From: a virus
Virus record (IMG/VR): IMGVR_UViG_3300048589_001082
Span: 36,465 to 100,464 of that record
Strand: one strand, 5' to 3'
DNA length: 64,000 nt
Shown piece after piece: positions 1 through 64,000 of the stretch. A program made the translations under genes and the position numbers. How positions within the stretch are numbered: the stretch's first letter is position 1; each line of letters opens with the position of its first letter. The notes below the pieces were generated by a model. The model did no database searches. It was given only the letters and a program-made list of their open reading frames with translations, and had not been told where the DNA came from.

Positions 1-1320
1 CCGGTCGGCCGCCACCCGATACCCCGACAGCGAGGCGATGGTGTTCTCGGCCGACTCCTTGCCGCCCGAACCCGGCTCCTGTTCGGCCACCGTCTCCACG
101 TCATACCCCCAGGCGGCGAAGTCGGCCGCGGCCGTCTGCCGGATGACCGCCTCGCGCTCCGGGGCCGTCCACTTGCCCATGACCATGTGGCTGACGTAGT
201 AGTCGGCGCCGACGCGCACCATCAGGACGCCCACGGTGTAGGCGCTGCCGGGCGAGCGGCTGCCGGCCTTGTCCCAGTAGCGCACCGCCGCGCGGGCCGT
301 GCCCGGCGCGGTGACGAGGGCGAACGCCTCCGGGCTGACGACCTCGAACCACTCGCGGCGGAACATGTCCCCCTCCGGGGCGCTCGGCCGCTGCTGGTAG
401 AGGGCCATGAACGACAGGATGCCCTGCTCGACCCGCTTGGCCTCCAGGGCGGCCACGTCGAAGCGCTCCGGGTTCATCGCCTCGCCCGGCGCGCGGCCCA
501 GCGGGTCGGCCTCGCCCGGCGGCCGTCCAATCCCGGCGTTGTAGTCGTCGCGCTCTTCCTGGCTCTCGGCCAGGGCGGGGATTCGCAGCACGTGCCACGT
601 CTCTCCGCCCTCGGCCGCTAGAATACGCCCGGCCAAGTCCATATCCGACCAGCGGGTCATGATGAGGATGACCGCCGGCGGGCGGCCGTCGCGCGGGTGC
701 GGCTCCAGGCGCGTCACCATGTCGTGCGTCCACCAGTTCCAGGCCCGCTCCTGGTAGGCGTGGCTACGGGCCTCCTCATAGGACTTCACCACGTCATCCA
801 GGATCAGCAGGTTGGAGCCGCGGCCGGTTGCCCCGCTGCCCACGCCCACCGCCCGCAGGCCCCCGCCCGCGGCCGTCAGCCACTCTTCCACCTGTTGCCG
901 CGCCGGGTTGAGCTTCACCCCGCGCTCGGTGACGATGCGGCGCGTCTCCAGGGAGAAGGACTCGGCCAATGACTGGTTATAGCTGCCGATGATGACCCGC
1001 GTCAACGGGTCGCGCTCCAGCGCGTAGGCCGGGTAGCGCACCGTGACCATCTGGGACTTGAAGGAGCGTGGGTGCAGGAAGATCATCAGGCGGGTTATCT
1101 CGCCGGACTCCACGCGCTTCAGGTAGCGCCGGATGACCTTCAGGTGGCGGTAGTGCCAGGGCCACTCCGGCGAGGCTTGTTTCAGCCAGCGGCCGAAGGG
1201 TGGTACGTCCCGCCGTCCGGTGGTGGACTTCAGTTCGGCCGCGCGCCGGGCGGCCTGAAGGCGGAACGCCTCGAACGCCGCCGGGCTGCCCCAGGCGTCC
1301 GGCCGCGCCAGTTGTTCCAT
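1..1320 (-). CDS. terL: Phage terminase large subunit (3' end truncated by window edge; absent from ORF track)
   Basis: Hand translation: MEQLARPD...LMIFLHPRSFKS (Walker A region)...GSYNQSLA...GVGSGATGRGSNLLILDDVVK (Walker B)...MTRW..DLAGRI...LYQQRP...YWDKAG...YTVGVL...EQEPGSGGKESA. Confidence 0.95.
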   Translation of the reverse strand, partial: MEQLARPDAWGSPAAFEAFRLQAARRAAELKSTTGRRDVPPFGRWLKQASPEWPWHYRHLKVIRRYLKRVESGEITRLMIFLHPRSFKSQMVTVRYPAYALERDPLTRVIIGSYNQSLAESFSLETRRIVTERGVKLNPARQQVEEWLTAAGGGLRAVGVGSGATGRGSNLLILDDVVKSYEEARSHAYQERAWNWWTHDMVTRLEPHPRDGRPPAVILIMTRWSDMDLAGRILAAEGGETWHVLRIPALAESQEERDDYNAGIGRPPGEADPLGRAPGEAMNPERFDVAALEAKRVEQGILSFMALYQQRPSAPEGDMFRREWFEVVSPEAFALVTAPGTARAAVRYWDKAGSRSPGSAYTVGVLMVRVGADYYVSHMVMGKWTAPEREAVIRQTAAADFAAWGYDVETVAEQEPGSGGKESAENTIASLSGYRVAADR

Positions 1321-1331
1321 GCCCACGGCGG

Positions 1332-1784
1332 CTACTCGCCCTCGCCCTGCTCCACCAGCCGCCGCACGTCGCCGCGGCCGCCCGGCTCGACCAGCCGCAG
1401 CGACGGCCGCCGCGCCGGGTCGTCCGGCGTTGTCACCGCATCGCCCTCCGCGTCGGGGGGGATACTCGGCGGAGGTGACGTCAGCGCGCCGGCCGTCTCG
1501 TCGCCCTGGGCCTCGACCTCGGCCGCCTGCATCCGCCCCAGGTGCAGCACGCACTGGCGCAGCCAGTTGGCGACCTCCGGCAGATACCCCCACGTGTTGC
1601 AGTAGTCGCGCACATCCTCGGCCGTCAGCCCGCCGAAGCGCACCGCGTAGGCCAGGGCGTCGGCCGTGGCCGGGTGGTGCTCTTCCAGGTTGGCCCATGA
1701 CCGCGCGTCCCATGGGGCGAGGGCCGCTTGCAGAATCTCGTCCATCTGTTCGCCGGTCAACTGCGCCGGCTGATTGTCGTCCAT
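1332..1784 (-). CDS. hypothetical protein
   Basis: ORF with GAGGAG RBS, directly upstream of terL. Confidence 0.75.
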   Translation of the reverse strand: MDDNQPAQLTGEQMDEILQAALAPWDARSWANLEEHHPATADALAYAVRFGGLTAEDVRDYCNTWGYLPEVANWLRQCVLHLGRMQAAEVEAQGDETAGALTSPPPSIPPDAEGDAVTTPDDPARRPSLRLVEPGGRGDVRRLVEQGEGE

Positions 1785-1823
1785 GCCGTTACTCCTCTAC
1801 CGATACTGTTTAGTGTGTCTTGG

Positions 1824-2072
1824 CTACTTGCCCGCCTTCTGGCGCGGGGCGCGAGCCTCATCGAAGACGCCGTTGATGGTCGCGGCCATCTCGCCCACGA
1901 TCCCCGGCAGCGCGTCCACGAACTCGGCCGCGGCCTCGACCGACCAGCCGTAGCGGTCGCGCAGCAGCTTCCCCGCCGCCCCGGCCACCAGCGCGGCGAC
2001 GTTGTTGGCCATCTCGTGCTGGGCGGCGGTGATGCGCTTGGCCTTCTTGGGGTGGAAGTTGCGCCTGGTCAC
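1824..2072 (-). CDS. hypothetical protein
   Basis: GTGA overlap with upstream gene. Confidence 0.7.
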   Translation of the reverse strand: MTRRNFHPKKAKRITAAQHEMANNVAALVAGAAGKLLRDRYGWSVEAAAEFVDALPGIVGEMAATINGVFDEARAPRQKAGK

Positions 2073-3430
2073 TGGCCCACCTCCGGCCGGTAGTCGGCCG
2101 CCGTGTCGGCGTCGTCGCCGCGGACGCCCAGGCTCACGGAGAAGTCGTACTCGGCCGCGGCGGGTCGCAGGAACAGGGTGCTCATCAACTCGTCCTCGCG
2201 CGCCACCAGATCGGCCGCGCGGTCAAGTGCCCGCGCTGAATAACCATTGTCTATGTACATCTGACGCATCTTAACGTAGTGGCGCAGTACCTCAAACAGC
2301 CCGCTCGCCGCTTTACAGTCACTATCGCTCACGCCGAACGCCATGACTGACGAGATGCCTTGGGCCCGCGCGCACCACACCTGCGCATCCTCGTCCCACC
2401 AGATAACAATCTCGCTCTCGGCCGCGTCGGGAATATCCTCAACACCATCCTCGAAGGGGGGTAGGCGGACGCCGGGGCCGGGGAAGCCGTCCATCTCCAG
2501 CGTCTCGACTGTAATCTCCACGCCATCGACCATCACCCGTGCTTCAGGCAATTCGTCGTTCTCCGCATCGCCATCCCTGAGCGGCGCGAAGGTGATGACG
2601 AGCTGGCCACCGTGCAGCATCGCCTTCAGCAAGGCGTCCACATGCCGGCGGGCCGCGTCGTCCATCTGGCGGCGAATCTCGGCCATGAGGGGCGAGGACG
2701 CCACGTGGCGATCCACGGCCGCCTGGACTTCCGCCCGTTCCACCTCGGCGCGGTGGGCGGTCACGTCGGCCGCCGCGCTCTTGCGCTCAATCTCTTCTCT
2801 CGCGGCGGACATCTCTTCGGCAAACCTGTCCGTCTCGGCCCACCGCGCCACGTCAGCGCGGAAGGCGTCGAACCCGGCGATGCTATCCCTTATCAACAGG
2901 AAGCCGGACGACTCCAGCGACCCCAGCCCGCGGCCGTCGGCCGGCGGAGTTTCACCCCTGCGCAACTCCCCCGCCCGCTCGGCCGCCTCGGCGCGGAAGG
3001 CGTCGAACGCCTCGGCGCGGCCCCACGCGGCCGGGTCGCCCAGCGCCGCCAGACGACTACCACCGGCGGCCGCATCAAGTCGCGCCTCTTCGGTCGCCTC
3101 CAGGGCGCTGACCGGCGACGCGCCGACCGCGTTGCCGTCCACCCACACATCCACGCCCAGCGCCGCCAGCTGCGTCGCCAGTTGCTCGTTGGTCCTCTGT
3201 AGCCGCGCGTTCTCCGCGACCAGGGCCACACCCTCATCGGAGAGCCGCTGCACGGCCGCGGCCAGCACGCGGATGTAGCCCGACGCCGGGCCATGGTCGG
3301 CCGCGTCCAGGGCATCGGCGTTGACGACGAAGCGGTTCGCGGCCGCGCTGCGCCGCCACTCCGCCAGGCGCTCGGACATCTCCGGGCTATCCACCCCTCC
3401 CAACACTGTCTCGATCTGTTCCTCGCTCAT
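2069..3430 (-). CDS. coiled-coil hypothetical protein with possible C-terminal HicB-like segment
   Basis: Start MSEEQIE after GGGAG; C-terminal IVIWWDEDAQVWCARAQGISSVMAFG. Confidence 0.65.
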   Translation of the reverse strand: MSEEQIETVLGGVDSPEMSERLAEWRRSAAANRFVVNADALDAADHGPASGYIRVLAAAVQRLSDEGVALVAENARLQRTNEQLATQLAALGVDVWVDGNAVGASPVSALEATEEARLDAAAGGSRLAALGDPAAWGRAEAFDAFRAEAAERAGELRRGETPPADGRGLGSLESSGFLLIRDSIAGFDAFRADVARWAETDRFAEEMSAAREEIERKSAAADVTAHRAEVERAEVQAAVDRHVASSPLMAEIRRQMDDAARRHVDALLKAMLHGGQLVITFAPLRDGDAENDELPEARVMVDGVEITVETLEMDGFPGPGVRLPPFEDGVEDIPDAAESEIVIWWDEDAQVWCARAQGISSVMAFGVSDSDCKAASGLFEVLRHYVKMRQMYIDNGYSARALDRAADLVAREDELMSTLFLRPAAAEYDFSVSLGVRGDDADTAADYRPEVGQ

Positions 3431-3462
3431 TGTGTCTCCCTCGTCGCGCCACGTGGCGCTAT

Positions 3463-3765
3463 CTACTCTTCTTCGCTGTCGTCGAACGCGCCCCACCCGA
3501 AGATGGTTGCACTCCGCTCGGTCGCGGCAAGTCGGGACCTGAGTTCCGCGATCTGGGCCTCAGCCCTGGCCCGCGTGTCACGCTGCGCATCAAATAGGGC
3601 GTCCTCGTCGGTCTGGTACAACTCGGCAATGAGCGCGAGCGTCACAATCGGCCGCCCGGTCTGGTCGTGCCGGTATTCGACTGACTGCACGCCATCCAGC
3701 CGTATGTGATTAAGCGTGACGGTGCCGATCCCATAATCGTCCGTCTGTATAGTGACCTTGTTCAC
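3463..3765 (-). CDS. hypothetical phage protein
   Basis: ORF with RBS. Confidence 0.7.
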   Translation of the reverse strand: MNKVTIQTDDYGIGTVTLNHIRLDGVQSVEYRHDQTGRPIVTLALIAELYQTDEDALFDAQRDTRARAEAQIAELRSRLAATERSATIFGWGAFDDSEEE

Positions 3766-3832
3766 TCATCTCTCCCTTGCCGATTAGTTTACCCGCCACT
3801 CCAGCGGGCACGTCAGCAGACTGAGCGTGGGG

Positions 3833-4462
3833 CTACTCCTCTTCGTCGGTCGCGGGCGTCCTGTCCCACTCGGCCGCGGTGATGGTCACGTCTGTGGGGT
3901 ACGCTTCGGTGTAGAAGCCGGTCTTGGCCGGCGTGGGGCGCGGCTCCTCAGTTGCCGTCGCCTCGCGTCCCATGGCCGGCCACGTTCCCGTGTGCAGCGC
4001 CTTCAGCCACGGCTCCCAGTCACCGCCCGACCATTCGGGTGTAACGGTGGCCCTGGCCTCGGCCGGCCGGAACCCGCCGTAGACCTGAAGCTCGCGCTCT
4101 CGCGCCCGCGCCGCGGCCAGCTCGGCCGCCAGTTGCCCTTCCAGTTCGTCGGCGCGTTTGTTGGCCCGCTGCAACTCGTCCATCAGGTAGTCGATGACCC
4201 GCAGCAGCAGCGGCGCGGTGGCCTCGTCGGCCGCGCGGGCCGGGTCGGGCGCGCGGGCCGGGTCGGGCGCGTCATCCTCGTCGTAGTCGTCATAGTCGTC
4301 CTGGTCGATGCGGGCGACCGGCCCCGCTTCGGTCAGCATGGCTTCGAAGGCGTACCGCCGCCCGTCGAGTTCGATCTCGGCGTTGTACGGGCGGCCGACT
4401 TCCAGACCGCCGCTGGTCTGGATGGTAATCTCACGAACAAGGGGGCGAGCAGTCTTAATCAT
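3833..4462 (-). CDS. hypothetical protein
   Basis: Start MIKTARP after GAGGA. Confidence 0.7.
   Translation of the reverse strand: MIKTARPLVREITIQTSGGLEVGRPYNAEIELDGRRYAFEAMLTEAGPVARIDQDDYDDYDEDDAPDPARAPDPARAADEATAPLLLRVIDYLMDELQRANKRADELEGQLAAELAAARARERELQVYGGFRPAEARATVTPEWSGGDWEPWLKALHTGTWPAMGREATATEEPRPTPAKTGFYTEAYPTDVTITAAEWDRTPATDEEE
4232..4271. repeat. 18-bp in-frame tandem repeat, about 2.2 copies (PDPARA)
   Basis: CGCGCGGGCCGGGTCGGG x2 + CGCG. Confidence 0.9.
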
Positions 4463-4760
4463 TGCCACGTTCCTCTTCCCCCTCGGCCGCGGCGCGGGCC
4501 TCGTTTGCAACCCCGGCCGCGTCCATGATGCTTTTCGCCACATAGTTCGCCCAGGCCCAAGCGCTCGGCGGCAGGGTGAAGCCCACGCTGAAGCCGTTTA
4601 TCCCCAGCGACTCGACCTGAGCAGTCGTCGCCGGCGCGTCGCTCAGGTGGCCCAGAGTCACTTCGGCCGTGTCGGCCAGTCGCACCTCGCGGCCGTCTTC
4701 GGTGATGAGGGTAATATCCCGCAGGGTTATGATGCGCTCTTGCCTCCGTACTGCCGCCAC
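4455..4760 (-). CDS. hypothetical protein
   Basis: ORF filling gap in operon. Confidence 0.6.
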   Translation of the reverse strand: MAAVRRQERIITLRDITLITEDGREVRLADTAEVTLGHLSDAPATTAQVESLGINGFSVGFTLPPSAWAWANYVAKSIMDAAGVANEARAAAEGEEERGND

Positions 4761-5293
4761 AGCCTCCGCAGCAGCGGCCGTATGTTATGGCCCTCGTAAG
4801 GGTCTTTCTTCGTGCGAAGGTACTCCGGCGGGTAGCGCTCCACATCCACCGTTTCGGAGTAGTAGCCGTTGCTCGACCCCCACCAGCGCATGGTGACATA
4901 GACCCCGGCGTCGGTCGCCAGCTTGTAGAACGTCCACGTCTCCGACGACTCCGCGCGCGGGTCGTTGTGGTTGTTGTTACTGACTTCCTCGGCCGACACC
5001 ACCCGGCCGCCGACCAGCGCCGACAACTCAGTATCCACCTCTTCCAGATAGACCGACTCGCTGCACGTCTGGTCGTGGTACACGCGCCAGATGGCCCGGT
5101 CGGTGACGAAGTAGACAACCTGCACCTGGCCGTACTCGTTGGCCTCAGCCTCGACGCCGAGCACCGTCTCGCCCACCATGCCGGAGATGTCGGCCGTCGG
5201 GTCGGGCGAAGGGTCGGGCCGCTCGCCCCCTGCCAGGCCCAGCCCTTTCAACAGCGCATAGAACTCGCCGGCGGTCGGCTCGTTACTCATCAT
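4727..5293 (-). CDS. conserved phage protein of unknown function
   Basis: YHDQTCSESVYLEE...ETWTFYKLAT...MRWWGSSNGYYSE motif set recognised from phage hypotheticals. Confidence 0.75.
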   Translation of the reverse strand: MMSNEPTAGEFYALLKGLGLAGGERPDPSPDPTADISGMVGETVLGVEAEANEYGQVQVVYFVTDRAIWRVYHDQTCSESVYLEEVDTELSALVGGRVVSAEEVSNNNHNDPRAESSETWTFYKLATDAGVYVTMRWWGSSNGYYSETVDVERYPPEYLRTKKDPYEGHNIRPLLRRLWRQYGGKSAS

Positions 5294-5768
5294 CGTCAGT
5301 GTCCTCGCCATCCCAATCTTCATACCAGTCGTCGGCGTCGTCGGTGTCGCCGTCGTCATCCTCCACGATGCCGCGCAGAAACCACCACCGGCGCAGCTCC
5401 CATAGCATCATAGAGGCCATCTGCCTGAGGGCAGAGCCTGCCGACTGGCGGCCGTCGGCCACACGCTGGCTCGTCAGGATAATCGCCTGCGCCTGTCGGG
5501 GCAGATGGTTGAACCACGGCCGGGCATGCCACTTGTCGTAGACATGAAACAGGTACTCGATCCCGCCCTCGGTCGCCTGTATCCCGGACAAAACCCCATC
5601 GACAATCGCCTGACCAAACATCATCCACTCCAGCGATTGCGATGGGTTGAAGATCGACGCCGGCGGCTCGAAGCGGTCGGCCCATGCCGCCTCGACGCGC
5701 GCGAGCTGGGCCGATAACTCATCGGCCTGCCGGTAGAAGTCGCTCTGGAAGAAGAGGGAGGTGTTCAC
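5283..5768 (-). CDS. hypothetical protein with acidic tail
   Basis: GTGA-coupled start VNTSLFF. Confidence 0.65.
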   Translation of the reverse strand: MNTSLFFQSDFYRQADELSAQLARVEAAWADRFEPPASIFNPSQSLEWMMFGQAIVDGVLSGIQATEGGIEYLFHVYDKWHARPWFNHLPRQAQAIILTSQRVADGRQSAGSALRQMASMMLWELRRWWFLRGIVEDDDGDTDDADDWYEDWDGEDTDDDE

Positions 5769-6460
5769 CCAGCCCCCTGGGCCCACGGCCGCGTCACCAC
5801 ATCCTCCGGGTAGCCAAGCCCCCGCAGGATGTCGCGCACGAAAGCCGCGGTGCGCGAGTGCAACCGGATGCGCCCCATGTTCTCCGCGAGCCACTTGGTC
5901 ATGTCCCACGACCCGGTGTAGGCCATGCTGCTGCCCATCCAGTCGGCCACCATCTCCAGGGCGTACCGGCGCGGCATCTCTACCGCCCCGGCCTCCACGT
6001 TGCTGCCCTTCGGGCTGAAGCCGTCGGCAAACAGCCAGTGGTTCCAATGGTGCGGATTTTGGTGAATGTGGTGCAACCACGCGGCGGCGAACCGATCGGG
6101 GTTGGGCTTGCCGCCGTGGAAGTGCTCGGCGTAGGCCGGGAACTCGGCGTCGGAGAACTTGCTCTGGTCATGGAACCTGAGTTGCTGTTCGTCCACGCCC
6201 AGCTTGCGCCCGGCCTCCTGCACACTGCGGATGTGCAAGACCAGGCTCTCCAGATAGGCGGCCGTCCACGAGGGAGCGTAGGGGAACATCACCGCGCGGA
6301 ATGCGGCCAACGCCTCCGGGTCACTGATGTCCACGAAGCGCGTGATAACGGCGCGCGAGATGTTCCATGCCGCGCGACCCGCCCCCGGCACGTCCACACC
6401 GTCCAGCACGTCGCTGAAGGGGACGCCTTGAATCTCCTGTCCGTTGTAAGTGACTTGCAT
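5765..6460 (-). CDS. HD-like metal-dependent phosphohydrolase (DUF5662-like)
   Basis: H..HDQSKF...AWLHHIHQNPHHW...EMP...LEMVADW. Confidence 0.75.
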   Translation of the reverse strand: MQVTYNGQEIQGVPFSDVLDGVDVPGAGRAAWNISRAVITRFVDISDPEALAAFRAVMFPYAPSWTAAYLESLVLHIRSVQEAGRKLGVDEQQLRFHDQSKFSDAEFPAYAEHFHGGKPNPDRFAAAWLHHIHQNPHHWNHWLFADGFSPKGSNVEAGAVEMPRRYALEMVADWMGSSMAYTGSWDMTKWLAENMGRIRLHSRTAAFVRDILRGLGYPEDVVTRPWAQGAG

Positions 6461-6485
6461 ACTACGATTCCCTCTTTTCGACCCG

Positions 6486-7328
6486 CTACGCGACGGCCGG
6501 CTCCGGCCGCCAGTCCGCCGTAGCGCGGCGCGTCCGGGAAGTCATGATCTCGTCGCGCACGGCCGCCACGGCCTCTTCCACCGTCTCGGCGGTCAACTTC
6601 CTGATGGTGATCTCGTCGTTGTACATGATGTAGTCGTCGCTGTCGCCCAGCGGCGGCACGGGGATGCCACTGCCCTTGTCCGCAGGGTTGCCGTGTCCGT
6701 CGAGCAGCACGACCATAGCCCACGTCTCGACGCCCGACCGGCCGCCGCGCGGTCGCGCCCACGGCCGCCGGCTCAACTCCACCCTGGCCGGGTAGTCGCC
6801 TTCCGGCATGGGGATAACGGTTTCATGGACGGCGGTCTCTACCGGCTCGAATACCTGGCGGCCGAACAGTACGTCCCTGATGGAGAAAGAGATAAACCAG
6901 AACCACAGGCCAATGTAGACGCGGTCGCCCCCGCCCACGCTGAACATCAGGGAGCGCTGTCCATGCCGGCCGCCTTGGGCCAGACGCCGCACCAACCGGC
7001 CGAGCCGCCCGGAAGGGAATATCGACAGGCTGACCGTAGCCGCCAGCGGCACGGCCACGAAGAGATGCGCGTCGCCCTCGTCGGCCGAGCCGATATTGAA
7101 ACTGGCATCGGCGAACAGGTCGCGGTTGCGCCACGTCGACAGGCTGACGCCGACGATCTGCCGCTCGAACTCGCCGTACTCGTCGCGCCCCATCAGGAAG
7201 AAGCACTGCTCGTAGCTGGACAGGTCGCCGCGGAAGGTCAGCAGTTGCCAGCGGCCGAGTGCCCGCTTCCGGCGCGTTGTGTTGAGCCAATCAGCCCGTT
7301 TCTTGGGATTCCACATAGTGGTGTTCAT
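6486..7328 (-). CDS. hypothetical protein
   Basis: 280-aa ORF in operon. Confidence 0.7.
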   Translation of the reverse strand: MNTTMWNPKKRADWLNTTRRKRALGRWQLLTFRGDLSSYEQCFFLMGRDEYGEFERQIVGVSLSTWRNRDLFADASFNIGSADEGDAHLFVAVPLAATVSLSIFPSGRLGRLVRRLAQGGRHGQRSLMFSVGGGDRVYIGLWFWFISFSIRDVLFGRQVFEPVETAVHETVIPMPEGDYPARVELSRRPWARPRGGRSGVETWAMVVLLDGHGNPADKGSGIPVPPLGDSDDYIMYNDEITIRKLTAETVEEAVAAVRDEIMTSRTRRATADWRPEPAVA

Positions 7329-7354
7329 GCCTTACCTGTTTCCTTGCCGCGCGG

Positions 7355-8149
7355 CTACTCGGCGCGACCGTCCTTGCCCTGCCGCTGGCCGACCGCCTCG
7401 CCCAGCAAACCGCCGTCCACCAGCTTCTGGAGCAGGTCTGGCGGCAGTGGCGTAGGCGTGATGGTCACGGTGTGCTGAACCGGCTGGTGGCCGCTGCCCT
7501 CGAAGTACTCCACCCGCTTGATGGTGCGGCCGTCCTCGTGGTACTCGATGGACTTGACCTGGGGGCACTCCTCGTGCCGGTGGTTCGCCCCACAGCGCGG
7601 GCAGAGGGTGGCGACGTACCACGCCGATGATGGCGCGGGCGTCGATAACCCCGGCAATCCCCCGGATGGGGGAACAACCGTGCCTGGAGCGACCAGATAG
7701 CCGGGGTAGACGGCGCCTGACGTAGTGGACGAGGCCGCGGCTCCCGCCGGGTTCCACCGCAACGCCGACCAATCAAACGGCGCGGCCCGCCACTCCTCCA
7801 ACGCCGCCTCATCGGCCGCCGCCGTGTGGTACTCCGCCATGATCTCGGCCAACGGCTCCCAAACGGCCGCGGCCTTCTCGGTCAGGTCAAGGATAGCGCG
7901 GGCGGCGGCCAGGTCTTCGGTCAACTGCTCCACCTGTTGCACGAGCCGGGCGTTGCAGGCCGTCGCATCGACCGCGCGGCTCTCGGCCGCCTCCAGCCTC
8001 GCCTTTAGTGCGGCGACGCAGTAGGAGCGGTCGGCGTGCGTACACACCACGCTATACACCGGATCGTCTACCGCGTGGAGGAACCCTGCTTCCCCCGGTC
8101 GTATCTCTGCCTTACACTCGGAACAATATCGGGGCATGGTGCGCCTCAC
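7355..8149 (-). CDS. hypothetical Zn-binding/coiled-coil protein
   Basis: CSEC...C..C at N-terminus; CPRC...H..CPQVKSIEY..DG.TIKRVEYF near C-terminus. Confidence 0.7.
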   Translation of the reverse strand: MRRTMPRYCSECKAEIRPGEAGFLHAVDDPVYSVVCTHADRSYCVAALKARLEAAESRAVDATACNARLVQQVEQLTEDLAAARAILDLTEKAAAVWEPLAEIMAEYHTAAADEAALEEWRAAPFDWSALRWNPAGAAASSTTSGAVYPGYLVAPGTVVPPSGGLPGLSTPAPSSAWYVATLCPRCGANHRHEECPQVKSIEYHEDGRTIKRVEYFEGSGHQPVQHTVTITPTPLPPDLLQKLVDGGLLGEAVGQRQGKDGRAE

Positions 8150-8152
8150 GGG

Positions 8153-8884
8153 CTACTCGTCATCCTCTTCGTCATCCCCGGCCGTGGCCTCAGCCGCCAG
8201 CAGCCGCGCCCAGCTCTCCATCGCCGCCTCGGCCTGGGCCGGGGTGATGCCGTCGGGCAGGTGCTCCGTCCAGTCCACCACGGCCACTTCGTGACGGCCG
8301 CCGGGGGCCATGTCCAGCGACAGCCGCGTCAGCTTCGATGCCGCGTCGGCAATGCGCGGCAGGTCGGCCAGCGTCCACCGCGCCGGTTTCCACGTCACCT
8401 CGCGCCCCTCGGCGTCGGTGACTTCGACTTCCCACAGCGGCGAGCCGACCATCTGCAAGGCCATCTGGAACATGCCCGCGCCGATGGCGTGTTCGGCCTG
8501 GCGCAACTTGTCCACGCGCTCATTGAAGTCGGCCGCCGCCTTGCGCGCCGTGGCCCCCGCCGACCAGCGCTTGTACAGGGCAATGAGGTGCTCCAGCACG
8601 CTGCGGAACTCCTCGCCGTGATACCAGCTCTTGTCGCCGCCGTAGAAGATGCGCTGCGAGACCGTGTCCTTGCGACCGAAGACGTTCATGCGCGATGCCT
8701 CGGTCAACCCCACCTCGGCCAGCGCCAGCGCCGTCCGGCGACGCTTCTCCAGGGGCGGCAGCGTCAGCCGGTTCAGTTGCGACTCGACGGCCGTGTGGAA
8801 GTCGTCGTCGCTGCCCAGCGCCAGACCGGCGGCCCACTGCTCGGCCCGCCGCCTGATCTCCGCCCCCTGCTCAGTCGTGATCAT
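8153..8884 (-). CDS. putative terminase small subunit
   Basis: Start MITTEQ; helical protein ending AASKLTRLSLDM..GRHEV plus acidic tail; near start of the operon leading to terL. Confidence 0.45.
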   Translation of the reverse strand: MITTEQGAEIRRRAEQWAAGLALGSDDDFHTAVESQLNRLTLPPLEKRRRTALALAEVGLTEASRMNVFGRKDTVSQRIFYGGDKSWYHGEEFRSVLEHLIALYKRWSAGATARKAAADFNERVDKLRQAEHAIGAGMFQMALQMVGSPLWEVEVTDAEGREVTWKPARWTLADLPRIADAASKLTRLSLDMAPGGRHEVAVVDWTEHLPDGITPAQAEAAMESWARLLAAEATAGDDEEDDE

Positions 8885-9171
8885 CCCTGCTCCCCGTTCC
8901 CCCGGTTGCTGCGCGGCGCGGCGGTCGCCTCCTCTCGCGCCCGCTCGGCCGCCCTCGCCAACTCCCGCTCCACCGCCGCCAGCGTGTGGCGGTGCAGCGC
9001 CGCGACCTGCCCCTGATGGTGCATCCCCGCCAGCGTGCCGATGAGCACCCCCGTCGAGACGGCCGCCACCACGTAGGGCGACCGCAACGGCTCGCCTAAC
9101 AGCAACGCCGCCCAGGGCGCGGCAATCACGCTGCACCAGGCGACGGCCGAGATGAATTGCGCGACTCCCAT
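8881..9171 (-). CDS. small membrane protein, 2 TM segments (holin-like topology possible)
   Basis: Two hydrophobic stretches then a charged helix. Confidence 0.6.
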   Translation of the reverse strand: MGVAQFISAVAWCSVIAAPWAALLLGEPLRSPYVVAAVSTGVLIGTLAGMHHQGQVAALHRHTLAAVERELARAAERAREEATAAPRSNRGNGEQG

Positions 9172-9443
9172 GTCATCCCCCTGCCACTTGCCCGCCGCCG
9201 GTGTGCGCGACCGCGCGCGCGGCCGAACGGGCGTGAGCTTATGTTGATCTTCATCTGCACTTGGGGATAGACCCCCGTTAGTGTGTGAAATGCACAATGT
9301 CTATGCGAATAGATAGATAGACCCGACGAGGGGCGAAACGCGGGCGAGGCGGGAAGGTGAAGGGGGCGGCCGCCGGTCTGTGTTGCTGTCCAGGCCATTG
9401 GAGGGAGGAACACGGCCGCCCCTCTGGAGGGAACTGCGCCGGC

Positions 9444-9473
9444 AGTATCGCACAAATGTTTTATCGCGCGCAA
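9444..9473 (-). promoter_or_regulatory. sigma70-type promoter with degenerate LexA-like box in the spacer
   Basis: TTGCGC-N18-(TGc)GATACT; CGCACAAATGTTTT at 9449-9462. Confidence 0.45.
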
Positions 9474-9904
9474 CTCCACCTCGCTCCTCCCCGCTCCGCC
9501 AGGGCCGCTTCGGCGGCCATCTCGGCGGCGCACCAGGCGCACAGCGTCTCGTCCCCGGCCGACGGCCGCACCCCGCGGGCGTCCAGGCGCACTTCGCAGC
9601 GACGGCAGAGGCAGGCGCGCGGCGGGCGCGGCGCGTACCGGGGCGCGGCGCGGCCGTCTATCTCGGCATACGACACCCCACCGGCCACCAGCACATCGGT
9701 GATAAAGCGCGACCCCACGCCCGACACCCGCGCCGCCAGCGCCGCCGGGGTCAGGGATGTCTCATCCCGGAAGACCTCGACCATGCGGCGCGGCGAACCG
9801 AAGCGGGCCTCCACCAGCAGGCAACGGCGGTCATGGTCGGCCCAGGCCGACTTGTAGACCCGCAGCCCGCAGCGCGGGCACGTGTGCCAGCTTCCGTCGT
9901 GCAT
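9461..9904 (-). CDS. Cys-rich Zn-finger/HTH protein
   Basis: CPRC...H..C; CRRC...CAWC. Confidence 0.65.
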   Translation of the reverse strand: MHDGSWHTCPRCGLRVYKSAWADHDRRCLLVEARFGSPRRMVEVFRDETSLTPAALAARVSGVGSRFITDVLVAGGVSYAEIDGRAAPRYAPRPPRACLCRRCEVRLDARGVRPSAGDETLCAWCAAEMAAEAALAERGGARWSCAR

Positions 9905-10272
9905 CAGTTCACCGACGGCCAGCCCTCGGCCGCGATTGACAGGACGTGCTCCAGCCACGTCAGGGCGCTCGGCCCGGCCGCCTCCGACCAGCCGTGACGG
10001 GCGCAGACGGCGCGTATCTCGCGCAGGACGTTGTTGGCCAGCACCAGCGTCTCGCGCAGGTCGGCGTTCTCGGCCGCCAGCGCCTCGACCCGCCGCGCCG
10101 CCGTGCGCTCGAACTCCGCCAGCCGCGCTTCCTGGGCGTCCAGCTTGCGACCGGCCGCCGCCAGACGCTCGGCCATCGCCCCCTGCTGGCGCGCCACCGC
10201 CACCAGTTGGGCCGCGAGGTCGCCTTCCCCCGCGCCCGGCTCAACACTGTCTAACGGTTGATACTCGTTCAC
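9904..10272 (-). CDS. coiled-coil hypothetical protein
   Basis: ORF, TGATG coupling to next gene. Confidence 0.65.
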   Translation of the reverse strand: MNEYQPLDSVEPGAGEGDLAAQLVAVARQQGAMAERLAAAGRKLDAQEARLAEFERTAARRVEALAAENADLRETLVLANNVLREIRAVCARHGWSEAAGPSALTWLEHVLSIAAEGWPSVN

Positions 10273-10328
10273 CTTGCGCTCCGGTTCACCGCGCTATACC
10301 CTCTGCACTTGACGACGATACGCCGTCT

Positions 10329-10368
10329 ATTATAGCAAGTGGTTGCGATTTGTCCCAATCTGTACAAT
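10329..10368. promoter_or_regulatory. divergent promoters with central 20-bp operator
   Basis: Minus TATAAT 10329-10334; plus TACAAT 10363-10368, 7 nt before ATG (leaderless); GTGGTTGCGATTTGTCCCAA 10339-10358. Confidence 0.65.
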
Positions 10369-10375
10369 AAGGCGC

Positions 10376-11062
10376 ATGGACACGCGACCCAACCCCAAAT
10401 CCGTTCGCAACCGCGTCGTGGAGATGCGGCTGATCCGCGCCGGCGATCTGCTCGACCATGACGGCAACTGGCGCATCCACCCGCTGTACCAGCGCGAGGC
10501 CCTCGACGGCCGCCTGGAAACGGTCGGCATCACCGACGTGCTGAAGGTCTACCCCTCGGCCCGCGCCGGCGGGCGGCTGGTCATCATCGACGGCCACCTG
10601 CGGAAAGCGACCGACCCGGAACTGTACTGGCCCTGCGTCATCCTCGACCTCGATGACGAGGAGGCCGATGACGAACTGGCCTTCCACGACGCCATCGGCG
10701 CGTGGGCCGAAACCAACCCCATCGCGCTCAACGCCCTGCTGGAGAAGATGCGGGTTGAAAACGAGCGGGTGGCCGCCGCCCGCGACCGCTTGCAGGAGTC
10801 CATCGCCGACCAGGTGGAGATCGCCCGCCGCGCCCTGGGCGACCCGGCGGCGGCTCCGGCCCGCGAAGGCGTCTACGGCGGCTTTGCCCTGGCCCCGTCG
10901 GTCAAGGTAACGGTAGCCATCGGCGACGACCTGGCGACGGTCGAGCGGGCGCTGAAGGCCACCGGGCTGAAGAACCGCGCCGCCGCGCTGGGGGCGATCT
11001 GCTCCTACTACATCCACATGCACGAGAAGGGGCAGGCGGCCGCGGCCGAAGGGGAGGCGTAG
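10376..11062 (+). CDS. ParB N-terminal-domain protein
   Basis: NWRIHP..Q...L...G.....V...IIDGHLR motif typical of phage ParB-like proteins. Confidence 0.8.
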   Translation: MDTRPNPKSVRNRVVEMRLIRAGDLLDHDGNWRIHPLYQREALDGRLETVGITDVLKVYPSARAGGRLVIIDGHLRKATDPELYWPCVILDLDDEEADDELAFHDAIGAWAETNPIALNALLEKMRVENERVAAARDRLQESIADQVEIARRALGDPAAAPAREGVYGGFALAPSVKVTVAIGDDLATVERALKATGLKNRAAALGAICSYYIHMHEKGQAAAAEGEA

Positions 11063-11065
11063 ACG

Positions 11066-11719
11066 ATGGGCGCGAGACCCCCCAAGATGGACAACCTGAC
11101 CCTGAGCCAGAAGGTCATGCTCCGGCAGACCGCCCTGGCCGCCCTGGGCGGCGAGACGCCGGTCATCTGCGAGACCCACGGCGGCCGGGGCGACGTGTGG
11201 GCCGCCGTCTACAGCCACGTCGAAGACGGCGCGGTCTTTGAGACCGACCCGGACAAGAGCGTGCTGCTGGCGATGCAGCGGCCGACCTGGGCGGTGTATG
11301 AAGCCGACGTGGAGATGGCCCTGGCGGCCGGGGCGGCGGGTCACCTGACCTTCAACTACCTCGACGTAGACCCCTACGGCTCGTCGTGGGAGACGCTGGA
11401 GGCGTTCTTCGGCTCGACCCGTCCGCGCGCCCCGCGCATGGTGGTGGTGGTCAATGACGGGCTGCGCTTCAAGGCCCAGAGCGGATCGGCCTGGCAGGTC
11501 GAACGGCTGGCGCCCTTTGTCGAGCGCTACGGCAACCACGCCGTCCACCGCGACTACCCCACCCGCATCTGCCGCGAACTGATGACGCAGATGGCCGCGC
11601 TGGGCGGCTACACCATGCGGACGTTTGAGTCCTACGCCACCGGCCGCGAGCGGAAGATGGTCCATATGCTGGCGATACTGGAACAGGAAGCGCAACGCGA
11701 GACGGCCGCCGCGACCTAG
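11066..11719 (+). CDS. SAM-dependent methyltransferase-like protein (DPYG motif)
   Basis: ICETHGGRG (motif I-like), VFETD, YLDVDPYGS. Confidence 0.7.
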   Translation: MGARPPKMDNLTLSQKVMLRQTALAALGGETPVICETHGGRGDVWAAVYSHVEDGAVFETDPDKSVLLAMQRPTWAVYEADVEMALAAGAAGHLTFNYLDVDPYGSSWETLEAFFGSTRPRAPRMVVVVNDGLRFKAQSGSAWQVERLAPFVERYGNHAVHRDYPTRICRELMTQMAALGGYTMRTFESYATGRERKMVHMLAILEQEAQRETAAAT

Positions 11720-12006
11720 ACCTCGTAAGGCCCGCCTCCCCCGCCCCGCTCGATCTGCTCTCGTGTCGAGCGCCCGGCCTCGTACTGAGCATCGCGGTGC
11801 CGGGCGTCCAACTCGCGGGCGCGCTGAACGACGGCCGCCCACTCGTTGTTGGACTGCATGATCTGCTGCTGCTCCGGCATCAACGGGCCCGACCACACGG
11901 CAGCGGCGTACGCCTGCAACTCTAACAACTGCTCTGCCGCCTGCATCATCTCGTCCCACAGGTCTTCGGGCACGCTGACGTGCCCGCGGCTGGTGATGTA
12001 TGTCAT
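11716..12006 (-). CDS. hypothetical protein
   Basis: ORF with RBS, convergent with MTase. Confidence 0.65.
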   Translation of the reverse strand: MTYITSRGHVSVPEDLWDEMMQAAEQLLELQAYAAAVWSGPLMPEQQQIMQSNNEWAAVVQRARELDARHRDAQYEAGRSTREQIERGGGGGPYEV

Positions 12007-12018
12007 TCTGTTCCCCTG

Positions 12019-12393
12019 TTAGTTGTCGTCCGGCCGGGCCGGCGGGTGAATCGTCGCCCGCGCCTCGCGGGTGGCGCACCACCACCCGGCCTTATTCATC
12101 GGCCGCAGTTCGATCTCCTCCAGCGAGACGCGGGGGAAGGTGACTTCCGAACCGCCGGGCCGGTTCTCCGTGGCGATCATCTGGAAGTAGGGCAAGCGGC
12201 CGGTCGCATGTAGTCGTTCACGCTCTCCAGGCGTGTGGGCGGTCATCACAGCCACGGCCGCCGCGTCCGCCGTGAACCACAACAGGTTAAGCGTGCCGGC
12301 CACCCCCTCAATGACCGTGGCCTCGACGTAGCCGGTTATCGTGCCGGCCATGTTGGCGACGCGGATGTTGATGTACTCTGATCTACCAAACAT
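12019..12393 (-). CDS. hypothetical protein
   Basis: Start MFGRSEY. Confidence 0.6.
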   Translation of the reverse strand: MFGRSEYINIRVANMAGTITGYVEATVIEGVAGTLNLLWFTADAAAVAVMTAHTPGERERLHATGRLPYFQMIATENRPGGSEVTFPRVSLEEIELRPMNKAGWWCATREARATIHPPARPDDN

Positions 12394-12397
12394 GAGG

Positions 12398-12772
12398 TTA
12401 TCCTGTCTCCCTCTCCGCGGCCGTGTCAATGGCCCGGACGTAGCGCACGTCGCGGGGCCATACCCGGTAGCGGCTCCACGTCGCGCTCGGCTGGTCAACG
12501 TCGTCCGGCCACAGGTAGTTGTCCTCGTCGTCGCCGTACCACTGGAGCCATAGCTCGTCCGGCGGCGCACCTGTCTCCGGCTCGTCGGCCGGGTGCTTCA
12601 ACTCGGCCAGCTCGTCCTTCAGCTTCTCCACCCGGCCGCGCAGCGCCTCGTTCTCGGCCTGCATCAGGTAGTAGTCGGCCGCCGTCAGTCCGGCGGTGAT
12701 GAGCGCGTCCTCGGCGTCTACCACGATCTCGGTTCCGTCGGCACGACGGATGGTGACTGTCTGACTACCCAT
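12398..12772 (-). CDS. hypothetical phage protein
   Basis: coupled ORF. Confidence 0.7.
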   Translation of the reverse strand: MGSQTVTIRRADGTEIVVDAEDALITAGLTAADYYLMQAENEALRGRVEKLKDELAELKHPADEPETGAPPDELWLQWYGDDEDNYLWPDDVDQPSATWSRYRVWPRDVRYVRAIDTAAERETG

Positions 12773-13067
12773 AGCGTGCCTCTACCCTGACGGCTTGCTC
12801 AGCCTCATTGCGCTCGGCCATCTCGATCAGCTCGTCCAGGCGCTCGCCCTGCGTCCAGCCGTCGTTCGTCGCCAGCTTCGCTACCAGCAGCATCAGGTTG
12901 TGACCCGGCAGGCCGGCCGGGTCGCCGTCTCGATACTCGACGCAGTTGCGAACGAGGCGCAACTCGCGCGCGGTGAAAAAGTCGGCAATGTACGGCGCTT
13001 GCTCCGCCCACTGCGCACGATCCGTCTGCTCCAACTCGGCCGCTCGTTCATCTGACAAAGGTTCCAC
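12765..13067 (-). CDS. hypothetical phage protein
   Basis: GGAGG RBS; NCVEY...DPAGLPGHNLMLLVAKL. Confidence 0.7.
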   Translation of the reverse strand: MEPLSDERAAELEQTDRAQWAEQAPYIADFFTARELRLVRNCVEYRDGDPAGLPGHNLMLLVAKLATNDGWTQGERLDELIEMAERNEAEQAVRVEARYG

Positions 13068-13105
13068 TGTTATCCTCCGTTCGTTATCGTTCTCGTCGCG
13101 GCCGA

Positions 13106-13240
13106 CTACCGGCCCCGGCCCGCCCGGCGGCCGTTCGTGACGCGCCGCGCGACCCAGACGCCGGCCGCCAGAACGGCCAGCGTGCCGGGGGCCAGGCAGA
13201 AAAAGAACTCGACCAAGTAACTTGCTTCACCAAACATCAT
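13106..13240 (-). CDS. small single-TM protein
   Basis: MMFGEASY... hydrophobic core and basic tail; TAATG coupling. Confidence 0.5.
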   Translation of the reverse strand: MMFGEASYLVEFFFCLAPGTLAVLAAGVWVARRVTNGRRAGRGR

Positions 13241-13605
13241 TACTCTCCTGTTGTTGGCGTGACGGCCGCCGGCCCGGATAGCTGCAACCGCCACAGATTG
13301 AGTGTTCGCCCGGAGCGCGTCGTCTCCGTACCATCCAGCGCAAAGCCCATTGCCGCGTACCAGCCGTTGGCCGGCAGTTCCGCCGGGCACTTGGCGAAGA
13401 GACTCGTCGCCCCGGCCGCCCGCGCTTTCTTCTTGAGCAGGTTCAGCAGCAGGCGGCCGACGCCCTGTCCCTGGTGGTCGCGCTGGACGATGATCTCCCG
13501 GATGGTCAACTGCCCGTCGCGGCGCACGTGGTAGTGGCACATGCCGTGCTCGACCAGCAGCAGTTCGCCGCGCTCGTTAGACTCGTTCAGGGTCTCGAAG
13601 ATCAT
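13240..13605 (-). CDS. GNAT-family acetyltransferase
   Basis: IREIIV..DHQGQGVGRLLL (motif A); ANGWYAAMGF (motif B). Confidence 0.9.
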   Translation of the reverse strand: MIFETLNESNERGELLLVEHGMCHYHVRRDGQLTIREIIVQRDHQGQGVGRLLLNLLKKKARAAGATSLFAKCPAELPANGWYAAMGFALDGTETTRSGRTLNLWRLQLSGPAAVTPTTGE

Positions 13606-14279
13606 GGCTCCACCGCCGGCAGGGACTTAGGACGCCACGCCAGAACCAGATCGTCGTAGACCGACAGGCGCTCCCCGATCCAGTAGCCCGGCGCGTCCTC
13701 GTCGTCCGGGTGGTTGCTGTGAACGTAACTGGCGTTAAGAATGACCTCGCACGCCTGGCCGTTCTCCGTCGGTCGCTCCGCCATTGGCCGGAAGCGGCGG
13801 TCGCCCGGCGCACTAGGCGGCAGTACCTCGGCCGCCGCTTGCAGTTCGGCCACACGGTCGCGGTTTTCCCTGATCGCGTCGAGGATGCTCTGTCGCGTTG
13901 CCGTTTGCCAGTCCAGGCCGAGGGCCGTGGCAATGTCGTTCGCTCTGTCCCACGCGGCAAAGCCGTCTTCAATCAGAACGTCCAGGGCGGCGCTGAGCGC
14001 GTCCAGATCGGCCCGGCTGGCGTCGGGCAAGCCCGGCAGGGCGTACAGCCTCCTTAGCGCCCGCGACGCCTTGCAGGTCGCGCACTGGCATTGGCCGTCA
14101 TCTACTTCTTCCGCGGCGCGGTGTAGCTGCACGACATAGCGTTTCATCTTGGCCAGCGTCTCGGTTAGCGCCGTCACCTGCCGCCGCAACTGGTCAACAT
14201 CTTCGCTCGCGCCGGTCAGCAGGGCCGCCCAGGTCGCCTGCTCCTCATCGTGCGTGATCGCAGTCACATTGATGGGCAT
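13602..14279 (-). CDS. hypothetical coiled-coil protein
   Basis: coupled ORF with GGAGG RBS. Confidence 0.7.
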   Translation of the reverse strand: MPINVTAITHDEEQATWAALLTGASEDVDQLRRQVTALTETLAKMKRYVVQLHRAAEEVDDGQCQCATCKASRALRRLYALPGLPDASRADLDALSAALDVLIEDGFAAWDRANDIATALGLDWQTATRQSILDAIRENRDRVAELQAAAEVLPPSAPGDRRFRPMAERPTENGQACEVILNASYVHSNHPDDEDAPGYWIGERLSVYDDLVLAWRPKSLPAVEP

Positions 14280-14288
14280 GGCTCCTCC

Positions 14289-14540
14289 CTACCAGATCGA
14301 CCCGGCCGTAAGCGCCGAGGCCATCCCGCAGGCGGAGATGACCAGAAAGGCGCAGACCGCCAGCACAATGAGCAGCAGCAGCAACCCCGCTACGCCCAGC
14401 CGCTCCGTGCCGGGGGCGTAGTGGGGTTTCTCCGGCGGCCGTCCGCCGGGCGGGTTGACGTTGACCTCCTGCCCCGCGCTGCCCTTGGGCAGCGACCAGA
14501 TGTTGACTTCCTGATCCGCCTTCTTCTGCTTGTGTTTCAT
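14289..14540 (-). CDS. single-TM protein
   Basis: LGVAGLLLLLIVLAVCAFLVISAC. Confidence 0.65.
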   Translation of the reverse strand: MKHKQKKADQEVNIWSLPKGSAGQEVNVNPPGGRPPEKPHYAPGTERLGVAGLLLLLIVLAVCAFLVISACGMASALTAGSIW

Positions 14541-14567
14541 GGTTCGCCTCCAGAGTTCCCCGCTCCT

Positions 14568-15266
14568 CTACTCCTCCCCCGGCGCAAGCCACCGCTCGCC
14601 GGGCAGGACAATACCGCGCGCCCCGTCCCCCTCCAGGCCGACGCGGCCGTCCTCGGCCAGCCGCAGCAGCCAGTACTTGACCGCCGTCTTCGACCCCAGT
14701 CCCGACAGCGCCACCAGTTCGCCGTGGGTCGGGCTACGGCCGCCGTGCGCGCGCTTGTAGGCCACAATGCAGGCGTAGAGCGCGCCGGCCTGTCCGCTCT
14801 GCGGCCGGGCACGGCGCGGCTTGCGGTCGGTTCCCTCGCGCCGCCGCGCCAGCCACGCATCCACGTCAGCCCGCGCGAAACGAACGCGCTTGCCGACCCG
14901 CGCCGAAGGCGTCAGGCGGCCGTCGCGGATGGCCTTCTCCACCGCCTGGCGGCTCAGCCCGGCCGCGGCGGCGACATCGTTGATGGTCAGCAGTTCCCTG
15001 TCGTTCGTCATCTCAACCCGTTCTCCTCCCTCCGGCGCAAGCCACCGCTCGCCGGGTAGCGCGATCTCGCGGCCGTGGCCGAAGCCGGACGGCGCGATGC
15101 GGCCGACGACCGCCAGTTGTTCCAGATACGCCTGGGCCACCGCGGTCGAGCGGACGCCCAGCCCGCGGGCCACGTCCCGCAGCGCCGGGCTACGGCCGCC
15201 GTGCGCCCGCTTGTAGGCCACGATACCGGCGTAGACGCTCTCCAGCGCCCAGGGCGACACGTACAC
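14568..15266 (-). CDS. tripartite regulator: LexA-type wHTH, excisionase-type HTH, LexA-type wHTH
   Basis: YA.IVAYKRAHGGRSP...L...GR....G..R.I.LPGERWLAP twice, flanking LLTINDVAAAAGLSRQAVEKAIRDGRL. Confidence 0.8.
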   Translation of the reverse strand: MYVSPWALESVYAGIVAYKRAHGGRSPALRDVARGLGVRSTAVAQAYLEQLAVVGRIAPSGFGHGREIALPGERWLAPEGGERVEMTNDRELLTINDVAAAAGLSRQAVEKAIRDGRLTPSARVGKRVRFARADVDAWLARRREGTDRKPRRARPQSGQAGALYACIVAYKRAHGGRSPTHGELVALSGLGSKTAVKYWLLRLAEDGRVGLEGDGARGIVLPGERWLAPGEE

Positions 15267-15270
15267 CGCT

Positions 15271-15492
15271 TCACTCCGCCGCCGCCGCGCGCCGGGCGTG
15301 CATCGCCCGGCGGTCGCGGGCGCTCTGGCGGCCGACGTGGTACTTGCCGCACCACTGGCAGCGGTAAGCCGACCACGTGCCGCCCAGGAACGACTTCCGC
15401 AGTTTGGCCGCGGCGATGCCCGCGTCCTGCATGGTGGCGTGGGCTACCTTGCCCTCGCACGACCGGCGGCGCTGGTGACGCTTGGATGCCAT
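15271..15492 (-). CDS. small Zn-binding phage protein
   Basis: CEGK...AYRCQWCGKYHVG. Confidence 0.7.
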   Translation of the reverse strand: MASKRHQRRRSCEGKVAHATMQDAGIAAAKLRKSFLGGTWSAYRCQWCGKYHVGRQSARDRRAMHARRAAAAE

Positions 15493-15494
15493 CA

Positions 15495-15902
15495 CTACCC
15501 TCCCACCCCGGCCGCGACCGGAGCCGGTTCCGGCGACGGGGGGAGCAGCTTCGCCACGCAGCGATCGCACAGGTAGAGGCACTCGATGCCGACCCGCTTG
15601 GGCCGTACCGACGTGTTGACGTCGCAGTTATCGCAAACACCCGACACCCGCACGATCTCCGGGGCGCGTTCCCACTCGGCCCGGCCCCGGTCGGTGACGA
15701 CGTAGACGGCCGCCGCGCCCTCCTCGCGCCGGATGTACTCCCGGTCGAAGAGAACGGCGAAGACCCCCTTGCCCACCGTCCGCTGGTCGGGATATAGCTC
15801 GTAGCGGTTGGTCGTCCCGTTGTAGACGAGACGGCCGCCCGGCTTGACCAGTCCGTTCAATGCCTGAAACGTTGAGCTGATGCACATGGCAATCCTCCAC
15901 AC
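15495..15902 (-). CDS. hypothetical protein with C-terminal CxxC pairs
   Basis: CDNC...CDRC. Confidence 0.6.
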   Translation of the reverse strand: MWRIAMCISSTFQALNGLVKPGGRLVYNGTTNRYELYPDQRTVGKGVFAVLFDREYIRREEGAAAVYVVTDRGRAEWERAPEIVRVSGVCDNCDVNTSVRPKRVGIECLYLCDRCVAKLLPPSPEPAPVAAGVGG

Positions 15903-15909
15903 TTACCCA

Positions 15910-16374
15910 CTACTCAAACGCCATCTCATGCGGCGAGATCGCCGCCTCGTCCGCGCATATCTCCCAAAGCTCCACCTTGACCAGATCGCGCGGCCCCCAG
16001 ACCTTGATGCACTCCACCCAGGCCACGGCCGAATCCTCTTCGAGCAGGGCGTCCATGACCCAGCCGAGCAAATTGTCAGCGTCGGGCTTCGTCAGGCAGG
16101 GTGTCCACAGCGCGGCGGCCCGCCTGGCCTTCGACCACGATGCCGGGATGCGCCGGGTAGTTGTCACCTTTATGGCCACCGGCAGGCGCAGCGTCACCGA
16201 ACCGAACGACTGGCGCAGCACGTCGCGGGCACGCAAATATTCAGATGGCATGTAAGTGCCCTTGACCGTCACCCGCGGCCGGGCCTTGCCGTGGCCGGCC
16301 ATCGGCACCAGCGCCGCCTGATAGGTCGTGTCGGCCCAATGCCGCACGCCGTCGGCCGTCGTCCACGTTCTCAT
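15910..16374 (-). CDS. rusA: RusA-family Holliday junction resolvase
   Basis: GKARPRV...IPASWSK...KPDADNL....MDALL.EDSAV...K. Confidence 0.9.
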   Translation of the reverse strand: MRTWTTADGVRHWADTTYQAALVPMAGHGKARPRVTVKGTYMPSEYLRARDVLRQSFGSVTLRLPVAIKVTTTRRIPASWSKARRAAALWTPCLTKPDADNLLGWVMDALLEEDSAVAWVECIKVWGPRDLVKVELWEICADEAAISPHEMAFE

Positions 16375-17030
16375 CGCGCCTGCCTCTCTAACTCGGCGGC
16401 GCAGTCCAGCCGTAGCGTGGCCAGCGCCTGCAAGTGCGTGGCGAACGGCACGTCCACCGTCCCGCCGAGCCGGTTGAGAAAGGCGCGGGCAAACCTGGGC
16501 AGGCCGTCATCCGGCCCCAGGTAGGACACCATCGACGCCTTGGGCGGCGACCCATCGGCCGCGGCCAGCGCGTGCAGATCGACCGGCGCCGCCGAGGTCA
16601 GTCCGGGCAGACCCGGCTGCGCGGCCGTCCGCGCCTCCCAGCCGGGCACGTAGGCGATGCGCCCTTCGGGATACCAGCGCGGGAAGCACATCAGCATCCG
16701 CGCCCAGGCCGTGTCCAGCGAGGCGAAGGTGATGACGCACGCCTCGGTGACGTGGCCGGCGGCGTGCTCGGCCACCAGCTTGCGGATGAACCGGGCGTTG
16801 TCGTAAAACGGCGGATTCATCCAGACCCGCCCGCCCCACGCCCGCGTCAGGCCGTCGTCGGCGATGGTGAAAAGCCGCGTCGCGCCGACCCGCTCATTGG
16901 CCGCGGCCGAGGAAGCCGGGTCGAGGTCGATGCCGCCCATCACCGCTCGCGCCGCGTCGATGATGGGTTGTGGTGTCCACCACTCCATCTGGCCGGAGTC
17001 CTGCTGGATAAGCCTGACCGTATCGCTCAT
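16371..17030 (-). CDS. phage DNA N6-adenine methyltransferase
   Basis: EWWTP..II.AAR.VMGGIDLDPAS...DGL...W.GRVWMNPPF. Confidence 0.9.
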   Translation of the reverse strand: MSDTVRLIQQDSGQMEWWTPQPIIDAARAVMGGIDLDPASSAAANERVGATRLFTIADDGLTRAWGGRVWMNPPFYDNARFIRKLVAEHAAGHVTEACVITFASLDTAWARMLMCFPRWYPEGRIAYVPGWEARTAAQPGLPGLTSAAPVDLHALAAADGSPPKASMVSYLGPDDGLPRFARAFLNRLGGTVDVPFATHLQALATLRLDCAAELERQAR

Positions 17031-17383
17031 GTCCCTTTATCCCCCTCCGCGTCGCGCAGGCAGCGCAGGGCGATCATCTCCCGCACCGCCGGATTGCGGC
17101 CGTCGGCCTCCAGTAGTACCCGCGCGTAGGCTTCGCCGTTGTCCTTGACCCGGTAGCTGAACTCGACGCGACCGTAGCGGCCCAGCGGCCCCCGAAGGTA
17201 GGGCAGGATGACCTGCACCCGGCGGCCCGGCGCGGGCAGCGCCGCCAGATGCGCTCCCTCGCTCAATCGCTTCAGCCGCGCCTCGGCCGCGTTCAACGCC
17301 TCGTCATCACCCGGCCACGGGTTATGGCCCGCCGCCAGCAGCGCGTTGTAGTCGTCCATCGCGGCGGTCAGTACGTCGCTCAT
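17027..17383 (-). CDS. hypothetical protein
   Basis: ATGA-coupled ORF. Confidence 0.65.
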   Translation of the reverse strand: MSDVLTAAMDDYNALLAAGHNPWPGDDEALNAAEARLKRLSEGAHLAALPAPGRRVQVILPYLRGPLGRYGRVEFSYRVKDNGEAYARVLLEADGRNPAVREMIALRCLRDAEGDKGT

Positions 17384-17697
17384 GTCCATCTTGCTCTCCC
17401 AGCGACCGTCTCGACCGCCCATAGCCCCGCCTCTATGGCCGCCAGCTTGCAGCGCAGCGCGTGGGCCTCCTGGACGGCGGCCACGAGGGCCGCGTCATCC
17501 AGTTCGCCCCGCTCCATCCGGTCGCGCAGGGCCGCGGCCCGCGCACCCAGAAGAGCGGCTGAGACCTGAGCGTCGGTCGTGTCGGCCCGCAGCTCGCCGC
17601 GCAGGATGCGACGGCGCAACTCGGCCTGCTCGGCGGCCGTCGCCGCCGGGCGTGTCCAGGTCGTGGGGATAAGGGCGGCCAAGTCCTTGAGATTCAT
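17380..17697 (-). CDS. hypothetical protein
   Basis: GGAGG RBS, start MNLKDL. Confidence 0.65.
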   Translation of the reverse strand: MNLKDLAALIPTTWTRPAATAAEQAELRRRILRGELRADTTDAQVSAALLGARAAALRDRMERGELDDAALVAAVQEAHALRCKLAAIEAGLWAVETVAGRARWT

Positions 17698-17708
17698 ACT
17701 GTCCTCCG

Positions 17709-18068
17709 TCACGAGGCGCGGATTTCCCGCGTCTCGAAAAAGCCCTCCAGCTCCGGGTACTCGCGCATGAGCAACCGGGCGTAGTGGGCGGTGAAGTCGT
17801 TGTTGATGCGGAAGTCGTCGCCGCGCGTCTGCACCTGGTACTGGTAGCGCAAGACCTCCACCAGCGCCTTGATGCCGTAGCGCGTCCGGCCTTGCCGCCG
17901 CAGGGCCAGGGCCATGTCCGCCAGCAGCCGGGCCACGTGGGGGTTGGCCTCGTGGAACGCCTCGAAGCGTTCGGCAATGGTCATCTCGCGCCGGTAGTCC
18001 GGTTCGACCACGGCCGGGAACAGCGACAGTTGAGTAGCGGTTACTTGAGTCGCTTGCGCTTGCATCAC
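17709..18068 (-). CDS. conserved phage protein
   Basis: FEAFHEANPHV...GIKALVEVLRY...FRINND..AHYARL; QLSLF motif. Confidence 0.8.
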   Translation of the reverse strand: MMQAQATQVTATQLSLFPAVVEPDYRREMTIAERFEAFHEANPHVARLLADMALALRRQGRTRYGIKALVEVLRYQYQVQTRGDDFRINNDFTAHYARLLMREYPELEGFFETREIRAS

Positions 18069-19075
18069 TCCTCCTCATCCGGCCCGGCGGGCTGGAACAG
18101 ATTGGAACTGTGGTCGCCAAAAAAAGAGGCGAACAACGGCAACTCCGGTAGTGGCGGCGGGGGCGGCGGGGGCGTGCGCAGCGCCGTCTCGGCCGCCGGG
18201 TTGAGCCACAGCGACTCGACCGCGCTCCCATCACCGTTGACGCGCACCGTCTTGTCGTAGCGCGTCCAGCCGGTCAGCATCTCGTCGTACAGCCCGCAGC
18301 GGTAGCCGGAGAGGGCCACCATCGCGCTCAACCGGTTGAGCGTGTCCAGTAGCTTGGCGTGGTCGGCCTCGGTCATCTCGTGAACGTAGGCCGACCGCGC
18401 GTCCCGGACGCGCGTCTCAGGCATGTAGGGCGGATCGACGTAGAACAGTGTCCGCGGGTGGTCGTAGCGCCCCATGTGAACCAGGGCGTCTTCGTTCTCG
18501 ATGGTCACGCCTTTGAGCCGCTCCGCCACCACCCACAGGTGGGACGTGTCGGCAAAGGTCTTGGCCGCGGCCGTCATCGTCTTGCGGCCGTCGCGCCCGC
18601 GGCTGAAGACCTTCTGGCGACGGAAGCCGGGGTTGGTCGATGAGGAGGTCGGCCCGGCGATGGACATGTAGGCCCGCACGTAGAAGCGACGCGCCCGCTC
18701 GACCGGGTCGTCCGTCGGTTGGTAGGCCAGCTTCCATTCGTCCCAGGCGAACGGGGTCAGGTCGATGACCCGGATGAGTTCGTCCGGGCACTCGCGCAGG
18801 ATGCGGAAGAAGTGGGTCACCTCGCCCGCGCGGTCGTTGATGACCTCGATGAGCGAGCGTTCCGCCAGCAGCAGCACGTTGGCCATGCCGCAGTACGGCT
18901 CCGAGAGCGTGTCATGGTCGGCCGGCAGGTGACTGATGATCCACGGCCCCAGTGTGTGCTTGGAGCCGTGGTAACGACTGGTCGGCCGCCACGTCGCGTC
19001 GGCCGCCACCCGCATGGCGTTGCGCACGTCGTCCGTGCCGACCGTCCGCCGTTGCCTCGCCTTCCTGACGGCCAC
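18065..19075 (-). CDS. dam: D12-class (Dam-like) DNA adenine methyltransferase
   Basis: RYHGSK...EPYCG...EVIND...IENEDA...FYVDPPY...LSGY. Confidence 0.9.
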   Translation of the reverse strand: MAVRKARQRRTVGTDDVRNAMRVAADATWRPTSRYHGSKHTLGPWIISHLPADHDTLSEPYCGMANVLLLAERSLIEVINDRAGEVTHFFRILRECPDELIRVIDLTPFAWDEWKLAYQPTDDPVERARRFYVRAYMSIAGPTSSSTNPGFRRQKVFSRGRDGRKTMTAAAKTFADTSHLWVVAERLKGVTIENEDALVHMGRYDHPRTLFYVDPPYMPETRVRDARSAYVHEMTEADHAKLLDTLNRLSAMVALSGYRCGLYDEMLTGWTRYDKTVRVNGDGSAVESLWLNPAAETALRTPPPPPPPLPELPLFASFFGDHSSNLFQPAGPDEEE

Positions 19076-19076
19076 C

Positions 19077-19508
19077 CTACACCTCCCCATCCAGAACGTG
19101 GAAGGCCCGGATAGGCATTCCGGCGCTCGACCCGCCACAGCCGTAGGCCCCCACCCGCACGCCGCCCACTTCGCGCTCGACGCGCAGCCGCACCGGCCCG
19201 GCGTCCAGCCACACGCCGCTGCCCGGCGGCACAAGGTAGCCGTCGCCGGTGCGGGTCAGCGTCTCGCCCGCCTCGGCCACCAGCCGCTCCCATAGCGCCT
19301 GCTGGGCCTGGCGGTCGCACCAGATAAGATCGACGGTCGCGAGCACGTCCACGTCCCGCGTCTCGACCCGGCCGGGCTTCTCCTGCACCAGCACCCGGCC
19401 CAGGGCGCGGCCGTCGTCGGCCACGTAGCGGTAGCAGTAGAACCCGACGCGGCCGTCGTCCAGGAGGATGATGGTGCGCGGGGTGACGTCGGCCAGTACC
19501 GTTCTCAC
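19077..19508 (-). CDS. hypothetical protein
   Basis: coupled ORF. Confidence 0.6.
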   Translation of the reverse strand: MRTVLADVTPRTIILLDDGRVGFYCYRYVADDGRALGRVLVQEKPGRVETRDVDVLATVDLIWCDRQAQQALWERLVAEAGETLTRTGDGYLVPPGSGVWLDAGPVRLRVEREVGGVRVGAYGCGGSSAGMPIRAFHVLDGEV

Positions 19509-19924
19509 GACTCACCTCCGGCTACCTCGGCCGCCTGCAAGCGGGCCGCGTGGGCCATGACCAGGTTGAACGTGTCGCCCGGTAACATCTGCCGGGCGGC
19601 GTCCATGAAGTAGTTGCCGAACGTGCCGTACTTCTCGCGGCGTTCCTGGCTGCGGCGCTCCTTGCGGACGCGCTTGACCATCTCCAGTTGCCGCGCCTTG
19701 ATCTTCTGCGCCGTCCGGGCGCGACGGAACCAGTCGGCCGAGGCGTACTCGCCCGTCTCCCAGCGCCGCGCCGTGGCCGCCGCCAACTGGTCGCGAATGG
19801 CCGTAATGTCCCCCTGAAGCAGCATCTCCAGCTCCTCCAGTTGGTCGGCCGTCATCTTGCGAATGTCGTAGCGCGTCTCTTCGCGCTCGACGATGTAGAG
19901 GTGGTTATGGGTGTGGTTGCTCAT
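19505..19924 (-). CDS. hypothetical helical phage protein
   Basis: ORF with RBS. Confidence 0.7.
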   Translation of the reverse strand: MSNHTHNHLYIVEREETRYDIRKMTADQLEELEMLLQGDITAIRDQLAAATARRWETGEYASADWFRRARTAQKIKARQLEMVKRVRKERRSQERREKYGTFGNYFMDAARQMLPGDTFNLVMAHAARLQAAEVAGGES

Positions 19925-20065
19925 CTTTCACCTAAAGGGCCAGAATGAGTCACGCCACGGCGCAGCCCAGCCCGGCCACCAGTAGCGCCGCGACCAGGGC
20001 CACGGCCGCCGTCAGGGGGCCGCTGCCGCGTCGCGGGGGAACGGGATAGGGGTAGTCGTACTCGC

Positions 20066-20293
20066 TCACGCCGCCTCCCCCCACCCCAGCATCATCAGGG
20101 TGGCGTAGCTCATGCGCGGCGAGGGGATAACCCGCGCCCCGTCGATCTCCTCCGGCCACTCGCCGGGGCGCACCTGCACAAAGGTCGGCCGGCGGCCGTG
20201 TCGCGCGGCGACGGCGGCGATGGCCTTCCGCGCCTGATCGACGGGCGAGAGGGCGAAGTCCGACTTGTCTACCTGCCACAGAACGCCGTTCAT
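20066..20293 (-). CDS. hypothetical protein
   Basis: ATGA-coupled, MNGVLWQ. Confidence 0.6.
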   Translation of the reverse strand: MNGVLWQVDKSDFALSPVDQARKAIAAVAARHGRRPTFVQVRPGEWPEEIDGARVIPSPRMSYATLMMLGWGEAA

Positions 20294-20745
20294 CGTCCTA
20301 CCCCTCGCACCCAGCGGTCGTACATGACAATCGTCCCGGCCATGGCCACGTTGTAGCTTGCCGTCCGCGCGGCCGGGATGGCGACCTGCTCGACACACGC
20401 TTCACGCGCCGCGCGCGACAGACCGTTGTCCTCCGCGCCCAGGAGATACGCGCAGCGGGCCGGGTGGCGGTAGAGCGGCAGCGGCACGCCGCCCATCTCG
20501 ACGGCCACCAGGCGGCAGTCGTAGAGGCCGGCGCGAAGGTCTTCAACCGACTCGTAGCGGAAGAGAGGGATGCGCTGCCACGTGTGGGTGGTGTCGGTGA
20601 TGTTCCGCTTGTAGCGCGTCCCCACGGTGAAGATGAACGCCGCGCCCAACTGGTAGGCGCTGCGCCACAGCGTCCCCAGGTTCTCCGGGGTCTTGCCGGC
20701 GACGATGCCGATGCCGAAGTAGTTGCGATCCGGGTCTGGACTCAT
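20290..20745 (-). CDS. SPOUT-class (SpoU/TrmH/TrmL-like) RNA methyltransferase
   Basis: PENLGTLWRSA; YLLGAEDNGLS; IP.....SYNVAMAGTIVMYDR. Confidence 0.9.
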   Translation of the reverse strand: MSPDPDRNYFGIGIVAGKTPENLGTLWRSAYQLGAAFIFTVGTRYKRNITDTTHTWQRIPLFRYESVEDLRAGLYDCRLVAVEMGGVPLPLYRHPARCAYLLGAEDNGLSRAAREACVEQVAIPAARTASYNVAMAGTIVMYDRWVRGVGR

Positions 20746-20798
20746 TGTGCCTCCCGCCCCGCCGCTCTCGCGGCGGAGCGTCTCTCTACGGCCGCCGC

Positions 20799-21179
20799 TT
20801 ACCTCGCCGCGGCCGTCTCGCCGGTGTCCGCGCCCTCCCTCAGCAGCCGCCCGTAGTCGTTCGGCTCCAGGAAGTACCACGCCGCCCGCGCCGAGGGCAG
20901 CACCCGCGACGCGCAACGCATGGCCGCTACCAGAATGCGCGCCGCCTCCTGCCACGACAGAACCACGCGACGGCCGTCGGTGAAGACGGCGTCCGCGCCG
21001 CGCGGGGTCGTCTCTATGGCAAAGAGGGAGAATGACACCGGGTACACTCCGTCATCGCGCTCGACGCGCTCTATGGGCCGGATAACCAGTCCGGCCGCTC
21101 CGGGGGCCGCGGCCCCCTCCGGTACGGCTACAATCATCGTTGACACTCGTTGACACAATCGCCGCCCGTCTGCCGTCAT
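20799..21179 (-). CDS. hypothetical protein
   Basis: first ORF after promoter at about 21230. Confidence 0.6.
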   Translation of the reverse strand: MTADGRRLCQRVSTMIVAVPEGAAAPGAAGLVIRPIERVERDDGVYPVSFSLFAIETTPRGADAVFTDGRRVVLSWQEAARILVAAMRCASRVLPSARAAWYFLEPNDYGRLLREGADTGETAAAR

Positions 21180-21199
21180 ATGGCCTGTTTATGGCCATT

Positions 21200-21256
21200 T
21201 GGTTGCGACTGGTTGCGATTTCCTGCATTGTAGCACAGGCCGCCCCCCTTTGTCTA
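21200..21256 (-). promoter_or_regulatory. promoter with downstream tandem TGGTTGCGA operator half-sites
   Basis: TAGACA-N18-(TGc)TACAAT; TGGTTGCGAC-TGGTTGCGATT. Confidence 0.6.
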
Positions 21257-21267
21257 GGGGGGCGGCC
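21238..21267. terminator. GC hairpin downstream of MTase-helicase gene
   Basis: GGCCGCCCCCC-N8-GGGGGGCGGCC. Confidence 0.55.
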
Positions 21268-21292
21268 GAAACTCGCGTGAATTGGGGGTGAA

Positions 21293-24200
21293 CTACCCGA
21301 ACAGCGCCAGTTGCCGCGCCGGGCCGGATGGGGGCGACGGGCGGTGCGGCGCTTCCGGGGCCGGGGCGGGCGGGGACGGCGAGGGCGTCGGCGTCGGGCG
21401 GCGGCCGTCGGCGAAGCGCGGGCGGTCGCCCGACGCGCCCGCCGACAGCTTGTGGTAGATGGCCTGACCGACCGACATGGCCGCCAGGGCGGTGCTCTCG
21501 TTGTCCCCCACGCCGGCCGCCAGGAGCGCCGAGGTCACGTCCAGCCCGTCGGCCTGCCGCGCGGCGGCGACCTTGTGCCCCAGCAGCGCGAACTGCGTTT
21601 CCTGGGTCGTCGCGCCGTAGTAGGGCACGTAGACCCGACACTCGGCCGTCTGGCCCGGCCGGTGGATGCGGCCGTTGGCCTGGGTGTAGGTGACGGAGGA
21701 GCAGTTGGGGTTCTGGAACCAGACGGCGGTTGAGAAGTAGACCAGGTTGTTCAGCCCCGTCTCGACCGCCTCCGGGTTGACGATGAGCACCCGCCGGCCG
21801 CGGCGGATGACCTCGCGGTTGATCCACTCCATGCGCTTGCCGGCCGCGACCTTGTCGGCCAGGAGCAGCGTCGCCGTGCCCGCGCCGAAGCGGGCCTCCA
21901 CCAGCCGCAGGACGCGCGCGGCCAGACCGCTGCGGGTGTTGACCACGAAGACGATGCAGCGCCGCCCCTCGGCCAACTCGGCCGAGAGCGTCTCCAGAAG
22001 CCACGCCTCCTTGGCCGCCGTCTCCCCGGCCGGGCGCGGCTCGGCCGTCGCCACCAGCCCGCCGCCGATCGAGGCCGGGTAGCGAATCTCGTAACGCCGG
22101 CCGCCGCCCTCGGTGTCGGCGTTGCCGGTGTCGGCGTGGGCGCGGTCGAGGTAGGTCGGCATCTGGGCCATCTGTCCCCACAGCAACCCGGCGGCCGGCG
22201 ACTGCGCCCGCAGGTCGTCCATGATCTGCGTCACCAGCCTCTCGCGCAGGCGGCCGTACTCGGCCCGCACCGGCCCGTCGGGCGCGACCGCCTCGCCAAT
22301 CTCCACCAGCGGCGGCAGCTCCTCGACCATGTCCGACTTCTGGAGGAGGATAGCCGAGGGCAGCATGTGGCGCAGGGTAAAGAGCGGCAGCACGCCCGGC
22401 GCTTGCCCGATCTTCCGCAGCTTGCGGGCCGCGCCGGAGTCAACCACCCGGTCGCTCATGGCCCCGTAGCGGTTGTACCAGTCGATCTCCTCTTCGTCGG
22501 GGTCAATGCGCACCTTGCGGTAGCCGTAGCGGTTGACGAACGCCTCCATCTCGTCGCGGCCGAACTCGTCCCGGAAGCGGCGCGAGAGCGCCCACATGTT
22601 CATAAACAGCGACGAGGCGTAACCGTTGTTGGACGTGCCGGTCAAGACCAGCGTCGGCCGCCCCAGACCCGTCAGGCGATGGGCGGCCCGCTCCTGGGCC
22701 GATCCGTCGGTCGAGTACTCGTGGGCCTCGTCCAACACCAGCAGGTCGAACAGCCCCGGCGCATGGCGGCTAATGTAGGTCGCCAGCGGGTAGCGGCGCG
22801 GCGACGGCTCGGCCTGGTACAGCCGCTCGCCGCACGGCTCGCCCCGTTGCCACTCCCCCTCCCCTACCAGCGCCTCCAAGAGCGCCACGGCCGCCGCCGG
22901 GCTGCCCAGGGGAACGGCGGCGGCGTTGTAGCTGCCGGCCTTCACCGGGCGGCCGCCCGACCACTCGTAGGCCGACGTCTGCCAGGCGTTGTCACCGGCC
23001 GTCCACGTCCCGGCGCGCTGGGCGGCCAGCTTCTCCAGGTAGCGCAACACGCTCGCCCGGTTGGTCGGGTCAACCCGCTCGCCCCAGCGCGCCAGCGCCG
23101 CCGTCGCCCCTTCCGGGCCACAGCCGACCAGGAGGTGCAGCGCCGCGTCGCGCACCGGGCGGGCGGTATAGGCGTCGCTATCTCGACTGTCGGCGGCGTG
23201 CATCAGGCCATCGACCATGCCGATAACGGCCTTGTCCCGGCCGGGCCAGGCTGTCGCGTCCACGGCCCATAGCGCCAGGCCCAGGCGTTCGACGGCCGCT
23301 TTGGCCGCCGACCACTCCCCGGCCGCGCAGTGGGCCATCGCCCCGGCGTAGACCCAGGCGGCGATCTCGCGGGCGGCCCGCGCCCGGCTGTTCCACACCG
23401 CCTGCCGGGCGTCGGCCACGTCGGCCGGGTCGGCCGCGGCGTAGCGGGCGGCCCACTTGCGGCGCTGGGCCGCGACCATCCGCCCCCGCGCCAGGTGGGG
23501 CAGGTCGGGGTTCTCCGGCGTGACCGGCGCGAGGGCCAGGGCCAGCCGCTCGGCCCAGCGGGCGGCGTCCGACGCGGGCCGCGTCTCGCGGTGGTCGCAC
23601 ACCAGCCGCCCGGCGGCGACCTCGGCCGCCGTGGCCGCAACCGTCGCGCCGCAGCGCGGGCAGCGACCGGCGGCGCGGCCGTCGCCCCAGGGGTGTCCCA
23701 GCTTGGCGTACTCGCGCGACAGCAGCAGCAGCGTCAGCCCGTCGCCCGGCTGCCCGGTCGGCGGCGCGTCGGGCAGCGCCAGGGCCGCGTCCACGTCGGT
23801 GACGCGCTCCAGGACGACCACCCGCGCCCCCGGCAGGCACTTGGCCGCCTCGGCCGCCCACGACGCCACCAGATGGGGCGGGCACACGACCAAGACCCGG
23901 CGCACCGGGCGGGCGCGGCCTCGGCCGCCCAGTTGGGCCACCGTCCGGGCGTAGTGGGCCGGGGAGAGGGCCGCGGCCACACCGAAGGCGATGAGCGTCT
24001 TGCCCGTGCCGACCTCGCCCAGCACGAAGGGGTGCTCCCCGGCGAAGGGGGCGTCTTCGGCCAGGATGACCTTCAGCGCCGCGGCGATGCCGTGGGCCTG
24101 ATACGGAAAGGGCACGAGGCCCAGCGGCGGCAACTCCGGCAGCGCGTCGGGATCGGCCGGGTCGTGGAGCGGCGGGCACTGCCGCCGCATGAGGGCCGCC

Positions 24201-25426
24201 AGCGACAGCCCGTAGTGCTCCAGGAGGTCGGCGGCGTTGAACTCCGCCACCACGTCCGCCCCCGTCGCCGTGGCCCCGTCGGCCAGATCGTGGTACGTCC
24301 AGGTACGCATGTCGAGAATGGAGATGCTCAGGCGCGGCTGCTGCACCGCCACCTGCGAGGTGACGCGGCCTTCCTTGTCGGTCTTCTCCTCGATGACCCG
24401 GTACTCCTTGTTGAACACCCCCTTGACCATCAGGGGCGGCAGACCGCCGGCGGGGTCATCGGGCGGGATGCGGTGGCCGTTGACCAACCCCGCCGCGAGG
24501 GCCACGGCCACGTGGGCCGGGCGCGGCGGCATAACCACCGGGAAGCGGTGGCTGATGAGATCGTCCAGGCCCGTCTCCAGCCCCAGGCCGCGCACCGGGG
24601 CCAGGCGGTCGGCCCGGCCTTCCATGAGCGGCCGGGCGGCCTCGTAGAGCGCCGTCACGTCCACCGGGTTGAGCCGCCAGCCGTCCAGCGCCCCAATGCC
24701 CGCGCCTTCGCCCAGGGCAACGCGGGGTGACGCGGCGTCGAGCGAGACCAGCGCGTCGGGATGGGCGGCCCAGTCGCGCACCCGCGCCTCGGCCGCCGGG
24801 TCGGGGAAGCGGCGCGGCGTGGCCCGGCGGCGGCCGATGAGAACCACCTGCCGGAACGCCTCGTACTCCCCCGGCGGGAAGCGGAAGCAGTCCAGCGCTT
24901 CGTACTCGGCCGTCAGGTAGGCCGCCGACGCGGCCAGGGCGTAGTGGGGGACGATGTAGACCAGCCAGCCCGCGCCCGGCCGCAGGGCGGGCGTGAAGCG
25001 GGCCAGAAACCGGTGCTCCAGACGGCCGGTCTCGCGGTCGATGTCGTAGGGCGGGTTCAGGTACAGCACGTCCGCACCGGGCTTGTCCCACGACACCTGG
25101 AAGGCGTCGCCGTGGAGGGTGCGGGCGTCGGCCGTCCACACCTGCTCGACGCCGAGGACGCGGCGGCGCAGCGCGGCGGCCCGCTCCGCCTCCAGTTCCA
25201 CGGTGTAGTACTGGGCGTTGTCGGCACCGGCGCGCGGCAGAAGCGTCTCGCCCAGCGTCGTCACCGCCTCGCCGTCTCCGGCGCAGGGGTCGAGAAAAGC
25301 GTAGGTGGTGTACCGGCCGCCGCGCGGGCGGTAGGGTAGCGGCGCGAACAGGGCCGCGATCTGCTCGACCACGGATACAGGGGTCTTGTAGTAGCCGCCG
25401 ACGGCGACTGATTCCGGCCTAGCCAT
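21293..25426 (-). CDS. N6-adenine methyltransferase (DUF6094-like) fused to SF2/SNF2-like helicase
   Basis: GYYKTP, LDPCAGDG, LYLNPPY; GEVGTGKT, DEAHE, LTGT, ETGLNNL, QANGRIHRPGQ; C-terminal QLALF. Confidence 0.9.
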   Translation of the reverse strand: MARPESVAVGGYYKTPVSVVEQIAALFAPLPYRPRGGRYTTYAFLDPCAGDGEAVTTLGETLLPRAGADNAQYYTVELEAERAAALRRRVLGVEQVWTADARTLHGDAFQVSWDKPGADVLYLNPPYDIDRETGRLEHRFLARFTPALRPGAGWLVYIVPHYALAASAAYLTAEYEALDCFRFPPGEYEAFRQVVLIGRRRATPRRFPDPAAEARVRDWAAHPDALVSLDAASPRVALGEGAGIGALDGWRLNPVDVTALYEAARPLMEGRADRLAPVRGLGLETGLDDLISHRFPVVMPPRPAHVAVALAAGLVNGHRIPPDDPAGGLPPLMVKGVFNKEYRVIEEKTDKEGRVTSQVAVQQPRLSISILDMRTWTYHDLADGATATGADVVAEFNAADLLEHYGLSLAALMRRQCPPLHDPADPDALPELPPLGLVPFPYQAHGIAAALKVILAEDAPFAGEHPFVLGEVGTGKTLIAFGVAAALSPAHYARTVAQLGGRGRARPVRRVLVVCPPHLVASWAAEAAKCLPGARVVVLERVTDVDAALALPDAPPTGQPGDGLTLLLLSREYAKLGHPWGDGRAAGRCPRCGATVAATAAEVAAGRLVCDHRETRPASDAARWAERLALALAPVTPENPDLPHLARGRMVAAQRRKWAARYAAADPADVADARQAVWNSRARAAREIAAWVYAGAMAHCAAGEWSAAKAAVERLGLALWAVDATAWPGRDKAVIGMVDGLMHAADSRDSDAYTARPVRDAALHLLVGCGPEGATAALARWGERVDPTNRASVLRYLEKLAAQRAGTWTAGDNAWQTSAYEWSGGRPVKAGSYNAAAVPLGSPAAAVALLEALVGEGEWQRGEPCGERLYQAEPSPRRYPLATYISRHAPGLFDLLVLDEAHEYSTDGSAQERAAHRLTGLGRPTLVLTGTSNNGYASSLFMNMWALSRRFRDEFGRDEMEAFVNRYGYRKVRIDPDEEEIDWYNRYGAMSDRVVDSGAARKLRKIGQAPGVLPLFTLRHMLPSAILLQKSDMVEELPPLVEIGEAVAPDGPVRAEYGRLRERLVTQIMDDLRAQSPAAGLLWGQMAQMPTYLDRAHADTGNADTEGGGRRYEIRYPASIGGGLVATAEPRPAGETAAKEAWLLETLSAELAEGRRCIVFVVNTRSGLAARVLRLVEARFGAGTATLLLADKVAAGKRMEWINREVIRRGRRVLIVNPEAVETGLNNLVYFSTAVWFQNPNCSSVTYTQANGRIHRPGQTAECRVYVPYYGATTQETQFALLGHKVAAARQADGLDVTSALLAAGVGDNESTALAAMSVGQAIYHKLSAGASGDRPRFADGRRPTPTPSPSPPAPAPEAPHRPSPPSGPARQLALFG

Positions 25427-26315
25427 TGGTCACCTCGTGATACAGCCGGACTTCCCCGGCCAGAAAGGCATCGACCGCGGCCGACGTGGCCCGGAAGACG
25501 GCCGACGGGCGGAAGCCGAAGCGGGTCATGTTGAACTCCTTCGTCCCCCGCGCCCACTCCTGCTCGCACCAGCGGCGCGCGCCGTAGTTGTCCTTGTGCG
25601 CCCGCGAGGCCAGCCCCAGGCCGAAGGCGCGGACGTAGGCTTGCAGGTAGAAGGCCGGGTCGTTGGGGATGGGGCGGCGCGTGCGCCGGTCGAGGAACTG
25701 GGCGAACCGCGCCGCCTCCGGCACCAGGTCGAGCAGCGCCTCATCGGTCAGCGGGTCGCCCTTGTAGCGGTGGCCGAAACCGGGACCATCATCCACGCCG
25801 GACGGCACGCCGTGCAGCCCGGCGCGGCGGGCGTGGTCGAGCAGCCGCCCGCACATCTCCCGGTCGGCCGCCAGCGCCGCCGCTTCGGCCGCGTGCCACC
25901 AGCCGGGCGTTGTCACCAGAAAGGACACCATCTCCGGGTCGATCATCCCCGGATCGACCAGGAAGAGTTCCTGCAAGAAAATCTGGGCCACCGTCCCGGC
26001 CTCGTGGCGCTGCAAGGCGGTGGTGTAGACGGCCGACTTGAGCAGGGCCACGTAGGCTGTCTCCTGGTTGTAGCGCGACCGGTCGCCCTGGGTATCGACC
26101 GCCTTGCGCCCCAGACGAAGGTTCGCCAGAAACGGCCGCAGCGCCGCCTCGCTGCCGGCCACGGCCAGAAAGACGGGGCGGACGACCTTGCCGGTGTCGG
26201 TTCGGCCGCCGTCCCACAGCGGGTCGGCCCGCAGCGACGCCAGATACACGGCCGAGAACGACCGGGTCTTGCCCGTCTTGGTCGCGGCCTCTTTGGTGAT
26301 GGTCAGGGTGTGCAT
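25419..26315 (-). CDS. conserved hypothetical protein coupled to the MTase-helicase
   Basis: overlapping stop/start; FLAVAGSEAALRPFLANLRLG. Confidence 0.75.
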   Translation of the reverse strand: MHTLTITKEAATKTGKTRSFSAVYLASLRADPLWDGGRTDTGKVVRPVFLAVAGSEAALRPFLANLRLGRKAVDTQGDRSRYNQETAYVALLKSAVYTTALQRHEAGTVAQIFLQELFLVDPGMIDPEMVSFLVTTPGWWHAAEAAALAADREMCGRLLDHARRAGLHGVPSGVDDGPGFGHRYKGDPLTDEALLDLVPEAARFAQFLDRRTRRPIPNDPAFYLQAYVRAFGLGLASRAHKDNYGARRWCEQEWARGTKEFNMTRFGFRPSAVFRATSAAVDAFLAGEVRLYHEVTNG

Positions 26316-26602
26316 GTTTCACTCCGTGCCGCGATGGGCGGCAGTAGATGGTTGAGCGTTCCCTCCGGCGGCGCGACCGCGCCGTCCGGCTCCAGCCGCG
26401 CCGTGCCGAAGGCGTAGAACCAGGCGCGGCCGTCGGCCTCGACCGCTACCCGGCGCGCCGTGCCGACCGCGGCCAGCGCGTCGGCGTGGCGCTCGAAGGG
26501 GCCGTATACGAGCGCCCAGCGGCGGCCGTCACGGACGCTGACGTAGTAGTGACCGGGGCGCGGGTCGGGTTCGACCGCGGCCCCCTGGGTATCGGGTATC
26601 AT
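26303..26602 (-). CDS. small MGE protein
   Basis: YYVSVRDG...GPF..HADALA.V..AR....D..AWFYAFGT. Confidence 0.7.
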   Translation of the reverse strand: MIPDTQGAAVEPDPRPGHYYVSVRDGRRWALVYGPFERHADALAAVGTARRVAVEADGRAWFYAFGTARLEPDGAVAPPEGTLNHLLPPIAARSETCTP

Positions 26603-26672
26603 GGAATTCGCTCCACGGCGGAGCGGAACGGCCGTCCGTCCCGCTCCGCCACGAAAACCGGCAACACCCCCC

Positions 26673-27119
26673 TTAGAAGGGGATGTCTTCTTCGGTCGCC
26701 AGCGCCACCCGCTCCGGGCCGCCGGCGGGCAACAGGCCGTCGCGCCACAGGGCAAGGATGGTCTCGACCGCCCGGCGTTCGTCGTCGGCCAGCCGTAGGG
26801 CCGTCTTGGCCCGCGTCAGCTCCACCTCGGCCGCCAGCAGCGCCGCTCGCTGCTCGGCCACCGTCTCGCGCTGGGCGGCCGTGGCGGCGTGGGCGGCGGC
26901 CTTGCGCTGCGTCTCGTTCGTGCCCGGCGCGTCGGCCTGGGCCAGAAGCAGGGCCGCGGCCAACCGGCCCTCGGCCGTCTCCAGATTGAACCGCGCCGAC
27001 AGCGCGGCCACCTCGGCCGTCAGTAACGCCGCGCGGGCGGCCGACAGCCGGCCGTGGCACTCGTTCAGCCGGGCCACCGTCTGGGAAAGGGTCAGCGTTG
27101 TCAGGTGTGGTTGCGACAT
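26673..27119 (-). CDS. coiled-coil protein with SSB-like EEDIPF tail
   Basis: GGAGG RBS; C-terminus TEEDIPF. Confidence 0.75.
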   Translation of the reverse strand: MSQPHLTTLTLSQTVARLNECHGRLSAARAALLTAEVAALSARFNLETAEGRLAAALLLAQADAPGTNETQRKAAAHAATAAQRETVAEQRAALLAAEVELTRAKTALRLADDERRAVETILALWRDGLLPAGGPERVALATEEDIPF

Positions 27120-27163
27120 GGAATACCTCCGTATTGTACCATCTTGGGACGAATTTCAACCAG
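27107..27163 (-). promoter_or_regulatory. promoter overlapped by 20-bp operator
   Basis: TTGAAA...(TGg)TACAAT 27133-27138; operator CTGGTTGAAATTCGTCCCAA (minus 27144-27163); half-site at 27107-27117. Confidence 0.6.
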
Positions 27164-27177
27164 TAAAGGCAAACAAC

Positions 27178-27834
27178 TCAGTCGATCTCGACCAGCACCA
27201 CCGTCGCGCCGTCGCGCGACAGGTAGGTGTACTCCCGCGCCCCGGCGTGGTACAGGAACTCGACGTACTCCCCGCGCCGGCGCGCCGACCAGCCGTGGGA
27301 GCCGTCGCCGATGACCAGCCACAGGCGCGGGAAGGCGCGGCAGAAGGCCACGGCCGCCGACTGCCACGGCGCGGCCTCGACGGTGTAGCGGGCCAGGTAC
27401 TCCGCTTCGGCCACGTCCGCGCCGAGCATGACCCGACGGCCGCCCTCGACCGCCTCGGCCCACCGGCCGTCCCAGCGCTCCGGCCGGGCGTCGTAGGCGT
27501 TGCCGTCGAAGGCCCGCAGCGACCACCCCGGCAGGCCGCGGGCGACCTCGCGCAGCGCCGGGCGCACCGCCCGTTCGCGCGTGTAGGCCGCCTCGGCCGC
27601 CGCGCGGGGGGTGGCGTGGGGCGTGGCCAGCGCCGCATCCACCACCCGCACCCGCGGGCCGCAGGCCACCCAGGCCGCGCCCGACGGGTAGACGCCGCCG
27701 GAGGGAAGTTGGCCCAGGTCGGGATCGCGTTCGGCGGCCACCCACCAGTAACCGGGGGCGTTCGGCCGCGGGGTCAGGCGAATACCCGCAACGCTGGCCG
27801 GGAAGGGAACGCCCGGCAGAACGGCGGCGCTCAC
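27178..27834 (-). CDS. hypothetical protein, probable paralog of upstream gene
   Basis: GTGA-coupled; HATPRAAAEAA. Confidence 0.65.
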   Translation of the reverse strand: MSAAVLPGVPFPASVAGIRLTPRPNAPGYWWVAAERDPDLGQLPSGGVYPSGAAWVACGPRVRVVDAALATPHATPRAAAEAAYTRERAVRPALREVARGLPGWSLRAFDGNAYDARPERWDGRWAEAVEGGRRVMLGADVAEAEYLARYTVEAAPWQSAAVAFCRAFPRLWLVIGDGSHGWSARRRGEYVEFLYHAGAREYTYLSRDGATVVLVEID

Positions 27835-28532
27835 AGCGTCCTCCCCATCAGCAGGTGCTTGCCGCCGGCGCGGGCCAGCCAGCGGGTGGACGCCCCTTCC
27901 GGGTCGCGGGCCAGCCGCGCGATCCCCACCCCACCGGCCACGGCCTCGACAACCCAGGTGCGGCACTCATCCAGGTCTTTCAGGATGACCGAGAAGCGCC
28001 GGTAGGCCGACGCCGCGGCCACGGCCTGGCGCTCCCAGGGCGCGAGGTTCTCCGGCCGCGCCGTCGGGTCGGGCCGCCACACCCAGGGAAAGTCCGGCCG
28101 GTTGCCGTCCATCAGGAAGACGGCCGCCCGGCCGCCGTGGGCGCGGGCGATACCGTCGGCCACGGGGGCCATGACCACCTCACGCCGCAGCGCCTCGGCC
28201 GCCGCCGCTTCCGGCGTCTCATGCCCGCGCGAACGATCACCGATGAGGAAACAGGGGGAATCGGCCAGATACCCCGACGCCTCGCGGTAGATGCGGCCGC
28301 CCGGCGGCGGGGCCGGCGCGCGCCTAACCCAGGGCGCGACCGTCGATGGCGCGTCCGAAGGGGTCGTGCCCCACCGGGGCACGTCCAGAGGGGTCGCGCC
28401 CCATCGGGGCACGTCCAGAGGGGTCGCGCCCCATCGGGGCACGTCCACCCACCAGCGGAACTCGCCGTCGCGCAGGCCGACGCTGACCGCGATGGGAACG
28501 CGAATGAAACCAACTCGTGTTGGATTGGACAT
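27831..28532 (-). CDS. hypothetical protein with decapeptide repeats
   Basis: DVPRWGATPL x3; HETPEAAAAEA. Confidence 0.7.
   Translation of the reverse strand: MSNPTRVGFIRVPIAVSVGLRDGEFRWWVDVPRWGATPLDVPRWGATPLDVPRWGTTPSDAPSTVAPWVRRAPAPPPGGRIYREASGYLADSPCFLIGDRSRGHETPEAAAAEALRREVVMAPVADGIARAHGGRAAVFLMDGNRPDFPWVWRPDPTARPENLAPWERQAVAAASAYRRFSVILKDLDECRTWVVEAVAGGVGIARLARDPEGASTRWLARAGGKHLLMGRTL
28351..28447. repeat. 30-bp tandem repeat, about 3.2 copies
   Basis: ACGTCCAGAGGGGTCGCGCCCCATCGGGGC: two exact copies plus one variant, no spacers. Confidence 0.95.
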
Positions 28533-28636
28533 GAGCTACACTCCCTTGTGACTATCGCGGGGAACCACTCCCGCGACGCTTGACGGCGGATAATCCCGCC
28601 GTCGGCGGCGGCCGTCGGGGCCGCCGATTGACATAA

Positions 28637-28646
28637 ATTATACCAC
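28637..28646 (-). promoter_or_regulatory. extended -10 promoter
   Basis: GTGGTATAAT with an adjacent GC hairpin at about 28652-28678. Confidence 0.55.
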
Positions 28647-28815
28647 AGGCCACCGGCGGCCGGTAGACGGCCGCCGGTTTTCGACTTATGGATTTTGTCG
28701 GATTTCTGTCTGTGGAAAGCCCACGGGGGCAAGGGCCGCGGCGCGCTCAGTACGGCGACGGCCGATCGGCCGCGCGCCGGCGCTTACTTAGGTGGCGAAG
28801 AGGCGCGCCGCGCGA

Positions 28816-29466
28816 CTACCGCCACGCGGCCGAATACTCCCCCTGCCGGAACAACTCCGGCAACGCCACCTGTTGCTTGAAGCGCAGCACCTCATCGGCG
28901 TCCATGCCCAGCTCGCGGGCGATCTCGTCGTCGGCCCAGCCCTCGCGCAGCATGGCGGCGACGATGTCGGCCATCGGCATGACGCCGTGGACGCCGCGAG
29001 CGCGGTTGTGGCGAATGGTGGCCGCCATCCGGTCGCGGGCAGCCGTGCGGCCGTGGTTGACCACCGCCACCGGCAGGTAGCCGTGGACGCGCCTGCGGAC
29101 GGCCGCGTCCTCCCTGCCCACCCGGCTGCGATGCTCGCCGTCCACCACGCCCAGGGCGTCGCCGTCGCGCCAGGCCACCACCGGCTGGGTGTAGCCGTCG
29201 GCGCGGATGCTGTGCCGCAAGAGGCGCATCTCCGGCGGGGCCACCGCGTTGGGGTTATAGTCGTTCGGCCGCACGTCCTCGGCCGGCGCCCACAGCACGC
29301 AGTCCACCGGCTCGGCGGCGAACGGCCCGGCCTCGTGGAGCATCGTCCGCATCCGGTTCAGCGCCTCGACCTGCTGGGCCAGCGGCAGCGCCGCCAGTCG
29401 CTCGGCTAGAGGCCGCAGCTCCTCGACCAGCGCGTCTACAGTGGTATCAAACAGGGATGACGTCAC
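28816..29466 (-). CDS. ibrB: IbrB/YbdM-like ParB/sulfiredoxin-domain protein
   Basis: EPVDCVLW...NDYNPNAVAPPEMRLL..SI..DGYTQPVV...VVDGEHR...RMAATIRHNRARGVH. Confidence 0.9.
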   Translation of the reverse strand: MTSSLFDTTVDALVEELRPLAERLAALPLAQQVEALNRMRTMLHEAGPFAAEPVDCVLWAPAEDVRPNDYNPNAVAPPEMRLLRHSIRADGYTQPVVAWRDGDALGVVDGEHRSRVGREDAAVRRRVHGYLPVAVVNHGRTAARDRMAATIRHNRARGVHGVMPMADIVAAMLREGWADDEIARELGMDADEVLRFKQQVALPELFRQGEYSAAWR

Positions 29467-29920
29467 CGGCTACCTCCTTGTCGTAGTAAGTCCACTGGCC
29501 GCGCACCGAGGCCACGCGCCAGCCGCGCCGCTCGAACATCGGCCGCGAGTGGGCGTTGGCCAGCCCCTTGACCACCCGCGCCCCGGCCGCGGCGCACAAC
29601 TCGTACTTGATGTCGAACAGACGGCCGAACAGCCCGCGGCGGCGATGCTCCGGGAAGACGTAGGTCTCATTGAACCAGGCGACGCCCTTCACGGCGTCGA
29701 ACCGGTAGCCGGAGAAGGCGACGATCTCGCCGCCGCGCACCACCACCAGCCAGACGTGATCCGGCGAGTCGGTCAGCGGGCCGCCCAGCTCCTTGCGGAT
29801 GCCCGCGTCGGCAAAGAACCGCCCCATCCGGCAGTAGAACTGGTCATCGCCGGCGCTGCTGGTGCGGTATATCTGGTACTCGCCGTCCGGGTCAAAACGG
29901 TCTATATGCTCCATGCTCAT
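29447..29920 (-). CDS. GNAT-family acetyltransferase
   Basis: YVFPEHRRRGLF; NAHSRPMFERRGW; ATGA-coupled to ibrA. Confidence 0.85.
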   Translation of the reverse strand: MSMEHIDRFDPDGEYQIYRTSSAGDDQFYCRMGRFFADAGIRKELGGPLTDSPDHVWLVVVRGGEIVAFSGYRFDAVKGVAWFNETYVFPEHRRRGLFGRLFDIKYELCAAAGARVVKGLANAHSRPMFERRGWRVASVRGQWTYYDKEVAGDVIPV

Positions 29921-31287
29921 AAGTCCTTCCACTTGTCCTTCAACTCGGCCGCCCGGTCGCGCGGCGGCTGGCGCAGCGACAGCCGCTCCGGCCGCGACTG
30001 GAACGCCGGGTCGAGCAGTTGGGTGATCGGCCGTCCGCGGGCCGCCTCCGGCGTGGGCGGCAGGTCGAGCGGCTCGCCGGCCTCGTGTTTGCGCACCAGT
30101 TCCATGTACTGGTCATACTCGCCCAGGTTGATGTTGAACGCCAGCCCGGTGCAGAAGAAGTCGTTCTTGAGCAGCACGTGGGCCACCATGCGCCACGAGC
30201 CGCCCAGCTTCTTGGCCTCAAGCGCCGGGTCGCTCTCTTCCTGAAGGTCGGCCCAGCCGTTGTAGCGCTCAAACCACTCCACGAAGACGCGGATGCGCCG
30301 CCAGTAGTGGGCGCGCAGGGGAACCGGCAGGGCGTCGAGCAGGACGAGGGCGTACTCGCGCCAGGTCATGCCCTCCGGCCGCCGCGCCTTGCGGCCGTAG
30401 TTGAACAGCACCGACCGGCCCTGCTGCGCCGCCAGGTTGGCCCCGCCTACCCGCTCCACCAGCCGCGCCCAGGTCTGCGGTTCCAGCACGCGGTACTTGT
30501 CCAGGTGCTTGCGGGCCTCCAGCGAGTACGGCTCGCAGATACGCATCTCGTGCAGGCTCATCCCGGCCAGCCACATGCGGTCGTAGATGTGGTTGTAGCC
30601 TATCCCCTCGCGGCCGATGTACGTCCACACGTCCTCCACCCGCCAGTCGTAGAGCGGGTAGAAGTTCCACGAGTTGTCGGCGATCCGGGTAGACCAGGGC
30701 ACGGCCGCGCCCTCGCGCTCGTAGTTGCGCCGGCCGCGAGTGCGCTTGATGGTGCGAAACCGGTTCATGCTCTCGTCGGCGCGGATGCCCACCAGCGATG
30801 CCACCGCCCCGCCCTGCCCGGCGTACCAGGCGTCGTAGCCGGAAACGAAGTCCTCGAAGGTCTGCCCGAAGCGGTAGAAGGGGAAGCGCTCCGGGTCGCT
30901 GACGACGCCCGGCGCGTCGGGCAACGGCCGCACCCAGCGGTCGCGCCGGGCCGGGTCCCAGGCGGTGAACATCGGGTCATAGACCGACGTCTCGTTGGAC
31001 GTGGAGATGGGCAGGCAGACCCAGACCGGGTTGATGCCCGGCCGGGCCAGCGCCTCGGCCACGTGGTCGATGGTCGCCTGGTACTGGGCCTCCCAGTCGA
31101 TAAACAGAGCGTCGATGGTTCGGCCGCGCCGCACCGCCTCGCGCCGGGCCATCTCCAGCAGCACCGTCGAGTCCTTGCCGCCGGAGAACGAGACGGCCAC
31201 GCGGTCGAAGGTGTCGAAGACGAAGCCCAGCCGCTCGACGGCCGCGTCGTGGACGTTGGTTTGCAGGTAGACCTTCGTGCCGCTCAT
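29917..31287 (-). CDS. ibrA: IbrA/YbdN-like PAPS-reductase-family (PP-loop) protein
   Basis: VSFSGGKDS; FIDWEAQY; GIRADESMNR; YPLYDW; MRICEPY; SWR....LLKNDF. Confidence 0.9.
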   Translation of the reverse strand: MSGTKVYLQTNVHDAAVERLGFVFDTFDRVAVSFSGGKDSTVLLEMARREAVRRGRTIDALFIDWEAQYQATIDHVAEALARPGINPVWVCLPISTSNETSVYDPMFTAWDPARRDRWVRPLPDAPGVVSDPERFPFYRFGQTFEDFVSGYDAWYAGQGGAVASLVGIRADESMNRFRTIKRTRGRRNYEREGAAVPWSTRIADNSWNFYPLYDWRVEDVWTYIGREGIGYNHIYDRMWLAGMSLHEMRICEPYSLEARKHLDKYRVLEPQTWARLVERVGGANLAAQQGRSVLFNYGRKARRPEGMTWREYALVLLDALPVPLRAHYWRRIRVFVEWFERYNGWADLQEESDPALEAKKLGGSWRMVAHVLLKNDFFCTGLAFNINLGEYDQYMELVRKHEAGEPLDLPPTPEAARGRPITQLLDPAFQSRPERLSLRQPPRDRAAELKDKWKDL

Positions 31288-32726
31288 AGCGCCTTGACCA
31301 TGCCCTTGACCAACTCGCGGTCGTCCTTGACCCGCGCCACCTCGCGCCGGAACTCGTCGGCGGCGTTGGCCTTGCGGGCCAGGGCGCGGGCGATGCGCTC
31401 GTCGATGGAATCGACGCAGGTCAGGGTTACGTAGGTGACCGGCCGCGTCTGGCCGATGCGGTGGCAGCGGTCTTCGGCCTGGACGCGCGTGGCGTACTTG
31501 AACTCGTCGGCGTAGAAGATGACGGTGGACGCCTCGTTGAGCGTCAGCCCGTGGCCGCCGGCGGCCTGGGTGGCCACCAGGAACCGCGCCTCGCCACGCC
31601 AGCGGGCTAACTCCGCGTTGCGCGCCCGCTCCGACAGGCGGCCGTGGAACTCGGCCGTGGACGCCTCGCCGTAGACGGCCTGCAACCAGCCGACGATCTC
31701 GCGGATGCAGGCGTGGTACTTGGCCCAGATGATGACCTTCTCGCCGGCCGGCACGTCGCGCAGCACCGACAGCAGCAGGCCGATCCGCTCGTGCTTCAGG
31801 GCGATGCACGCCATCCGGCCTGTCTCCGGGTCGCGCCGGTTGCGGAAGCCGCACACGACCTGCTGCAAGGCGCTGAAGAGCCGGAAGATGACGTACTCGT
31901 CGAACTCGTCCGGCTCGTCCAGCGCCGACAGAATCTCGTCCTTGACACCGTCGTAGGCGGCGTCCTGCTCGGCCGTCATCCGGTAGTAGCGCGACTCGCG
32001 CAGCTTCGGCGGCAGGTCAAGGCACTCGGCCTTGGTCACCTGGTAGGTGTAGGGCGCGAGCCGGGCGGCCAGATGCTCGGTGTGCAGCGCCCGAACGACC
32101 TGGCCGGGGTACTTGTCGCTGTACTGGAGGTGGTTGGCGGCGAAGGTGTGGAACGACCGGTAGCCGAGTATCTTGGGCGACAGGAACTTCATCTGGGCGA
32201 AGAGGTCTTCCACCCCCTGGCTGACCGGCGTGCCGGTCAACAGCAGCCGGTAGCGGGCCGGTTCGGCCAGAAGGGTGATGCGCTGCGTCCGGCGCGCGGC
32301 GTGGCCCTTGATGTAGCTCGACTCGTCCACAATGACAAATGTCCGTTCAGTGATGAGCGCCTTGACCGCCAGCGTTACCCGGTCGCTGGTGGACATCGAC
32401 TCGATGCCGACGACGTAGAACAGCGCCGCCGGCAGATGGCGCGGCGAGGTGCGGTCATCGAAGACGTAGACGGCCGCGCCGTCTGTGTGGTCACACTGCG
32501 TGTGTTTCCCAATCTCGTGGCGGATCGTTTCCTTGAGCGACACCGGGCAGAACCACACCACGCGGTCAATGCGCTCGCGCCGCAGCCAGGCCAGTTCGAT
32601 GGCGCAGCGGGTCTTGCCCGTGCCCATCTCCATGAACGCCCCACCCACCCGCGCCCGCCGCAGCTTCTCCACGGCGCGGCGCTGGTGATCATAGAGCGTC
32701 GTCGTCGTCTGCCAGTTCGGGATCAA
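31284..32726 (-). CDS. SNF2-family helicase
   Basis: MEMGTGKT; VDESS; LTGTP; GGHGLTL; QAEDRCHRIGQ. Confidence 0.95.
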   Translation of the reverse strand: MIPNWQTTTTLYDHQRRAVEKLRRARVGGAFMEMGTGKTRCAIELAWLRRERIDRVVWFCPVSLKETIRHEIGKHTQCDHTDGAAVYVFDDRTSPRHLPAALFYVVGIESMSTSDRVTLAVKALITERTFVIVDESSYIKGHAARRTQRITLLAEPARYRLLLTGTPVSQGVEDLFAQMKFLSPKILGYRSFHTFAANHLQYSDKYPGQVVRALHTEHLAARLAPYTYQVTKAECLDLPPKLRESRYYRMTAEQDAAYDGVKDEILSALDEPDEFDEYVIFRLFSALQQVVCGFRNRRDPETGRMACIALKHERIGLLLSVLRDVPAGEKVIIWAKYHACIREIVGWLQAVYGEASTAEFHGRLSERARNAELARWRGEARFLVATQAAGGHGLTLNEASTVIFYADEFKYATRVQAEDRCHRIGQTRPVTYVTLTCVDSIDERIARALARKANAADEFRREVARVKDDRELVKGMVKAL

Positions 32727-33348
32727 GGCCGTACTCCATAATCGGGACTTGGGGCCGCGCCGCCGGCAGCGGCGGCGGGTCGAACACCAGGGCGGCGCGC
32801 ACGCGGGCCTCGGCCGCGTCGATGACTTCCTGCGCGGTGGGGCTGATGTAGAAACCGTGGCGCTCGGCGAAGTCGCGCACGGCCTCGAACTGATCCGGCG
32901 GTACCACCAGGTAGGGCCTGTCGTAGCGTCGGCCGGGGATGCGGTCGTAGGCGGCGTAGAGCTTCCTGTCCTCCTCGTCGTCGCGCGGCCACTTCAGCAG
33001 CAGCCACCCGGCGTAGTCGCCGCGCGACCGGCGCAGGACGAGGCGGCGCTTCTCCGGCGCGTAGGCCACGTCCATGACCATCCGCGCCAGCTCGTCGGTT
33101 AGCTCGACGGCGAACCCGGCCGCCAGCAGCAGGTGGGCCGTCTCGGCCGCGCGGTCGGCCGCCGGGCCGGTGACATCGCCCACCGTTCGCTCCCAGCGCC
33201 GGTGCGTCCAGTTCCAGGTGAACTCGCGCGCCTTGAGTAGCTCGCGGAAGTCGTCGCGCCGCTCGTCCAGCGTGACCAGGACGGCCGCGTCGTCCGTCCA
33301 GACGTGGGCGATGGTGGCGGTGATGGGTTTAGTCGGCCGCAGGAGCAT
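32689..33348 (-). CDS. helicase-associated hypothetical protein (possible HARP-like)
   Basis: FRELLK...FTWN...RRW; IPGRRYD...VVP..FEAVRDFAERHGF; overlaps SNF2 start. Confidence 0.65.
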   Translation of the reverse strand: MLLRPTKPITATIAHVWTDDAAVLVTLDERRDDFRELLKAREFTWNWTHRRWERTVGDVTGPAADRAAETAHLLLAAGFAVELTDELARMVMDVAYAPEKRRLVLRRSRGDYAGWLLLKWPRDDEEDRKLYAAYDRIPGRRYDRPYLVVPPDQFEAVRDFAERHGFYISPTAQEVIDAAEARVRAALVFDPPPLPAARPQVPIMEYGLDPELADDDDAL

Positions 33349-33359
33349 GGAAACCTCCT

Positions 33360-33596
33360 CTACAGGGTCACGATCTCCGCCCGCGGCAGGGCGTGTTGCA
33401 CAACGGCCACGGCCGTCGCGTCAGGCAACAGGACGATGAGGTTGAGCATGTCGGCATACTCGGCCAGCGCGGCGACGGCCGCCACGTCGCCCAGGTCGAA
33501 CGGCGCGTCCGGTTCCAGCACCTGCATTACGTCATCCAGTACGGCCAGATCGGCCGGAAGATAGAAGTCGCCGGTTAAATTGAGTAATGTTTTCAT
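33360..33596 (-). CDS. hypothetical protein
   Basis: ATGA-coupled MKTLLNL. Confidence 0.6.
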   Translation of the reverse strand: MKTLLNLTGDFYLPADLAVLDDVMQVLEPDAPFDLGDVAAVAALAEYADMLNLIVLLPDATAVAVVQHALPRAEIVTL

Positions 33597-34315
33597 TGCT
33601 TTAGTGCCCCCGCCACGTCCCGCAGCATGTCTGAGAGCGCCATTTCCTCGTTGAGGAAAGTGGGTTCCCGCTCTAACTCGGCCGCAGTCGGCTCCTCGCT
33701 GTAATAAACGCGAATCATCTCCGACCGCAAGCGCTCCAGCGCGGCGTAGGCCGAGTGGTAGTCCATGTAACTGGTGTACCACCACTTGGCGGCCAGTTCC
33801 TCCGACAGCGGCGCGACGGTGCGATGCCAGCGGCGGTAGGCTTCGACCGGCGGCAACTCGCGTAGGTAGTCCAGCAAGTGGCGGGCCTCGGCCGCGTCGG
33901 CCAGAACGTTGGGCGGGATCGTCCGGCGCTCCTCCTCGCTAAAGGCGCTCAGGTAGTTGGGGGCCAGCACCATGAGGTATCCGAACCCCCTGGCGCTATC
34001 CGGCACTCTGGTCAGAACCGGAATGCCCCGCGCCCGGAGTTCACCGGCGGCGATCTCCAGCCGCCGGGCAAGGACGGCCGCCTCCAGACCGTCCAGCGCA
34101 TAGCGGTTCATGTCGGCCACGAGGGCGGTCATCCGCTCATCGGGGAGAATGTGGAGAGGCCCGCGTTTCTCGCCGCGAGCCTGCCGACGCCCCCACTCAG
34201 TGTCGATGAGGGACATCATCATCTCGCTTTGCGATAGCCCACCGCGAGCCTGGCGCATGGCGTCCAGCCGCTCGACGTGGGTCTCCGGTAACCTGACGTT
34301 GAATTGTGTCCTCAT
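33593..34315 (-). CDS. protein with N-terminal ribbon-helix-helix domain
   Basis: MRTQFNVRLPETHVERLDAM......SQSEMMMSLID. Confidence 0.75.
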   Translation of the reverse strand: MRTQFNVRLPETHVERLDAMRQARGGLSQSEMMMSLIDTEWGRRQARGEKRGPLHILPDERMTALVADMNRYALDGLEAAVLARRLEIAAGELRARGIPVLTRVPDSARGFGYLMVLAPNYLSAFSEEERRTIPPNVLADAAEARHLLDYLRELPPVEAYRRWHRTVAPLSEELAAKWWYTSYMDYHSAYAALERLRSEMIRVYYSEEPTAAELEREPTFLNEEMALSDMLRDVAGALKQ

Positions 34316-34383
34316 GATACCCTTCCTCTAGTCGCCCATCCCGGCCGGTGGTCTTCGGCCGATCCCGCACGCTGTAAATGTCC

Positions 34384-35244
34384 TTACAGCGCGATCTCCC
34401 AGTAATGCGTCCGCGCCTCCTGCTCGTTGTCCCACAGGGAGCGATACTCCCACGCATCCCCATCCTCGGCCAGATAACCGCCCGCCTCTACGGTCAGATA
34501 GAGGATCAGACCGTTGTCCGTCTCGATCCGCCGCAGCGATTTCTCGGAATAGTTCCGGTAGCCGCCTGCTTTTTCCTCGGCCAGCGTTTCGCGCCGCACC
34601 GAGGAGACCATCATGAGCGGCCTCCAGCGATCATCGGTGCGCCAATAACGCCGCCGCAGCGCCGCCGCCAGTAGTTCATTGGCCTCCGGGGTGAGCTGCA
34701 CCACCGGCTTCTCGTCGTAGTGGGCCGGATGAACCTTGCTGGGTAACGCGATCCCATCCGACCACAGCGTGAATGTGTAATGGGCGAAAACGAGTTCCGC
34801 TCCGGGCGTGAAGTCGAGCGTCTGCGGGTGGCGCTTGTTGCGAATGCTGGCCAGCGCGGCGCGCTCGCACAGCAGCACCCACGGCTCGCCGATCTGCGAC
34901 GGTTCTACAAACCGCCCCCGGCGGCCGTCGCCGATCTGGCCGCCCGCGAGCACCTGAGTGGCGAACTCCCAATCCCACCATGCCGGCAGCTGGGCCTCGA
35001 TCCATTCCCGGATCGCCGGCGTGATCGCCGTGGCAATGGCCGCATCAATGGACGCCGGCTTCCCCGGCGGCCGATTGAAATGCACCACCAGGAGCCGAAG
35101 GCCGTCAAACGCCACGGAGTAACTGGGTTCATGCTTGTCGGACAGGATGTAGACGTTCGGAATCTGATCCAGCAGATGCCATTCCATCTCTATTGGCGCT
35201 AAGTCTGCGGGGATGTGGCTGCTCAATTCCAGTTCAGTCGTCAT
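34384..35244 (-). CDS. hypothetical protein
   Basis: GAGG RBS; first gene after consensus promoter. Confidence 0.75.
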   Translation of the reverse strand: MTTELELSSHIPADLAPIEMEWHLLDQIPNVYILSDKHEPSYSVAFDGLRLLVVHFNRPPGKPASIDAAIATAITPAIREWIEAQLPAWWDWEFATQVLAGGQIGDGRRGRFVEPSQIGEPWVLLCERAALASIRNKRHPQTLDFTPGAELVFAHYTFTLWSDGIALPSKVHPAHYDEKPVVQLTPEANELLAAALRRRYWRTDDRWRPLMMVSSVRRETLAEEKAGGYRNYSEKSLRRIETDNGLILYLTVEAGGYLAEDGDAWEYRSLWDNEQEARTHYWEIAL

Positions 35245-35260
35245 GGCGTCCTCTCGTGCG

Positions 35261-35310
35261 ATGTATAGCAGATATGCTATACATTATAACGACATGACCG
35301 AAAATGTCAA
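35261..35310 (-). promoter_or_regulatory. consensus promoter with palindromic operator
   Basis: TTGACA-N16-TATAAT; ATGTATAGCA-GATA-TGCTATACAT at 35261-35284. Confidence 0.8.
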
Positions 35311-35330
35311 TAGGGTTGCGTGATTTTGGT

Positions 35331-35444
35331 CTACTTCTTCCGGCCCCTCGGCCGCGGCAGGTCATCACTGGTCAGCACGACGTAGGCCAGCAGCAGAACG
35401 ACGAAGACCGCACCAAACAGGATAACGAACTCGCTTTCGGACAT
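35331..35444 (-). CDS. small single-TM peptide
   Basis: MSESEFVILFGAVFVVLLLAYVVL...RGRKK; GGAGG RBS. Confidence 0.55.
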   Translation of the reverse strand: MSESEFVILFGAVFVVLLLAYVVLTSDDLPRPRGRKK

Positions 35445-35446
35445 GG

Positions 35447-36730
35447 CTACTCCACCTCCTGATGCAACCGCTCCGCCTCGGCCGCCGCCGTCCACTCGCG
35501 CCACAGCGCCGCGGCCTCGACCTCGGCCGCCGCCGCGCAGTAAGTCAGTCCGTGGGCCAGTCGCCGCCCCTCGGCCGCCTCGCCCATGTGCCAGGCCACG
35601 GCCGCCCGCAGCACGCCGTTGACCAGGTTCCGCTCGCTCCGCTCGTCGCGCCGCCGCAGCTCGCCCGCCTCCCACCGCGCCCAGGCCCGCGCCAGCCGCG
35701 GGAAGCGATGGGCCAGCGGCCGCCAGTCGGCCCACAGAGCGTCATCCGCCTCGCGGTACACGACCGGCAGGCCGAAGTGGCGGATGAGCCAGGGCGTGTG
35801 GCCCGCACGGTGCAGCGCCGCCAGACGCACCTGGGACGAGGAATGGCCGCCCCGCCTGGTCATGCGGGCGATCTGGCTGAAGGGGATGCCCACGGCCGCG
35901 GCCAGCACGAGGAAGGCGTCCCCGGCCGGCGTGCCGTGCAGGTGCAGCGTCGTCGTCCCCTTGCCCTTCAGGAAGCGCACGCCCGGCGCGACGGCCGCCG
36001 AGCGGCGCACCATCCAGTTGCCCCAGCGCACGGCCGCCAGCTTGCCGAGGCGGATGGCGCGGTTGACGTCAGTATGCTCCACGCCGTGGTAGGCGGCGAC
36101 CTCGCCCGGCGTCCACCACTCGTCGGGGCGGCCGTCGGGGGCCAGCCAGCGAGCCTTCTGCCGGACGATGAGCCGCCGCAGCCCCTCGTCGCCCAGCCGC
36201 TCCGGGCGGCGCACCGAACGGTAGAAGAAGGGCCAGTTGTCCGGCCGCGTGGCCCACACCAGGAAGTGCGCCCGGCGCATCCGCCACACCTTGCGCGTCG
36301 GCAGCGGGGCGATCTCGGCCGGCAGGTGGCCCCGCTCGATGAGGACACACACCTGATGTACATCGATGCCCAGGGCGCGGGACATGTCGTGGGCCGTCAG
36401 GTAGTCGGCGTAGACCATCGGCCCGCGCAGGCCACACCGGAGGCGTCGCACGCGCACGGCCGTCATCGACCGCCCCAGCCGCCGGGCGATCTCCTCGTCG
36501 CCCAGCTCCCCGGCCCACGTTTCCAGGAATTGCTGCTCGGCCGCCGTCCAGCGGTTGGCGCTGGTGGCCCGGCTTGGGTGGGGCGCGCCGGGTGTCTGAC
36601 GCGCGGCGGCAATCGTCCGCGCCGCGCCGTAGGCCCCGGCCAGGAGCGCCGGGTCACGGCCCGCGGCCAGCGCCTCTTGCAGCACGACCGCGTCCAAGAG
36701 ACCGTCGAGGTCGAACGTCACGTCAGTCAC
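35447..36730 (-). CDS. multi-HTH DNA-binding protein (Myb-like + excisionase-type HTHs), paralog A
   Basis: WTAAEQQFL...IARRLGRS; WWTPGEVAAYHGV.H.D.NR.IR.G.L.AV.W.NW. Confidence 0.75.
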   Translation of the reverse strand: MTDVTFDLDGLLDAVVLQEALAAGRDPALLAGAYGAARTIAAARQTPGAPHPSRATSANRWTAAEQQFLETWAGELGDEEIARRLGRSMTAVRVRRLRCGLRGPMVYADYLTAHDMSRALGIDVHQVCVLIERGHLPAEIAPLPTRKVWRMRRAHFLVWATRPDNWPFFYRSVRRPERLGDEGLRRLIVRQKARWLAPDGRPDEWWTPGEVAAYHGVEHTDVNRAIRLGKLAAVRWGNWMVRRSAAVAPGVRFLKGKGTTTLHLHGTPAGDAFLVLAAAVGIPFSQIARMTRRGGHSSSQVRLAALHRAGHTPWLIRHFGLPVVYREADDALWADWRPLAHRFPRLARAWARWEAGELRRRDERSERNLVNGVLRAAVAWHMGEAAEGRRLAHGLTYCAAAAEVEAAALWREWTAAAEAERLHQEVE

Positions 36731-36897
36731 TTAACCCTCCGCAGGGCGTTGCGAGAGATGACTTCCCGCTGCCCACCCTCGAACTCCACCAGGGCGCTGT
36801 TAAGCGTCCCGCGAACCACCACCCGGCAACGACGGCCGCGCAGCGTGGCCCTCTTCTCGTTGTTGCCCCAGACGTAGATGTAGCCGTAGTCGCTCAT
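36727..36897 (-). CDS. small conserved phage protein
   Basis: YVWGNNEKRA.L.GR.CRV...G..NSALVEFE.G.REVISRNALR. Confidence 0.7.
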   Translation of the reverse strand: MSDYGYIYVWGNNEKRATLRGRRCRVVVRGTLNSALVEFEGGQREVISRNALRRVK

Positions 36898-37436
36898 CGC
36901 CGGCCCCGGCCGTCCGACCACGACGACAGCCTGAAGGCCACGTTCGCCGCGACCACCAGGGCGGCGATGACCTCAGCAGCGTGGCCCGCCACCCAGCTTG
37001 CCACCAGCGGCCCCACGCGCGCCAGCCACGGCCAGCCGGCGGCGAGGGCCAGCACCCCGGCGGCCATGAGCGCCATGAGTTCGACGAACCACAGCGCCTC
37101 CCGTAGGCAGCCACTTTCGACAAACTCGCCCACGTGCGTCATCGGGGGCGGCTGCGGCGGCGGCTTCTTCTGCCCGTGGGTCCTGACGATCAGCCCCGTC
37201 GCCTCTGCGTACTCCCAACCGGCCAGAAGTTTCTTGTAGGTTTCAATCTCTCGTTCGCCGAACGCATTGGTCGCCATCAGCTCCTTCAGCGCCGCCTCGA
37301 CCGGTGTGTCACCGGCAGCGATGCGCTCCCCATATCTAGCGGGGGATGGAACGTAGTCGGCGAAGTCCTCCGGCAACTCGTCCAGACCCGCGGTATCCGC
37401 TTTGCGGTAGTTCCACGCAATGTAGCCTTTACGCAT
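36894..37436 (-). CDS. NYR-domain paralog 1 with C-terminal TM segments
   Basis: WNYR...PEDFADYVP...GDTPVEAA. Confidence 0.7.
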   Translation of the reverse strand: MRKGYIAWNYRKADTAGLDELPEDFADYVPSPARYGERIAAGDTPVEAALKELMATNAFGEREIETYKKLLAGWEYAEATGLIVRTHGQKKPPPQPPPMTHVGEFVESGCLREALWFVELMALMAAGVLALAAGWPWLARVGPLVASWVAGHAAEVIAALVVAANVAFRLSSWSDGRGRR

Positions 37437-37662
37437 TACGCAACTCCTCCTGTCGTTTGCTGTACCGGTCGAGGGTCAGCCGGGCGGCCTCGGCGGGCGT
37501 CCGGCCCATGTCCAGGTACGTCTGGTATATCCCCTGCACGGCCGCCTGCTGGGGTAGGTAGTCAGACCAGTCCTCCGGCGCGCCGAACAGCGCGTCGGCC
37601 TGGCCCGTCCGGTAGTTGTAGTACACGGCAACCTCAACGGTATTGCGGGTCGTCATGGTCAT
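37429..37662 (-). CDS. NYR-domain paralog 2
   Basis: YNYR...PEDWSDYLP...GRTPAEAA. Confidence 0.7.
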   Translation of the reverse strand: MTMTTRNTVEVAVYYNYRTGQADALFGAPEDWSDYLPQQAAVQGIYQTYLDMGRTPAEAARLTLDRYSKRQEELRNA

Positions 37663-37862
37663 GGCTCAATCTCCTGCGGCCGTCCTTCCGGCCACCACTC
37701 CCGGCCCCGGTAGATGACGTAGACGCAACGGCCGCCCTCCTCCACCACGGCGTGGGGCACGTCGCCGGTGTAGAGCCGCGTCCGCGCCCACTCGACGGCC
37801 TCGGCCTGGGTGTCGAAGTCCCCCTCCTCTTCCTCGAACTCCAGCAGCACAATGTGGTACAT
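37659..37862 (-). CDS. hypothetical protein
   Basis: MYHIVLL after GAGGA. Confidence 0.6.
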   Translation of the reverse strand: MYHIVLLEFEEEEGDFDTQAEAVEWARTRLYTGDVPHAVVEEGGRCVYVIYRGREWWPEGRPQEIEP

Positions 37863-37864
37863 GC

Positions 37865-38137
37865 TCAGTCCTCGGCCGCCAGCGCCGCGGCCCGCACGCG
37901 CCGGTCGCTGTAGTTGAATACCGGCAGGCCCAGCTCGTGGAACCGCTGGCCCATGTAAGACCGGCTTACGCCGTAGTGTCGCGCTAGACACGTCAGGTTG
38001 ACCCCCGTCAGGTGCGAGGCGTGGGCGCGGCGGATCGTCGCCTCATCCAGGAGCCGCGGCCGTCCGGCGCGGGCCTGGACGCGCGCGCCGTGGGTCACGG
38101 CCCGATCGATGACGGCCGTCAGGTCAGGCGGGGCCAT
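37865..38137 (-). CDS. HTH protein
   Basis: GRPR...GVNLTCLARHYGVSRS. Confidence 0.7.
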   Translation of the reverse strand: MAPPDLTAVIDRAVTHGARVQARAGRPRLLDEATIRRAHASHLTGVNLTCLARHYGVSRSYMGQRFHELGLPVFNYSDRRVRAAALAAED

Positions 38138-38345
38138 TGTTCAAGTCCGACTCGTAGGGTGTGTTTTCCGCGCTCAGCACCTTAAACGCCGCCTCGATGG
38201 GCGCGTCTCCGTGGGCCACGTAACGCTTGTAGAGGGCCGTATAGACGGGCGGAATGTAATCCATGTAATCCGCCGGCAACTTGGTCAGAAATTCCGTCTG
38301 CTTCGTCCGATAGTTCCAGGTCACATACAATCCGTTGTCACTCAC
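38124..38345 (-). CDS. NYR-domain paralog 3
   Basis: WNYR...PADYMDYIP...GDAPIEAA. Confidence 0.65.
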   Translation of the reverse strand: MSDNGLYVTWNYRTKQTEFLTKLPADYMDYIPPVYTALYKRYVAHGDAPIEAAFKVLSAENTPYESDLNNGPA

Positions 38346-39588
38346 CTTGTCTTTCTCCCGACGGCCGCGCGGCCGTCTTCGCTCCCAACAGTTCCTCAAA
38401 CAACACCTGCGCCCGGCGCAGACGCGCCGCGCTGGCATCCCCCCGCCCCACCAGCGGCGACGCCTCCGGCGCGTGGAAGCGCAGCGCCGCGCCCAGCACC
38501 CCGTTCAATAGGCCGCGCTCGACGCGGCTGAGCGACCGGCCCTCGGCCAGCCGCGCCCAGACGCGCGCCAGGCGCGGGAAGCGGTGGCTGACCGCGCGCC
38601 AGTCGGCCCAGGTCAATGCCCCCCGCGTCTGAATGGGCAGGGCGTAGGCGCGGGCCAGATGCGGCACGAGGCCGCGCTGCACGATGACCCGGTGCCGCGT
38701 CACGACACCGGCGTCGGAGATACGGCCGCCGGTCATCCGGGCCACCTGGGGCGACGGGATGCCCACCGCGACCGCCAGCACGAGAAAGGCGTCCAGCCCC
38801 ACCGTGCCGCGCCGGGCGAGATGGCCGTCGGCGATGCGGTAGACGCGGAAGCCGGGTCGGGTCGCCTCCGAGCGTAGCACCCGCCAGTTGTCCCACTTGA
38901 CCGCCGGCAGCCAGCCGCGGCGGATGTAGCGGTTGATGTCGATGTGGCTCACCCCGTGGTAGGCGGCGACCTCGCCCGGCGTCCACCAGGCGTCTGGCTG
39001 CCCGTCGGCGCACGTCCAGCGCTCACGCCGGCGCGCGACCAGGCGCCGCAGCTTCTCGTCGGTGATGCGCTCCGGCCGCTCGACCGAACGCCAGAAGTAG
39101 ACCCAGTTGGCGGGGTTGGTCGCCCAGGCGTAGAACGCCGCCCGGCGCGTCCGCCACATGAGCCGGTCGGACGACAGCGGGACCCGCTCGGCCCTTATCT
39201 CCCCGCGCTCGATGAGCTTGGCGACGGAGTGCTCGTCTATGCCCATCGACACGGCCATCTGCGTGCCCGTCACGAACTCCGGGTGTTTGGAGGCGGACGG
39301 TAGGCCGCGCCTGGTCTGCTGCGTCTCGACCGCCGAGGCCGTGCGCCCCAGACGCGCCGCCAGCTCGTCCACGCCCAGCACGCCCGACCACCGCGCCAGA
39401 TACGCCGCGTCGGCCGCCGTCCAGAGGTTGGCCGCGCCGACGGTCGGCCGCGCTGCGGTCGATCCGGCCGCGGCGATGGCCCGTGCCGCGCCGAACTGCC
39501 ACGCCGCGAGAACGGGATCGCGCCCGGCCTCCAGCGCCGCGTCGAGCACCACCCCGTCAAGCAGGGCGTCGAGGTCGAAGTCACTCAT
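38338..39588 (-). CDS. multi-HTH DNA-binding protein, paralog B
   Basis: FDLDALLDGVVL..AL.AGRDP; WWTPGEVAAYHGV; ADWR...HRFPRLAR.W, all shared with 35447-36730. Confidence 0.75.
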   Translation of the reverse strand: MSDFDLDALLDGVVLDAALEAGRDPVLAAWQFGAARAIAAAGSTAARPTVGAANLWTAADAAYLARWSGVLGVDELAARLGRTASAVETQQTRRGLPSASKHPEFVTGTQMAVSMGIDEHSVAKLIERGEIRAERVPLSSDRLMWRTRRAAFYAWATNPANWVYFWRSVERPERITDEKLRRLVARRRERWTCADGQPDAWWTPGEVAAYHGVSHIDINRYIRRGWLPAVKWDNWRVLRSEATRPGFRVYRIADGHLARRGTVGLDAFLVLAVAVGIPSPQVARMTGGRISDAGVVTRHRVIVQRGLVPHLARAYALPIQTRGALTWADWRAVSHRFPRLARVWARLAEGRSLSRVERGLLNGVLGAALRFHAPEASPLVGRGDASAARLRRAQVLFEELLGAKTAARPSGERQGE

Positions 39589-40649
39589 ACGGCCGTCTCC
39601 TCCGCCTGCGCCTTCACCGCTCCCACCAACCGCCCCAACAGCGCGGCTCCCTGGCACAGCTCGCACACCCTGGGGATGGGCGGGCCGTCGCGCCGGGCGC
39701 AGGCGGCGCACGTCTCGGCCGCCGCTCGCTCGACGATCTCCCACGCCGGGATGACGTCGGCCCCGGCCGGGCGCACGGCGCACCCCCGGCACATGGCCTC
39801 GGCCGCCGCGCCGATGGTCGCCGTCACCGCCCGGCGCGCGCCCGCGCCGTAGGCCACCAGCGGCACAGGATGGGCCACTGTGCCGTTGCGGCCGGGCGAC
39901 CCGCCCGGCCCCCCTACCCCATTGGCTCCGGGCACGGCCGCAGCGCGCCCGGCGTGGCGCCGGCGGCCCTCCTCCAGCGCCTCGGCCTTGCGGGCGATCT
40001 CCTCGGCCGTCCGGTCGCACGCCCGCAGCGACGCCTGCAACCCCAGCCCGTGCCGGGCCAACTTCTCGGCCAGCGGCACGCGGGCCTCCGGCGGCAGCAC
40101 GTATAGCTTCTCGGCCAGACGGCCGTCCTTGGACAGATGGCCCAGGGCCACGAGGCTCTGAATCTCCGGCTCCAGCTTCAGCCACGCCAGCCGGCCGTTG
40201 ATGGTCGGCAGCGACTTGCCCGTCTCGCGGGCGATGCGCAGCCGCGCCCAGCCGTGGTCGATGAGACCCTGGTAGACGCGGGCCTCGTCGATGGGGTTGA
40301 GGTCTTCGCGGTGGAGGTTCTCCAGCGCCTGGCGCACCAGCCGTTCATCGGCCGCGCGCGCCGGGGCGACGACGGCCGGGATGGTTTCCCGCCCGGCCAA
40401 CTTCGACGCCCGCCAGCGCCGCTCGCCGTGGTGAATGCGGTAGCGGCCGTCGGGCGTCTCTTCAACCTCGATGGGCTGGATGACGCCGTGCTGCCGGATG
40501 CTCTCGGCCAACGCCGCCAGCGCCGCCTCATCGAAGTGGGTGCGCGGCTGGGCCGGGTCGCGGTCGATGAGCGCGACGGGGATATGGAGGGCCTCAATGG
40601 CCCCTTCGGCCTCGATGGCCTGCGGCTGAATTGGTTGTGTGTTACTCAT
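39585..40649 (-). CDS. parB: ParB/RepB/Spo0J-family protein
   Basis: QPRTHFDEAAL..LAESIRQHGVIQPI; GERRWRA; ENLHREDLNPIDEA. Confidence 0.9.
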   Translation of the reverse strand: MSNTQPIQPQAIEAEGAIEALHIPVALIDRDPAQPRTHFDEAALAALAESIRQHGVIQPIEVEETPDGRYRIHHGERRWRASKLAGRETIPAVVAPARAADERLVRQALENLHREDLNPIDEARVYQGLIDHGWARLRIARETGKSLPTINGRLAWLKLEPEIQSLVALGHLSKDGRLAEKLYVLPPEARVPLAEKLARHGLGLQASLRACDRTAEEIARKAEALEEGRRRHAGRAAAVPGANGVGGPGGSPGRNGTVAHPVPLVAYGAGARRAVTATIGAAAEAMCRGCAVRPAGADVIPAWEIVERAAAETCAACARRDGPPIPRVCELCQGAALLGRLVGAVKAQAEETAV

Positions 40650-41335
40650 GATGTTTGTCCCTGGTCGGCCGCGACTTCTTCTAGCCCGTCCACCTCGATC
40701 ATCCAGTCCGTGACTGCCCTTCGCCCACGGTCGCGCACCCGGCGCACGTGCAGGTGCAGTGGGCCGTCCGCGCCCTTGTCAAGCGAGACGAACCAGGACA
40801 CTGAGTCGCATCCGGCGGCTACTGGCTCGCGCCAATACAGACTCCACAGCGGAGTGTGTTCGGTGCTGCGCCACGCCAAATCGCGCTCCGGGGTAAAGCT
40901 CTTATCCACCAGCACCGGAACGCCTCCGAAGCGTGTGACGGTGAGTGAGGCCGAAAGCGCCGCGCCCTCACTCTGCTCATCGAGGTGTGTCAGCCTCTTA
41001 ATCAGATCGCCAATTAGCGCATGGATGCCCATGAACGCATCGGCTACGCGCTCGATGGGTTCATGGGGCGCCCGACTCTCACCTCGCGATGGTGCCGGCT
41101 GTTCTCCTGCGCTAAGCTCCAGTCCGGCGGCCGAATCGCTCTGCCGGCTCCAGGTTTCGCCGTCAGTAGTGAAAATGGCTACCGGGGCAGTGCCGCGATA
41201 GAACACAGCGGCATCAAGGTGTTTACCGTTCTCGTGCCGGATATATCGAATATCCAATGGTCTCTCGTACCCTGCTGCGACCAACCGTTCTCTCAGTTGG
41301 CGCTGCAACGCTATGTCGCTTTGGCGTGCCATCAT
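40646..41335 (-). CDS. hypothetical protein (5' part lower GC)
   Basis: GAGGG RBS, MMARQSD. Confidence 0.65.
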   Translation of the reverse strand: MMARQSDIALQRQLRERLVAAGYERPLDIRYIRHENGKHLDAAVFYRGTAPVAIFTTDGETWSRQSDSAAGLELSAGEQPAPSRGESRAPHEPIERVADAFMGIHALIGDLIKRLTHLDEQSEGAALSASLTVTRFGGVPVLVDKSFTPERDLAWRSTEHTPLWSLYWREPVAAGCDSVSWFVSLDKGADGPLHLHVRRVRDRGRRAVTDWMIEVDGLEEVAADQGQTS

Positions 41336-41357
41336 TCCCTCGCGTCTCTCTAAATTC

Positions 41358-41969
41358 CTAAAACAACGCCAGTTGCACCGGCACGCCGCGGCCGGCAATG
41401 GCTTCTTTCGGCACAGACAGGAACAGCACCAGTGGCTCGGCTTCAACCGTCTCGGATACAGTCGCCACGGCCGCCGTCAGCGTCCGCGCCGCCCCGTCCG
41501 GCTCGATCACCGCCAGTTTGTGACCCGCAGCCAGCAGCCGGGCGAAGTAGTTCTCGCCGGCGTGCGCGGGAAAGCCGGTCATGGGCATACGCTGCCCCTG
41601 CCCCAACGGCCGGCTGGTCAATACCACGTCTAGCGCCGCGGCCGTCAGGATGGCGTCGTCGTTGAACGTCTCGTAGAAGTCGCCTAACCGGACGAAGCAC
41701 AGCGCCTCGCGCTGCTCCGCCTTGACGCGGATATGGGTTTCCACTGCCCAGGACAGCGTACCGGGCACGGTCTGGGTGACGAGGGCGACGCTCTCCCCCT
41801 GCCCCTCGGCCTGAGTTGCGGCCTCCTCGGCCGCCTTCCGCCGCGCCGCGTGGAAGGCCACGAACGGCCCGCTGTGGCCCGACGGCCGCTTGCACCAGCC
41901 GCCGGCCTTTGCCCCGCAGGAGGGGCAAGCGACGGCCATGTAGGGATGTTTGAAATTGTCACTAGTCAT
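41358..41969 (-). CDS. Zn-finger + MutS domain I protein
   Basis: CPSC.A.AG..C.....FHAAR; RLGDFYETF.DDA...LTSR...MTGFP.H; C-terminal QLALF. Confidence 0.85.
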   Translation of the reverse strand: MTSDNFKHPYMAVACPSCGAKAGGWCKRPSGHSGPFVAFHAARRKAAEEAATQAEGQGESVALVTQTVPGTLSWAVETHIRVKAEQREALCFVRLGDFYETFNDDAILTAAALDVVLTSRPLGQGQRMPMTGFPAHAGENYFARLLAAGHKLAVIEPDGAARTLTAAVATVSETVEAEPLVLFLSVPKEAIAGRGVPVQLALF

Positions 41970-42005
41970 TGATTTCTCCGTTGTCGGTTGTCGGCCTTGT
42001 GACTG

Positions 42006-42338
42006 TTACCACTCTACCCAGAACGCGGCCTGACGGATACCGTCAACAACGCGCCCGAAGTGCCTGAGGTAGTGGTTGACGATCTCCTGTTGCCACGGCT
42101 CCGCATCCTCCAGCCAATCCTCCTTTATGGTGATGTAGCAACCGTTATGAACCTGCTCCATGTCGAGGACAAAGTGCCAGAAGTCCCGGTAGGGAGCGGT
42201 TGCGTCATGGCCGCCATCGTCATACCTGCGGGCATAGTCACGCTCGTCATAGCCGTACTTGACTTCGAGCCAGTCCCGGCACTCGTTGTAGTCGTAAGCC
42301 CGTCTGGTTTTGGGCCGGGGCTTTTTCAACTCACTCAT
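42006..42338 (-). CDS. hypothetical phage protein
   Basis: PYRDFWHF...NG. Confidence 0.7.
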   Translation of the reverse strand: MSELKKPRPKTRRAYDYNECRDWLEVKYGYDERDYARRYDDGGHDATAPYRDFWHFVLDMEQVHNGCYITIKEDWLEDAEPWQQEIVNHYLRHFGRVVDGIRQAAFWVEW

Positions 42339-43335
42339 GACCCACCTCCAAACCCGTCGAATTCGACGGGTTTACCCAGCCGTGCCCACCGGCCAGCTTC
42401 CCGGCCAGATGAGCGAACAGCCCGTCGAACGTCACCCCGTAGAGCGACGCCAAGACGGCCAGGTAGTAGGCCACGTCGGCCAGTTCATCAATGACGGCCG
42501 CGTTGTCGCGCACCGTGCCCGGCTTGAAAAGTTGCTTCTTGATAAGGTCGGCCACCTCGCCTGCCTCGCCAACCAGGCCCAGCACGGCGGGAAGGAGCTG
42601 CGCGGTGAAGGAGCCGCCGGCCGCGCCCCACGTCGCCAGCACTTGCCGCTGGTAGGCGTCAGGTGCGGCGTCCGGCGTGGCCCATGACGGCGGGCTGACC
42701 TCCTCCACGATGTCCCATAGCGTGCTGCCCTTCACCGTCAGGCCGCGCTTCGGGCCGGGTGGGCCGATAAGCTCCAGAAACAACTGGCCGTGCTTCAGGC
42801 GCGGGCTAAGCGCCGGGCCGGCGAAGCCCTTGACCCAACGGCCGTCGCCGGGCCGAACGTCGAGCGCCGCTTCCATCGCCCTGACCAATGCTCCATCATG
42901 CGTCCACGCCCGGTAGGTCGAGGCGAGGCGCACCGGGCGGCCGTCGGCCGTCTCGCCGCGCAACGTCACCCGGAAGAGGCGGGGTGGCAGACAATCCTGC
43001 GAAGGCGCGGGGCCGCCGGCGGCTAACGGCAACTCCGGCGCGCCGGTCAGCCGGGCCACGCGCACTGGGTCGGCCTCGGTCACGACATCGCTCAATTGCG
43101 CGTGGCCGGTTACGAACAGGCCACGTTCGCACAGGTCGAAGACCAGCGAACGCGGGCCGGGATAGCCGTCCCCCTCCGGGTAGCGCCACCCAATGGCGCT
43201 CCAGTCAGGGTAGTCGAACTCGGCCGCCACGGCCTTCTTCACCGCCAGCTCCTCGTTGCGGGCCTGCACGGTCTCGTTGACCTCGCGCGGCTTGTTTTCG
43301 TAGTAGCCCTTGATACCCACGTCGAACCATCTCAT
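42331..43335 (-). CDS. protein with C-terminal MazG-like NTP pyrophosphohydrolase domain
   Basis: YQ...LGLVGEAGEVADLIKK...DELADVAYY. Confidence 0.8.
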   Translation of the reverse strand: MRWFDVGIKGYYENKPREVNETVQARNEELAVKKAVAAEFDYPDWSAIGWRYPEGDGYPGPRSLVFDLCERGLFVTGHAQLSDVVTEADPVRVARLTGAPELPLAAGGPAPSQDCLPPRLFRVTLRGETADGRPVRLASTYRAWTHDGALVRAMEAALDVRPGDGRWVKGFAGPALSPRLKHGQLFLELIGPPGPKRGLTVKGSTLWDIVEEVSPPSWATPDAAPDAYQRQVLATWGAAGGSFTAQLLPAVLGLVGEAGEVADLIKKQLFKPGTVRDNAAVIDELADVAYYLAVLASLYGVTFDGLFAHLAGKLAGGHGWVNPSNSTGLEVGHE

Positions 43336-43346
43336 CTCGCGCCTCC

Positions 43347-43844
43347 CTACTCTTCAACCCTCGGCCGCCAGCCCAGCACACCCTTCAGCGTCTCGTAATG
43401 CCGGTCGCGCCAACGGCCGTGGGCCTCCGGCACAATGCCCGGAACCCACTGGGCGACGAGCAGTACATCCACATCCGTCTCGTCCGCCGGCCTGCGGTTC
43501 GTCACGAACGCCTGTCGGGCGATCTGGCCCTCCAGTTGAGCTATCTTGGCGTCGGCCGCCTCGATCCGGGCCACAATGTCGTCTGTCGTCGCCTCATTAG
43601 GCAGACCGAGGTCGGTTTTGATCCGGTCGAACGCGGCCCACAAACGCGCGTTCTCGGCCTCGGCAAATTCAAGGCGCGTCTCCGTCACGGCCAACGCCGC
43701 TCCTCTCTCGGCCTCGACCGCCTCAACGCGACGACTCAGATGCACAATGCAGTTATCCTTGTAAAAGTGCTGAACCTGCCCGCGCTCCTCTACGAAATGG
43801 CCTTCGGTGCCGCCACAGTGGACACAGATGTTGTTCGTGTCCAT
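43347..43844 (-). CDS. hypothetical coiled-coil protein
   Basis: TGATG-coupled MDTNNIC. Confidence 0.65.
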   Translation of the reverse strand: MDTNNICVHCGGTEGHFVEERGQVQHFYKDNCIVHLSRRVEAVEAERGAALAVTETRLEFAEAENARLWAAFDRIKTDLGLPNEATTDDIVARIEAADAKIAQLEGQIARQAFVTNRRPADETDVDVLLVAQWVPGIVPEAHGRWRDRHYETLKGVLGWRPRVEE

Positions 43845-44056
43845 CAGGCCGTCTCCCGCCCGGCCAGGCGCTCGGCCGCCGCGATCCGGTGGCGCAGGGC
43901 GCTGACCTCGTGCTCGGCGCGGGTCACAGCGTCCTGCTCGGCCGCGCACCCGCTATGGTCGCTGTTGAGCATGCACGTCGAGTACGCTTCCTTTGCCCGG
44001 CGCAGCGCCGCCGCGGCCTTGTCCAATGACTTTCTGAGCTGCTTGATGTTGTCCAT
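43844..44056 (-). CDS. hypothetical protein
   Basis: MDNIKQL after GAGGG. Confidence 0.6.
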   Translation of the reverse strand: MDNIKQLRKSLDKAAAALRRAKEAYSTCMLNSDHSGCAAEQDAVTRAEHEVSALRHRIAAAERLAGRETA

Positions 44057-44188
44057 TGTTCGTTCCCTCGCTCTACCTGTGCCGCCCGGCCGCCGGTGTT
44101 GGGTCTGTCCCCAACGCTGAAGGTCGGTTTCGTCGTTGCCCCCGTCACGGGTCGGGCAGCGGGCCTTCCCTTGCAAGTGGCGTGGGGC

Positions 44189-44413
44189 TTACCGCCCCGC
44201 CTCCGCATCGTGCATGTCCATCAGGTCGAAGATGTCGGCCGTCTTGTTCTCAACGGTTTCCCACACGCCCTCGATGACCTTGGGCTTGACCAGTCGCGCC
44301 ACCAGCCAGTCGTGGGCCAGATACAACTCCTCGACCCGCGCGCCTGCGGTGCGCTGGTTGAACGCCAGCAGTTCGTTGATGGCGTCCTGGACGATCTGGG
44401 TCTGCTGCTTCAC
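44189..44413 (-). CDS. hypothetical protein
   Basis: GTGA-coupled. Confidence 0.55.
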   Translation of the reverse strand: MKQQTQIVQDAINELLAFNQRTAGARVEELYLAHDWLVARLVKPKVIEGVWETVENKTADIFDLMDMHDAEAGR

Positions 44414-44583
44414 AGCGCCACCAGCGCCACGGCCAGAACGATCCAGATGATGAGCGTCCAGAAGCCCGACGCCTTAAACAGATGGCCCAACGGCCGCACC
44501 GGCTGGCCCAACATGACCATGAGCACGGCCGCCAGGGGGAATATTCCCAGGGGCGACGTTAGCCAAAACAGAAACGGGTTCAT
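44410..44583 (-). CDS. 57-aa two-TM membrane peptide (below ORF-track cutoff)
   Basis: MNPFLFWLTSPLGIFPLAAVLMVMLG...FWTLIIWIVLAVALVAL; AAGGAAGG RBS. Confidence 0.6.
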   Translation of the reverse strand: MNPFLFWLTSPLGIFPLAAVLMVMLGQPVRPLGHLFKASGFWTLIIWIVLAVALVAL

Positions 44584-44645
44584 TGCTCTACCTTCCTTAA
44601 CTTGCTGTATACTGCGTTGCAGGCGGGAGGCTCTACCCCCGCCCG

Positions 44646-44674
44646 GCCCCCGGTCGTCGTGAGCGACTGGGGGC
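44646..44674. repeat. hairpin repeat, copy 1
   Basis: GCCCCCGGTCG-TCGTGAG-CGACTGGGGGC. Confidence 0.85.
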
Positions 44675-44678
44675 TAAT

Positions 44679-46478
44679 TCATTGCAGCGTCGCTATCACG
44701 CGACGCATGATCATCTTCGCCACGGGCGGGGTGACGGCATTGCCGAACTGCCTCACCTGGTCGCGCTTGTTGCCCAGCACCCGATAAGATGCCGGGAAGG
44801 CCATTCCACGGCCGACCTCGTGCGGTTGCAGCATCCTGAAGCCGCAGTCCTCGACGGCCGGCGGCGTGGACGGGAAGACCAGCCCGGCGTTGTTCTGCGT
44901 GTGCAGCGTCAACAGCGGCTCGGTCGTGGCGTGCGGCGGGCCGTCGCCATTGGCGTAACCGACGTAGAACGGCATGGGCGTGACCAGCGCGTGGTGATCC
45001 GACGCGGTAATGGCCCCGGCCGGCTCGACGGCCGACCGCGCGTAGCCGGGCGAGTAGTTGACCGCCAGGAACGGCATGGGCATGACGACGGCGTGCCGGT
45101 CAGTGGCCGTGATGGTCGGAACCGGCTCGACGGTCACGTCGCTATCCCCACCCTGGCCGTAGTAGCTGGTCAGGAACGGCGTCAGCACGCCGAAGCTCTC
45201 CGTGGCCGTCTGCGTCGGCAAGGGAGAAGTCACGGCGCGGGCCTCGTCGCGGTTCTGACGGCCGCCCAGGGCCATGAGCATGGGCATCAGCAGCCCGACG
45301 TGGTTCCCGGCCGCGGCGAACGTCGGCAGTGGGCCATCCGTCGCTGGCTCGCTGCCGCCGTTGTTCCTGAGCGTCACGATCTGCGGCATGAGCACGCCGT
45401 ACTTGTTGGCCGTGGTCTGCGTCCCGGCCGCCTCCGTCACCGGGACGGTGCGGTCGTCGTAGTAGTTGGTGCTGACCAGTTGTGGCGCGACCATGGCGAC
45501 CGTTTGCTGCGCGGTCTGGGTCATAAGCGGATGGGCCAGCATCGGCCGCGGCGACCGCTCGTCATCGCTATAGGCCATGTCCATCACCAGCCAGGTGTTG
45601 CCGTACTTGGCCAGTCCCTTGCGGATGCGCTCCATCGTGCGCTCTTTGAGCGGCCTGTCCCGGTCGCCGATGCGCTCGGCCGGCAACGACCAGTCGATGG
45701 CGTTCCAGGCGGCGAAGTGGTAGGGCGTGACCTCGGCCGCGCAGCGCGGGCAACGGTAGACGTACTGCTGCTTGTAGCGCCCCCACTTACGACCAGGCTT
45801 CTTCCACGACTGCACCGCCTCCGCGTCGGCCGCGCATCCCGCGCACCACGCCCGCGGCCGAAACTCCAGATCGGGGGCGAGGTTACCCTTCTTCCAGAAG
45901 ACGATGTAAATGCGATCCCGGCTCTGTGGGGCGAAGTCGTGGGCGTCACGCACGGCCGCCGGGTCGAGTTGGGCGAACATCGAGTTGAAGTAAACCTCCT
46001 TATGGTCGTACCCCAACAGGGTCATGGCGTGCAGCCAGGCATCGTATAGACGCCAGTGACGCACCTCGATGACGTTCTCGACAATGATCACTTCGTAGTC
46101 GTGGTACTCGGCAAAACGCGGCACGTCAAACATTGTCACCCGGCTGCGCTCGTCGGCCGGGTCGATGACGGCCGCGCCGAACAACTCGCGCTGGGCGTCG
46201 TCGCGGCGCTTTTTCCCCTTGGCCACCGTGTGATTGGTGCATTCCGGCGAGGCCCACAAGACCGTTGTCGAGCGGTAGCGGCGCGGGTCGGTCGAGGACA
46301 CGTCTACGCAGTCATGGGCCGTATCCGGGAAGTTGGCGTTGTGGCTCTCGACCGCCAGCCGCCAGTGGTTCAGCGCCAGGGTGATCTCCACGTCATCGGA
46401 GGCGTGATGCATCCCCAGTGACGAGCCGCCCGCGCCGCAGAAGAGATCGGTGACAGACAGGGTGCTTTTGGTCATCAT
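44679..46478 (-). CDS. dcm: C5-cytosine DNA methyltransferase with repeat-expanded variable region
   Basis: DLFCGAGG; WASPEC; VENV; PQSRDRIY; RMLQPHE; QFGNAVTPP. Confidence 0.95.
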   Translation of the reverse strand: MMTKSTLSVTDLFCGAGGSSLGMHHASDDVEITLALNHWRLAVESHNANFPDTAHDCVDVSSTDPRRYRSTTVLWASPECTNHTVAKGKKRRDDAQRELFGAAVIDPADERSRVTMFDVPRFAEYHDYEVIIVENVIEVRHWRLYDAWLHAMTLLGYDHKEVYFNSMFAQLDPAAVRDAHDFAPQSRDRIYIVFWKKGNLAPDLEFRPRAWCAGCAADAEAVQSWKKPGRKWGRYKQQYVYRCPRCAAEVTPYHFAAWNAIDWSLPAERIGDRDRPLKERTMERIRKGLAKYGNTWLVMDMAYSDDERSPRPMLAHPLMTQTAQQTVAMVAPQLVSTNYYDDRTVPVTEAAGTQTTANKYGVLMPQIVTLRNNGGSEPATDGPLPTFAAAGNHVGLLMPMLMALGGRQNRDEARAVTSPLPTQTATESFGVLTPFLTSYYGQGGDSDVTVEPVPTITATDRHAVVMPMPFLAVNYSPGYARSAVEPAGAITASDHHALVTPMPFYVGYANGDGPPHATTEPLLTLHTQNNAGLVFPSTPPAVEDCGFRMLQPHEVGRGMAFPASYRVLGNKRDQVRQFGNAVTPPVAKMIMRRVIATLQ

Positions 46479-46491
46479 TCTCCTCATCACA

Positions 46492-46520
46492 AGCCCCGGT
46501 CGTCGTGAGCGACCGGGGCT
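46492..46520. repeat. hairpin repeat, copy 2
   Basis: AGCCCCGGTCG-TCGTGAG-CGACCGGGGCT. Confidence 0.85.
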
Positions 46521-46540
46521 ATTACTTTGTTGGGTGATGG

Positions 46541-46957
46541 CTACTCGGCGTAGTAGGCCGCGTCACGAGCGTACAGCGCGTCGCTATCTGCCCACGGGTA
46601 CCACGTCTTCTCAAAGTGGTATCCGCTGCACCCCCAGGACGGCCAGCCGCTCTCGGAAAAGCCCGGCGGCTCTGACTCCGGGCTGCGCTTATAGGCAACC
46701 CGGAAACTGTTGTTGTAGGCCAGACGAAGGGCCTCGGCCTCGCTGTAAGCGGCCGTCTCGATTGAGACGGGCCGACCGTCCACGACCTCCGCCTTGACGA
46801 AGATCGAGGCGTCCTGCGCCTCGGCCCAGCGACGCTCGTCGTCTGTCAAACGAGCGTGCACGATATTGGTGAGCAGGTATTCCACCTGCATCAGCGTCGT
46901 CTTATCCGGCTGGCAGGGCACCGGCCCGCCAATCGCACCATCATCGTTGTAACCCAT
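46541..46957 (-). CDS. hypothetical phage protein
   Basis: GAGG RBS. Confidence 0.7.
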   Translation of the reverse strand: MGYNDDGAIGGPVPCQPDKTTLMQVEYLLTNIVHARLTDDERRWAEAQDASIFVKAEVVDGRPVSIETAAYSEAEALRLAYNNSFRVAYKRSPESEPPGFSESGWPSWGCSGYHFEKTWYPWADSDALYARDAAYYAE

Positions 46958-46984
46958 CTCGCACCTCTCTTGCCTTGCAAATGA

Positions 46985-48097
46985 CTAGAAGGGAATCTCC
47001 ACGCGGGCCATGCCGCGCGCGACCTCGTTGATGCGCTCGCGTTCCTCGGCCGTCAGCCCGTCGCCCAGGAACGCCGGCGGCGTCGGCTCGGCCGGCAGCG
47101 CGACCATGCGCCTGTCCAGCTCCTCGCGGACGAGATGGATGTAGCAGGGCAGACAGTAGACCGGCTGCCCGGCCTCATAAGCGTGGACGGCCGCCCGCCA
47201 CGGCCCCGGCCCAGCCTCGGTCATGCGCTGGGTGATGGTCTCGCCCACCCACAGCAGGCTGGGGAAACGACGCCTCACCACTTGGCCGCCCTCGAAGACC
47301 AGCCAGTAGCCGTCAACGTTCGACGCGTTATCCCACACCCAGGCCGTCTCGCGGTAGGGCTGAACTTCGCCGTATTCGTCCACGTCCGCAACGGCCGCAT
47401 AGGCGATCTCCGCGCGGTCGAATTCGTCGTCGAATCGGGGCTGAATGTCGGCCACGGTGGCGCGGTTGGCCGCCAGGGTCTTTTCGTACTCATACCGCCA
47501 CTCGCCCAGCGCCTGGACGTAGGCGTCTATGGCCGCCGCGCGGGCGGCGATGCGGTCAAGGGCCGCGGCGAGCAGCGCGTCCCACTCTTCGGCCCGCGTC
47601 TCGTCCAGCACGAGCAGTTGAGCGTGGGTCTCGCGGGCGACCGTCTCGTCGCGCGTCGCGGCTATGTTCGCGGTATACCACACCAAGGCAGCTTCGCAGC
47701 GCTCGCGGAACAGCCCGGCCATCGCCTCCAGCCACGCCAGCGGGCCGCCGCTCAACTCCCACTCATCCGGGCCGAAGAGGTAGAAGGTCACGTTCGCGCC
47801 GCTCAACTTCCACGCGCCGTCGAATTCCGTCTCCATGTCGAACGTCACCAACCCCTTCCAGACGCGGGGGGTGACGAGGAGGCGCACGTTGGCGCTGCTG
47901 TCGTACCCGTCAATACCGCACTCGCCCAGCGCCGGTTCCACGATGGCCCGCGCCTGGGCCACGGCCTCGCCAAATCGCCGCTGCCGCTCGGCCTGCGCGG
48001 CCGCTCTCTCGGCCTCCTGCTCTTGCCACCGGGCTTCGCGCGCCACGTGGGCCTTCGCCAGCAACTCCGTCAACCCGATCTTCGTCTCTGTCGTCAT
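46985..48097 (-). CDS. hypothetical protein ending in EIPF
   Basis: 370-aa ORF. Confidence 0.75.
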   Translation of the reverse strand: MTTETKIGLTELLAKAHVAREARWQEQEAERAAAQAERQRRFGEAVAQARAIVEPALGECGIDGYDSSANVRLLVTPRVWKGLVTFDMETEFDGAWKLSGANVTFYLFGPDEWELSGGPLAWLEAMAGLFRERCEAALVWYTANIAATRDETVARETHAQLLVLDETRAEEWDALLAAALDRIAARAAAIDAYVQALGEWRYEYEKTLAANRATVADIQPRFDDEFDRAEIAYAAVADVDEYGEVQPYRETAWVWDNASNVDGYWLVFEGGQVVRRRFPSLLWVGETITQRMTEAGPGPWRAAVHAYEAGQPVYCLPCYIHLVREELDRRMVALPAEPTPPAFLGDGLTAEERERINEVARGMARVEIPF

Positions 48098-48146
48098 AGC
48101 GGTTCTCTCTTGTTCTTCGGCCGCCCACGCGCGGGCGACCGTGTCT

Positions 48147-48746
48147 TTACTCAGTCTCGCGCTTAGTCAGATCGATGTAGACCACGGGCGGCGCGGGCTT
48201 GGGGGCGAACCCGGTCGGCCGGCACTCGATCTCGTTGGTCTCCCGCGCCCGAGGCCAACGCGTCGAGGCGCTCATGCCCAGCGCCTGGGCGCACGTAGCG
48301 CAGACGTTGTTGATCGAGCACAGTTGGGCATACACCGGCTCCCCCTTCCCCTGTTCCTTGAGCGTGGGCAGATAGCTGCCCCACTGGCGCACGAACCGCT
48401 CGCGCTCCTCGACATCCTCCGGGCCAAGCGGCTGCCCGGCCCGCTCGTCAGCGCGGTAGACGTAATCCAGCGCCGGAAGCAGATACACACGGCCGCAGAC
48501 CGAGCAGTGACCGTTCCACGGCCCCCAGACCTTGCGGCGCGTCTGTTCGTCGTAGATGCGCACTCTCCTGGCCAGCGCCGCCTGGCCGTCACGCGCCCAG
48601 GCGGTGACGCTTTGCTTCATCACGCCCCAGCCGCCCCGGCCCTTCGGTCGCAAGACCGTTACTTCGATGCGACCTTCAAACTCCGGGTGCTCGGCGGCGT
48701 AAGCCCGCGCGGCCTGGAGAGGGGTGGTCTTGTCCTTCTTCGTCAT
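48147..48746 (-). CDS. hypothetical protein with CxxC pairs
   Basis: CSVC...CATC. Confidence 0.7.
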   Translation of the reverse strand: MTKKDKTTPLQAARAYAAEHPEFEGRIEVTVLRPKGRGGWGVMKQSVTAWARDGQAALARRVRIYDEQTRRKVWGPWNGHCSVCGRVYLLPALDYVYRADERAGQPLGPEDVEERERFVRQWGSYLPTLKEQGKGEPVYAQLCSINNVCATCAQALGMSASTRWPRARETNEIECRPTGFAPKPAPPVVYIDLTKRETE

Positions 48747-48767
48747 GGCATCGCTCCGTAAAACCTG

Positions 48768-49091
48768 CTACAGCGTCAACTCAGCGATCGCCCGGCGCTG
48801 GGCCAGGTCGACCGGCCGCGCGGCCGTCTTGACCGGCGGCTCGTCCGCGACCGCGCCGATCTTGATGCGCTTGTCCAGCGTCCCCGGCCCGGCGGCGAAC
48901 CAGCGAGTGAACGCTTCCAGCTGCTCGCGGCGCACCATCTTGCGGCGGCCGACCTCGACCACCTCCAGCTTGCCGGGGTACTCCGCGCCGTGACGGGCGA
49001 TGGCCCGCCACACCGAATCGGCACGGGCCACGCCGAAGACCTCGGCCGCGCCCTGGCCCCAACACCACTCGCGGAAAGCGTCACTCGCCAT
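48768..49091 (-). CDS. excisionase-type HTH protein
   Basis: AAEVFGVA..SVWRAI...VGRRKMVRREQLEAF. Confidence 0.65.
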   Translation of the reverse strand: MASDAFREWCWGQGAAEVFGVARADSVWRAIARHGAEYPGKLEVVEVGRRKMVRREQLEAFTRWFAAGPGTLDKRIKIGAVADEPPVKTAARPVDLAQRRAIAELTL

Positions 49092-49572
49092 ACCGTTCCT
49101 CCACGTCCAATAGCAGCACCGCGTCGGCCGCCACGCGGCGGAAGGCGCGGCGCAGGCGGGCGTCGAGCGGGTACTCCAGCCGGTAGCGCCACGCGCCGTC
49201 CAGCCCCCGGTGGCGGGCCAGGCCGCCGTAGCCGACGCGCGAGCCGCGTCGCACGTACAGCGCCCGGCCGGCCGGGACGCGCACTGCCTGGCCTGTCGCC
49301 TTGTGGTTGCGGGCATCGACGTAAGGGGCCACGACCGCCCCCTGCCCGACCAGGTAATCGAACATCTCCTCGGCCGCCCCGGCCACCCCTCCCCGCTGCC
49401 AGAACAGGAAGTGGCCGTAGTGGACGCGGCACAGCCCCACCCCGGCCAGCGTGTGGGTCGCCGGGCGCTGGCACGGCTCGACCTGGCCGAAGCGGCGCAC
49501 CTGGTGGTGACACCGGCCGGGCACGTCCACGCGCTGGGCCAGATGGGGGTAGGTCAGGATGGTTCTGTCCAT
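49081..49572 (-). CDS. hypothetical protein
   Basis: C...C...LCRVHY. Confidence 0.65.
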   Translation of the reverse strand: MDRTILTYPHLAQRVDVPGRCHHQVRRFGQVEPCQRPATHTLAGVGLCRVHYGHFLFWQRGGVAGAAEEMFDYLVGQGAVVAPYVDARNHKATGQAVRVPAGRALYVRRGSRVGYGGLARHRGLDGAWRYRLEYPLDARLRRAFRRVAADAVLLLDVEERYGE

Positions 49573-49643
49573 AAGGGTTTATCTCCGCCCGCGGCCGTCG
49601 GGATGAATCGGGACGGCCGCGGGCTGCCGGGCGGGGTCTCGCG

Positions 49644-49829
49644 CTAGGCGGTCAGCGGGTAGTAGGCCATCCGGTCTGACGGTAGCCACAGCTCGGACAC
49701 CGTTTCAACGCCATCCCCCTCAGCCAGCACGTCCACGCGGCCGTCGGGGTGGGAGAAGTTCCAGGCCACCGGCCGGAAGCGGCCGCGCCCGTCCAGTTCA
49801 CCGTACAGAATCCACAGAAAGTCGAACAT
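49644..49829 (-). CDS. hypothetical protein
   Basis: GGAG RBS, MFDFLWI. Confidence 0.6.
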   Translation of the reverse strand: MFDFLWILYGELDGRGRFRPVAWNFSHPDGRVDVLAEGDGVETVSELWLPSDRMAYYPLTA

Positions 49830-49846
49830 GGTTCTACACTCCATTT

Positions 49847-49959
49847 TCGGAACGAATCGCAACCACCGTTGTTAAAAAAAGAGACGCTTACTGCCTGCCG
49901 TGGTTGCGATTCGTTCCAACCGTTAAGGAAATTATAGGCGCTGCGTCCCGCAAAAGCAA
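49847..49959 (-). promoter_or_regulatory. promoter followed by two inverted 20-bp operators
   Basis: TTGCTT-N17-TATAAT; perfect 18-bp inverted repeat GGAACGAATCGCAACCAC / GTGGTTGCGATTCGTTCC. Confidence 0.75.
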
Positions 49960-50004
49960 TAGGTATTTTGTCGTTTTGGCGCGCCTGTTATACGGCCGCG
50001 CCAC

Positions 50005-50967
50005 CTAAAACAATGACGGTTGCGCGGCCGGGCGGCCGGGGGCGGCCGGGGCGACCTCGGCCGCCTCCGGCAGAAACGTATTGAGCGTCCAGCCGTGGGC
50101 GCGGGCGAGGCGCTGGCGGCGGAGGACGGCCGGGGCCGGGCCGGTGGCGTCGCCGGTGGGGCGAACCGGGAAGTCCTCGCGCCAGCGGTTGCGGGCCGGG
50201 GAGCCGAAGTCGTGCAGCTCAAACGTACCGGCGATGTTGCCCTTGTAGAAGGTCGGCGTGCCCTGGGCGTCGAGCACGTCCAGGAGCGCGGCTACGTGGG
50301 CGGCCTTGGGCTGGAAGTAGCGTCGCCCGCTGGAGGCCGCGCCGACCACTACCCAATCCAGCGCCGGGTACTCCGCCAGCAAGGGGGCCACATTCCACGA
50401 CAACGGCTCGACCGACATCCAGACGATGTTGCCGGTCGTCCGTTTCGCCTCGGCCAGGCTCTCCAGCGCCACGCGCATGTAGCGCTCCTGCTGGGCGGCC
50501 GACAGCGCCCGGCCCATAAAGCTGTCCGGAGCGCTCGACGCGCCGCACCACATGTTCGGCGGCAGGGCGTCGAGGAACTTCAGGTAGCGGCGCGGGTTCT
50601 TGGTCAGCGCCTGGAAGGTGTTGCGCGCCCCGGCTCGCATGGCGTCGAGGACGGTGCGGACCTGGTCTTCCGGGACCCAGTGGCCCATCATATCCGACAT
50701 GGAGTCGATGAAGATCAGTTGCGGCGGCCCGGCGGCCGTCATCTCCTTCAGCGCCGCCGGTCGCCAGTAGTGGGCCTCGAAGCCCTGCTTGTAGTTGGCC
50801 GCCGCCGGGCCGCGCTCGGCGACGTCCTTGGCGTAGCAACCGGCCACCGTGCCGTCGGGCATCGTCCACTTGCAGTCGTGGAGGCAGCCCCCGATCGGGT
50901 TCAGCGTGGCGTCGCACCACTGAATTCCGCGACCGCCGGTCTTCATGTTGAACTGTTGTGTTGCCAT
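50005..50967 (-). CDS. DUF5131 (phage Gp37/Gp68, radical-SAM-like) protein
   Basis: IQWCDATLNPIGGC..C......CYA; IFIDSMSD; FQALTKNP; SVEPL; LDWVVVG; FYK. Confidence 0.85.
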   Translation of the reverse strand: MATQQFNMKTGGRGIQWCDATLNPIGGCLHDCKWTMPDGTVAGCYAKDVAERGPAAANYKQGFEAHYWRPAALKEMTAAGPPQLIFIDSMSDMMGHWVPEDQVRTVLDAMRAGARNTFQALTKNPRRYLKFLDALPPNMWCGASSAPDSFMGRALSAAQQERYMRVALESLAEAKRTTGNIVWMSVEPLSWNVAPLLAEYPALDWVVVGAASSGRRYFQPKAAHVAALLDVLDAQGTPTFYKGNIAGTFELHDFGSPARNRWREDFPVRPTGDATGPAPAVLRRQRLARAHGWTLNTFLPEAAEVAPAAPGRPAAQPSLF

Positions 50968-50968
50968 C

Positions 50969-51787
50969 TCACTTCTCCTTGTCGTAGATTTCGGCCGCCG
51001 GGCGGCCGTTGGTTACTCGCCCGTCGTACCCCGCCGAGGAGGCCGCCGCCCGCGCCAGGCGCGCCAGGTCGTCCTTGAGGTAGACGTCAACCGCGCCGAC
51101 GCGCACCGCCGGCACGCGGCCGGTGTCGCGGAAGTGCTTCAGATACCGCTGCGTGATGACGAACGGCAGGGCGACGCCGCGCGCCGCCCACCAGTCGCGC
51201 AGCCACGCCACCGCCTCGTGCGACGCCAGGAAGCTGTCGCGCTCGTCGGCCGTCGGCCGCGTGACCCTTCGCAGGCGCAGACAACGCGCGGCGGCGGCCT
51301 CGACCAGCATCCGGCGGGTGAAGGTCATTATCTTGGCGTAGTCGCCCTCGGTCACCGGCCCCTCGCGGCTGCCCAGCCGCAGCGGCTCCAGGCAGAAAGT
51401 GGTCGGGTAGGTCTCATAGAGCATCTTCAGGAACGTGCCCTCGGCGATGGGGGCGGAGCCGTGCTCGGCCAGCCGCTCGTTGAAGAAGTCCAGCGCCTCG
51501 CGGCGGCCGTAGAGCGCGTCCAGGTCGAGCGCGGGGGCAGGGGCGGAGCCGCCCAGCCACCAGCGCCGCGCCGCCGGCCAGTGGTCGCGGCAGAAGCCGA
51601 AGCCCGCCAGATGCACCGCCGCCGGACGGCGACAGCCGCGCGGCGCGCAACGGCCGCCCGCCGCCCGATCGATCTCCGGCCAGCCGCCCAGGGCGCGGCC
51701 GACGGTAAACGCCTCCCGCTCGCGCGGTTGCGGGCGGTTCCGTCGGCCGCGGCCGGTCGGGGTGGTGGGTGTGCTCATCGAGTTCAT
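50969..51787 (-). CDS. DNA-binding protein with C-terminal excisionase-type HTH
   Basis: FLASHEAV...YLKHFRDTGRVPAVRVG..VYLKDDL. Confidence 0.65.
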   Translation of the reverse strand: MNSMSTPTTPTGRGRRNRPQPREREAFTVGRALGGWPEIDRAAGGRCAPRGCRRPAAVHLAGFGFCRDHWPAARRWWLGGSAPAPALDLDALYGRREALDFFNERLAEHGSAPIAEGTFLKMLYETYPTTFCLEPLRLGSREGPVTEGDYAKIMTFTRRMLVEAAAARCLRLRRVTRPTADERDSFLASHEAVAWLRDWWAARGVALPFVITQRYLKHFRDTGRVPAVRVGAVDVYLKDDLARLARAAASSAGYDGRVTNGRPAAEIYDKEK

Positions 51788-51809
51788 TGCATACGCTCCA
51801 TTCGCAGTC

Positions 51810-51909
51810 AGTATAACACCCGCGCTAGTTGCCTGTCAAGAGGGACGTTGAAACTCGTCCCAAATTCGTGGCGAAAATCCTTGACAGCGATAAGGCGGGG
51901 GGCTAGAAT
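51810..51909. promoter_or_regulatory. back-to-back consensus promoters with central operator
   Basis: Minus TTGACA-N18-(TGt)TATACT; plus TTGACA(51881)-N17-TAGAAT(51904); operator 51844-51863. Confidence 0.8.
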
Positions 51910-51915
51910 CCGGTC

Positions 51916-52130
51916 TTGTTCCTCGGCGGCAGGGCAGGCCGCCATCTCCCGCACAGCGGCATGACGCGCCACCGGCCGTCCCTTCCCGCCCCACCGCGTA
52001 GCCTCAATACCGTTTCGCATAGCTATCTTGACCTATTGCCCCCTGGCTTGCCTGACCCAAAGGTAAACCCATGCTGCCGCGCCGTCGGGGTGGGGGAGAC
52101 GGCCGCCGGGGAAGCGTCCGGCGGCCGTCC
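51916..52130 (+). ncRNA. candidate structured sRNA, about 210 nt
   Basis: Consensus promoter upstream, 12-bp hairpin at 52098-52129, no convincing ORF. Confidence 0.45.
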
Positions 52131-52147
52131 ACCACGTGGCCACCGGT

Positions 52148-53536
52148 CTACAGGTTGACTTCCTGTCGTTGCAGGTTAGCGAACTTCATGAGGCGGGCGT
52201 TGAAGTAGACGTCGGCCGAACCGGTCGGGCCGTTGCGGTGCTTCCTGACGATGACCTCGGTCACGTTAGGCTTGTCGGATTTGCCGGGGTTGTAGTAGTC
52301 GTCGCGATAGAGGAACACAACCGCCGTCGCGTCCTGCTCCAGGGATCCGGAGTCGCGCAGGTCAGACAGATCGGGCCGCTTGTCGCCGCGGGCCTCGACG
52401 CCCCGGTTGAGCTGGCACAAGGCGACCACGGGGATATTGAGGTCTTTGGCGATCTTCTTCAGCCCGGCCGAGATGAGCGAGACGCGGTAGTTGTCGCTCC
52501 AGGCTTTCTCGTCCACACCCATCAGTTGCAGGTAGTCCACGAAGAGGATGTCCAGGCCATGTTCGGCGTGGATGCGCCGGGCCTTGGCGGCCATCTGGCT
52601 GGGGGTGATGGCGGCCGTGTCGTCGATCCACAACTTTGCCTCAGCCCAGCGCCCGGCGGCCGTGGCGAAGCGCGTCCAGGTGTCGTCGTCCATGCGCCCC
52701 TCTTCCAGGTCCTGGTAGGCGATACCGGCGTCCATCGACGCCAGACGGCGCGACTGCTGCTCGACCGACATCTCCAGGGTGAACAGGGCCACACGCAGCT
52801 TCAGCTTGCCAGCCATGTGAGCTACCAGCGAGGTAGCGAAGGACGACTTGCCCATCGCCGGCCGGCCGGCGACGATGTAGAGATCGGCGTTCTTGAACCC
52901 GCGCAGGATGCGGTCGAGATCGACCAGTCCGGAAGGGATGCCGACCTCCAGGCCACCGGCGTCGCGGCGGCCGGCGGTCACATCGTAGAGCGCGTCGAAG
53001 GCGGCGCGGGCGTCGGTTACCGAGTCGCCGGTCAACTCCCCGGAGACGGCAAAGACCGCCCGCTCGGCCTGGCCCAAGACCTGGTCGCGAGGCAGGGATT
53101 CGTCCCAGGCCAACTTGGCGATCTGCCCCGCCGCGGCGATGAGTCGCCGGCGCACGGCCGAATCGCGCACCATGTTGCCATACGCTTCGACGTTGATGGA
53201 GGTCGGCACGGCGTTGAGCAGACTGATGACCGTGCTCTCGCCGCCGATCTCCTCCAGCCGCTCCCGGCGGCGCAGCTCCTCGATGAGCGTTACCACGTCC
53301 AGGGGCGTCTTGCGGTCGTACAGGGCGCAGATGGCCTCGTAGACCCAGCGGTTGGCGGCGCGGTAGAAGTCCTCCGGTCGCAGGAAGGTCTGCACCTCGA
53401 AGACCGCGTCGGGGTCGATGAGCAGGCTGCCCAGCACCGCCTCCTCGGCCTCAATCGAGTGCGGCGGCAGGCGCTCGCTGATGGTGTCCATCATGCCGCT
53501 GTAGGCGGCTCCGTGGCTCGAAGGTGAATATGACAT
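52148..53536 (-). CDS. dnaB: replicative DNA helicase DnaB
   Basis: PPHSIEAEEAVLG; AGRPAMGKS; VDYLQLM; QLNR; DLRDSGSLEQDA; KHRNGPTG. Confidence 0.97.
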   Translation of the reverse strand: MSYSPSSHGAAYSGMMDTISERLPPHSIEAEEAVLGSLLIDPDAVFEVQTFLRPEDFYRAANRWVYEAICALYDRKTPLDVVTLIEELRRRERLEEIGGESTVISLLNAVPTSINVEAYGNMVRDSAVRRRLIAAAGQIAKLAWDESLPRDQVLGQAERAVFAVSGELTGDSVTDARAAFDALYDVTAGRRDAGGLEVGIPSGLVDLDRILRGFKNADLYIVAGRPAMGKSSFATSLVAHMAGKLKLRVALFTLEMSVEQQSRRLASMDAGIAYQDLEEGRMDDDTWTRFATAAGRWAEAKLWIDDTAAITPSQMAAKARRIHAEHGLDILFVDYLQLMGVDEKAWSDNYRVSLISAGLKKIAKDLNIPVVALCQLNRGVEARGDKRPDLSDLRDSGSLEQDATAVVFLYRDDYYNPGKSDKPNVTEVIVRKHRNGPTGSADVYFNARLMKFANLQRQEVNL

Positions 53537-53563
53537 GGTTACACTCCTTTGACTGAATGGTTA

Positions 53564-54913
53564 TCAGGCGGCCGCATAAATCGGTTGCGGCTCGCGGGTG
53601 GATGAAGGGCTGGACGCCCCGGCCAGGCGACCGGCGGCCGTCTGGTACTCGCTGATGAACTGGCGCTTCAGGAACGTCGCGTCGCGCTGTACGTCCATCG
53701 CCCGCACGCGACGGATGCCGCCGAAGGCTGAGAGCGCCGCCCGCGTGGTCGCGTCGAGCGTCGCCTCCAGCTCGGCGTTGCGGAAGTCGTTGAACTGGCG
53801 CACCCCGCGCAGCACCGCCTCCCACGCCGCCTCGGCCGCGGCGACGGCTTCCGGCGCGGCCCGGCGAGATGACGCGCCCGCTGCCGGCTTCCACTCCCGC
53901 GCCGCGCCCCAGTACGCCTTGACCTCGGCCGCCGTGGGGCGGCGCCCTTTCCAGGCGTGGTCGGCCGACGCCAACCAGTACCCGCCCGGAGCGGCGAACC
54001 ACAGCCACACCTGGGGCGGGGTAACGCCCTCGGCCGCCAGATCGCAGGCCAGCGGCCACAGGGGATCGGCGGCCGAATCGTCCCGGCCGGTGCGCAGTTG
54101 CACGCCACAGACAATCCCCAGCACCGTCAGCATCCACAGCCGCAGGGCCTCCTCGCGCACCAGTGGTACGCCGCGCTCCCCCTGGTGGTAGCGGCTCGGC
54201 GCGTAGAGCTCGTCCGGGGGACGCGCGGCCAGCCGGCGCATATCCTCCTCGGATAGCTCCATCGCCCGCAGCGACAGGGGCACGTGGGCCAGGAGCGGCG
54301 GCCGCGCCGGGTAGACGTTGGCCCGCGTCGGCGGCTCCGGGGAGTAGCCCTCGCGCTCCAGCCGCGACGGGCCGTCCGGGCGGCGGCCGTAAACGATCAC
54401 CGGCGCGGACGGGGCGGCAACCACGGGAACGGCCGCAGGCGGGGTGGCTGCTTCCGGCTTGGTCGCTTCCGGCTCGCCTGCCGCGCCTTTTTTTATATCA
54501 ATTAGTGGATCAAGAATAAGATCATCACTACGTTTTGTATCCTTACGTTTCGTAGGGGTACGTTTCGTATCCATACGAAACGTAGGTATACGGGTCGGGT
54601 CGAAGTGGGGGTTGTCTTCGGGGAAGTCATAGACAATGGTGTCCCACCGGAAGGTGCGCGTCGGCGGGTCATAGACTTTCTCCCGGTGGACATAGCCGTG
54701 GGCCTTGAGTTCCGCCAGCAGCGTGTTGATGTGGCGCTCCCCGTCGGGCGAGGCGCGGTACAGCTCCTCGTTGGACACCGACCAGTCGGCCGGCTTCTCC
54801 AGCAGGTACAGCAGCAGGCCGCGGGCGTCGAACGACAGGGCGGCATTGTTGATGACCGGCCGCGGCAGGATGGCGTACTGGCCGGAATCATAGCGCGTGC
54901 GTTTACTGATCAC
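53564..54913 (-). CDS. phage replication initiator (N-terminal wHTH)
   Basis: LSFDARGLLLYLLEKP.DW...ELKAHGY; internal iterons; upstream of dnaB. Confidence 0.85.
   Translation of the reverse strand: MISKRTRYDSGQYAILPRPVINNAALSFDARGLLLYLLEKPADWSVSNEELYRASPDGERHINTLLAELKAHGYVHREKVYDPPTRTFRWDTIVYDFPEDNPHFDPTRIPTFRMDTKRTPTKRKDTKRSDDLILDPLIDIKKGAAGEPEATKPEAATPPAAVPVVAAPSAPVIVYGRRPDGPSRLEREGYSPEPPTRANVYPARPPLLAHVPLSLRAMELSEEDMRRLAARPPDELYAPSRYHQGERGVPLVREEALRLWMLTVLGIVCGVQLRTGRDDSAADPLWPLACDLAAEGVTPPQVWLWFAAPGGYWLASADHAWKGRRPTAAEVKAYWGAAREWKPAAGASSRRAAPEAVAAAEAAWEAVLRGVRQFNDFRNAELEATLDATTRAALSAFGGIRRVRAMDVQRDATFLKRQFISEYQTAAGRLAGASSPSSTREPQPIYAAA
54488..54599. repeat. replication origin: 15-bp-period iterons plus AT-rich segment
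   Basis: TACGTTTTGTA 54529, TACGTTTCGTA 54544 and 54559, TACGAAACGTA 54574; AT-rich 54488-54528. Confidence 0.8.
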
Positions 54914-55202
54914 GACCTACCTCCTGCGGCTGAACGACCGTCCAGCCGACGATAGGGTATGTCAGTGGCGAAACAGGTATCTGTTGTCATCTCTTCCTCG
55001 TGAAGTGGTGGGGTTCATGGGTCTGGTTTTGGCAGTCGTGGACATGCAACATGAACCGCTCCGCTTTCCGGGAGAGCGGCCGCCTTTCGCGCTGGCTTGA
55101 GGTATACCGACGGTGGATCGACCGGCGACCCGCAGGTTGACTGGTGAACATCAACGCCTCCGACTAGTTGACACGGCCGCCGGTCTCTGCTAAACTAGCA
55201 GT

Positions 55203-55320
55203 AACCGGGCGATCACCTGGTTGGCAAAGGATAGCCTCCGGACAACCGGGCGTTTTTCCTTCATAGCTTCGCAAAGCGACTCCCCTTTGTTTTCCAGGCG
55301 CGGGGGAGTTTTGCTTTGTG
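55203..55320 (+). ncRNA. candidate antisense RNA to the replication-operon leader
   Basis: TTGACA(55168)-N17-(TGc)TAAACT(55191); terminal hairpin 55271-55319. Confidence 0.55.
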
Positions 55321-55326
55321 GTGAAC

Positions 55327-55355
55327 ATATTACCTCGCTCGACGCCTCACGGCAA
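55327..55355 (-). promoter_or_regulatory. promoter for replication operon
   Basis: TTGCCG-N17-TAATAT. Confidence 0.5.
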
Positions 55356-55421
55356 CACCGAAACCGAACATCTGTCCTCAGGGTGGTTGACGGCGATAGC
55401 GCCCGGCGCTATACTCCCGAC

Positions 55422-55503
55422 ATGGCGAACGCTTGTTCGCTGTGCTCCCCGCCCTGGAGAGCAACCCGAAAACCGGCCCTGCCCTGGCCGGTTTTCACTT
55501 TCT
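55422..55503 (+). ncRNA. candidate sRNA, about 80 nt, three hairpins
   Basis: TTGACG(55387)-N17-TATACT(55410); terminator GAAAACCGGCC-N7-GGCCGGTTTTC-ACTTT. Confidence 0.5.
55426..55439. promoter_or_regulatory. Gram-positive/Chloroflexota-type LexA box
   Basis: CGAACGCTTGTTCG. Confidence 0.5.
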
Positions 55504-55565
55504 CCGGCGCGGCCGTTCGGGACGAATCTCAACCGGCTCAGGCAAAAAAAGGTAGCCGACCGGCG

Positions 55566-56258
55566 CTACCTGGCGGCGGCGGCGGTGGCCGCTGCCTCGG
55601 GCAGAAAGCGAAAGCCGTCCTCGCGCCGGGACTGGACGACCTCGCGCCCGGAGACCTCTTCCAGCTTATCGCGCAGACGGCTGACGGCCGTGCGCACCGC
55701 CCGCACGGCCGCGGCGTGCTCCAGCTCCTCGCCCCGCGCCGCCAGCCACAACTCCTCGTGCAGCACCGTCTCATACGGATGCAGCATGAAGTAGGTGAAC
55801 AGCGCCGTCTCCGTCGGCGTCAGGGCCAGCTCCCGGCCGCGATAGAACACCCGCCGCAGCTTGCGCTCCACCACCCACTCGCCGCGCGTCACGCGGGAGA
55901 AGTGGGTGTCGATGATGTCGCCCAACTGCCGCAGCATGTCCGGCGCGGGCTTGACGATGTAGTCTATCGCCAGCGCCGCCGCGCCGCCGCGCAGGAACTC
56001 CACCGCCGTTTCCTGGGTGGGGGCAGACGTCAGAACGACCACGCTCAGCAGCGGGTCAACCGCCCGATACCCGTACAGGAACTGGCGGCCGTCCACCGAA
56101 TACTCCACCAGCGCCAGGGCGTACTCCGCGCCCGCCAGCGCCGCCAGCGCCTCGGCCGCCGTGGGGTAGGCGTCTACCTCATGGCCGCCCTGCGCCTTCA
56201 AGCCGATCCGTAGCACGTCGCCAAAGGACCGGTTGTGATCGAGCACCAATATTCTCAT
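55566..56258 (-). CDS. orphan OmpR/PhoB-family response regulator with atypical receiver
   Basis: MRILVLD...LALVEY...VVVLTS...DYIVKP; LTPTE..L...VRTAVSRLRDKLE...GFRF. Confidence 0.9.
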   Translation of the reverse strand: MRILVLDHNRSFGDVLRIGLKAQGGHEVDAYPTAAEALAALAGAEYALALVEYSVDGRQFLYGYRAVDPLLSVVVLTSAPTQETAVEFLRGGAAALAIDYIVKPAPDMLRQLGDIIDTHFSRVTRGEWVVERKLRRVFYRGRELALTPTETALFTYFMLHPYETVLHEELWLAARGEELEHAAAVRAVRTAVSRLRDKLEEVSGREVVQSRREDGFRFLPEAAATAAAAR

Positions 56259-56505
56259 TCCCTCTCGCCTCCCTCAAGGCCGCCGGCGCGCCGCCCAGCA
56301 TGGCCGACATGTCGGCCACGGCCGTCCGCGCCAGCGCAATCACCGCAGACACATCATCCGCTACATCGCTATCAGTGTACATCAGAAACGACAGGGTTTC
56401 AAGACCCAAAGAAACGAGTTGGAACCGATCGAGGAAACCGACTGCGTCCGATATACTCAGATGGCCGGGTTCCTGTGGTGCAATAGGGGAATACAGGTTC
56501 AACAT
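56179..56505 (-). CDS. hypothetical protein
   Basis: GAGG RBS, MLNLYSP; overlaps the regulator start. Confidence 0.45.
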   Translation of the reverse strand: MLNLYSPIAPQEPGHLSISDAVGFLDRFQLVSLGLETLSFLMYTDSDVADDVSAVIALARTAVADMSAMLGGAPAALREARGNENIGARSQPVLWRRATDRLEGAGRP

Positions 56506-56934
56506 GACCTCATCGCCCGCGCCGCCCTCGACGCGGATACTCCTTGCTGCCAGGGTTTTTTCAAGTGGCTGCGACCGCGCCGGTCGGCGAACTCCCCGTC
56601 GGCCCGCGCTGGCAACGATGAATACAAGGGCCATTGTATGCCGGAACAATCCTCCGGTCAATCGCCCTATATACCCGTGTGCATTTCACACGGATTGAGC
56701 AATTTGTTGTGTTCAACCTTACAATATTTATTACAATGCCTGTTACAGCCGGATTGGCCGTCGCGGCGGCCGTCGCGCATGGGGAGGATCGTAGCGCAGG
56801 CGACCGGCGCTGTCTAGAAATTGGGGTGATAACACAACAGGTCAACCGGTTTCAACCGGCGGGGGGCTGGGCGGGGCGGGCGGGTCAATCACGGCCGCTT
56901 GACAGGCGTTGCCGTCGCCTGTTATACTGGGAAG

Positions 56935-57065
56935 CGTACCTCACGACATGGGGCTACACTCCCAAGCCCCCGGAATAACCGGCCGGGGCAAGCAGTGGCT
57001 CGTGGCCGCCCGGCCCAGCCACCGCCGACGAAGAGGCCCAGGCAACGCGCCTGGGCCTCTTGCTG
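56935..57065 (+). ncRNA. candidate sRNA, about 130 nt
   Basis: TTGACA(56899)-N18-(TGt)TATACT(56923); 13-bp hairpin 57031-57061. Confidence 0.5.
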
Positions 57066-57431
57066 TTACAGGTCGTCGTACTCGGCATCGGCGGGGTTGT
57101 CCCACATCTCAGCCAGCGTCCGGCACACGTAACACCCGCAGGGCGGGGGAGCGGCGGCCGCGGGTTCGACGGTAACACGGGCGGTGACTTGCAGCCACCC
57201 CTCGGCGGCGACGTTGGGCAGCGCGACCTGCTCCAGCCGCAGCGTGTCGCCCGGCGCGAAAGCGCCATCGGCGGCCAGGCGGCCGACGGCCGACACCACC
57301 GCCTCGCGCCACTTGACCGCCCGCCAGACATCCAGGTCATCGACCGGCAGGCGAACGCTGGTGGTCGAATACACCTGCCGGGAAGGGGCGGCCGGGCGGC
57401 CGTCGTGATACTCAGGGGGGCGTTCGCTCAT
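57066..57431 (-). CDS. hypothetical protein
   Basis: ATGA-coupled MSERPPE. Confidence 0.6.
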   Translation of the reverse strand: MSERPPEYHDGRPAAPSRQVYSTTSVRLPVDDLDVWRAVKWREAVVSAVGRLAADGAFAPGDTLRLEQVALPNVAAEGWLQVTARVTVEPAAAAPPPCGCYVCRTLAEMWDNPADAEYDDL

Positions 57432-57622
57432 GGGTTCTTCTCCGGTTCGTCTTGCGCCCAGGCCAGGACGCCACCCAGCACGCTGCCGGCCAGTAGCAGC
57501 AGCGCCGTGATCAGCGCCGCGACCGGGACAGGGGCCAGCGAAATCAGCATCGCCGCCCCCATGAAGCCGATGACGAAGCCGATAACGTACCACCACAGGC
57601 GACCGTGGACGTTGTTCATCAC
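57428..57622 (-). CDS. small two-TM protein
   Basis: two hydrophobic stretches. Confidence 0.65.
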   Translation of the reverse strand: MMNNVHGRLWWYVIGFVIGFMGAAMLISLAPVPVAALITALLLLAGSVLGGVLAWAQDEPEKNP

Positions 57623-58011
57623 TACCCGCCACGAATCTCTGTGCGAGATGTTTCCGGCTTCGGCCGGGACGCAGGCGTCCCACTCAGAAGCGCATCGCGC
57701 AGCGTGCCCGCCTCCGGCGCGGCCGCGGCCAACATCTCGGCCTGCTCGATCAGCTCATCGGCCAACGCCTCGATGCGCGCGCAGGCCACCGGCCGGCCGC
57801 GCTCCTCGCGCCAGTTGGCCGGGTCGGCCGCCGGCGACGACTTCCAGTTGAGGATCGTCTCAATCCCCAGCGTCGGGAGAGGCCCCTCCCCGGCCCAGAC
57901 GCGCTTCGTCTCGTACTGGCCGTCGGTGATGGTCGGCTCAATCTCGGCCGCGAGCGCCCGCACGCGCCCGGCCAGCGTCCGCAGGAACACTGCAAACTGC
58001 TCGTTGGTCAT
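57622..58011 (-). CDS. hypothetical protein
   Basis: GGAGG RBS, MTNEQF. Confidence 0.6.
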   Translation of the reverse strand: MTNEQFAVFLRTLAGRVRALAAEIEPTITDGQYETKRVWAGEGPLPTLGIETILNWKSSPAADPANWREERGRPVACARIEALADELIEQAEMLAAAAPEAGTLRDALLSGTPASRPKPETSRTEIRGG

Positions 58012-58168
58012 ATTCCCTCCAGGCGCTTCTAGCCGCGGCGCTACCTTCGGTCGGGCGTAGAGGGCCAGATGTTTTGTATCTCCGATAGTCGTATACCGAG
58101 TTGTGCTCATATCACTCCGTGTCCAGCCGCGGCCCGTAGATCGCCCGGCGCAACCGGCCATGACTCTC

Positions 58169-58507
58169 CTACTTCCGTGGCGAAGCCAGCCGCGTGGTGC
58201 TGACCTCGATCGTGTCCGGGTTCTCCCCATTCTCCAGCGCCAGGATGCCGCGATCCACCAGCCAGCGCACCAGATCGGCTTCCGGCACGCGATGTTGCCG
58301 CGCCAACTCGTGGATGTAGTCAAGTTGTTCCGGGCGAAAGGTGAACTGCCGGCGGATGTACTTCCCGGCCCGCAGTGACTTTTTAACCGTTGCCCGCGCC
58401 GCTGCTCCTGGATGCAACTGCGCCGTGGGGTTGCTGAAGCTAGTGGTCTTCTTGCCGCCCTTCGGCCGTGCCGGTTCCTCCAGGTCGTCCAGAAAGGTAT
58501 CGCTCAT
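58169..58507 (-). CDS. RHH (ParG/CopG-like) partition partner
   Basis: IRRQFTFRPEQLDYIHELARQH....ADLVRWLVD; flexible N-terminus; ATGA-coupled to parA. Confidence 0.75.
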   Translation of the reverse strand: MSDTFLDDLEEPARPKGGKKTTSFSNPTAQLHPGAAARATVKKSLRAGKYIRRQFTFRPEQLDYIHELARQHRVPEADLVRWLVDRGILALENGENPDTIEVSTTRLASPRK

Positions 58508-59373
58508 CGTGCCCCTCCGGCTACGCGCTCAATCAACGCCTCATAGGCCACCCGCGCCGGGTGGGTTGGTTCGGCATATTCCAGCAACGTACGGCCGCCC
58601 ACGCCAGACGACTCCTTAACCACGACCGACTGAGGGATGGCGTCGGCCACGCGCGGCCCATATGCCGCGTGTAAGTTGTCCATCATAGCCCGATCCATCA
58701 CCTGGCGCCCAATAGCCATCGTTGGCACAACCCACGCCAGCCGCGCTTTGGCCCCGGCGCGGTTGTAGGCGACCAGGTCGTTGGTGTGCTGGACGCAACC
58801 CACAACCGACAGGTGATCCGGCTTGGTCGGCACGACCACCTCGTCGGCCACCCGGTAGACGGCCGACTTGAGCGTGTCGAGTTTGGGCGGAGTGTCGATG
58901 ACGATGTAGGCCACCCGTCCCAGCAGGGGGGCCAGGTAGTGGCTCAGCACGTCGTCGAGCGGCGGTCGTTCGTCGTCGCCCGGCCGTCGCTGTCGCTGGA
59001 AGTCCAGCACCAGCAACTCCTCGGCCACGCGCTCCAGCCGGCGGCTGGCCGGCACGAGATACAGGTTCGGTCGTGGCAGTCCGTCGGCCGCCCGATCCAA
59101 CGGGACGATGGTCTGCTTGAGCGACCGCTCCCCGGTCAACAGAAAGCTGATGCACGCCCCGGCCTTGTTTGTCTCGGCGTCGTACACCAGCTCGCGCACG
59201 CCGAAGTAGTCAGCCAGGTTGCCCTGCGGGTCGAGATCGACAGCGACCACGCGCCCCTTCTCGCTGCCGCCGGGCATCTGTTTGCGGGACAGTCCGTGGG
59301 CCAGCACGCCGGCCGTCGTTGTCTTGCCCACGCCACCCTTCATATTGGCGACTACAATCACCTTCGTTTCCAT
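58504..59373 (-). CDS. parA: ParA/Soj-family ATPase
   Basis: NMKGGVGKTT; VDLDPQGN; IVIDTPP. Confidence 0.95.
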   Translation of the reverse strand: METKVIVVANMKGGVGKTTTAGVLAHGLSRKQMPGGSEKGRVVAVDLDPQGNLADYFGVRELVYDAETNKAGACISFLLTGERSLKQTIVPLDRAADGLPRPNLYLVPASRRLERVAEELLVLDFQRQRRPGDDERPPLDDVLSHYLAPLLGRVAYIVIDTPPKLDTLKSAVYRVADEVVVPTKPDHLSVVGCVQHTNDLVAYNRAGAKARLAWVVPTMAIGRQVMDRAMMDNLHAAYGPRVADAIPQSVVVKESSGVGGRTLLEYAEPTHPARVAYEALIERVAGGAR

Positions 59374-59390
59374 CGTTCCTCCGCTCCTGT

Positions 59391-59452
59391 TGAATACAAA
59401 TGAACCTCCAATGTACCCACAGTGAACCACTGTGAATACAATTGTATTCAAT
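59391..59452. repeat. parS-like array at parA promoter
   Basis: TG(A/T)A units at 59391, 59401, 59412, 59423, 59433, 59443; palindrome TGAATACAATTGTATTCA. Confidence 0.65.
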
Positions 59453-59474
59453 CATAGCAGAATCGTCAAGATGC

Positions 59475-59665
59475 AAAAAGACGGCCGAACCTCGGCCGCC
59501 TTGAACGCAATCCAGACGCAATCAGCACGCACTCCGGGGCAGGGTGGGGGGAGTAAAACGGAGACGCCAAAGGCTCACTGAAACCAAGACGCCACGGGGG
59601 GAGCCGTGGCGTCTGATGGTGATGGGCGGAACTTCGTATTCGTAATGGATGCATAGGAGGTTCCG
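59475..59665 (-). ncRNA. candidate sRNA, about 190 nt
   Basis: TTGCGC-N17-(TGg)TATCTT; internal hairpin AGACGCCACGG/CCGTGGCGTCT; terminator 59478-59502 with U-run. Confidence 0.45.
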
Positions 59666-59710
59666 GTTAGGAAGATACCACGCCGCCCGCGGCCGCGCAA
59701 CCGGCCTCGA

Positions 59711-60478
59711 TTAGAACGGCAGGGGCGCGCCGGTCGCGCTCTCGTGCCACTCGGTCAACCAGCGCATGGCCTCCTCGAAGCGGCGGGCGGGGAGCATCTT
59801 GTAGCCGGTGATGCCGAACTTGCGGTACAGCTCGCCATAGACGCCGCCGAACTCGTTACGACCGGATGCCTTGCCCAGCGCCAGCGCCACGGCCTTGACC
59901 GCCTGGCTGATCTGCGACGCCTGGTCGGGGGTGACGGTGCGCCCCGTGTCCCCCAGCGCCGCCTCGACCGTTTCCAGACGCCCCTCTACGGCCCCCAGAC
60001 GCCCGTCCAGCCGTGCTTCCAGCCGGGCCTGGTTCTCGGCCAGGGCCAGCACGGCGCGGGCCACCTGAACGGCCTGGGCGGTCTCAGGTGAGACGCCGGC
60101 CAGAATGTCGGCCGTGGTCAGTCGCCCCTCGGCAAAGGCCGCGGCCAGGACTTCGGCCGCGCGAAGCTGGAAGGTCTTCAGCTTCGGCCGCACGTCATCG
60201 CGCACGGCGCGGCCCTGCACCCCGGCCAGCCACAAGGGCACCAGGTCATGGCGCAGCATGTAGACCGCCTGCCGGCCGCCGGTTGTGTCGAGCGCCAGTT
60301 GCACCAACCCCTCGCCCAGGACATCATGCTCGCGGATGCGGCGCTGCTGAGACGGCCGATCCAGCCCCAGCACGCCGCAGACCTCGGCCACTGACACATA
60401 AATACGGCCGTCGTCGGCCCGTGCCGCCGTCAGCCGGTCGTCGTAGAACTCAACTTCCTTCTGAACCATCACCTGCAT
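59711..60478 (-). CDS. ant: phage antirepressor (P22 Ant-like N-terminal domain + ORF6C-like C-terminal domain)
   Basis: VEFYDD.L...IYVSV..VC..LGLD..SQ..RI...LWLAG; VYGELYRKFGI..YK.LP..RFEEA..WL. Confidence 0.85.
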   Translation of the reverse strand: MQVMVQKEVEFYDDRLTAARADDGRIYVSVAEVCGVLGLDRPSQQRRIREHDVLGEGLVQLALDTTGGRQAVYMLRHDLVPLWLAGVQGRAVRDDVRPKLKTFQLRAAEVLAAAFAEGRLTTADILAGVSPETAQAVQVARAVLALAENQARLEARLDGRLGAVEGRLETVEAALGDTGRTVTPDQASQISQAVKAVALALGKASGRNEFGGVYGELYRKFGITGYKMLPARRFEEAMRWLTEWHESATGAPLPF

Positions 60479-60495
60479 CGCCGTTCCCTCCGGGG

Positions 60496-60540
60496 AAGGG
60501 GGTGGCATATGCCACCCCCTTTGGTATACATCTGTATACC
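60496..60540. promoter_or_regulatory. two palindromes upstream of antirepressor
   Basis: AAGGGGGTGGCATATGCCACCCCCTT; GGTATACA-TC-TGTATACC. Confidence 0.65.
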
Positions 60541-60571
60541 CCTTCAATCCTATCACGCGCCGCTCGCCCGG

Positions 60572-60799
60572 TCACGCTTCGGCCGTGGGCGGCCGGCCGC
60601 GTTTCATCGCCTGCAACTGCTCGAAGGTGATGATCCCGCCCGGCCCGCCGTGGCGCGCGTTGGCCTCGGCCTGGGCGGCCGTCAACTCCTCATTGGTGAA
60701 CCGGAAGGCGTAGCGGGCGGCCCGTTCGCTCTCATACGCGCCCGGCATCCCCACTTGGTAGGCGCTGATTACGTAGCGGCCGTTCACGTAGTAGATCAT
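60572..60799 (-). CDS. hypothetical protein
   Basis: AGGAG RBS; TATAAT at 60830-60835. Confidence 0.65.
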   Translation of the reverse strand: MIYYVNGRYVISAYQVGMPGAYESERAARYAFRFTNEELTAAQAEANARHGGPGGIITFEQLQAMKRGRPPTAEA

Positions 60800-60856
60800 C
60801 GTTCTCGCTCCTTTAGCAACATGCTGTGTATTATACGCGACGTGGTGCTTAACTGC

Positions 60857-60978
60857 GCGTCCTACCAAGTGCATCCTACCGGGCGCGGGGGCTGGTAGGA
60901 AAGGTATACCCTCCTATAGGATGCTACAGGAGGGTACAGAAGGGTTGGTAGGACGCCCGGTAGGACGGCGGTAGGACG
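60857..60978. repeat. GGTAGGA(C) direct and inverted repeat locus (clt-like)
   Basis: Reverse copies 60860, 60874; forward copies 60894, 60947, 60959, 60970; central TCCTATAGGA. Confidence 0.85.
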
Positions 60979-60984
60979 GCCGGG

Positions 60985-62721
60985 CTAGTAGCCCAGCGCC
61001 TGCGGGGTGGGCTGGTAGCGGCCGTTTGGCCCCGGCTCGACCATGCCCGCTTCCTGAAGCACCTGGCGGATGACGTAGAAGGCCCGGCCGCCGTCGTCGC
61101 CGTACTGCGGGCACAGCTTCAGTTGCACCCGGCGGATGACCAGCTCGCGCCGGTACTCGTCCACGATCCGCTGCCGGGCGAGGGCGTCGATGTTCTCCAG
61201 GTCGATGGGCGCTTCCTCGCGCCGCGTCGGCCACTCGGTCGTGGCATAAACGATGGGCGGCGGCACGTCGGTCGGGGGAGCATTGACCGGAGCCGCGCGC
61301 ACTCCATAGAATCCGATGGGATTAGAGCCGGCTGACGGCCGCGGCGCGTCGGGCACGTGGGGAATGACCACTGGCCGGGCGCTGCCCATCGTTCGCAGCA
61401 CCGCCGGGCGGGCCATGCCCTCGACCAGCCGCGGATGTTCGGCTACGGCCAGCTTGCCCAGCACCAGGACGTTGCCGAAGTTCTCCAGCACATCCTTCTC
61501 CCCTTCAATGCCCAGGGTGCGCACGCGGGTCGATTGGGTCAAGAGCACCAGGAACAGCCCCACCTTGCGCCCCTCGCGCAGCCACTCTCGCCAGAAGTCG
61601 CGCACGTCGCGGCCCAGGGCGGCGACAATGGCCGGCATCTCGTCCACAAAGACGGTCAGCGGGGCGAAGTCGTCGCGGCCGTCCAGCCGCTCGCCGTAGC
61701 GGACGCGCAGCAGCTCGCGCAGCTCGTCCATCGAACCGCGGATGGCGTCGAAGTTCCGCCCGCCGCCGATGACCTCCAGCCCGGCCCAGTCGCGGCCGTT
61801 CCAGTGTGGGTCGAGCACGCGCACGTCGCCGCGCTGCCCGGCGATGAGGCGGGCCGCCGTGGACTTGCCGCTGTCCGTCTCGCCGGCGATGAGCATGTGC
61901 CCCTTGTCAATGACCGGCAGGGGGATGGGCGCGGCCTCCGGCCCGGCCGCGGGCGTGACGTCCACCGGCGACTCGACGCGGGCGGTCAGCTGCGGCCTCG
62001 GCGGCGGCGCGGCGATGGCGACCGGCCCCTGTGGCCCCCAGACCACGAACCCGATCTCCCCCGCCCGCTGGGGGCGGGACTGCCGCAGTTGCTGGATGAC
62101 GTAGCCGCCCACCAGCAGGAAGACCACGCCCACGGCCGTCAGCCCCACGCCGCCGACCACCCAGGGGGCCAGACTGTTCCACATTTCGCGCCGCGCCGCC
62201 TGGGCATTGCGCTCGCGGATCACCGCGTCCGCCTCCTGGCGCATGAAGGCGGCAATGGCCGCGTCGGCCGTGGCTGTGGCCGACAGGGTGTATGCCCCGG
62301 CGTCGGCCGTCTGCCGGATGGCCACGGCCTGCGCGTCGAGCATCAGGGCGTCCCACGTGGCCGTGGCCTGGGCAGCGGCGGCTCCGGCCGTGGCCTGGGC
62401 GGCGGCCGTCGCCTCGGTCTGGGCCGCGACCGTGCCCTGGATGGCGACGGCCGTGCCCGTGGCCAGCGCCGCCGCCGCGTCGGCCGTCTGCTGCACGGCT
62501 TGGGCCGTGGCCTCCTCCGCCCGGCGCGTGGCCGCCAGCGCCTCGGTCTGGGCCGTGGCCTGAATGGCGTTCCAGGCGTTGATCGTCGCCTGGGCGTCAA
62601 GCACGTCCAGCCCGCCGACATCGGGCGCGCCGCCGGTCGCGCCGCCGCCGCCGCCGCAGGCCACGGCCGCCAGGGCCAGCACCACAGCCGTCCCTAGCAT
62701 AGCGCGGGCAGTCTTACTCAT
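60985..62721 (-). CDS. membrane-anchored FtsK/TraB-like ATPase
   Basis: Lipobox-like LAAVAC; Thr/Ala-rich stalk; TM helix; HMLIAGETDSGKS; VFVDE; LREGRKVG.....TQS. Confidence 0.8.
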   Translation of the reverse strand: MSKTARAMLGTAVVLALAAVACGGGGGATGGAPDVGGLDVLDAQATINAWNAIQATAQTEALAATRRAEEATAQAVQQTADAAAALATGTAVAIQGTVAAQTEATAAAQATAGAAAAQATATWDALMLDAQAVAIRQTADAGAYTLSATATADAAIAAFMRQEADAVIRERNAQAARREMWNSLAPWVVGGVGLTAVGVVFLLVGGYVIQQLRQSRPQRAGEIGFVVWGPQGPVAIAAPPPRPQLTARVESPVDVTPAAGPEAAPIPLPVIDKGHMLIAGETDSGKSTAARLIAGQRGDVRVLDPHWNGRDWAGLEVIGGGRNFDAIRGSMDELRELLRVRYGERLDGRDDFAPLTVFVDEMPAIVAALGRDVRDFWREWLREGRKVGLFLVLLTQSTRVRTLGIEGEKDVLENFGNVLVLGKLAVAEHPRLVEGMARPAVLRTMGSARPVVIPHVPDAPRPSAGSNPIGFYGVRAAPVNAPPTDVPPPIVYATTEWPTRREEAPIDLENIDALARQRIVDEYRRELVIRRVQLKLCPQYGDDGGRAFYVIRQVLQEAGMVEPGPNGRYQPTPQALGY

Positions 62722-63145
62722 AGCGACCCTCCTCGTACCCCGGCGGCAGCGACCGCACCGTCTCGGCCGGGGGCAGGACACGCATCCGGGGGGCGAGGGG
62801 CAGGGGAGCCGGGCCGGGGCCGGGCGGCGCGGCGGGCCGCGCCCGCTTGCGCCGGCGGGCCAGACCGCGGCCGAACTCGCGCCCGGCCGGCAGCCCGAAG
62901 GCCACCACACCCACGTAGGCCAGCGCCGCCACGCCCAGCGCCGCGCCGAAGAGTAGCACGCCGCCGCGGCCGTCCGGCTCGGCGCGGGTTTCCAGCGTCA
63001 GTTGGTGCAGGCTCTTCGGCGCGGTCAGCTCGCGGTAGTCATAGTGGCGGCCGACCGCCTCGCGCCCCACCAGGAAGGCGGCCGCGGCGACCAGGACCAG
63101 CCCCACGACGAGCACGCGGTTGAGGAGATCGCCCAGTCGCTTCAT
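62714..63145 (-). CDS. two-TM membrane protein
   Basis: MKRLGDLL; overlaps ATPase start. Confidence 0.7.
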   Translation of the reverse strand: MKRLGDLLNRVLVVGLVLVAAAAFLVGREAVGRHYDYRELTAPKSLHQLTLETRAEPDGRGGVLLFGAALGVAALAYVGVVAFGLPAGREFGRGLARRRKRARPAAPPGPGPAPLPLAPRMRVLPPAETVRSLPPGYEEGRYE

Positions 63146-63363
63146 GCGCCCTCCCCATTCTCCGCGCGCCCGTCCTCGTCCGGCCCCAAAACAATCGGGC
63201 GGGCGGCCTTCTCGAACGCCAGCCAGCCGGCCATCATCTCGCGCTGGGCGGCCGACAGCGCCTCGTTCGGCCCGGCCAGCAGCAGGGATTCGATCAGCGT
63301 CAGCGCCGCCTGGAGATGCCCGGCCATCTCCTCCCATAGCTCAGTCAGTGTTGTTTTGTTCAT
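63142..63363 (-). CDS. hypothetical protein
   Basis: MNKTTL; ATGA coupling. Confidence 0.6.
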   Translation of the reverse strand: MNKTTLTELWEEMAGHLQAALTLIESLLLAGPNEALSAAQREMMAGWLAFEKAARPIVLGPDEDGRAENGEGA

Positions 63364-63594
63364 CCCCACCGGCCTCCACCGGCCGGCGCGCCGCCCCCGA
63401 CGCGCCGCAGACACATCCACCACCAGGACGGCCGGGGCGAGAAACGCACGCGGCCCCGCGCGAAGGTGCGCGGGGCCGTTGGTCTGGTAATATTACCGAC
63501 AGCCCGCCGCGGCCTCCACCGCGGCCGGGTAGGGGAGCGGCCGTGTTAACGGCACGACCGCTCCCCGTCACCGGGTCAAACGAAATACAACAAC

Positions 63595-63623
63595 AGTATA
63601 ATGTTTATGGCGCGGGGTGTCAA
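63595..63623 (-). promoter_or_regulatory. consensus promoter of the ATPase operon
   Basis: TTGACA-N17-TATACT. Confidence 0.75.
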
Positions 63624-63850
63624 CCGGATGAGGGCGTATCGGTGGGGGAATCGGGGCGCGGGCCGCGCTTCCGGCCGCGCTCTTGCATCTCTGTCATGTA
63701 GGCCAGGAGCGACGCCCGCTCGATCTGCCACGCCAGACGGCCGAACCGCTTGGCGTGGATGCGACCGGCGCGGGCCAACTCCCGGACGTGCTGGGGATGA
63801 TAGCCGCCCAGCGCGGCGGCTTCTTCGACCGTAATCCAGACCTCGTCCAT
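63620..63850 (-). CDS. excisionase-family HTH protein
   Basis: WITVEEAAALGGYHPQHVRELARAGRI.AKRFG..WQI. Confidence 0.85.
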   Translation of the reverse strand: MDEVWITVEEAAALGGYHPQHVRELARAGRIHAKRFGRLAWQIERASLLAYMTEMQERGRKRGPRPDSPTDTPSSG

Positions 63851-63925
63851 CGGGGGGTACGGGGCGGGGGGTGTGGGGAAGGGAGCCGCGGCCGGCCGGC
63901 GCTCGCGCCGCCGCCGCTGTATCTC

Positions 63926-64000
63926 CTACAGGTAGAACTCCGAGGCGCGGACGATGAGCTGCGACCGCGACCAGCCCAGCTCCTCGGCCGTCTCGTCCAG
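63926..64000 (-). CDS. CopG/RHH protein, 3' end only
   Basis: LDETAEELGWSRSQLIVRASEFYL*. Confidence 0.6.
   Translation of the reverse strand: MDETAEELGWSRSQLIVRASEFYL

Follow-up and report, generated by a model that had tools for sequence, protein, structure and literature searches.

A phage cassette of p219, SNF2, IbrA, GNAT and IbrB genes as a candidate DNA-marking system

What does an operon in which an acetyltransferase gene lies between ibrA and ibrB, behind a gene for a SNF2 ATPase, do for the phage that carries it? Such an operon lies in the window analyzed here, a stretch of 64,000 nucleotides from a virus record of 100,464 bp (IMGVR_UViG_3300048589_001082). An earlier note on this DNA had proposed a self-contained, new DNA modification system in which helicase-coupled ATP activation is followed by acyl transfer on DNA. 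The window belongs to a high-GC tailed phage of ~100 kb that possibly persists as a plasmid; its record encodes a replication initiator and DnaB along with ParA and ParB; a search of it for an integrase gave nothing. The neighbors of the cassette include genes that mark DNA, namely those for methylases of the Dam and Dcm types and for a 1377-aa DUF6094 methylase-helicase.

The operon and its control region

Eight minus-strand genes, from 28816 to 35244, form one operon with its own promoter (Table 1), and all eight genes listed in the earlier note were recovered where it had placed them. Each has a coding-type composition (GC3 0.79–0.94, GC2 0.33–0.47). The promoter matches TTGACA-N16-18-TATAAT at 12/12 positions, as no other site on either strand of the 100,464-bp record does. 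Overlapping it is a perfect palindrome whose core (GTATAGCA-N4-TGCTATAC, 35263–35282) extends into the longer arms given in Table 1, and which covers the final two bases of the −10 hexamer as well as the expected transcription start. Allowing up to three mismatches, the palindrome occurs once in the window (0.03 expected), and its 9-nt half-site is confined to this single locus, with no further copy in the genome. Both elements had been described before and are present at those positions. The palindrome is presumably the operator of RHH240, a candidate autorepressor, and the promoter is strong and probably autoregulated. Where the operator lies suggests at most that the operon may be on at phage entry and shut off later, as the earlier note had proposed.

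The overlaps previously noted between the ends of the last five genes were confirmed, at 38 nt (p219/SNF2), 4 nt (SNF2/IbrA, ATGA), 4 nt (IbrA/GNAT, ATGA) and 20 nt (GNAT/IbrB); RHH240 and p78 overlap by 4 nt. Beyond ibrB, transcription is expected to terminate at the strong G+C hairpin (ΔG −36.1 kcal/mol, z −4.43), past which the next gene has an extended −10 element of its own (TGgTATAAT, 28645–28637). With its own promoter and operator at one end, and this hairpin and a separately equipped neighbor at the other, the operon is indeed self-contained.

Table 1. Features of the operon and its flanks (positions in the window)
Feature	Position	Strand	Description
σ70-type promoter	35283–35310	minus	TTGACA 35310–35305, spacer 16 nt, TATAAT 35288–35283
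Palindrome	35261–35284	strandless	perfect, 10+4+10: ATGTATAGCA-tatc-TGCTATACAT; candidate operator
p286	34384–35244	minus	first gene, orphan; GC3 0.79; GAGAGGA ribosome-binding site ahead
RHH240	33593–34315	minus	ribbon-helix-helix at aa 5–33, then ~200 aa without assigned function
p78	33360–33596	minus	small ORF; ATG overlaps RHH240 stop (ATGA); GC3 0.80
p219	32689–33348	minus	SNF2 partner; 219 aa; two tandem beta-beta-alpha-beta-beta-alpha domains
SNF2	31284–32726	minus	minimal ATPase; 480 aa, TTG start; SNF2-rel_dom and Helicase_C
IbrA	29917–31287	minus	PAPS_reduct (PF01507), then DUF3440 (PF11922)
GNAT	29447–29920	minus	Acetyltransf_1, 31.9 bits (cut-off 20.7)
IbrB	28816–29466	minus	ParB/Srx-fold N-terminal domain; phrog_2159, 218 bits
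Hairpin	28652–28678	minus	11-bp, G+C, terminator-like, without T-run; 138 nt past ibrB stop

Five cassette genes and three genes ahead of them

The eight genes do not belong together in the same way. The first, p286, has no Pfam, PHROG or PADLOC match and no relative in IMG/VR, and the ESM Atlas contained no match to it; p78 has no family match, and neither of the two has relatives in related cassette loci. RHH240 (Pfam RHH_1, 24.5 bits; cut-off 20.5) has homologs at 72–78% identity and is missing from the more distant cassette loci. For two of these homologs (P0203 and P0205) the longest contigs measure 19,756 and 9,970 bp, the same lengths as for the p219 homologs P0005 and P0006, and 19,756 bp is also the length for the GNAT homolog P0172. 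In addition, GC3 is lower in these three genes than in the five that follow. The idea of a single eight-gene system is therefore not borne out by the front genes, which lack relatives in related cassette loci and differ in GC3: the mobile unit is a cassette of five genes, and the three placed ahead of it are lineage-specific, so that the operon is not an eight-gene machine.

For the cassette, we found that SNF2 and IbrA follow p219 in 33/33 p219-anchored IMG/VR loci, whose GC content ranges from 29 to 70%, and that IbrB is present in all but one, which ends at a contig edge (32/33). The linkage p219-SNF2-IbrA-IbrB is obligate. IbrB directly adjoins IbrA in 77 of 80 genome loci, and in the viral set this holds for 28 of 29. 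The p219 family comprises 1334 cluster representatives, and P0014 is a natural fusion of an N-terminal extension, p219 and SNF2. The window's IbrA falls in a clade (support 99) that spans 10 viral contigs, each of which also carries p219, SNF2 and GNAT; beyond the cassette five, the window phage has no gene in common with these contigs.

The earlier note had called for a survey of the ibrA-GNAT-ibrB order, and the results show that the GNAT is not a sporadic insertion. It is carried by all 10 members of the IbrA clade and found in 12 of the 33 p219-anchored viral loci, and its subfamily adjoins IbrA/IbrB in 9 of the 80 genome loci, with several arrangements of the genes and several phyla represented. 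When 401 Streptomycetaceae genomes were searched, the three best, full-length matches were all IbrA-GNAT-IbrB loci, and the GNAT had no match among 50,697 phage records. This GNAT subfamily is dedicated to IbrAB.

The candidate new system of the earlier note is not a one-off, given that PHROG and Pfam already have families for both IbrA and IbrB, with copies in many isolated phages. In three of these phages the genes lie behind the lysis genes, and in mycobacteriophages and an Arthrobacter phage they lie near the left genome end (genes 3–6). There are also many chromosomal IbrAB pairs with neither SNF2 nor GNAT. The cassette is thus one variant of a phage gene set that is both widespread and biochemically unstudied (we found no experiments on IbrA or IbrB chemistry in the searchable literature); the operon exists as described and would serve well as a test case, without being unique.

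Cassette proteins and their relatives

Among the best fold matches of the AF2 model of p219 (pLDDT 90) are the N-terminal domains of XPB and T4 UvsW; these matches are weak (Z 5.0–5.7 over 56–62 residues, rmsd 2.1–2.5 Å) and could still be due to chance (Z <8; Foldseek E 0.1 or worse). The C-terminus of p219 is a conserved acidic tail. The matched domains of XPB and T4 UvsW are the N-terminal DNA-binding domains of SF2 helicases. SNF2 (phrog_62, 330 bits) has ATPase motifs I, II, III and VI (GTGKT, DESS, LTGTP and QAEDRCHRIGQ) and partial PADLOC matches to ZorD and DpdE (92 bits for DpdE).

Both IbrA domains score above their cut-offs (PAPS_reduct 60.6 bits, DUF3440 84.2 bits; phrog_2302, 288 bits). 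The protein starts at the ATG at 31287, the 645-aa longest ORF being an over-extension. The PP-loop (SFSGGKDS, aa 33–40) is intact and invariant across 15 to 22 homologs. Among the cysteines, C379 alone is near-invariant in the homolog alignments, from which a CxxC motif is absent. In the AF2 model, the N-terminal domain matches APS/PAPS reductases, CysD, FMN adenylyltransferase and TtuA, and the C-terminal domain is modeled at low confidence. IbrB falls below the Pfam cut-off for ParB_N (17 bits; cut-off 26.3), and among PDB structures its profile has matches in the N-terminal domains of ParB and Noc. It has conserved VVDGxHR and TIRHNRARGxH motifs and a helical C-terminal region resembling a helix-turn-helix. 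The conserved features of the GNAT are an N-terminal FY..MG..FA..EL..P..W signature and a near-invariant CoA loop, R93..G96; its nearest solved relatives are acetyltransferases of polyamines, amino acids, phosphinothricin and protein N-termini.

The two-protein core, IbrA then IbrB, is likewise found in E. coli (IbrA/IbrB of the ECOR-9 island; YbdN/YbdM as K-12 paralogs), with the same PP-loop and DUF3440 domains (PF01507 and PF11922) and a ParB-like partner. However, the enterobacterial loci lack p219, SNF2 and GNAT, whereas here the pair belongs to a translationally coupled five-gene phage cassette. IbrA is 37% identical to an E. coli chromosomal copy, 37–42% to other enterobacterial copies and 35–41% to copies in isolated phages. 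Like the window phage, Clostridium phage phiCs5676-1 encodes a p219-domain protein, a helicase, a PAPS reductase and a ParB-like protein, although in that phage a single 389-aa protein has p219 as its C-terminal half, whereas p219 is a separate protein here; Streptococcus phage Bsingle has helicase-IbrA-IbrB, as here. Helicase-IbrA-IbrB modules (PHROGs 2302, 2159 and 62) are annotated in these two phages, in CHPC1230 (Streptococcus) and in Microcystis phage Mwe-JY13, and none of the four has the GNAT.

ParB-like proteins are known to activate phage thymine dioxygenases (PMC13229309) and also DpdA, as cited in PMC12839542 and PMC10164549. The DpdA/DpdB system has a ParB NTPase-fold partner and the SNF2 protein DpdE in its cluster, comparable to the IbrB and the DpdE-like SNF2 of the cassette. 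The enzyme itself differs, being a PP-loop protein in the cassette, a TGT in Dpd and an Fe/2OG dioxygenase in the thymine system, and a DpdA-type TGT (PF01702) is absent from the record. The GNAT fold is common to the cassette GNAT, phage Mu Mom and TmcA, the tRNA N4-acetylcytidine synthase in which a helicase-type ATPase is coupled to a GNAT; at the profile level, however, the cassette GNAT does not resemble Mom (hhalign probability 0.5%, E = 0.11).

Proposed DNA marking and its alternatives

We propose that the gene set probably marks DNA chemically, by biochemical steps that we infer from its components. As the main reading, to which we assign a probability of about 0.5, the cassette would carry out an ATP-driven, motor-coupled covalent modification of DNA, its putative substrate, in the service of the phage. 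In this mechanism, p219 would be a detached N-terminal DNA-recognition module that attaches to DNA and works as the partner of the minimal SNF2 motor, and movement of SNF2 along duplex DNA would expose target sites. IbrB, through its ParB/Srx NTPase fold, may be responsible for DNA loading and then for activating or positioning IbrA, whose intact PP-loop would support ATP-dependent adenylylation of a DNA group, with the adenylate later displaced or substituted. Where a GNAT is present, it could use acyl-CoA to cap an amine made or attached in the IbrA step. Phage DNA, and perhaps host DNA, would thereby acquire a covalent mark of use to the phage, for example for restriction evasion or as an epigenetic signal.

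A DNA-directed role is reasonable because the link to SNF2 is obligate and because DNA-modifying enzymes have ParB-like partners (PMC13229309, PMC10164549). The part of the earlier proposal that concerned DNA modification with helicase-coupled ATP activation gains from the obligate SNF2 link and the invariant PP-loop. Its second part, acyl transfer on DNA, found no direct support, given that the relatives of the GNAT modify small molecules or protein N-termini and that it is unlike Mu Mom. In addition, many chromosomal IbrAB pairs lack SNF2 and GNAT, so a DNA motor may be dispensable for the core reaction. A more specific scheme, which is possible but which we put forward only tentatively, is an undescribed modification: IbrA, activated by IbrB that has loaded on DNA, would adenylylate a base or backbone oxygen exposed by p219-SNF2, an amine would displace the adenylate, and the GNAT would N-acylate this amine. 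If true, phages of many phyla would carry a new route, dependent on both ATP and acyl-CoA, for hypermodifying DNA after its replication.

IbrAB could instead have a regulatory role, as suggested by the activation of prophage eib genes that Sandt et al. are said to have described in 2002; to our knowledge, gene activation is the sole phenotype known for IbrAB and the one behind their name in E. coli, and one annotation reads “co-activator of prophage gene expression.” IbrA and IbrB would then co-activate expression, with IbrB spreading or binding like ParB and SNF2 remodeling nucleoprotein, so that phage or host genes are switched on and no stable DNA mark is left. The ParB-type N-terminal domain and conserved helical C-terminal region of IbrB are consistent with this, as is the SNF2 family, whose enzymes are classic nucleoprotein remodelers. 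We nevertheless consider it unlikely, since a purely architectural regulator would not readily account for the strict conservation of the PP-loop enzyme or for an acyltransferase dedicated to it, and since the mobility of the cassette among unrelated phages of 29–70% GC argues against a promoter-specific role. There is a similarly small chance that the target is not DNA but a nucleotide, small molecule or protein (a signal of host immunity or a defense protein, for instance), in which case SNF2 and p219 would only sense or localize to DNA. The substrates of the solved GNAT relatives point this way, as do the small-molecule substrates of CysD and FMN adenylyltransferase, structural relatives of IbrA, and the presence of NTPases and sulfiredoxin among ParB/Srx-fold proteins. 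Against it, the coupling of p219-SNF2 to IbrA in every p219-anchored locus, with IbrB in all but one, and the natural p219-SNF2 fusion point to duplex DNA, and DNA methylases surround the cassette in the window phage.

Modification of the phosphorothioate type, with IbrA acting as DndC, SspD or BrxP and sulfur supplied by a host cysteine desulfurase, is also suggested by kinship. DndC/DndB, SspD and BrxP (BREX type 4) systems pair a PAPS-reductase-superfamily ATP pyrophosphatase with a ParB-fold protein, DndB included, and act on DNA; BrxP-type systems produce phosphorothioate, and DndA can be replaced by host IscS (PMC10853773, PMC12914056, PMC12839542). IbrA and IbrB share the superfamily and the ParB-fold partner, and IbrA has weak matches to the PADLOC models of DndC (28.5 bits over ~70 aa) and BrxP (23.6 bits over 25 aa). 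These matches are not full-length, however, and span only the PP-loop or a 60–70-aa stretch, and scanning seven operon proteins gave no PADLOC match to DndD, DndE or SspB/C. The absence of a cysteine desulfurase from the window, noted earlier, extends to the whole 100-kb record (PF00266, with positive controls), although a host enzyme could substitute. Because there is no desulfurase in the record and IbrA lacks DndC-type cysteines, its one near-invariant cysteine being accompanied by neither the triad nor the CxxC that an Fe-S cluster or a persulfide relay would use, we regard phosphorothioation as very unlikely.

Finally, the operon could be a moron, an accessory gene set with expression of its own, transcribed from a resident phage or phage-plasmid to shield its lysogen from other phages. 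The operon's own promoter, operator and terminator-like hairpin would suit such a function, as would the plasmid-like persistence suggested by the replication and partition genes, with no integrase found, and SNF2 resembles ZorD, DpdE and DrmD of defense systems. We nonetheless judge prophage defense to be quite improbable: no PADLOC system model fits, the cassette is without a nuclease or other effector, and its copies in isolated phages occupy differing genome positions.

Organization and control of the operon

All eight genes of the operon show coding-type base composition, most are preceded by Shine-Dalgarno sequences, and the gene list of the earlier note was recovered when domains were assigned using Pfam, PHROGs, and PADLOC (see the table). 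Successive genes of the cassette, i.e., the last five genes (p219, SNF2, IbrA, GNAT, and IbrB), overlap by 38, 4, 4, and 20 nt, which agrees with the end overlaps seen previously; IbrA starts at the ATG at 31287, which overlaps the stop codon of SNF2 as ATGA. The proposed promoter and palindromic operator also held up. Specifically, the TTGACA-16-TATAAT promoter is the sole perfect match in the whole record, and the palindrome ATGTATAGCA-tatc-TGCTATACAT, which extends across the expected start site and the last part of the -10 hexamer, is present as a single copy in the genome, with 0.03 expected by chance. Given this position of the palindrome, together with a ribbon-helix-helix protein (RHH240) among the operon's products, the simplest reading of the sequence is a candidate circuit in which RHH240 would repress its own operon at this site.

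The operon ends in an 11-bp G+C hairpin (dG -36 kcal/mol, z -4.4), and the next gene downstream has its own extended -10 element (TGgTATAAT). This downstream gene has no family match; within it, 3.3 copies of a 30-bp unit (92% matches) stand in tandem and specify DVPRWGATPL repeats in the protein. A structured RNA or ribozyme in or around the operon was rejected, as Rfam searches returned no RNA element at gathering score across the whole window and none at E <= 1 in 27000-36000.

Features of the operon and of the phage region around it (window coordinates)
Feature	Coordinates	Strand	Assignment
Dam-like D12 methylase	18065-19234	-	
SpoU-family methylase	20290-20955	-	
DUF6094 protein, 1377 aa	21293-25426	-	methylase fused to second SNF2/DEAD-type helicase region
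Gene downstream of operon	27831-28532		
Tandem repeat in that gene	28348-28447		
Extended -10 of that gene	28645-28637		
Hairpin at operon end	28652-28678		
IbrB			ParB-like; phrog_2159, 218 bits
GNAT			Acetyltransf_1
IbrA			PAPS_reduct + DUF3440; phrog_2302, 288 bits
SNF2			SNF2-rel_dom + Helicase_C
RHH240, 240 aa			RHH_1 (Pfam)
Palindrome	35261-35284		
Operon promoter	35310-35283		
Canonical ParB	39585-40649	-	ParB_N + HTH_ParB
MazG-like pyrophosphohydrolase	42331-43335	-	
Dcm-like methylase	44679-46490	-	C5 cytosine methylase
DnaB	52148-53536	-	replication gene
Replication initiator	53564-54913	-	replication gene
ParA-type ATPase	58504-59451		

The earlier note had treated the eight genes as a single system, and this part of it must be given up: the operon is a mosaic, not one machine. 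Among IbrA-anchored IMG/VR loci, L005-L013 and L032 keep the order p219-SNF2-IbrA-GNAT-IbrB, with IbrA identities as low as 46%, and none of these loci has a relative of the upstream products p286, RHH240, or p78. In addition, GC3 is 0.79-0.82 in the three upstream genes, compared with 0.89-0.94 in the five cassette genes. The related viral contigs share none of 34 other window proteins, except that L007 has a ParB match and L030 a weak DnaB match, neither of them near the cassette; synteny is therefore confined to the five genes.

IMG/VR yielded no relatives for either RHH240 or p286, and an ESM Atlas search with p286 was empty. The closest relatives (~75-86% identical) lie in Logan and ENA assemblies, and RHH240 homologues exist at 72-78% identity. 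The longest contigs of two of these, P0203 and P0205 (19,756 and 9,970 bp), equal in length those recorded for p219 homologues that are 76-77% identical, and a 74% identical GNAT homologue likewise has a longest contig of 19,756 bp. Because these longest-contig sizes agree, RHH240 probably accompanies the cassette, though only in close relatives. Fusion of an RHH domain related to RHH240 to p219 was rejected, given that BLASTP and Pfam searches of the N-terminal extensions of the L007 and L032 p219 homologues were empty.

The four-gene core and its optional GNAT

Comparison of loci defines an obligate four-gene core (p219, SNF2, IbrA, and IbrB), to which the GNAT is an optional but dedicated addition. 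When IMG/VR loci spanning 29-70% G+C were anchored on p219, SNF2 and IbrA followed in 33/33 and IbrB in 32/33, the one exception ending at a contig edge. The same four genes follow the endolysin in an isolated Clostridium phage, and Streptococcus phage Bsingle carries helicase-IbrA-IbrB. With IbrA as the anchor, IbrB is adjacent in 77/80 genome loci and 28/29 viral loci, and SNF2 is present in 19/80 and 10/29, respectively. More than 326 genome stretches matched IbrA/IbrB, and the enterobacterial chromosomal pairs (YbdN/YbdM type) differ from the cassette in having no SNF2, p219, or GNAT. Altogether, these counts and the bare enterobacterial pairs identify IbrAB as the ancient pair and p219-SNF2 as a module that, when it serves as the anchor, invariably comes coupled to IbrAB.

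The p219 profile matched 1334 protein-cluster representatives; many family members are ~380-410 aa long, with p219 corresponding to their C-terminal half, and one homologue (P0014, 891 aa) is a fusion of an N-extension, p219, and SNF2. The structural model of p219 (pLDDT 90) comprises two beta-beta-alpha-beta-beta-alpha domains and an acidic tail. Among the best fold matches, the first half resembles the N-terminal DNA-binding domain of XPB and the second half that of T4 UvsW, a modelled likeness that at Z 5.0-5.7 is suggestive only, and Foldseek gave no match at E <= 0.001. A protein of 250-332 aa fills the gap between SNF2 and IbrA in nine p219-anchored loci. In the cassette subclade concerned (L153-L157, L161, L162, L167, L171, L174, and L176), the IbrA match is shorter, and the protein, which belongs to no Pfam family, may be a further accessory component.

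The GNAT between IbrA and IbrB, to which the earlier note gave weight, is not a sporadic insertion. It occurs in 10/10 members of the window's IbrA clade (support 99) and in 12/33 p219-anchored loci, and placing the GNAT label on the IbrA tree requires 9 changes, of which no fewer than 7 are forced; 0/500 label shuffles reached so low a number. The suggested survey of gene orders found IbrA-GNAT-IbrB recurring in IMG/VR loci and Streptomycetaceae, alongside SNF2-GNAT-IbrA-IbrB and SNF2-IbrB-IbrB-GNAT-IbrA; in L054, ~1.3 kb separates the GNAT from the IbrA-IbrB pair downstream of it. With a profile built from twelve clade members, homologous GNATs were located next to IbrA/IbrB in Planctomycetota, Thermodesulfobacteriota, Actinomycetota, Bacillota, Bacteroidota, and Pseudomonadota.

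Reverse tests gave the same picture. In five genomes, the best, full-length match was always IbrA-linked, and the three strongest, full-length matches in 401 Streptomycetaceae genomes were all IbrA-GNAT-IbrB. The other eleven Streptomycetaceae matches (ten to the generic GNAT core only and one, L138, near full-length) were never beside IbrA/IbrB (0/11). The subfamily conserves FY..MG..FA..EL..P..W as its N-terminal signature, and R93..G96 of the CoA loop is retained. A search of 50,697 isolated-phage records gave no GNAT match, and likeness to Mu Mom was rejected for want of any similarity. One related cassette has a pair of GNATs, the second paralogue (L007, 9150-9548) having a degenerate CoA-loop motif. 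Two LAGLIDADG homing-endonuclease genes (L014, 3999-4982 and 5543-6937) lie just upstream of IbrA; such a pair is found in contigs with IbrA-GNAT-IbrB and without SNF2, among them two records 372 and 497 kb long.

Predicted chemistry and function of the cassette

In IbrA, SFSGGKDS is invariant, and FIDWEAQY, G.R..ES, YP.YDW..D.W, and MR..EP are also kept. Its modelled N-terminal domain (pLDDT mostly >80) is closest to APS/PAPS reductases, CysD, FMN adenylyltransferase/FAD synthase, and TtuA, and by sequence CysD is the only PDB match. These features fit a predicted ATP alpha-beta cleavage with adenylyl transfer or activation. IbrB retains a ParB box-II-like VVDGxHR, a striking TIRHNRARGxH, and a helical C-terminal region, and SNF2 has the full set of ATPase motifs. 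We favour a mechanism in which p219, SNF2, IbrA, and IbrB, with the GNAT where present, would carry out motor-coupled, ATP-dependent covalent DNA modification, because the SNF2 link is obligate, because ParB-like proteins activate DNA base-modifying enzymes in published cases (PMC13229309), such as that of DpdB (PMC10164549), and because methylases accompany the cassette in this phage.

Other functions are less well matched by these observations. CysH-type thiol reduction or DndC-type Fe-S sulfur insertion does not fit IbrA, in which C379 is the sole near-invariant cysteine and there is no CxxC motif; the absence of a cysteine desulfurase, noted earlier for the window, extends to the whole record, and phosphorothioation by the cassette is very improbable. 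The nearest solved relatives of the GNAT are B. subtilis YjcF and small-molecule or protein acetyltransferases, which would favour a target other than DNA, a reading of the cassette that we consider unlikely. A purely regulatory role is doubtful to a similar degree; DNA modification, if it occurs, could also account for the old gene-activation phenotype of IbrAB. As for defence of a lysogen, searches of the 100-kb record (89% complete) revealed no integrase of the tyrosine or serine type, and ParA is present, so a plasmid-like prophage state is possible, and the phage, with its ParB, ParA, DnaB, and initiator, may persist in this form; that the cassette defends such a lysogen appears distinctly improbable.

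IbrA and IbrB are known, named, though uncharacterised, families whose widespread genes are routinely misannotated as "PAPS reductase" and "ParB partition protein"; the literature searched yielded no mechanistic paper on, or biochemical function for, IbrA/IbrB or YbdN/YbdM. Within the limited literature searched, where absence is not proof, we found no published description of the p219-SNF2-IbrA-(GNAT)-IbrB cassette. The new elements are the p219-anchored 33/33 test, the natural fusion of p219 to SNF2, the reciprocal tests of the GNAT, and, for this copy, its promoter/operator/terminator frame. The units, i.e., the four-gene core and the optional dedicated GNAT, are now defined well enough for testing, and in this phage the cassette is compact (4.5 kb) and comes with a promoter of its own and a candidate repressor. 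If the cassette modifies DNA, it would bring new chemistry to phage anti-restriction and epigenetics.

The phage genome around the operon

The virus record comprises 100,464 bp at ~69% G+C, of which the window covers 36465-100464, and is estimated to be 89% complete (IMG/VR). Outside the window, it encodes a 1402-aa tape measure, portal, head-morphogenesis proteins, a head protease, and an endolysin domain, structural genes that identify a tailed phage; its DnaB is only ~40% identical to the best isolated-phage match. The minus strand holds almost all genes, in the order replication genes; Dcm-like methylase, MazG, and ParB; the operon; and then the DUF6094 protein and the SpoU and Dam-like methylases. 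Genes for marking nucleic acids are dense in this phage, comprising the DUF6094 methylase-helicase, the Dam-like D12, C5 cytosine, and SpoU methylases, and the MazG-like pyrophosphohydrolase.

A second GNAT (Acetyltransf_1, 40 bits), unrelated to that of the cassette, lies at 13240-13605. The run of ~28 G at the record start (C1:1-60, outside the window) is probably an assembly or sequencing artefact of the contig end. Adjoining the replication genes are two divergent, near-consensus sigma-70-type promoters (51810-51839, minus strand; 51881-51909, plus strand), and this pair, at 51810-51909, may form a regulatory switch region.

Follow-up and report, generated by a model that had tools for sequence, protein, structure and literature searches.

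A membrane-anchored FtsK-HerA-type ATPase and its adjoining repeat array as a candidate TraB/clt-like DNA transfer module of a tailed phage

The locus described here, referred to as WIN, lies in a window of 64 kb, the whole stretch of DNA that was analysed, taken from a phage record of 100,464 bp that is 89% complete. Three genes on the minus strand form an operon with gene overlaps of 4 and 8 nt (Table 1), in agreement with the original prediction of a small ORF, a two-TM protein and a lipoprotein-TM-ATPase. The only relative of the small ORF recovered by tblastn was found in the related locus L001, at 60% identity, and sequence relatives of the two-TM protein were found in L001, L019 and L006. 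At least 20 related loci have a gene of ~125-150 aa with two TM segments whose end abuts or overlaps the start of the ATPase gene. Searches of Pfam, PHROG and NCBIfam yielded no family for P0003, P0002 or the 75-aa ORF downstream of the operon. Two sub-threshold Rfam matches were recorded in the operon leader.

Table 1 Features of the operon and of the adjoining repeat array, in window coordinates
Feature	Position	Strand	Remarks
Sigma-70-type operon promoter, TTGACA-17-TATACT	63595-63623	-	11/12 matches; shuffles of the region average 0.0
Small ORF P0003, 73 aa, first gene of the operon	63142-63363	-	3' end overlaps the next start by 4 nt
Two-TM membrane protein P0002, 143 aa, two hydrophobic segments	62714-63145	-	Conserved operon partner
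Lipoprotein-TM-ATPase-winged-helix protein P0001, 578 aa	60985-62721	-	Third gene of the operon
P0001 signal peptide with lipobox cysteine, residues 1-22	62656-62721	-	Cys22 behind a hydrophobic stretch
P0001 extracytoplasmic region, residues 23-186 (164 residues)	62164-62655	-	Ala/Thr/Gln-rich; aligns family-wide
P0001 TM segment, residues 187-209	62095-62163	-	Hydrophobic stretch after conserved Pro186
P0001 FtsK-HerA-type ATPase core, residues about 265-460	61342-61929	-	From model and motifs
P0001 disordered Pro-rich linker, residues about 461-508	61198-61341	-	pLDDT <50; variable in length and sequence across the family
P0001 C-terminal winged helix, residues 509-578	60988-61197	-	Third helix R546-E557 at 61051-61086
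GGTAGGA(C) array, six words	60857-60978	.	Where the winged helix of P0001 may dock
Central hairpin/palindrome of the array	60907-60936	.	13-nt arms 60907-60919 / 60924-60936; kept in L018
Conserved TATAAT segment abutting the last repeat	60815-60851	-	Possible promoter for Ant and the 75-aa ORF downstream

The lipobox cysteine of P0001 is kept in at least 90% of 27 relatives and, as the lipobox is followed by a TM segment, the ectodomain (35% Ala, 12% Thr and 8.5% Gln) is predicted to lie outside the cell. The ATPase core carries the family-invariant motifs GETDSGKST (Walker A, 280-288), VDEMP (Walker B, 359-363) and TQS (395-397), and its pLDDT in an AlphaFold2 monomer model is mostly above 90. 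Foldseek returned the FtsK motor 6t8g as the top match to this core (E 8.9e-8), followed by TcpA and EssC/EccC, and VIA-align placed TcpA first (Z 16.1, rmsd 3.3, 190 residues aligned), ahead of EccC (14.6), FtsK (13.6), HerA (13.4) and TrwB (12.0). As modelled, the core is an ATPase of the FtsK/TcpA/EccC type. The tail is modelled with a pLDDT of 89.7 as three helices and a beta hairpin (H-H-H-beta-beta), so that fold prediction bears out the C-terminal winged helix proposed earlier. Rank 1 in VIA-align was the FtsK gamma domain (2ve8, Z 5.7, rmsd 3.1, 61 of 67 residues aligned), and Foldseek gave the same domain a probability of 0.8 with an E of about 0.5; these are weak matches, in which FtsK gamma is the nominal best only and is tied with other, unrelated winged helices.

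By sequence, P0001 belongs to a family of 1423 clusters at E<=0.001, whose cellular members are found in Chloroflexota MAGs. Pfam, PHROGs and NCBIfam held no family for it beyond weak P-loop matches, a profile search of the sequences of solved structures gave P-loop-level matches only, and tblastn against GenBank phages gave no match. PF01580 scored 19.6 bits, below its cut-off of 24. The TraB/clt-like character that had been proposed for the module is therefore retained for its architecture of pump, winged helix and array and given up for sequence homology to TraB, which was not detectable beyond the P-loop.

Just past the ATPase stop codon (60985-60987), across six bases (60979-60984), lies an array of six GGTAGGA words within 122 bp; the original prediction of six copies in both orientations stands, and its distance of 7 bp to the gene becomes 6 nt. 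Minus-strand copies begin at 60860 and 60874 and plus-strand copies at 60894, 60947, 60959 and 60970, with spacings of 12 and 11 bp between the three closest to the gene, and GGTAGGAC is the reading of four of the six words. The word occurs eight times in the window and nine times in the whole record, where shuffles predict 4.12 copies per 64 kb, and the probability of six copies in 122 bp is ~3e-16 (Poisson), or ~1e-9 when corrected for all windows and all 7-mers. The 12-nt inverted repeat that had been described as the outer one is present and perfect (60874-60885 / 60954-60965), but two pairs lie farther out, one of 17 nt at 88% (60852-60868 / 60945-60961) and one of 9 nt that is perfect (60858-60866 / 60970-60978). 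Other family members carry a CTAC-N6-GTAG palindrome at the position matching the central hairpin of WIN.

In single-stranded form, the array is predicted to make a single long hairpin (-80.6 kcal/mol, z = -5.6), and a mirror-symmetric array of this kind could simply be a terminator hairpin. It would then serve the operon as a terminator or 3' stabiliser, and the ATPase would have an unrelated function such as the exclusion of incoming DNA or secretion, which the protein-secreting EccC and EssC among the best structural matches would suit. A structural RNA, however, requires neither a repeated word of 7-8 bp nor a word that shifts with three residues of a DNA-binding helix (see below), and several arrays of the family, among them those of L013, L032 and L016, consist mostly of direct repeats, from which no hairpin would arise. 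No promoter or terminator was called inside the array, with no T-tract terminator there, no Rfam family was matched in it, and no WXG-type or other T7SS parts were found near the module. We consider this explanation very improbable.

Forty related loci from Chloroflexota MAGs, viral contigs and metagenome contigs were compared. A short repeat array directly follows the ATPase stop codon in about 34 of them, which confirms the expectation that homologues would have downstream repeat loci. In 26 of the 40, GTAG/CTAC is enriched in the 100 nt past the stop codon (background fraction <=0.02), and about eight further loci have other array words (GTCGGA, GGTAAC, GAAGCA, CAATAC and GTCGCA). The arrays of L018 and L025 share both the GGTAGGA word and a layout similar to that of WIN. 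Among relatives whose tail is the same, three to five showed no array (L002, L005, L041 and possibly L021). Arrays stay in place regardless of whether the downstream gene encodes Ant, ParA or a serine recombinase. Elements integrated in MAGs have an AICE-like gene set, in which the ATPase gene and its array are accompanied by genes for an RHH protein, a DUF3854 protein, HTH_17, membrane proteins and a large serine recombinase. In some of the related loci, DUF2637-type membrane proteins and wHTH proteins are encoded near the ATPase.

The word itself varies between loci, and it tracks the first residues of the third helix of the winged helix and not the ATPase core. In WIN, L018 and L025 the tail GG-RAF[Y/G]VIR is found together with the word GGTAGGA, and in L001 and L019 the tail GG-QAGQVIR is found together with TAGTCGG. 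The core identities are 97% between WIN and L001, 61% between WIN and L025 and 61% between L001 and L019, so that the sister phage L001 has a tail and a repeat word unlike those of WIN. At the DNA level, WIN and L001 are 95-100% identical over codons 41-445 and 67-77% identical in the winged helix, and their arrays cannot be aligned. Trees of the two domains differ accordingly. The ATPase-core tree places WIN and L001 as sisters (SH-aLRT 98) and rejects a GGTAGGA clade (p-AU 5e-5), whereas the winged-helix tree pairs L001 with L019 (SH-aLRT 84) and rejects the pairing of WIN with L001 (p-AU 0.014); two changes of the repeat word are required on the first and one on the second. The winged-helix tree weakly rejects a clade of WIN, L018 and L025 too (p-AU 0.021), since L025 falls outside it. 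GGTAGGA may be the ancestral word of this group, and the pattern would then need only one change, to GTCGGA. Sharing of 7-mers correlated globally with the identity of the tail (rho 0.58) and of the core (rho 0.51); this correlation was dropped as confounded by relatedness, and the discordant cases and the domain trees were used instead as evidence of covariation.

The pair WIN and L001 does not suffice to show that it is the winged helix that reads the repeats, since the two phages also diverge in HTH_17 and the small ORF (about 60% identity), as well as in the RHH protein. The repeats could in principle be a partition centromere or an operator that stands beside the ATPase gene by chance, and their reader would then be HTH_17, ParA's RHH partner or a repressor acting on the downstream ant promoter. 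Centromeres of type Ib lie upstream of parA and are built of short repeats that point in both directions, and parA does lie within 120-350 bp of the array in L020, L021, L022 and L025. In WIN, the last repeat abuts the conserved TATAAT segment, which is 92% identical to positions 7979-8015 of L001 though the adjoining array is unalignable; this segment was not called by the consensus promoter scan. Yet parA of WIN is about 1.4 kb from the array, beyond two genes (Ant and the 75-aa ORF), and has repeats of its own, AGACGCCA, at 59556-59614. Arrays are also present in integrated elements that encode a serine integrase and lack parA, which disfavors a parS role, the possibility that the original prediction had named against itself. 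They are present in L003, L004, L006, L016 and L017, all of which lack a relative of HTH_17, and WIN and L025 share the same word though their RHH proteins are only 28% identical. The tail of the ATPase alone co-occurs with the arrays throughout the family. Another protein as owner of the repeats therefore appears highly unlikely, and the covariation and linkage in these sequences make it probable, with good confidence on our part, that the array is the recognition site of the ATPase itself.

The record is that of a tailed phage; it encodes ParA, DnaB and a Rep initiator, and on these genes and on the failure to find an integrase the element looks like a plasmid prophage. In the 100-kb record, from which genes may be missing at 89% completeness, there was no match to the relaxase PF03432, VirB4 PF03135 or T4CP PF02534, none to either integrase family, and no Xer-type recombinase. 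Its host is probably a filamentous member of the Chloroflexota, in phylum and in habit alike.

In our proposal, P0001 belongs to the FtsK-HerA superfamily and translocates DNA from a position in the membrane. It would be held outside the cell by a lipid anchor at Cys22 and cross the membrane once, with the ATPase core and, on its flexible linker, the winged helix in the cytoplasm. The winged helix would read the GGTAGGA(C) words 6 nt past its own gene, with the first residues of the third helix (R546, F548 and Y549) as the likely contacts, and the array would be the cis-acting loading site of the element. The loaded motor, probably a hexamer, would work with the conserved two-TM partner and pump the dsDNA of the phage-plasmid across the septum or cell-cell junction of the filamentous Chloroflexota host, much as Streptomyces TraB acts at clt. 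Spread along filaments is suggested by the host phylum. Taken as a whole, a TraB/clt-like pump with a docking array that moves dsDNA is the explanation we favor, with moderate confidence; for the purpose of the module in particular, the analogy tips the balance only slightly toward movement of DNA between cells or compartments.

The comparison with TraB, whose properties are taken from published work (PMC4447253, PMC5365140 and PMC3429521), covers conjugative plasmids and AICEs of Streptomyces (pSVH1, pIJ101, pJV1 and pSAM2 type). In both systems, an FtsK-type ATPase associated with the membrane ends in a domain for DNA recognition (predicted in WIN), and the element that encodes it also carries clustered words of 7-8 bp and small membrane proteins as partners (putative in WIN). 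Both occur in integrative elements with int, xis-like and rep-like genes. TraB/clt elements have no relaxase or T4SS, and none was matched in the WIN record at its 89% completeness. P0001 differs from TraB in its anchor, which consists of a lipobox, an Ala/Thr-rich ectodomain and one TM segment, and in its compact motor of about 190 residues. Published clt loci are direct repeats (PMC4447253), whereas the WIN array is of mixed orientation and mirror-symmetric around a palindrome. The host phylum, Chloroflexota, and the carrier, a tailed phage, are also different.

The resemblance to FtsK and SpoIIIE, whose gamma domains read KOPS and SRS, raises the alternative of vertical segregation, in which an FtsK/SpoIIIE-like pump would serve the plasmid prophage only, loading at the array to clear copies trapped in closing septa or to aid dimer resolution, with no transfer to new cells. 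A RecA-type motor, a winged helix joined to its C-terminal side by a flexible linker and a word of 8 bp (its reading predicted in WIN) are common to both, the modelled fold being that of FtsK with its gamma domain; the plasmid-prophage character of the element and a convergent repeat orientation that resembles KOPS polarity would also fit. P0001, however, lacks the alpha domain and the four-TM N-terminus and aligns to the beta (RecA) part only. Its gene is on a mobile element, and its words are concentrated at one locus (six of nine in 122 bp), without the spread and skew that such words have along a chromosome. The same module is found in integrated elements with serine integrases, where plasmid segregation is not needed, and no Xer-type recombinase was found in the record. 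Segregation as the sole function is thus judged to be unlikely.

A conjugative reading of a different kind would make P0001 a TcpA/VirD4-type coupling protein that feeds relaxase-processed ssDNA to a secretion channel whose genes lie in the host or in the 11% that the record lacks, with the palindromic array as part of an oriT. TcpA of Clostridium perfringens pCW3, which has a role in conjugation, is membrane-anchored like P0001 and is the best structural match to its core, one relative carries the NCBI name type IV conjugative transfer protein, and many oriT sites are long inverted repeats, as the array is. In one genome (G001), a weak T4CP-like ORF was detected 6.8 kb upstream of the module. 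Against this stands the phage record with its lack of relaxase, VirB4 and T4CP matches. There was likewise no VirB4 match in genomes G001-G003, and the T4CP-like genes of G002 and G003 are unlinked to the module. Relaxase- and VirB4-type families were absent among the 25 commonest Pfam families (at least two ORFs each) in the matches listed for 149 flanking ORFs, and P0001 had no match to PF02534 or PF10412 in Pfam at E<=0.1. To our knowledge, a sequence-reading winged helix that covaries with its site is a trait of TraB and FtsK and not of T4CPs, and we know of no site-reading winged helix in TcpA. The partner of TcpA is a Tcp apparatus that resembles a T4SS (PMC5365140), and no parts of such an apparatus were matched here. 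We give the coupling-protein alternative little credence.

A further comparator is TdtA of the Thermus thermophilus element ICETh1 (transjugation), a hexameric FtsK/HerA-type ATPase of a small integrative element that expels dsDNA from the donor and needs no T4SS for it (PMC5365140). The same paper describes TdtA as lacking both a DNA-binding domain and a defined cis site and as dependent on the competence system of the recipient; P0001, in contrast, has the C-terminal winged helix and the adjoining array.

Conjugation by TraB and clt, in which a single protein moves dsDNA without a relaxase, is regarded as a speciality of mycelial actinomycetes. The Chloroflexota module is a distinct ATPase family with a TraB/clt-like build and its own covarying candidate docking repeats, and it is carried by small integrative elements as well as by a 100-kb tailed phage-plasmid. 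A literature search, with most subscription journals outside its reach, returned no paper on TraB-like systems in Chloroflexota or phages. If the proposed function is correct, an unrecognised route of conjugation would contribute to gene flow in the filamentous Chloroflexota that abound in sludge, mats and sediments, phages would be able to spread without virions, and tools that score mobility by relaxases and T4SSs would overlook such elements. The covariation also predicts three residues that set specificity, a prediction that can be tested in vitro despite the hosts being uncultured. A further step, which we put forward tentatively and hold to be somewhat doubtful, is that a tailed phage that is also a plasmid with a working dsDNA pump and loading site would spread by three routes (virions, plasmid inheritance and naked-DNA transfer within the filament), and that relaxase-free modules of pump and site recur in unrelated families across three phyla with multicellular filaments, Actinomycetota, Cyanobacteriota and Chloroflexota.

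Finally, relatives of the ATPase domain were found on small plasmids. A tblastn search of 72,556 plasmids yielded ten matches, all from filamentous cyanobacteria and all typed as non-mobilizable, with no actinomycete plasmid among them. The non-coding stretches after the ATPase genes of pDU1 and pCC7120zeta showed no clear array of the WIN type. Should modules of pump and site indeed recur across the three phyla, which we again hold to be somewhat doubtful, 'non-mobilizable' plasmids such as pDU1 would actually be mobile, and pumping of this kind would be a general solution to DNA movement within filaments. Look-alikes in the Atlas, taken as leads only, include cyanobacterial DUF87/HerA clusters and viral FtsK clusters.

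Judged from its gene content, the 100,464-bp record, a single linear IMG/VR virus entry (68.9% G+C; CheckV completeness 89%) of which the window is the final 64 kb, is a tailed phage bearing plasmid-type maintenance genes. In the first 36 kb are genes for a large terminase (phrog_38, E 3.6e-79), portal and head morphogenesis, a head protease, a tape measure protein, a tail protein of Dit type and an endolysin. ParA, a DnaB-type helicase, an initiator of replication, an Ant-type anti-repressor and an HTH_17 protein are encoded in the window. This assignment draws on the virion genes occurring together with ParA and replication genes, and on the lack of any tyrosine or serine recombinase, VirB4, PF03432 relaxase or T4CP in a profile search of the whole record, at 89% completeness.

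The array, inverted repeats and three-gene operon named in the original prediction were all found in the window (see table). Six GGTAGGA copies lie within 122 bp, against 4.12 expected per 64 kb (Poisson P ~3e-16, ~1e-9 after correction), and outside the array there are just two more copies in the window, or three over the whole record. The layout is that of nested inverted repeats about a central 13-nt hairpin, with single-strand folding much stronger than in shuffled sequences (z -5.6). The array begins 6 nt past the stop codon of a 578-aa ORF encoding the lipoprotein-TM-FtsK-type ATPase, which is the third and last of a set of translationally coupled genes preceded by a near-consensus promoter. 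A leader containing a strong GC hairpin separates this promoter from the first ORF, and only sub-threshold Rfam matches (SymR, c4-a1b1) were obtained within it.

Coordinates of the array, the ATPase gene and associated features in the window and in related loci
Feature	Locus	Coordinates	Strand or detail
ATPase gene	window	60985-62721	minus
Repeat array	window	60857-60978	
GGTAGGA copies	window	within 60860-60976	2 minus, 4 plus
Operon leader	window	63364-63594	~230 nt
GC hairpin of leader	window	near 63528-63565	
TATAAT-bearing segment	window	60815-60851	37 nt
TATAAT-bearing segment	L001 (sister phage)	7979-8015	37 nt
ORF between array and ant	window	60572-60799	75 aa
parA upstream region	window	59556-59614	
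Inverted repeat upstream of parA	window	59587-59597 / 59604-59614	perfect, 11 nt
ORF directly upstream of ATPase	L016 (MAG contig)	3154-5196	681 aa
Compact integrated element	L008 (MAG contig)	1118-10063	
T4CP-like ORF	L047 (G001 genome)	564-2243 (G001:C1:3000963-3002642)	559 aa
ATPase-domain relative	L045 (pDU1)	1557-2690	
ATPase-domain relative	L046 (pCC7120zeta)	2957-4129	

The ATPase scores 19.6 bits against PF01580, under its cut-off, and sequence libraries give almost nothing else. Its family is large (1423 clusters at E<=0.001 in a search of 1.84 billion representatives), and those of its members that have names come from Chloroflexota MAGs. Across 27 aligned sequences the lipobox cysteine is conserved and is followed by a region rich in Ala, Thr and Gln and by a single TM segment. 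The Walker A, Walker B, WLREGRK and TQS-R-V-TLGI-GE motifs are invariant, and after them come a variable Pro-rich linker and a conserved C-terminal domain with an invariant GG pair. An AlphaFold2 model of the cytoplasmic part (pLDDT 86) places a compact RecA-type core ahead of a disordered linker and a domain of three helices and a beta-hairpin. Modelled alone (pLDDT 89.7), this tail resembles winged helices, in agreement with the predicted C-terminal wHTH; FtsK gamma comes first by VIA-align (Z 5.7) and by Foldseek probability (0.80-0.84), though not clear of other winged helices.

For the core, the top Foldseek matches are dsDNA-bound FtsK motor domains, followed by TcpA and EssC/EccC, and VIA-align gives Z scores of 16.1 for TcpA, 14.6 for EccC, 13.6 for FtsK, 13.4 for HerA, 13.0 for VirB4 and 12.0 for TrwB. 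TcpA being the best structural match, the ATPase might be taken for a T4SS coupling protein, as might also be suggested by a weak T4CP-like ORF (PF02534, 31.9 bits, above cut-off) 6.8 kb upstream of the module in one MAG genome, G001. However, relaxase (PF03432), VirB4 and T4CP all went undetected in the 89%-complete record, and T4CP-like genes are not linked to the module in two of three MAGs, which makes this reading very improbable. No VirB4 match was found in G001, where an IS110 transposase lies farther out than the T4CP-like ORF.

Relatives of the ATPase were collected from 42 loci, comprising 5 IMG/VR contigs, 12 Chloroflexota MAG contigs (Anaerolineae, Ardenticatenia and Ca. Trichofilum) and 25 metagenome contigs. 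As anticipated for homologues, repeat loci were present downstream: across 40 loci including the window, each with at least 120 nt past the ATPase stop, GTAG/CTAC words were enriched in the first 100 nt in 26 (fraction <=0.02 against every other window of that locus), about 8 more had arrays of other words, and three to five had no array there. Arrays in relatives start 0-40 nt past the stop, usually with words in both orientations, and many share a central CTAC-N6-GTAG palindrome. The array stays with the ATPase gene though the next gene varies, being Ant in the window, L001 and L018, parA in L020-22 and L025, and a large serine recombinase in 8 of 14 loci, from MAGs and viruses, with scanned flanking ORFs. 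In at least 20 loci the ATPase start is overlapped by a two-TM gene of ~125-150 aa, and the unit therefore consists of two-TM gene, ATPase and array. In one MAG (L016), the place directly upstream of the ATPase, usually taken by the small membrane protein, is occupied by a 681-aa protein that combines a ParB-type HTH with a winged helix at its C-terminus.

The array word tracks the first residues of helix three in the winged helix (see table), and the sister phage L001 provides what we regard as the decisive case.

Winged-helix motifs of ATPase relatives and the repeat words of their arrays
Third-helix motif	Array word	Loci
GG-RAF[Y/G]VIR	GGTAGGA	window, L018, L025
GG-QAGQVIR	TAGTCGG(AC)	L001, L019
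GG-HAYNQRIA	CGTAGCAC	
GG-[GA]AYEMR	GGTAGCAC or GTAGCGC	
GG-AAYQAVR	GTAGCGG	
GG-SSFYKVR	TGAAGCA	
GG-RAWIAIK	GGTAAC	

Between the window (array word GGTAGGAC) and L001 (TAGTCGGAC), DNA identity is 95-100% over codons 41-445 but drops to 67-77% in the winged helix, and the arrays cannot be aligned. ATPase-core identity is 97% for this pair and only 61% for the word-sharing pairs window/L025 and L001/L019. The core tree joins the window and L001 as sisters (SH-aLRT 98) and rejects a clade of GGTAGGA loci (p-AU 5e-5), whereas the tail tree places L001 with L019 (84) and rejects a grouping of the window with L001 (p-AU 0.014); one repeat-word change is needed on the tail tree versus two on the core tree. 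The groups compared were named after the motif table was seen and before the trees were built. From these comparisons, the relationship between the ATPase and its array is well supported. That the array is only a terminator is given little credence, as a repeated word covarying with a DNA-binding helix would be left unexplained. Alternatively, the word could be read by the HTH_17 protein, which also differs between the window and L001, but none is encoded in the flanks of the array-bearing loci L003, L004, L006, L016 and L017.

The most serious rival is that the array is a partition site (parS), because parA directly follows it in several relatives. This possibility, already raised in the original prediction, is opposed by arrays in integrated elements without parA, by the window itself, where two genes separate the array from a parA with its own AGACGCCA repeats, and by the window and L025 having one word yet RHH proteins only 28% identical. 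The region upstream of parA, which also holds a perfect inverted repeat, is a candidate for a separate centromere or operator of the ParA/RHH pair.

On Streptomyces plasmids and AICEs, TraB is a hexameric translocase resembling FtsK that recognises 8-bp clt repeats through its C-terminus and, assisted by Spd membrane proteins, transfers dsDNA with neither relaxase nor T4SS (PMC4447253, PMC5365140, PMC3429521). The present module, as predicted from sequence and model, has the same fold class, C-terminal tail and adjacent repeats, is without detectable T4SS parts and occurs in int/xis/rep-type integrative elements. Its membrane anchor, the size of its motor and the symmetry of its repeats set it apart, and membership by sequence failed, with no homology of the ATPase to TraB detected (PF01580 below cut-off; tblastn against plasmids). 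By its layout, we infer that the module works like TraB/clt, and its function would then be DNA transfer. Vertical segregation, in which an FtsK-like motor clears the septum, is a real alternative for the phage-plasmid, although less natural for the integrated elements. No such system, either in Chloroflexota or in phages, turned up in the searchable literature; new here are the phylum, the protein family and a phage as carrier of a TraB/clt-like module.

Among MAGs of Anaerolineae and Ardenticatenaceae, a compact integrated element (L008, also L007, L010, L011 and L015) encodes an RHH (NikA-like) protein, a 755-aa DUF3854 protein, HTH_17, a TM plus wHTH protein and the two-TM protein, followed by ATPase, array and large serine recombinase, a gene set similar to that of actinomycete AICEs. 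The L008 element adjoins a truncated Mg_chelatase/ComM-type ORF. Prevalence in Chloroflexota is low, with ATPase relatives in 4 of 201 sampled genomes (E<=1e-30). In a plasmid collection, ATPase-domain relatives occurred only on 10 plasmids of filamentous cyanobacteria, all typed non-mobilizable. Those on pDU1 and pCC7120zeta (~35-38% identity over roughly 160-220 residues) have no clear array downstream, and the replicon of Anabaena shuttle vectors is among these small plasmids.

A TATAAT-bearing segment abuts the last repeat and is 92% identical between the window and L001, unlike the adjacent array. This segment may serve as promoter for the 75-aa ORF and Ant gene that lie downstream, and occupancy of the array could therefore also regulate ant. 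The 75-aa ORF, which has no assigned function, is missing from L001, where ant comes straight after the array.
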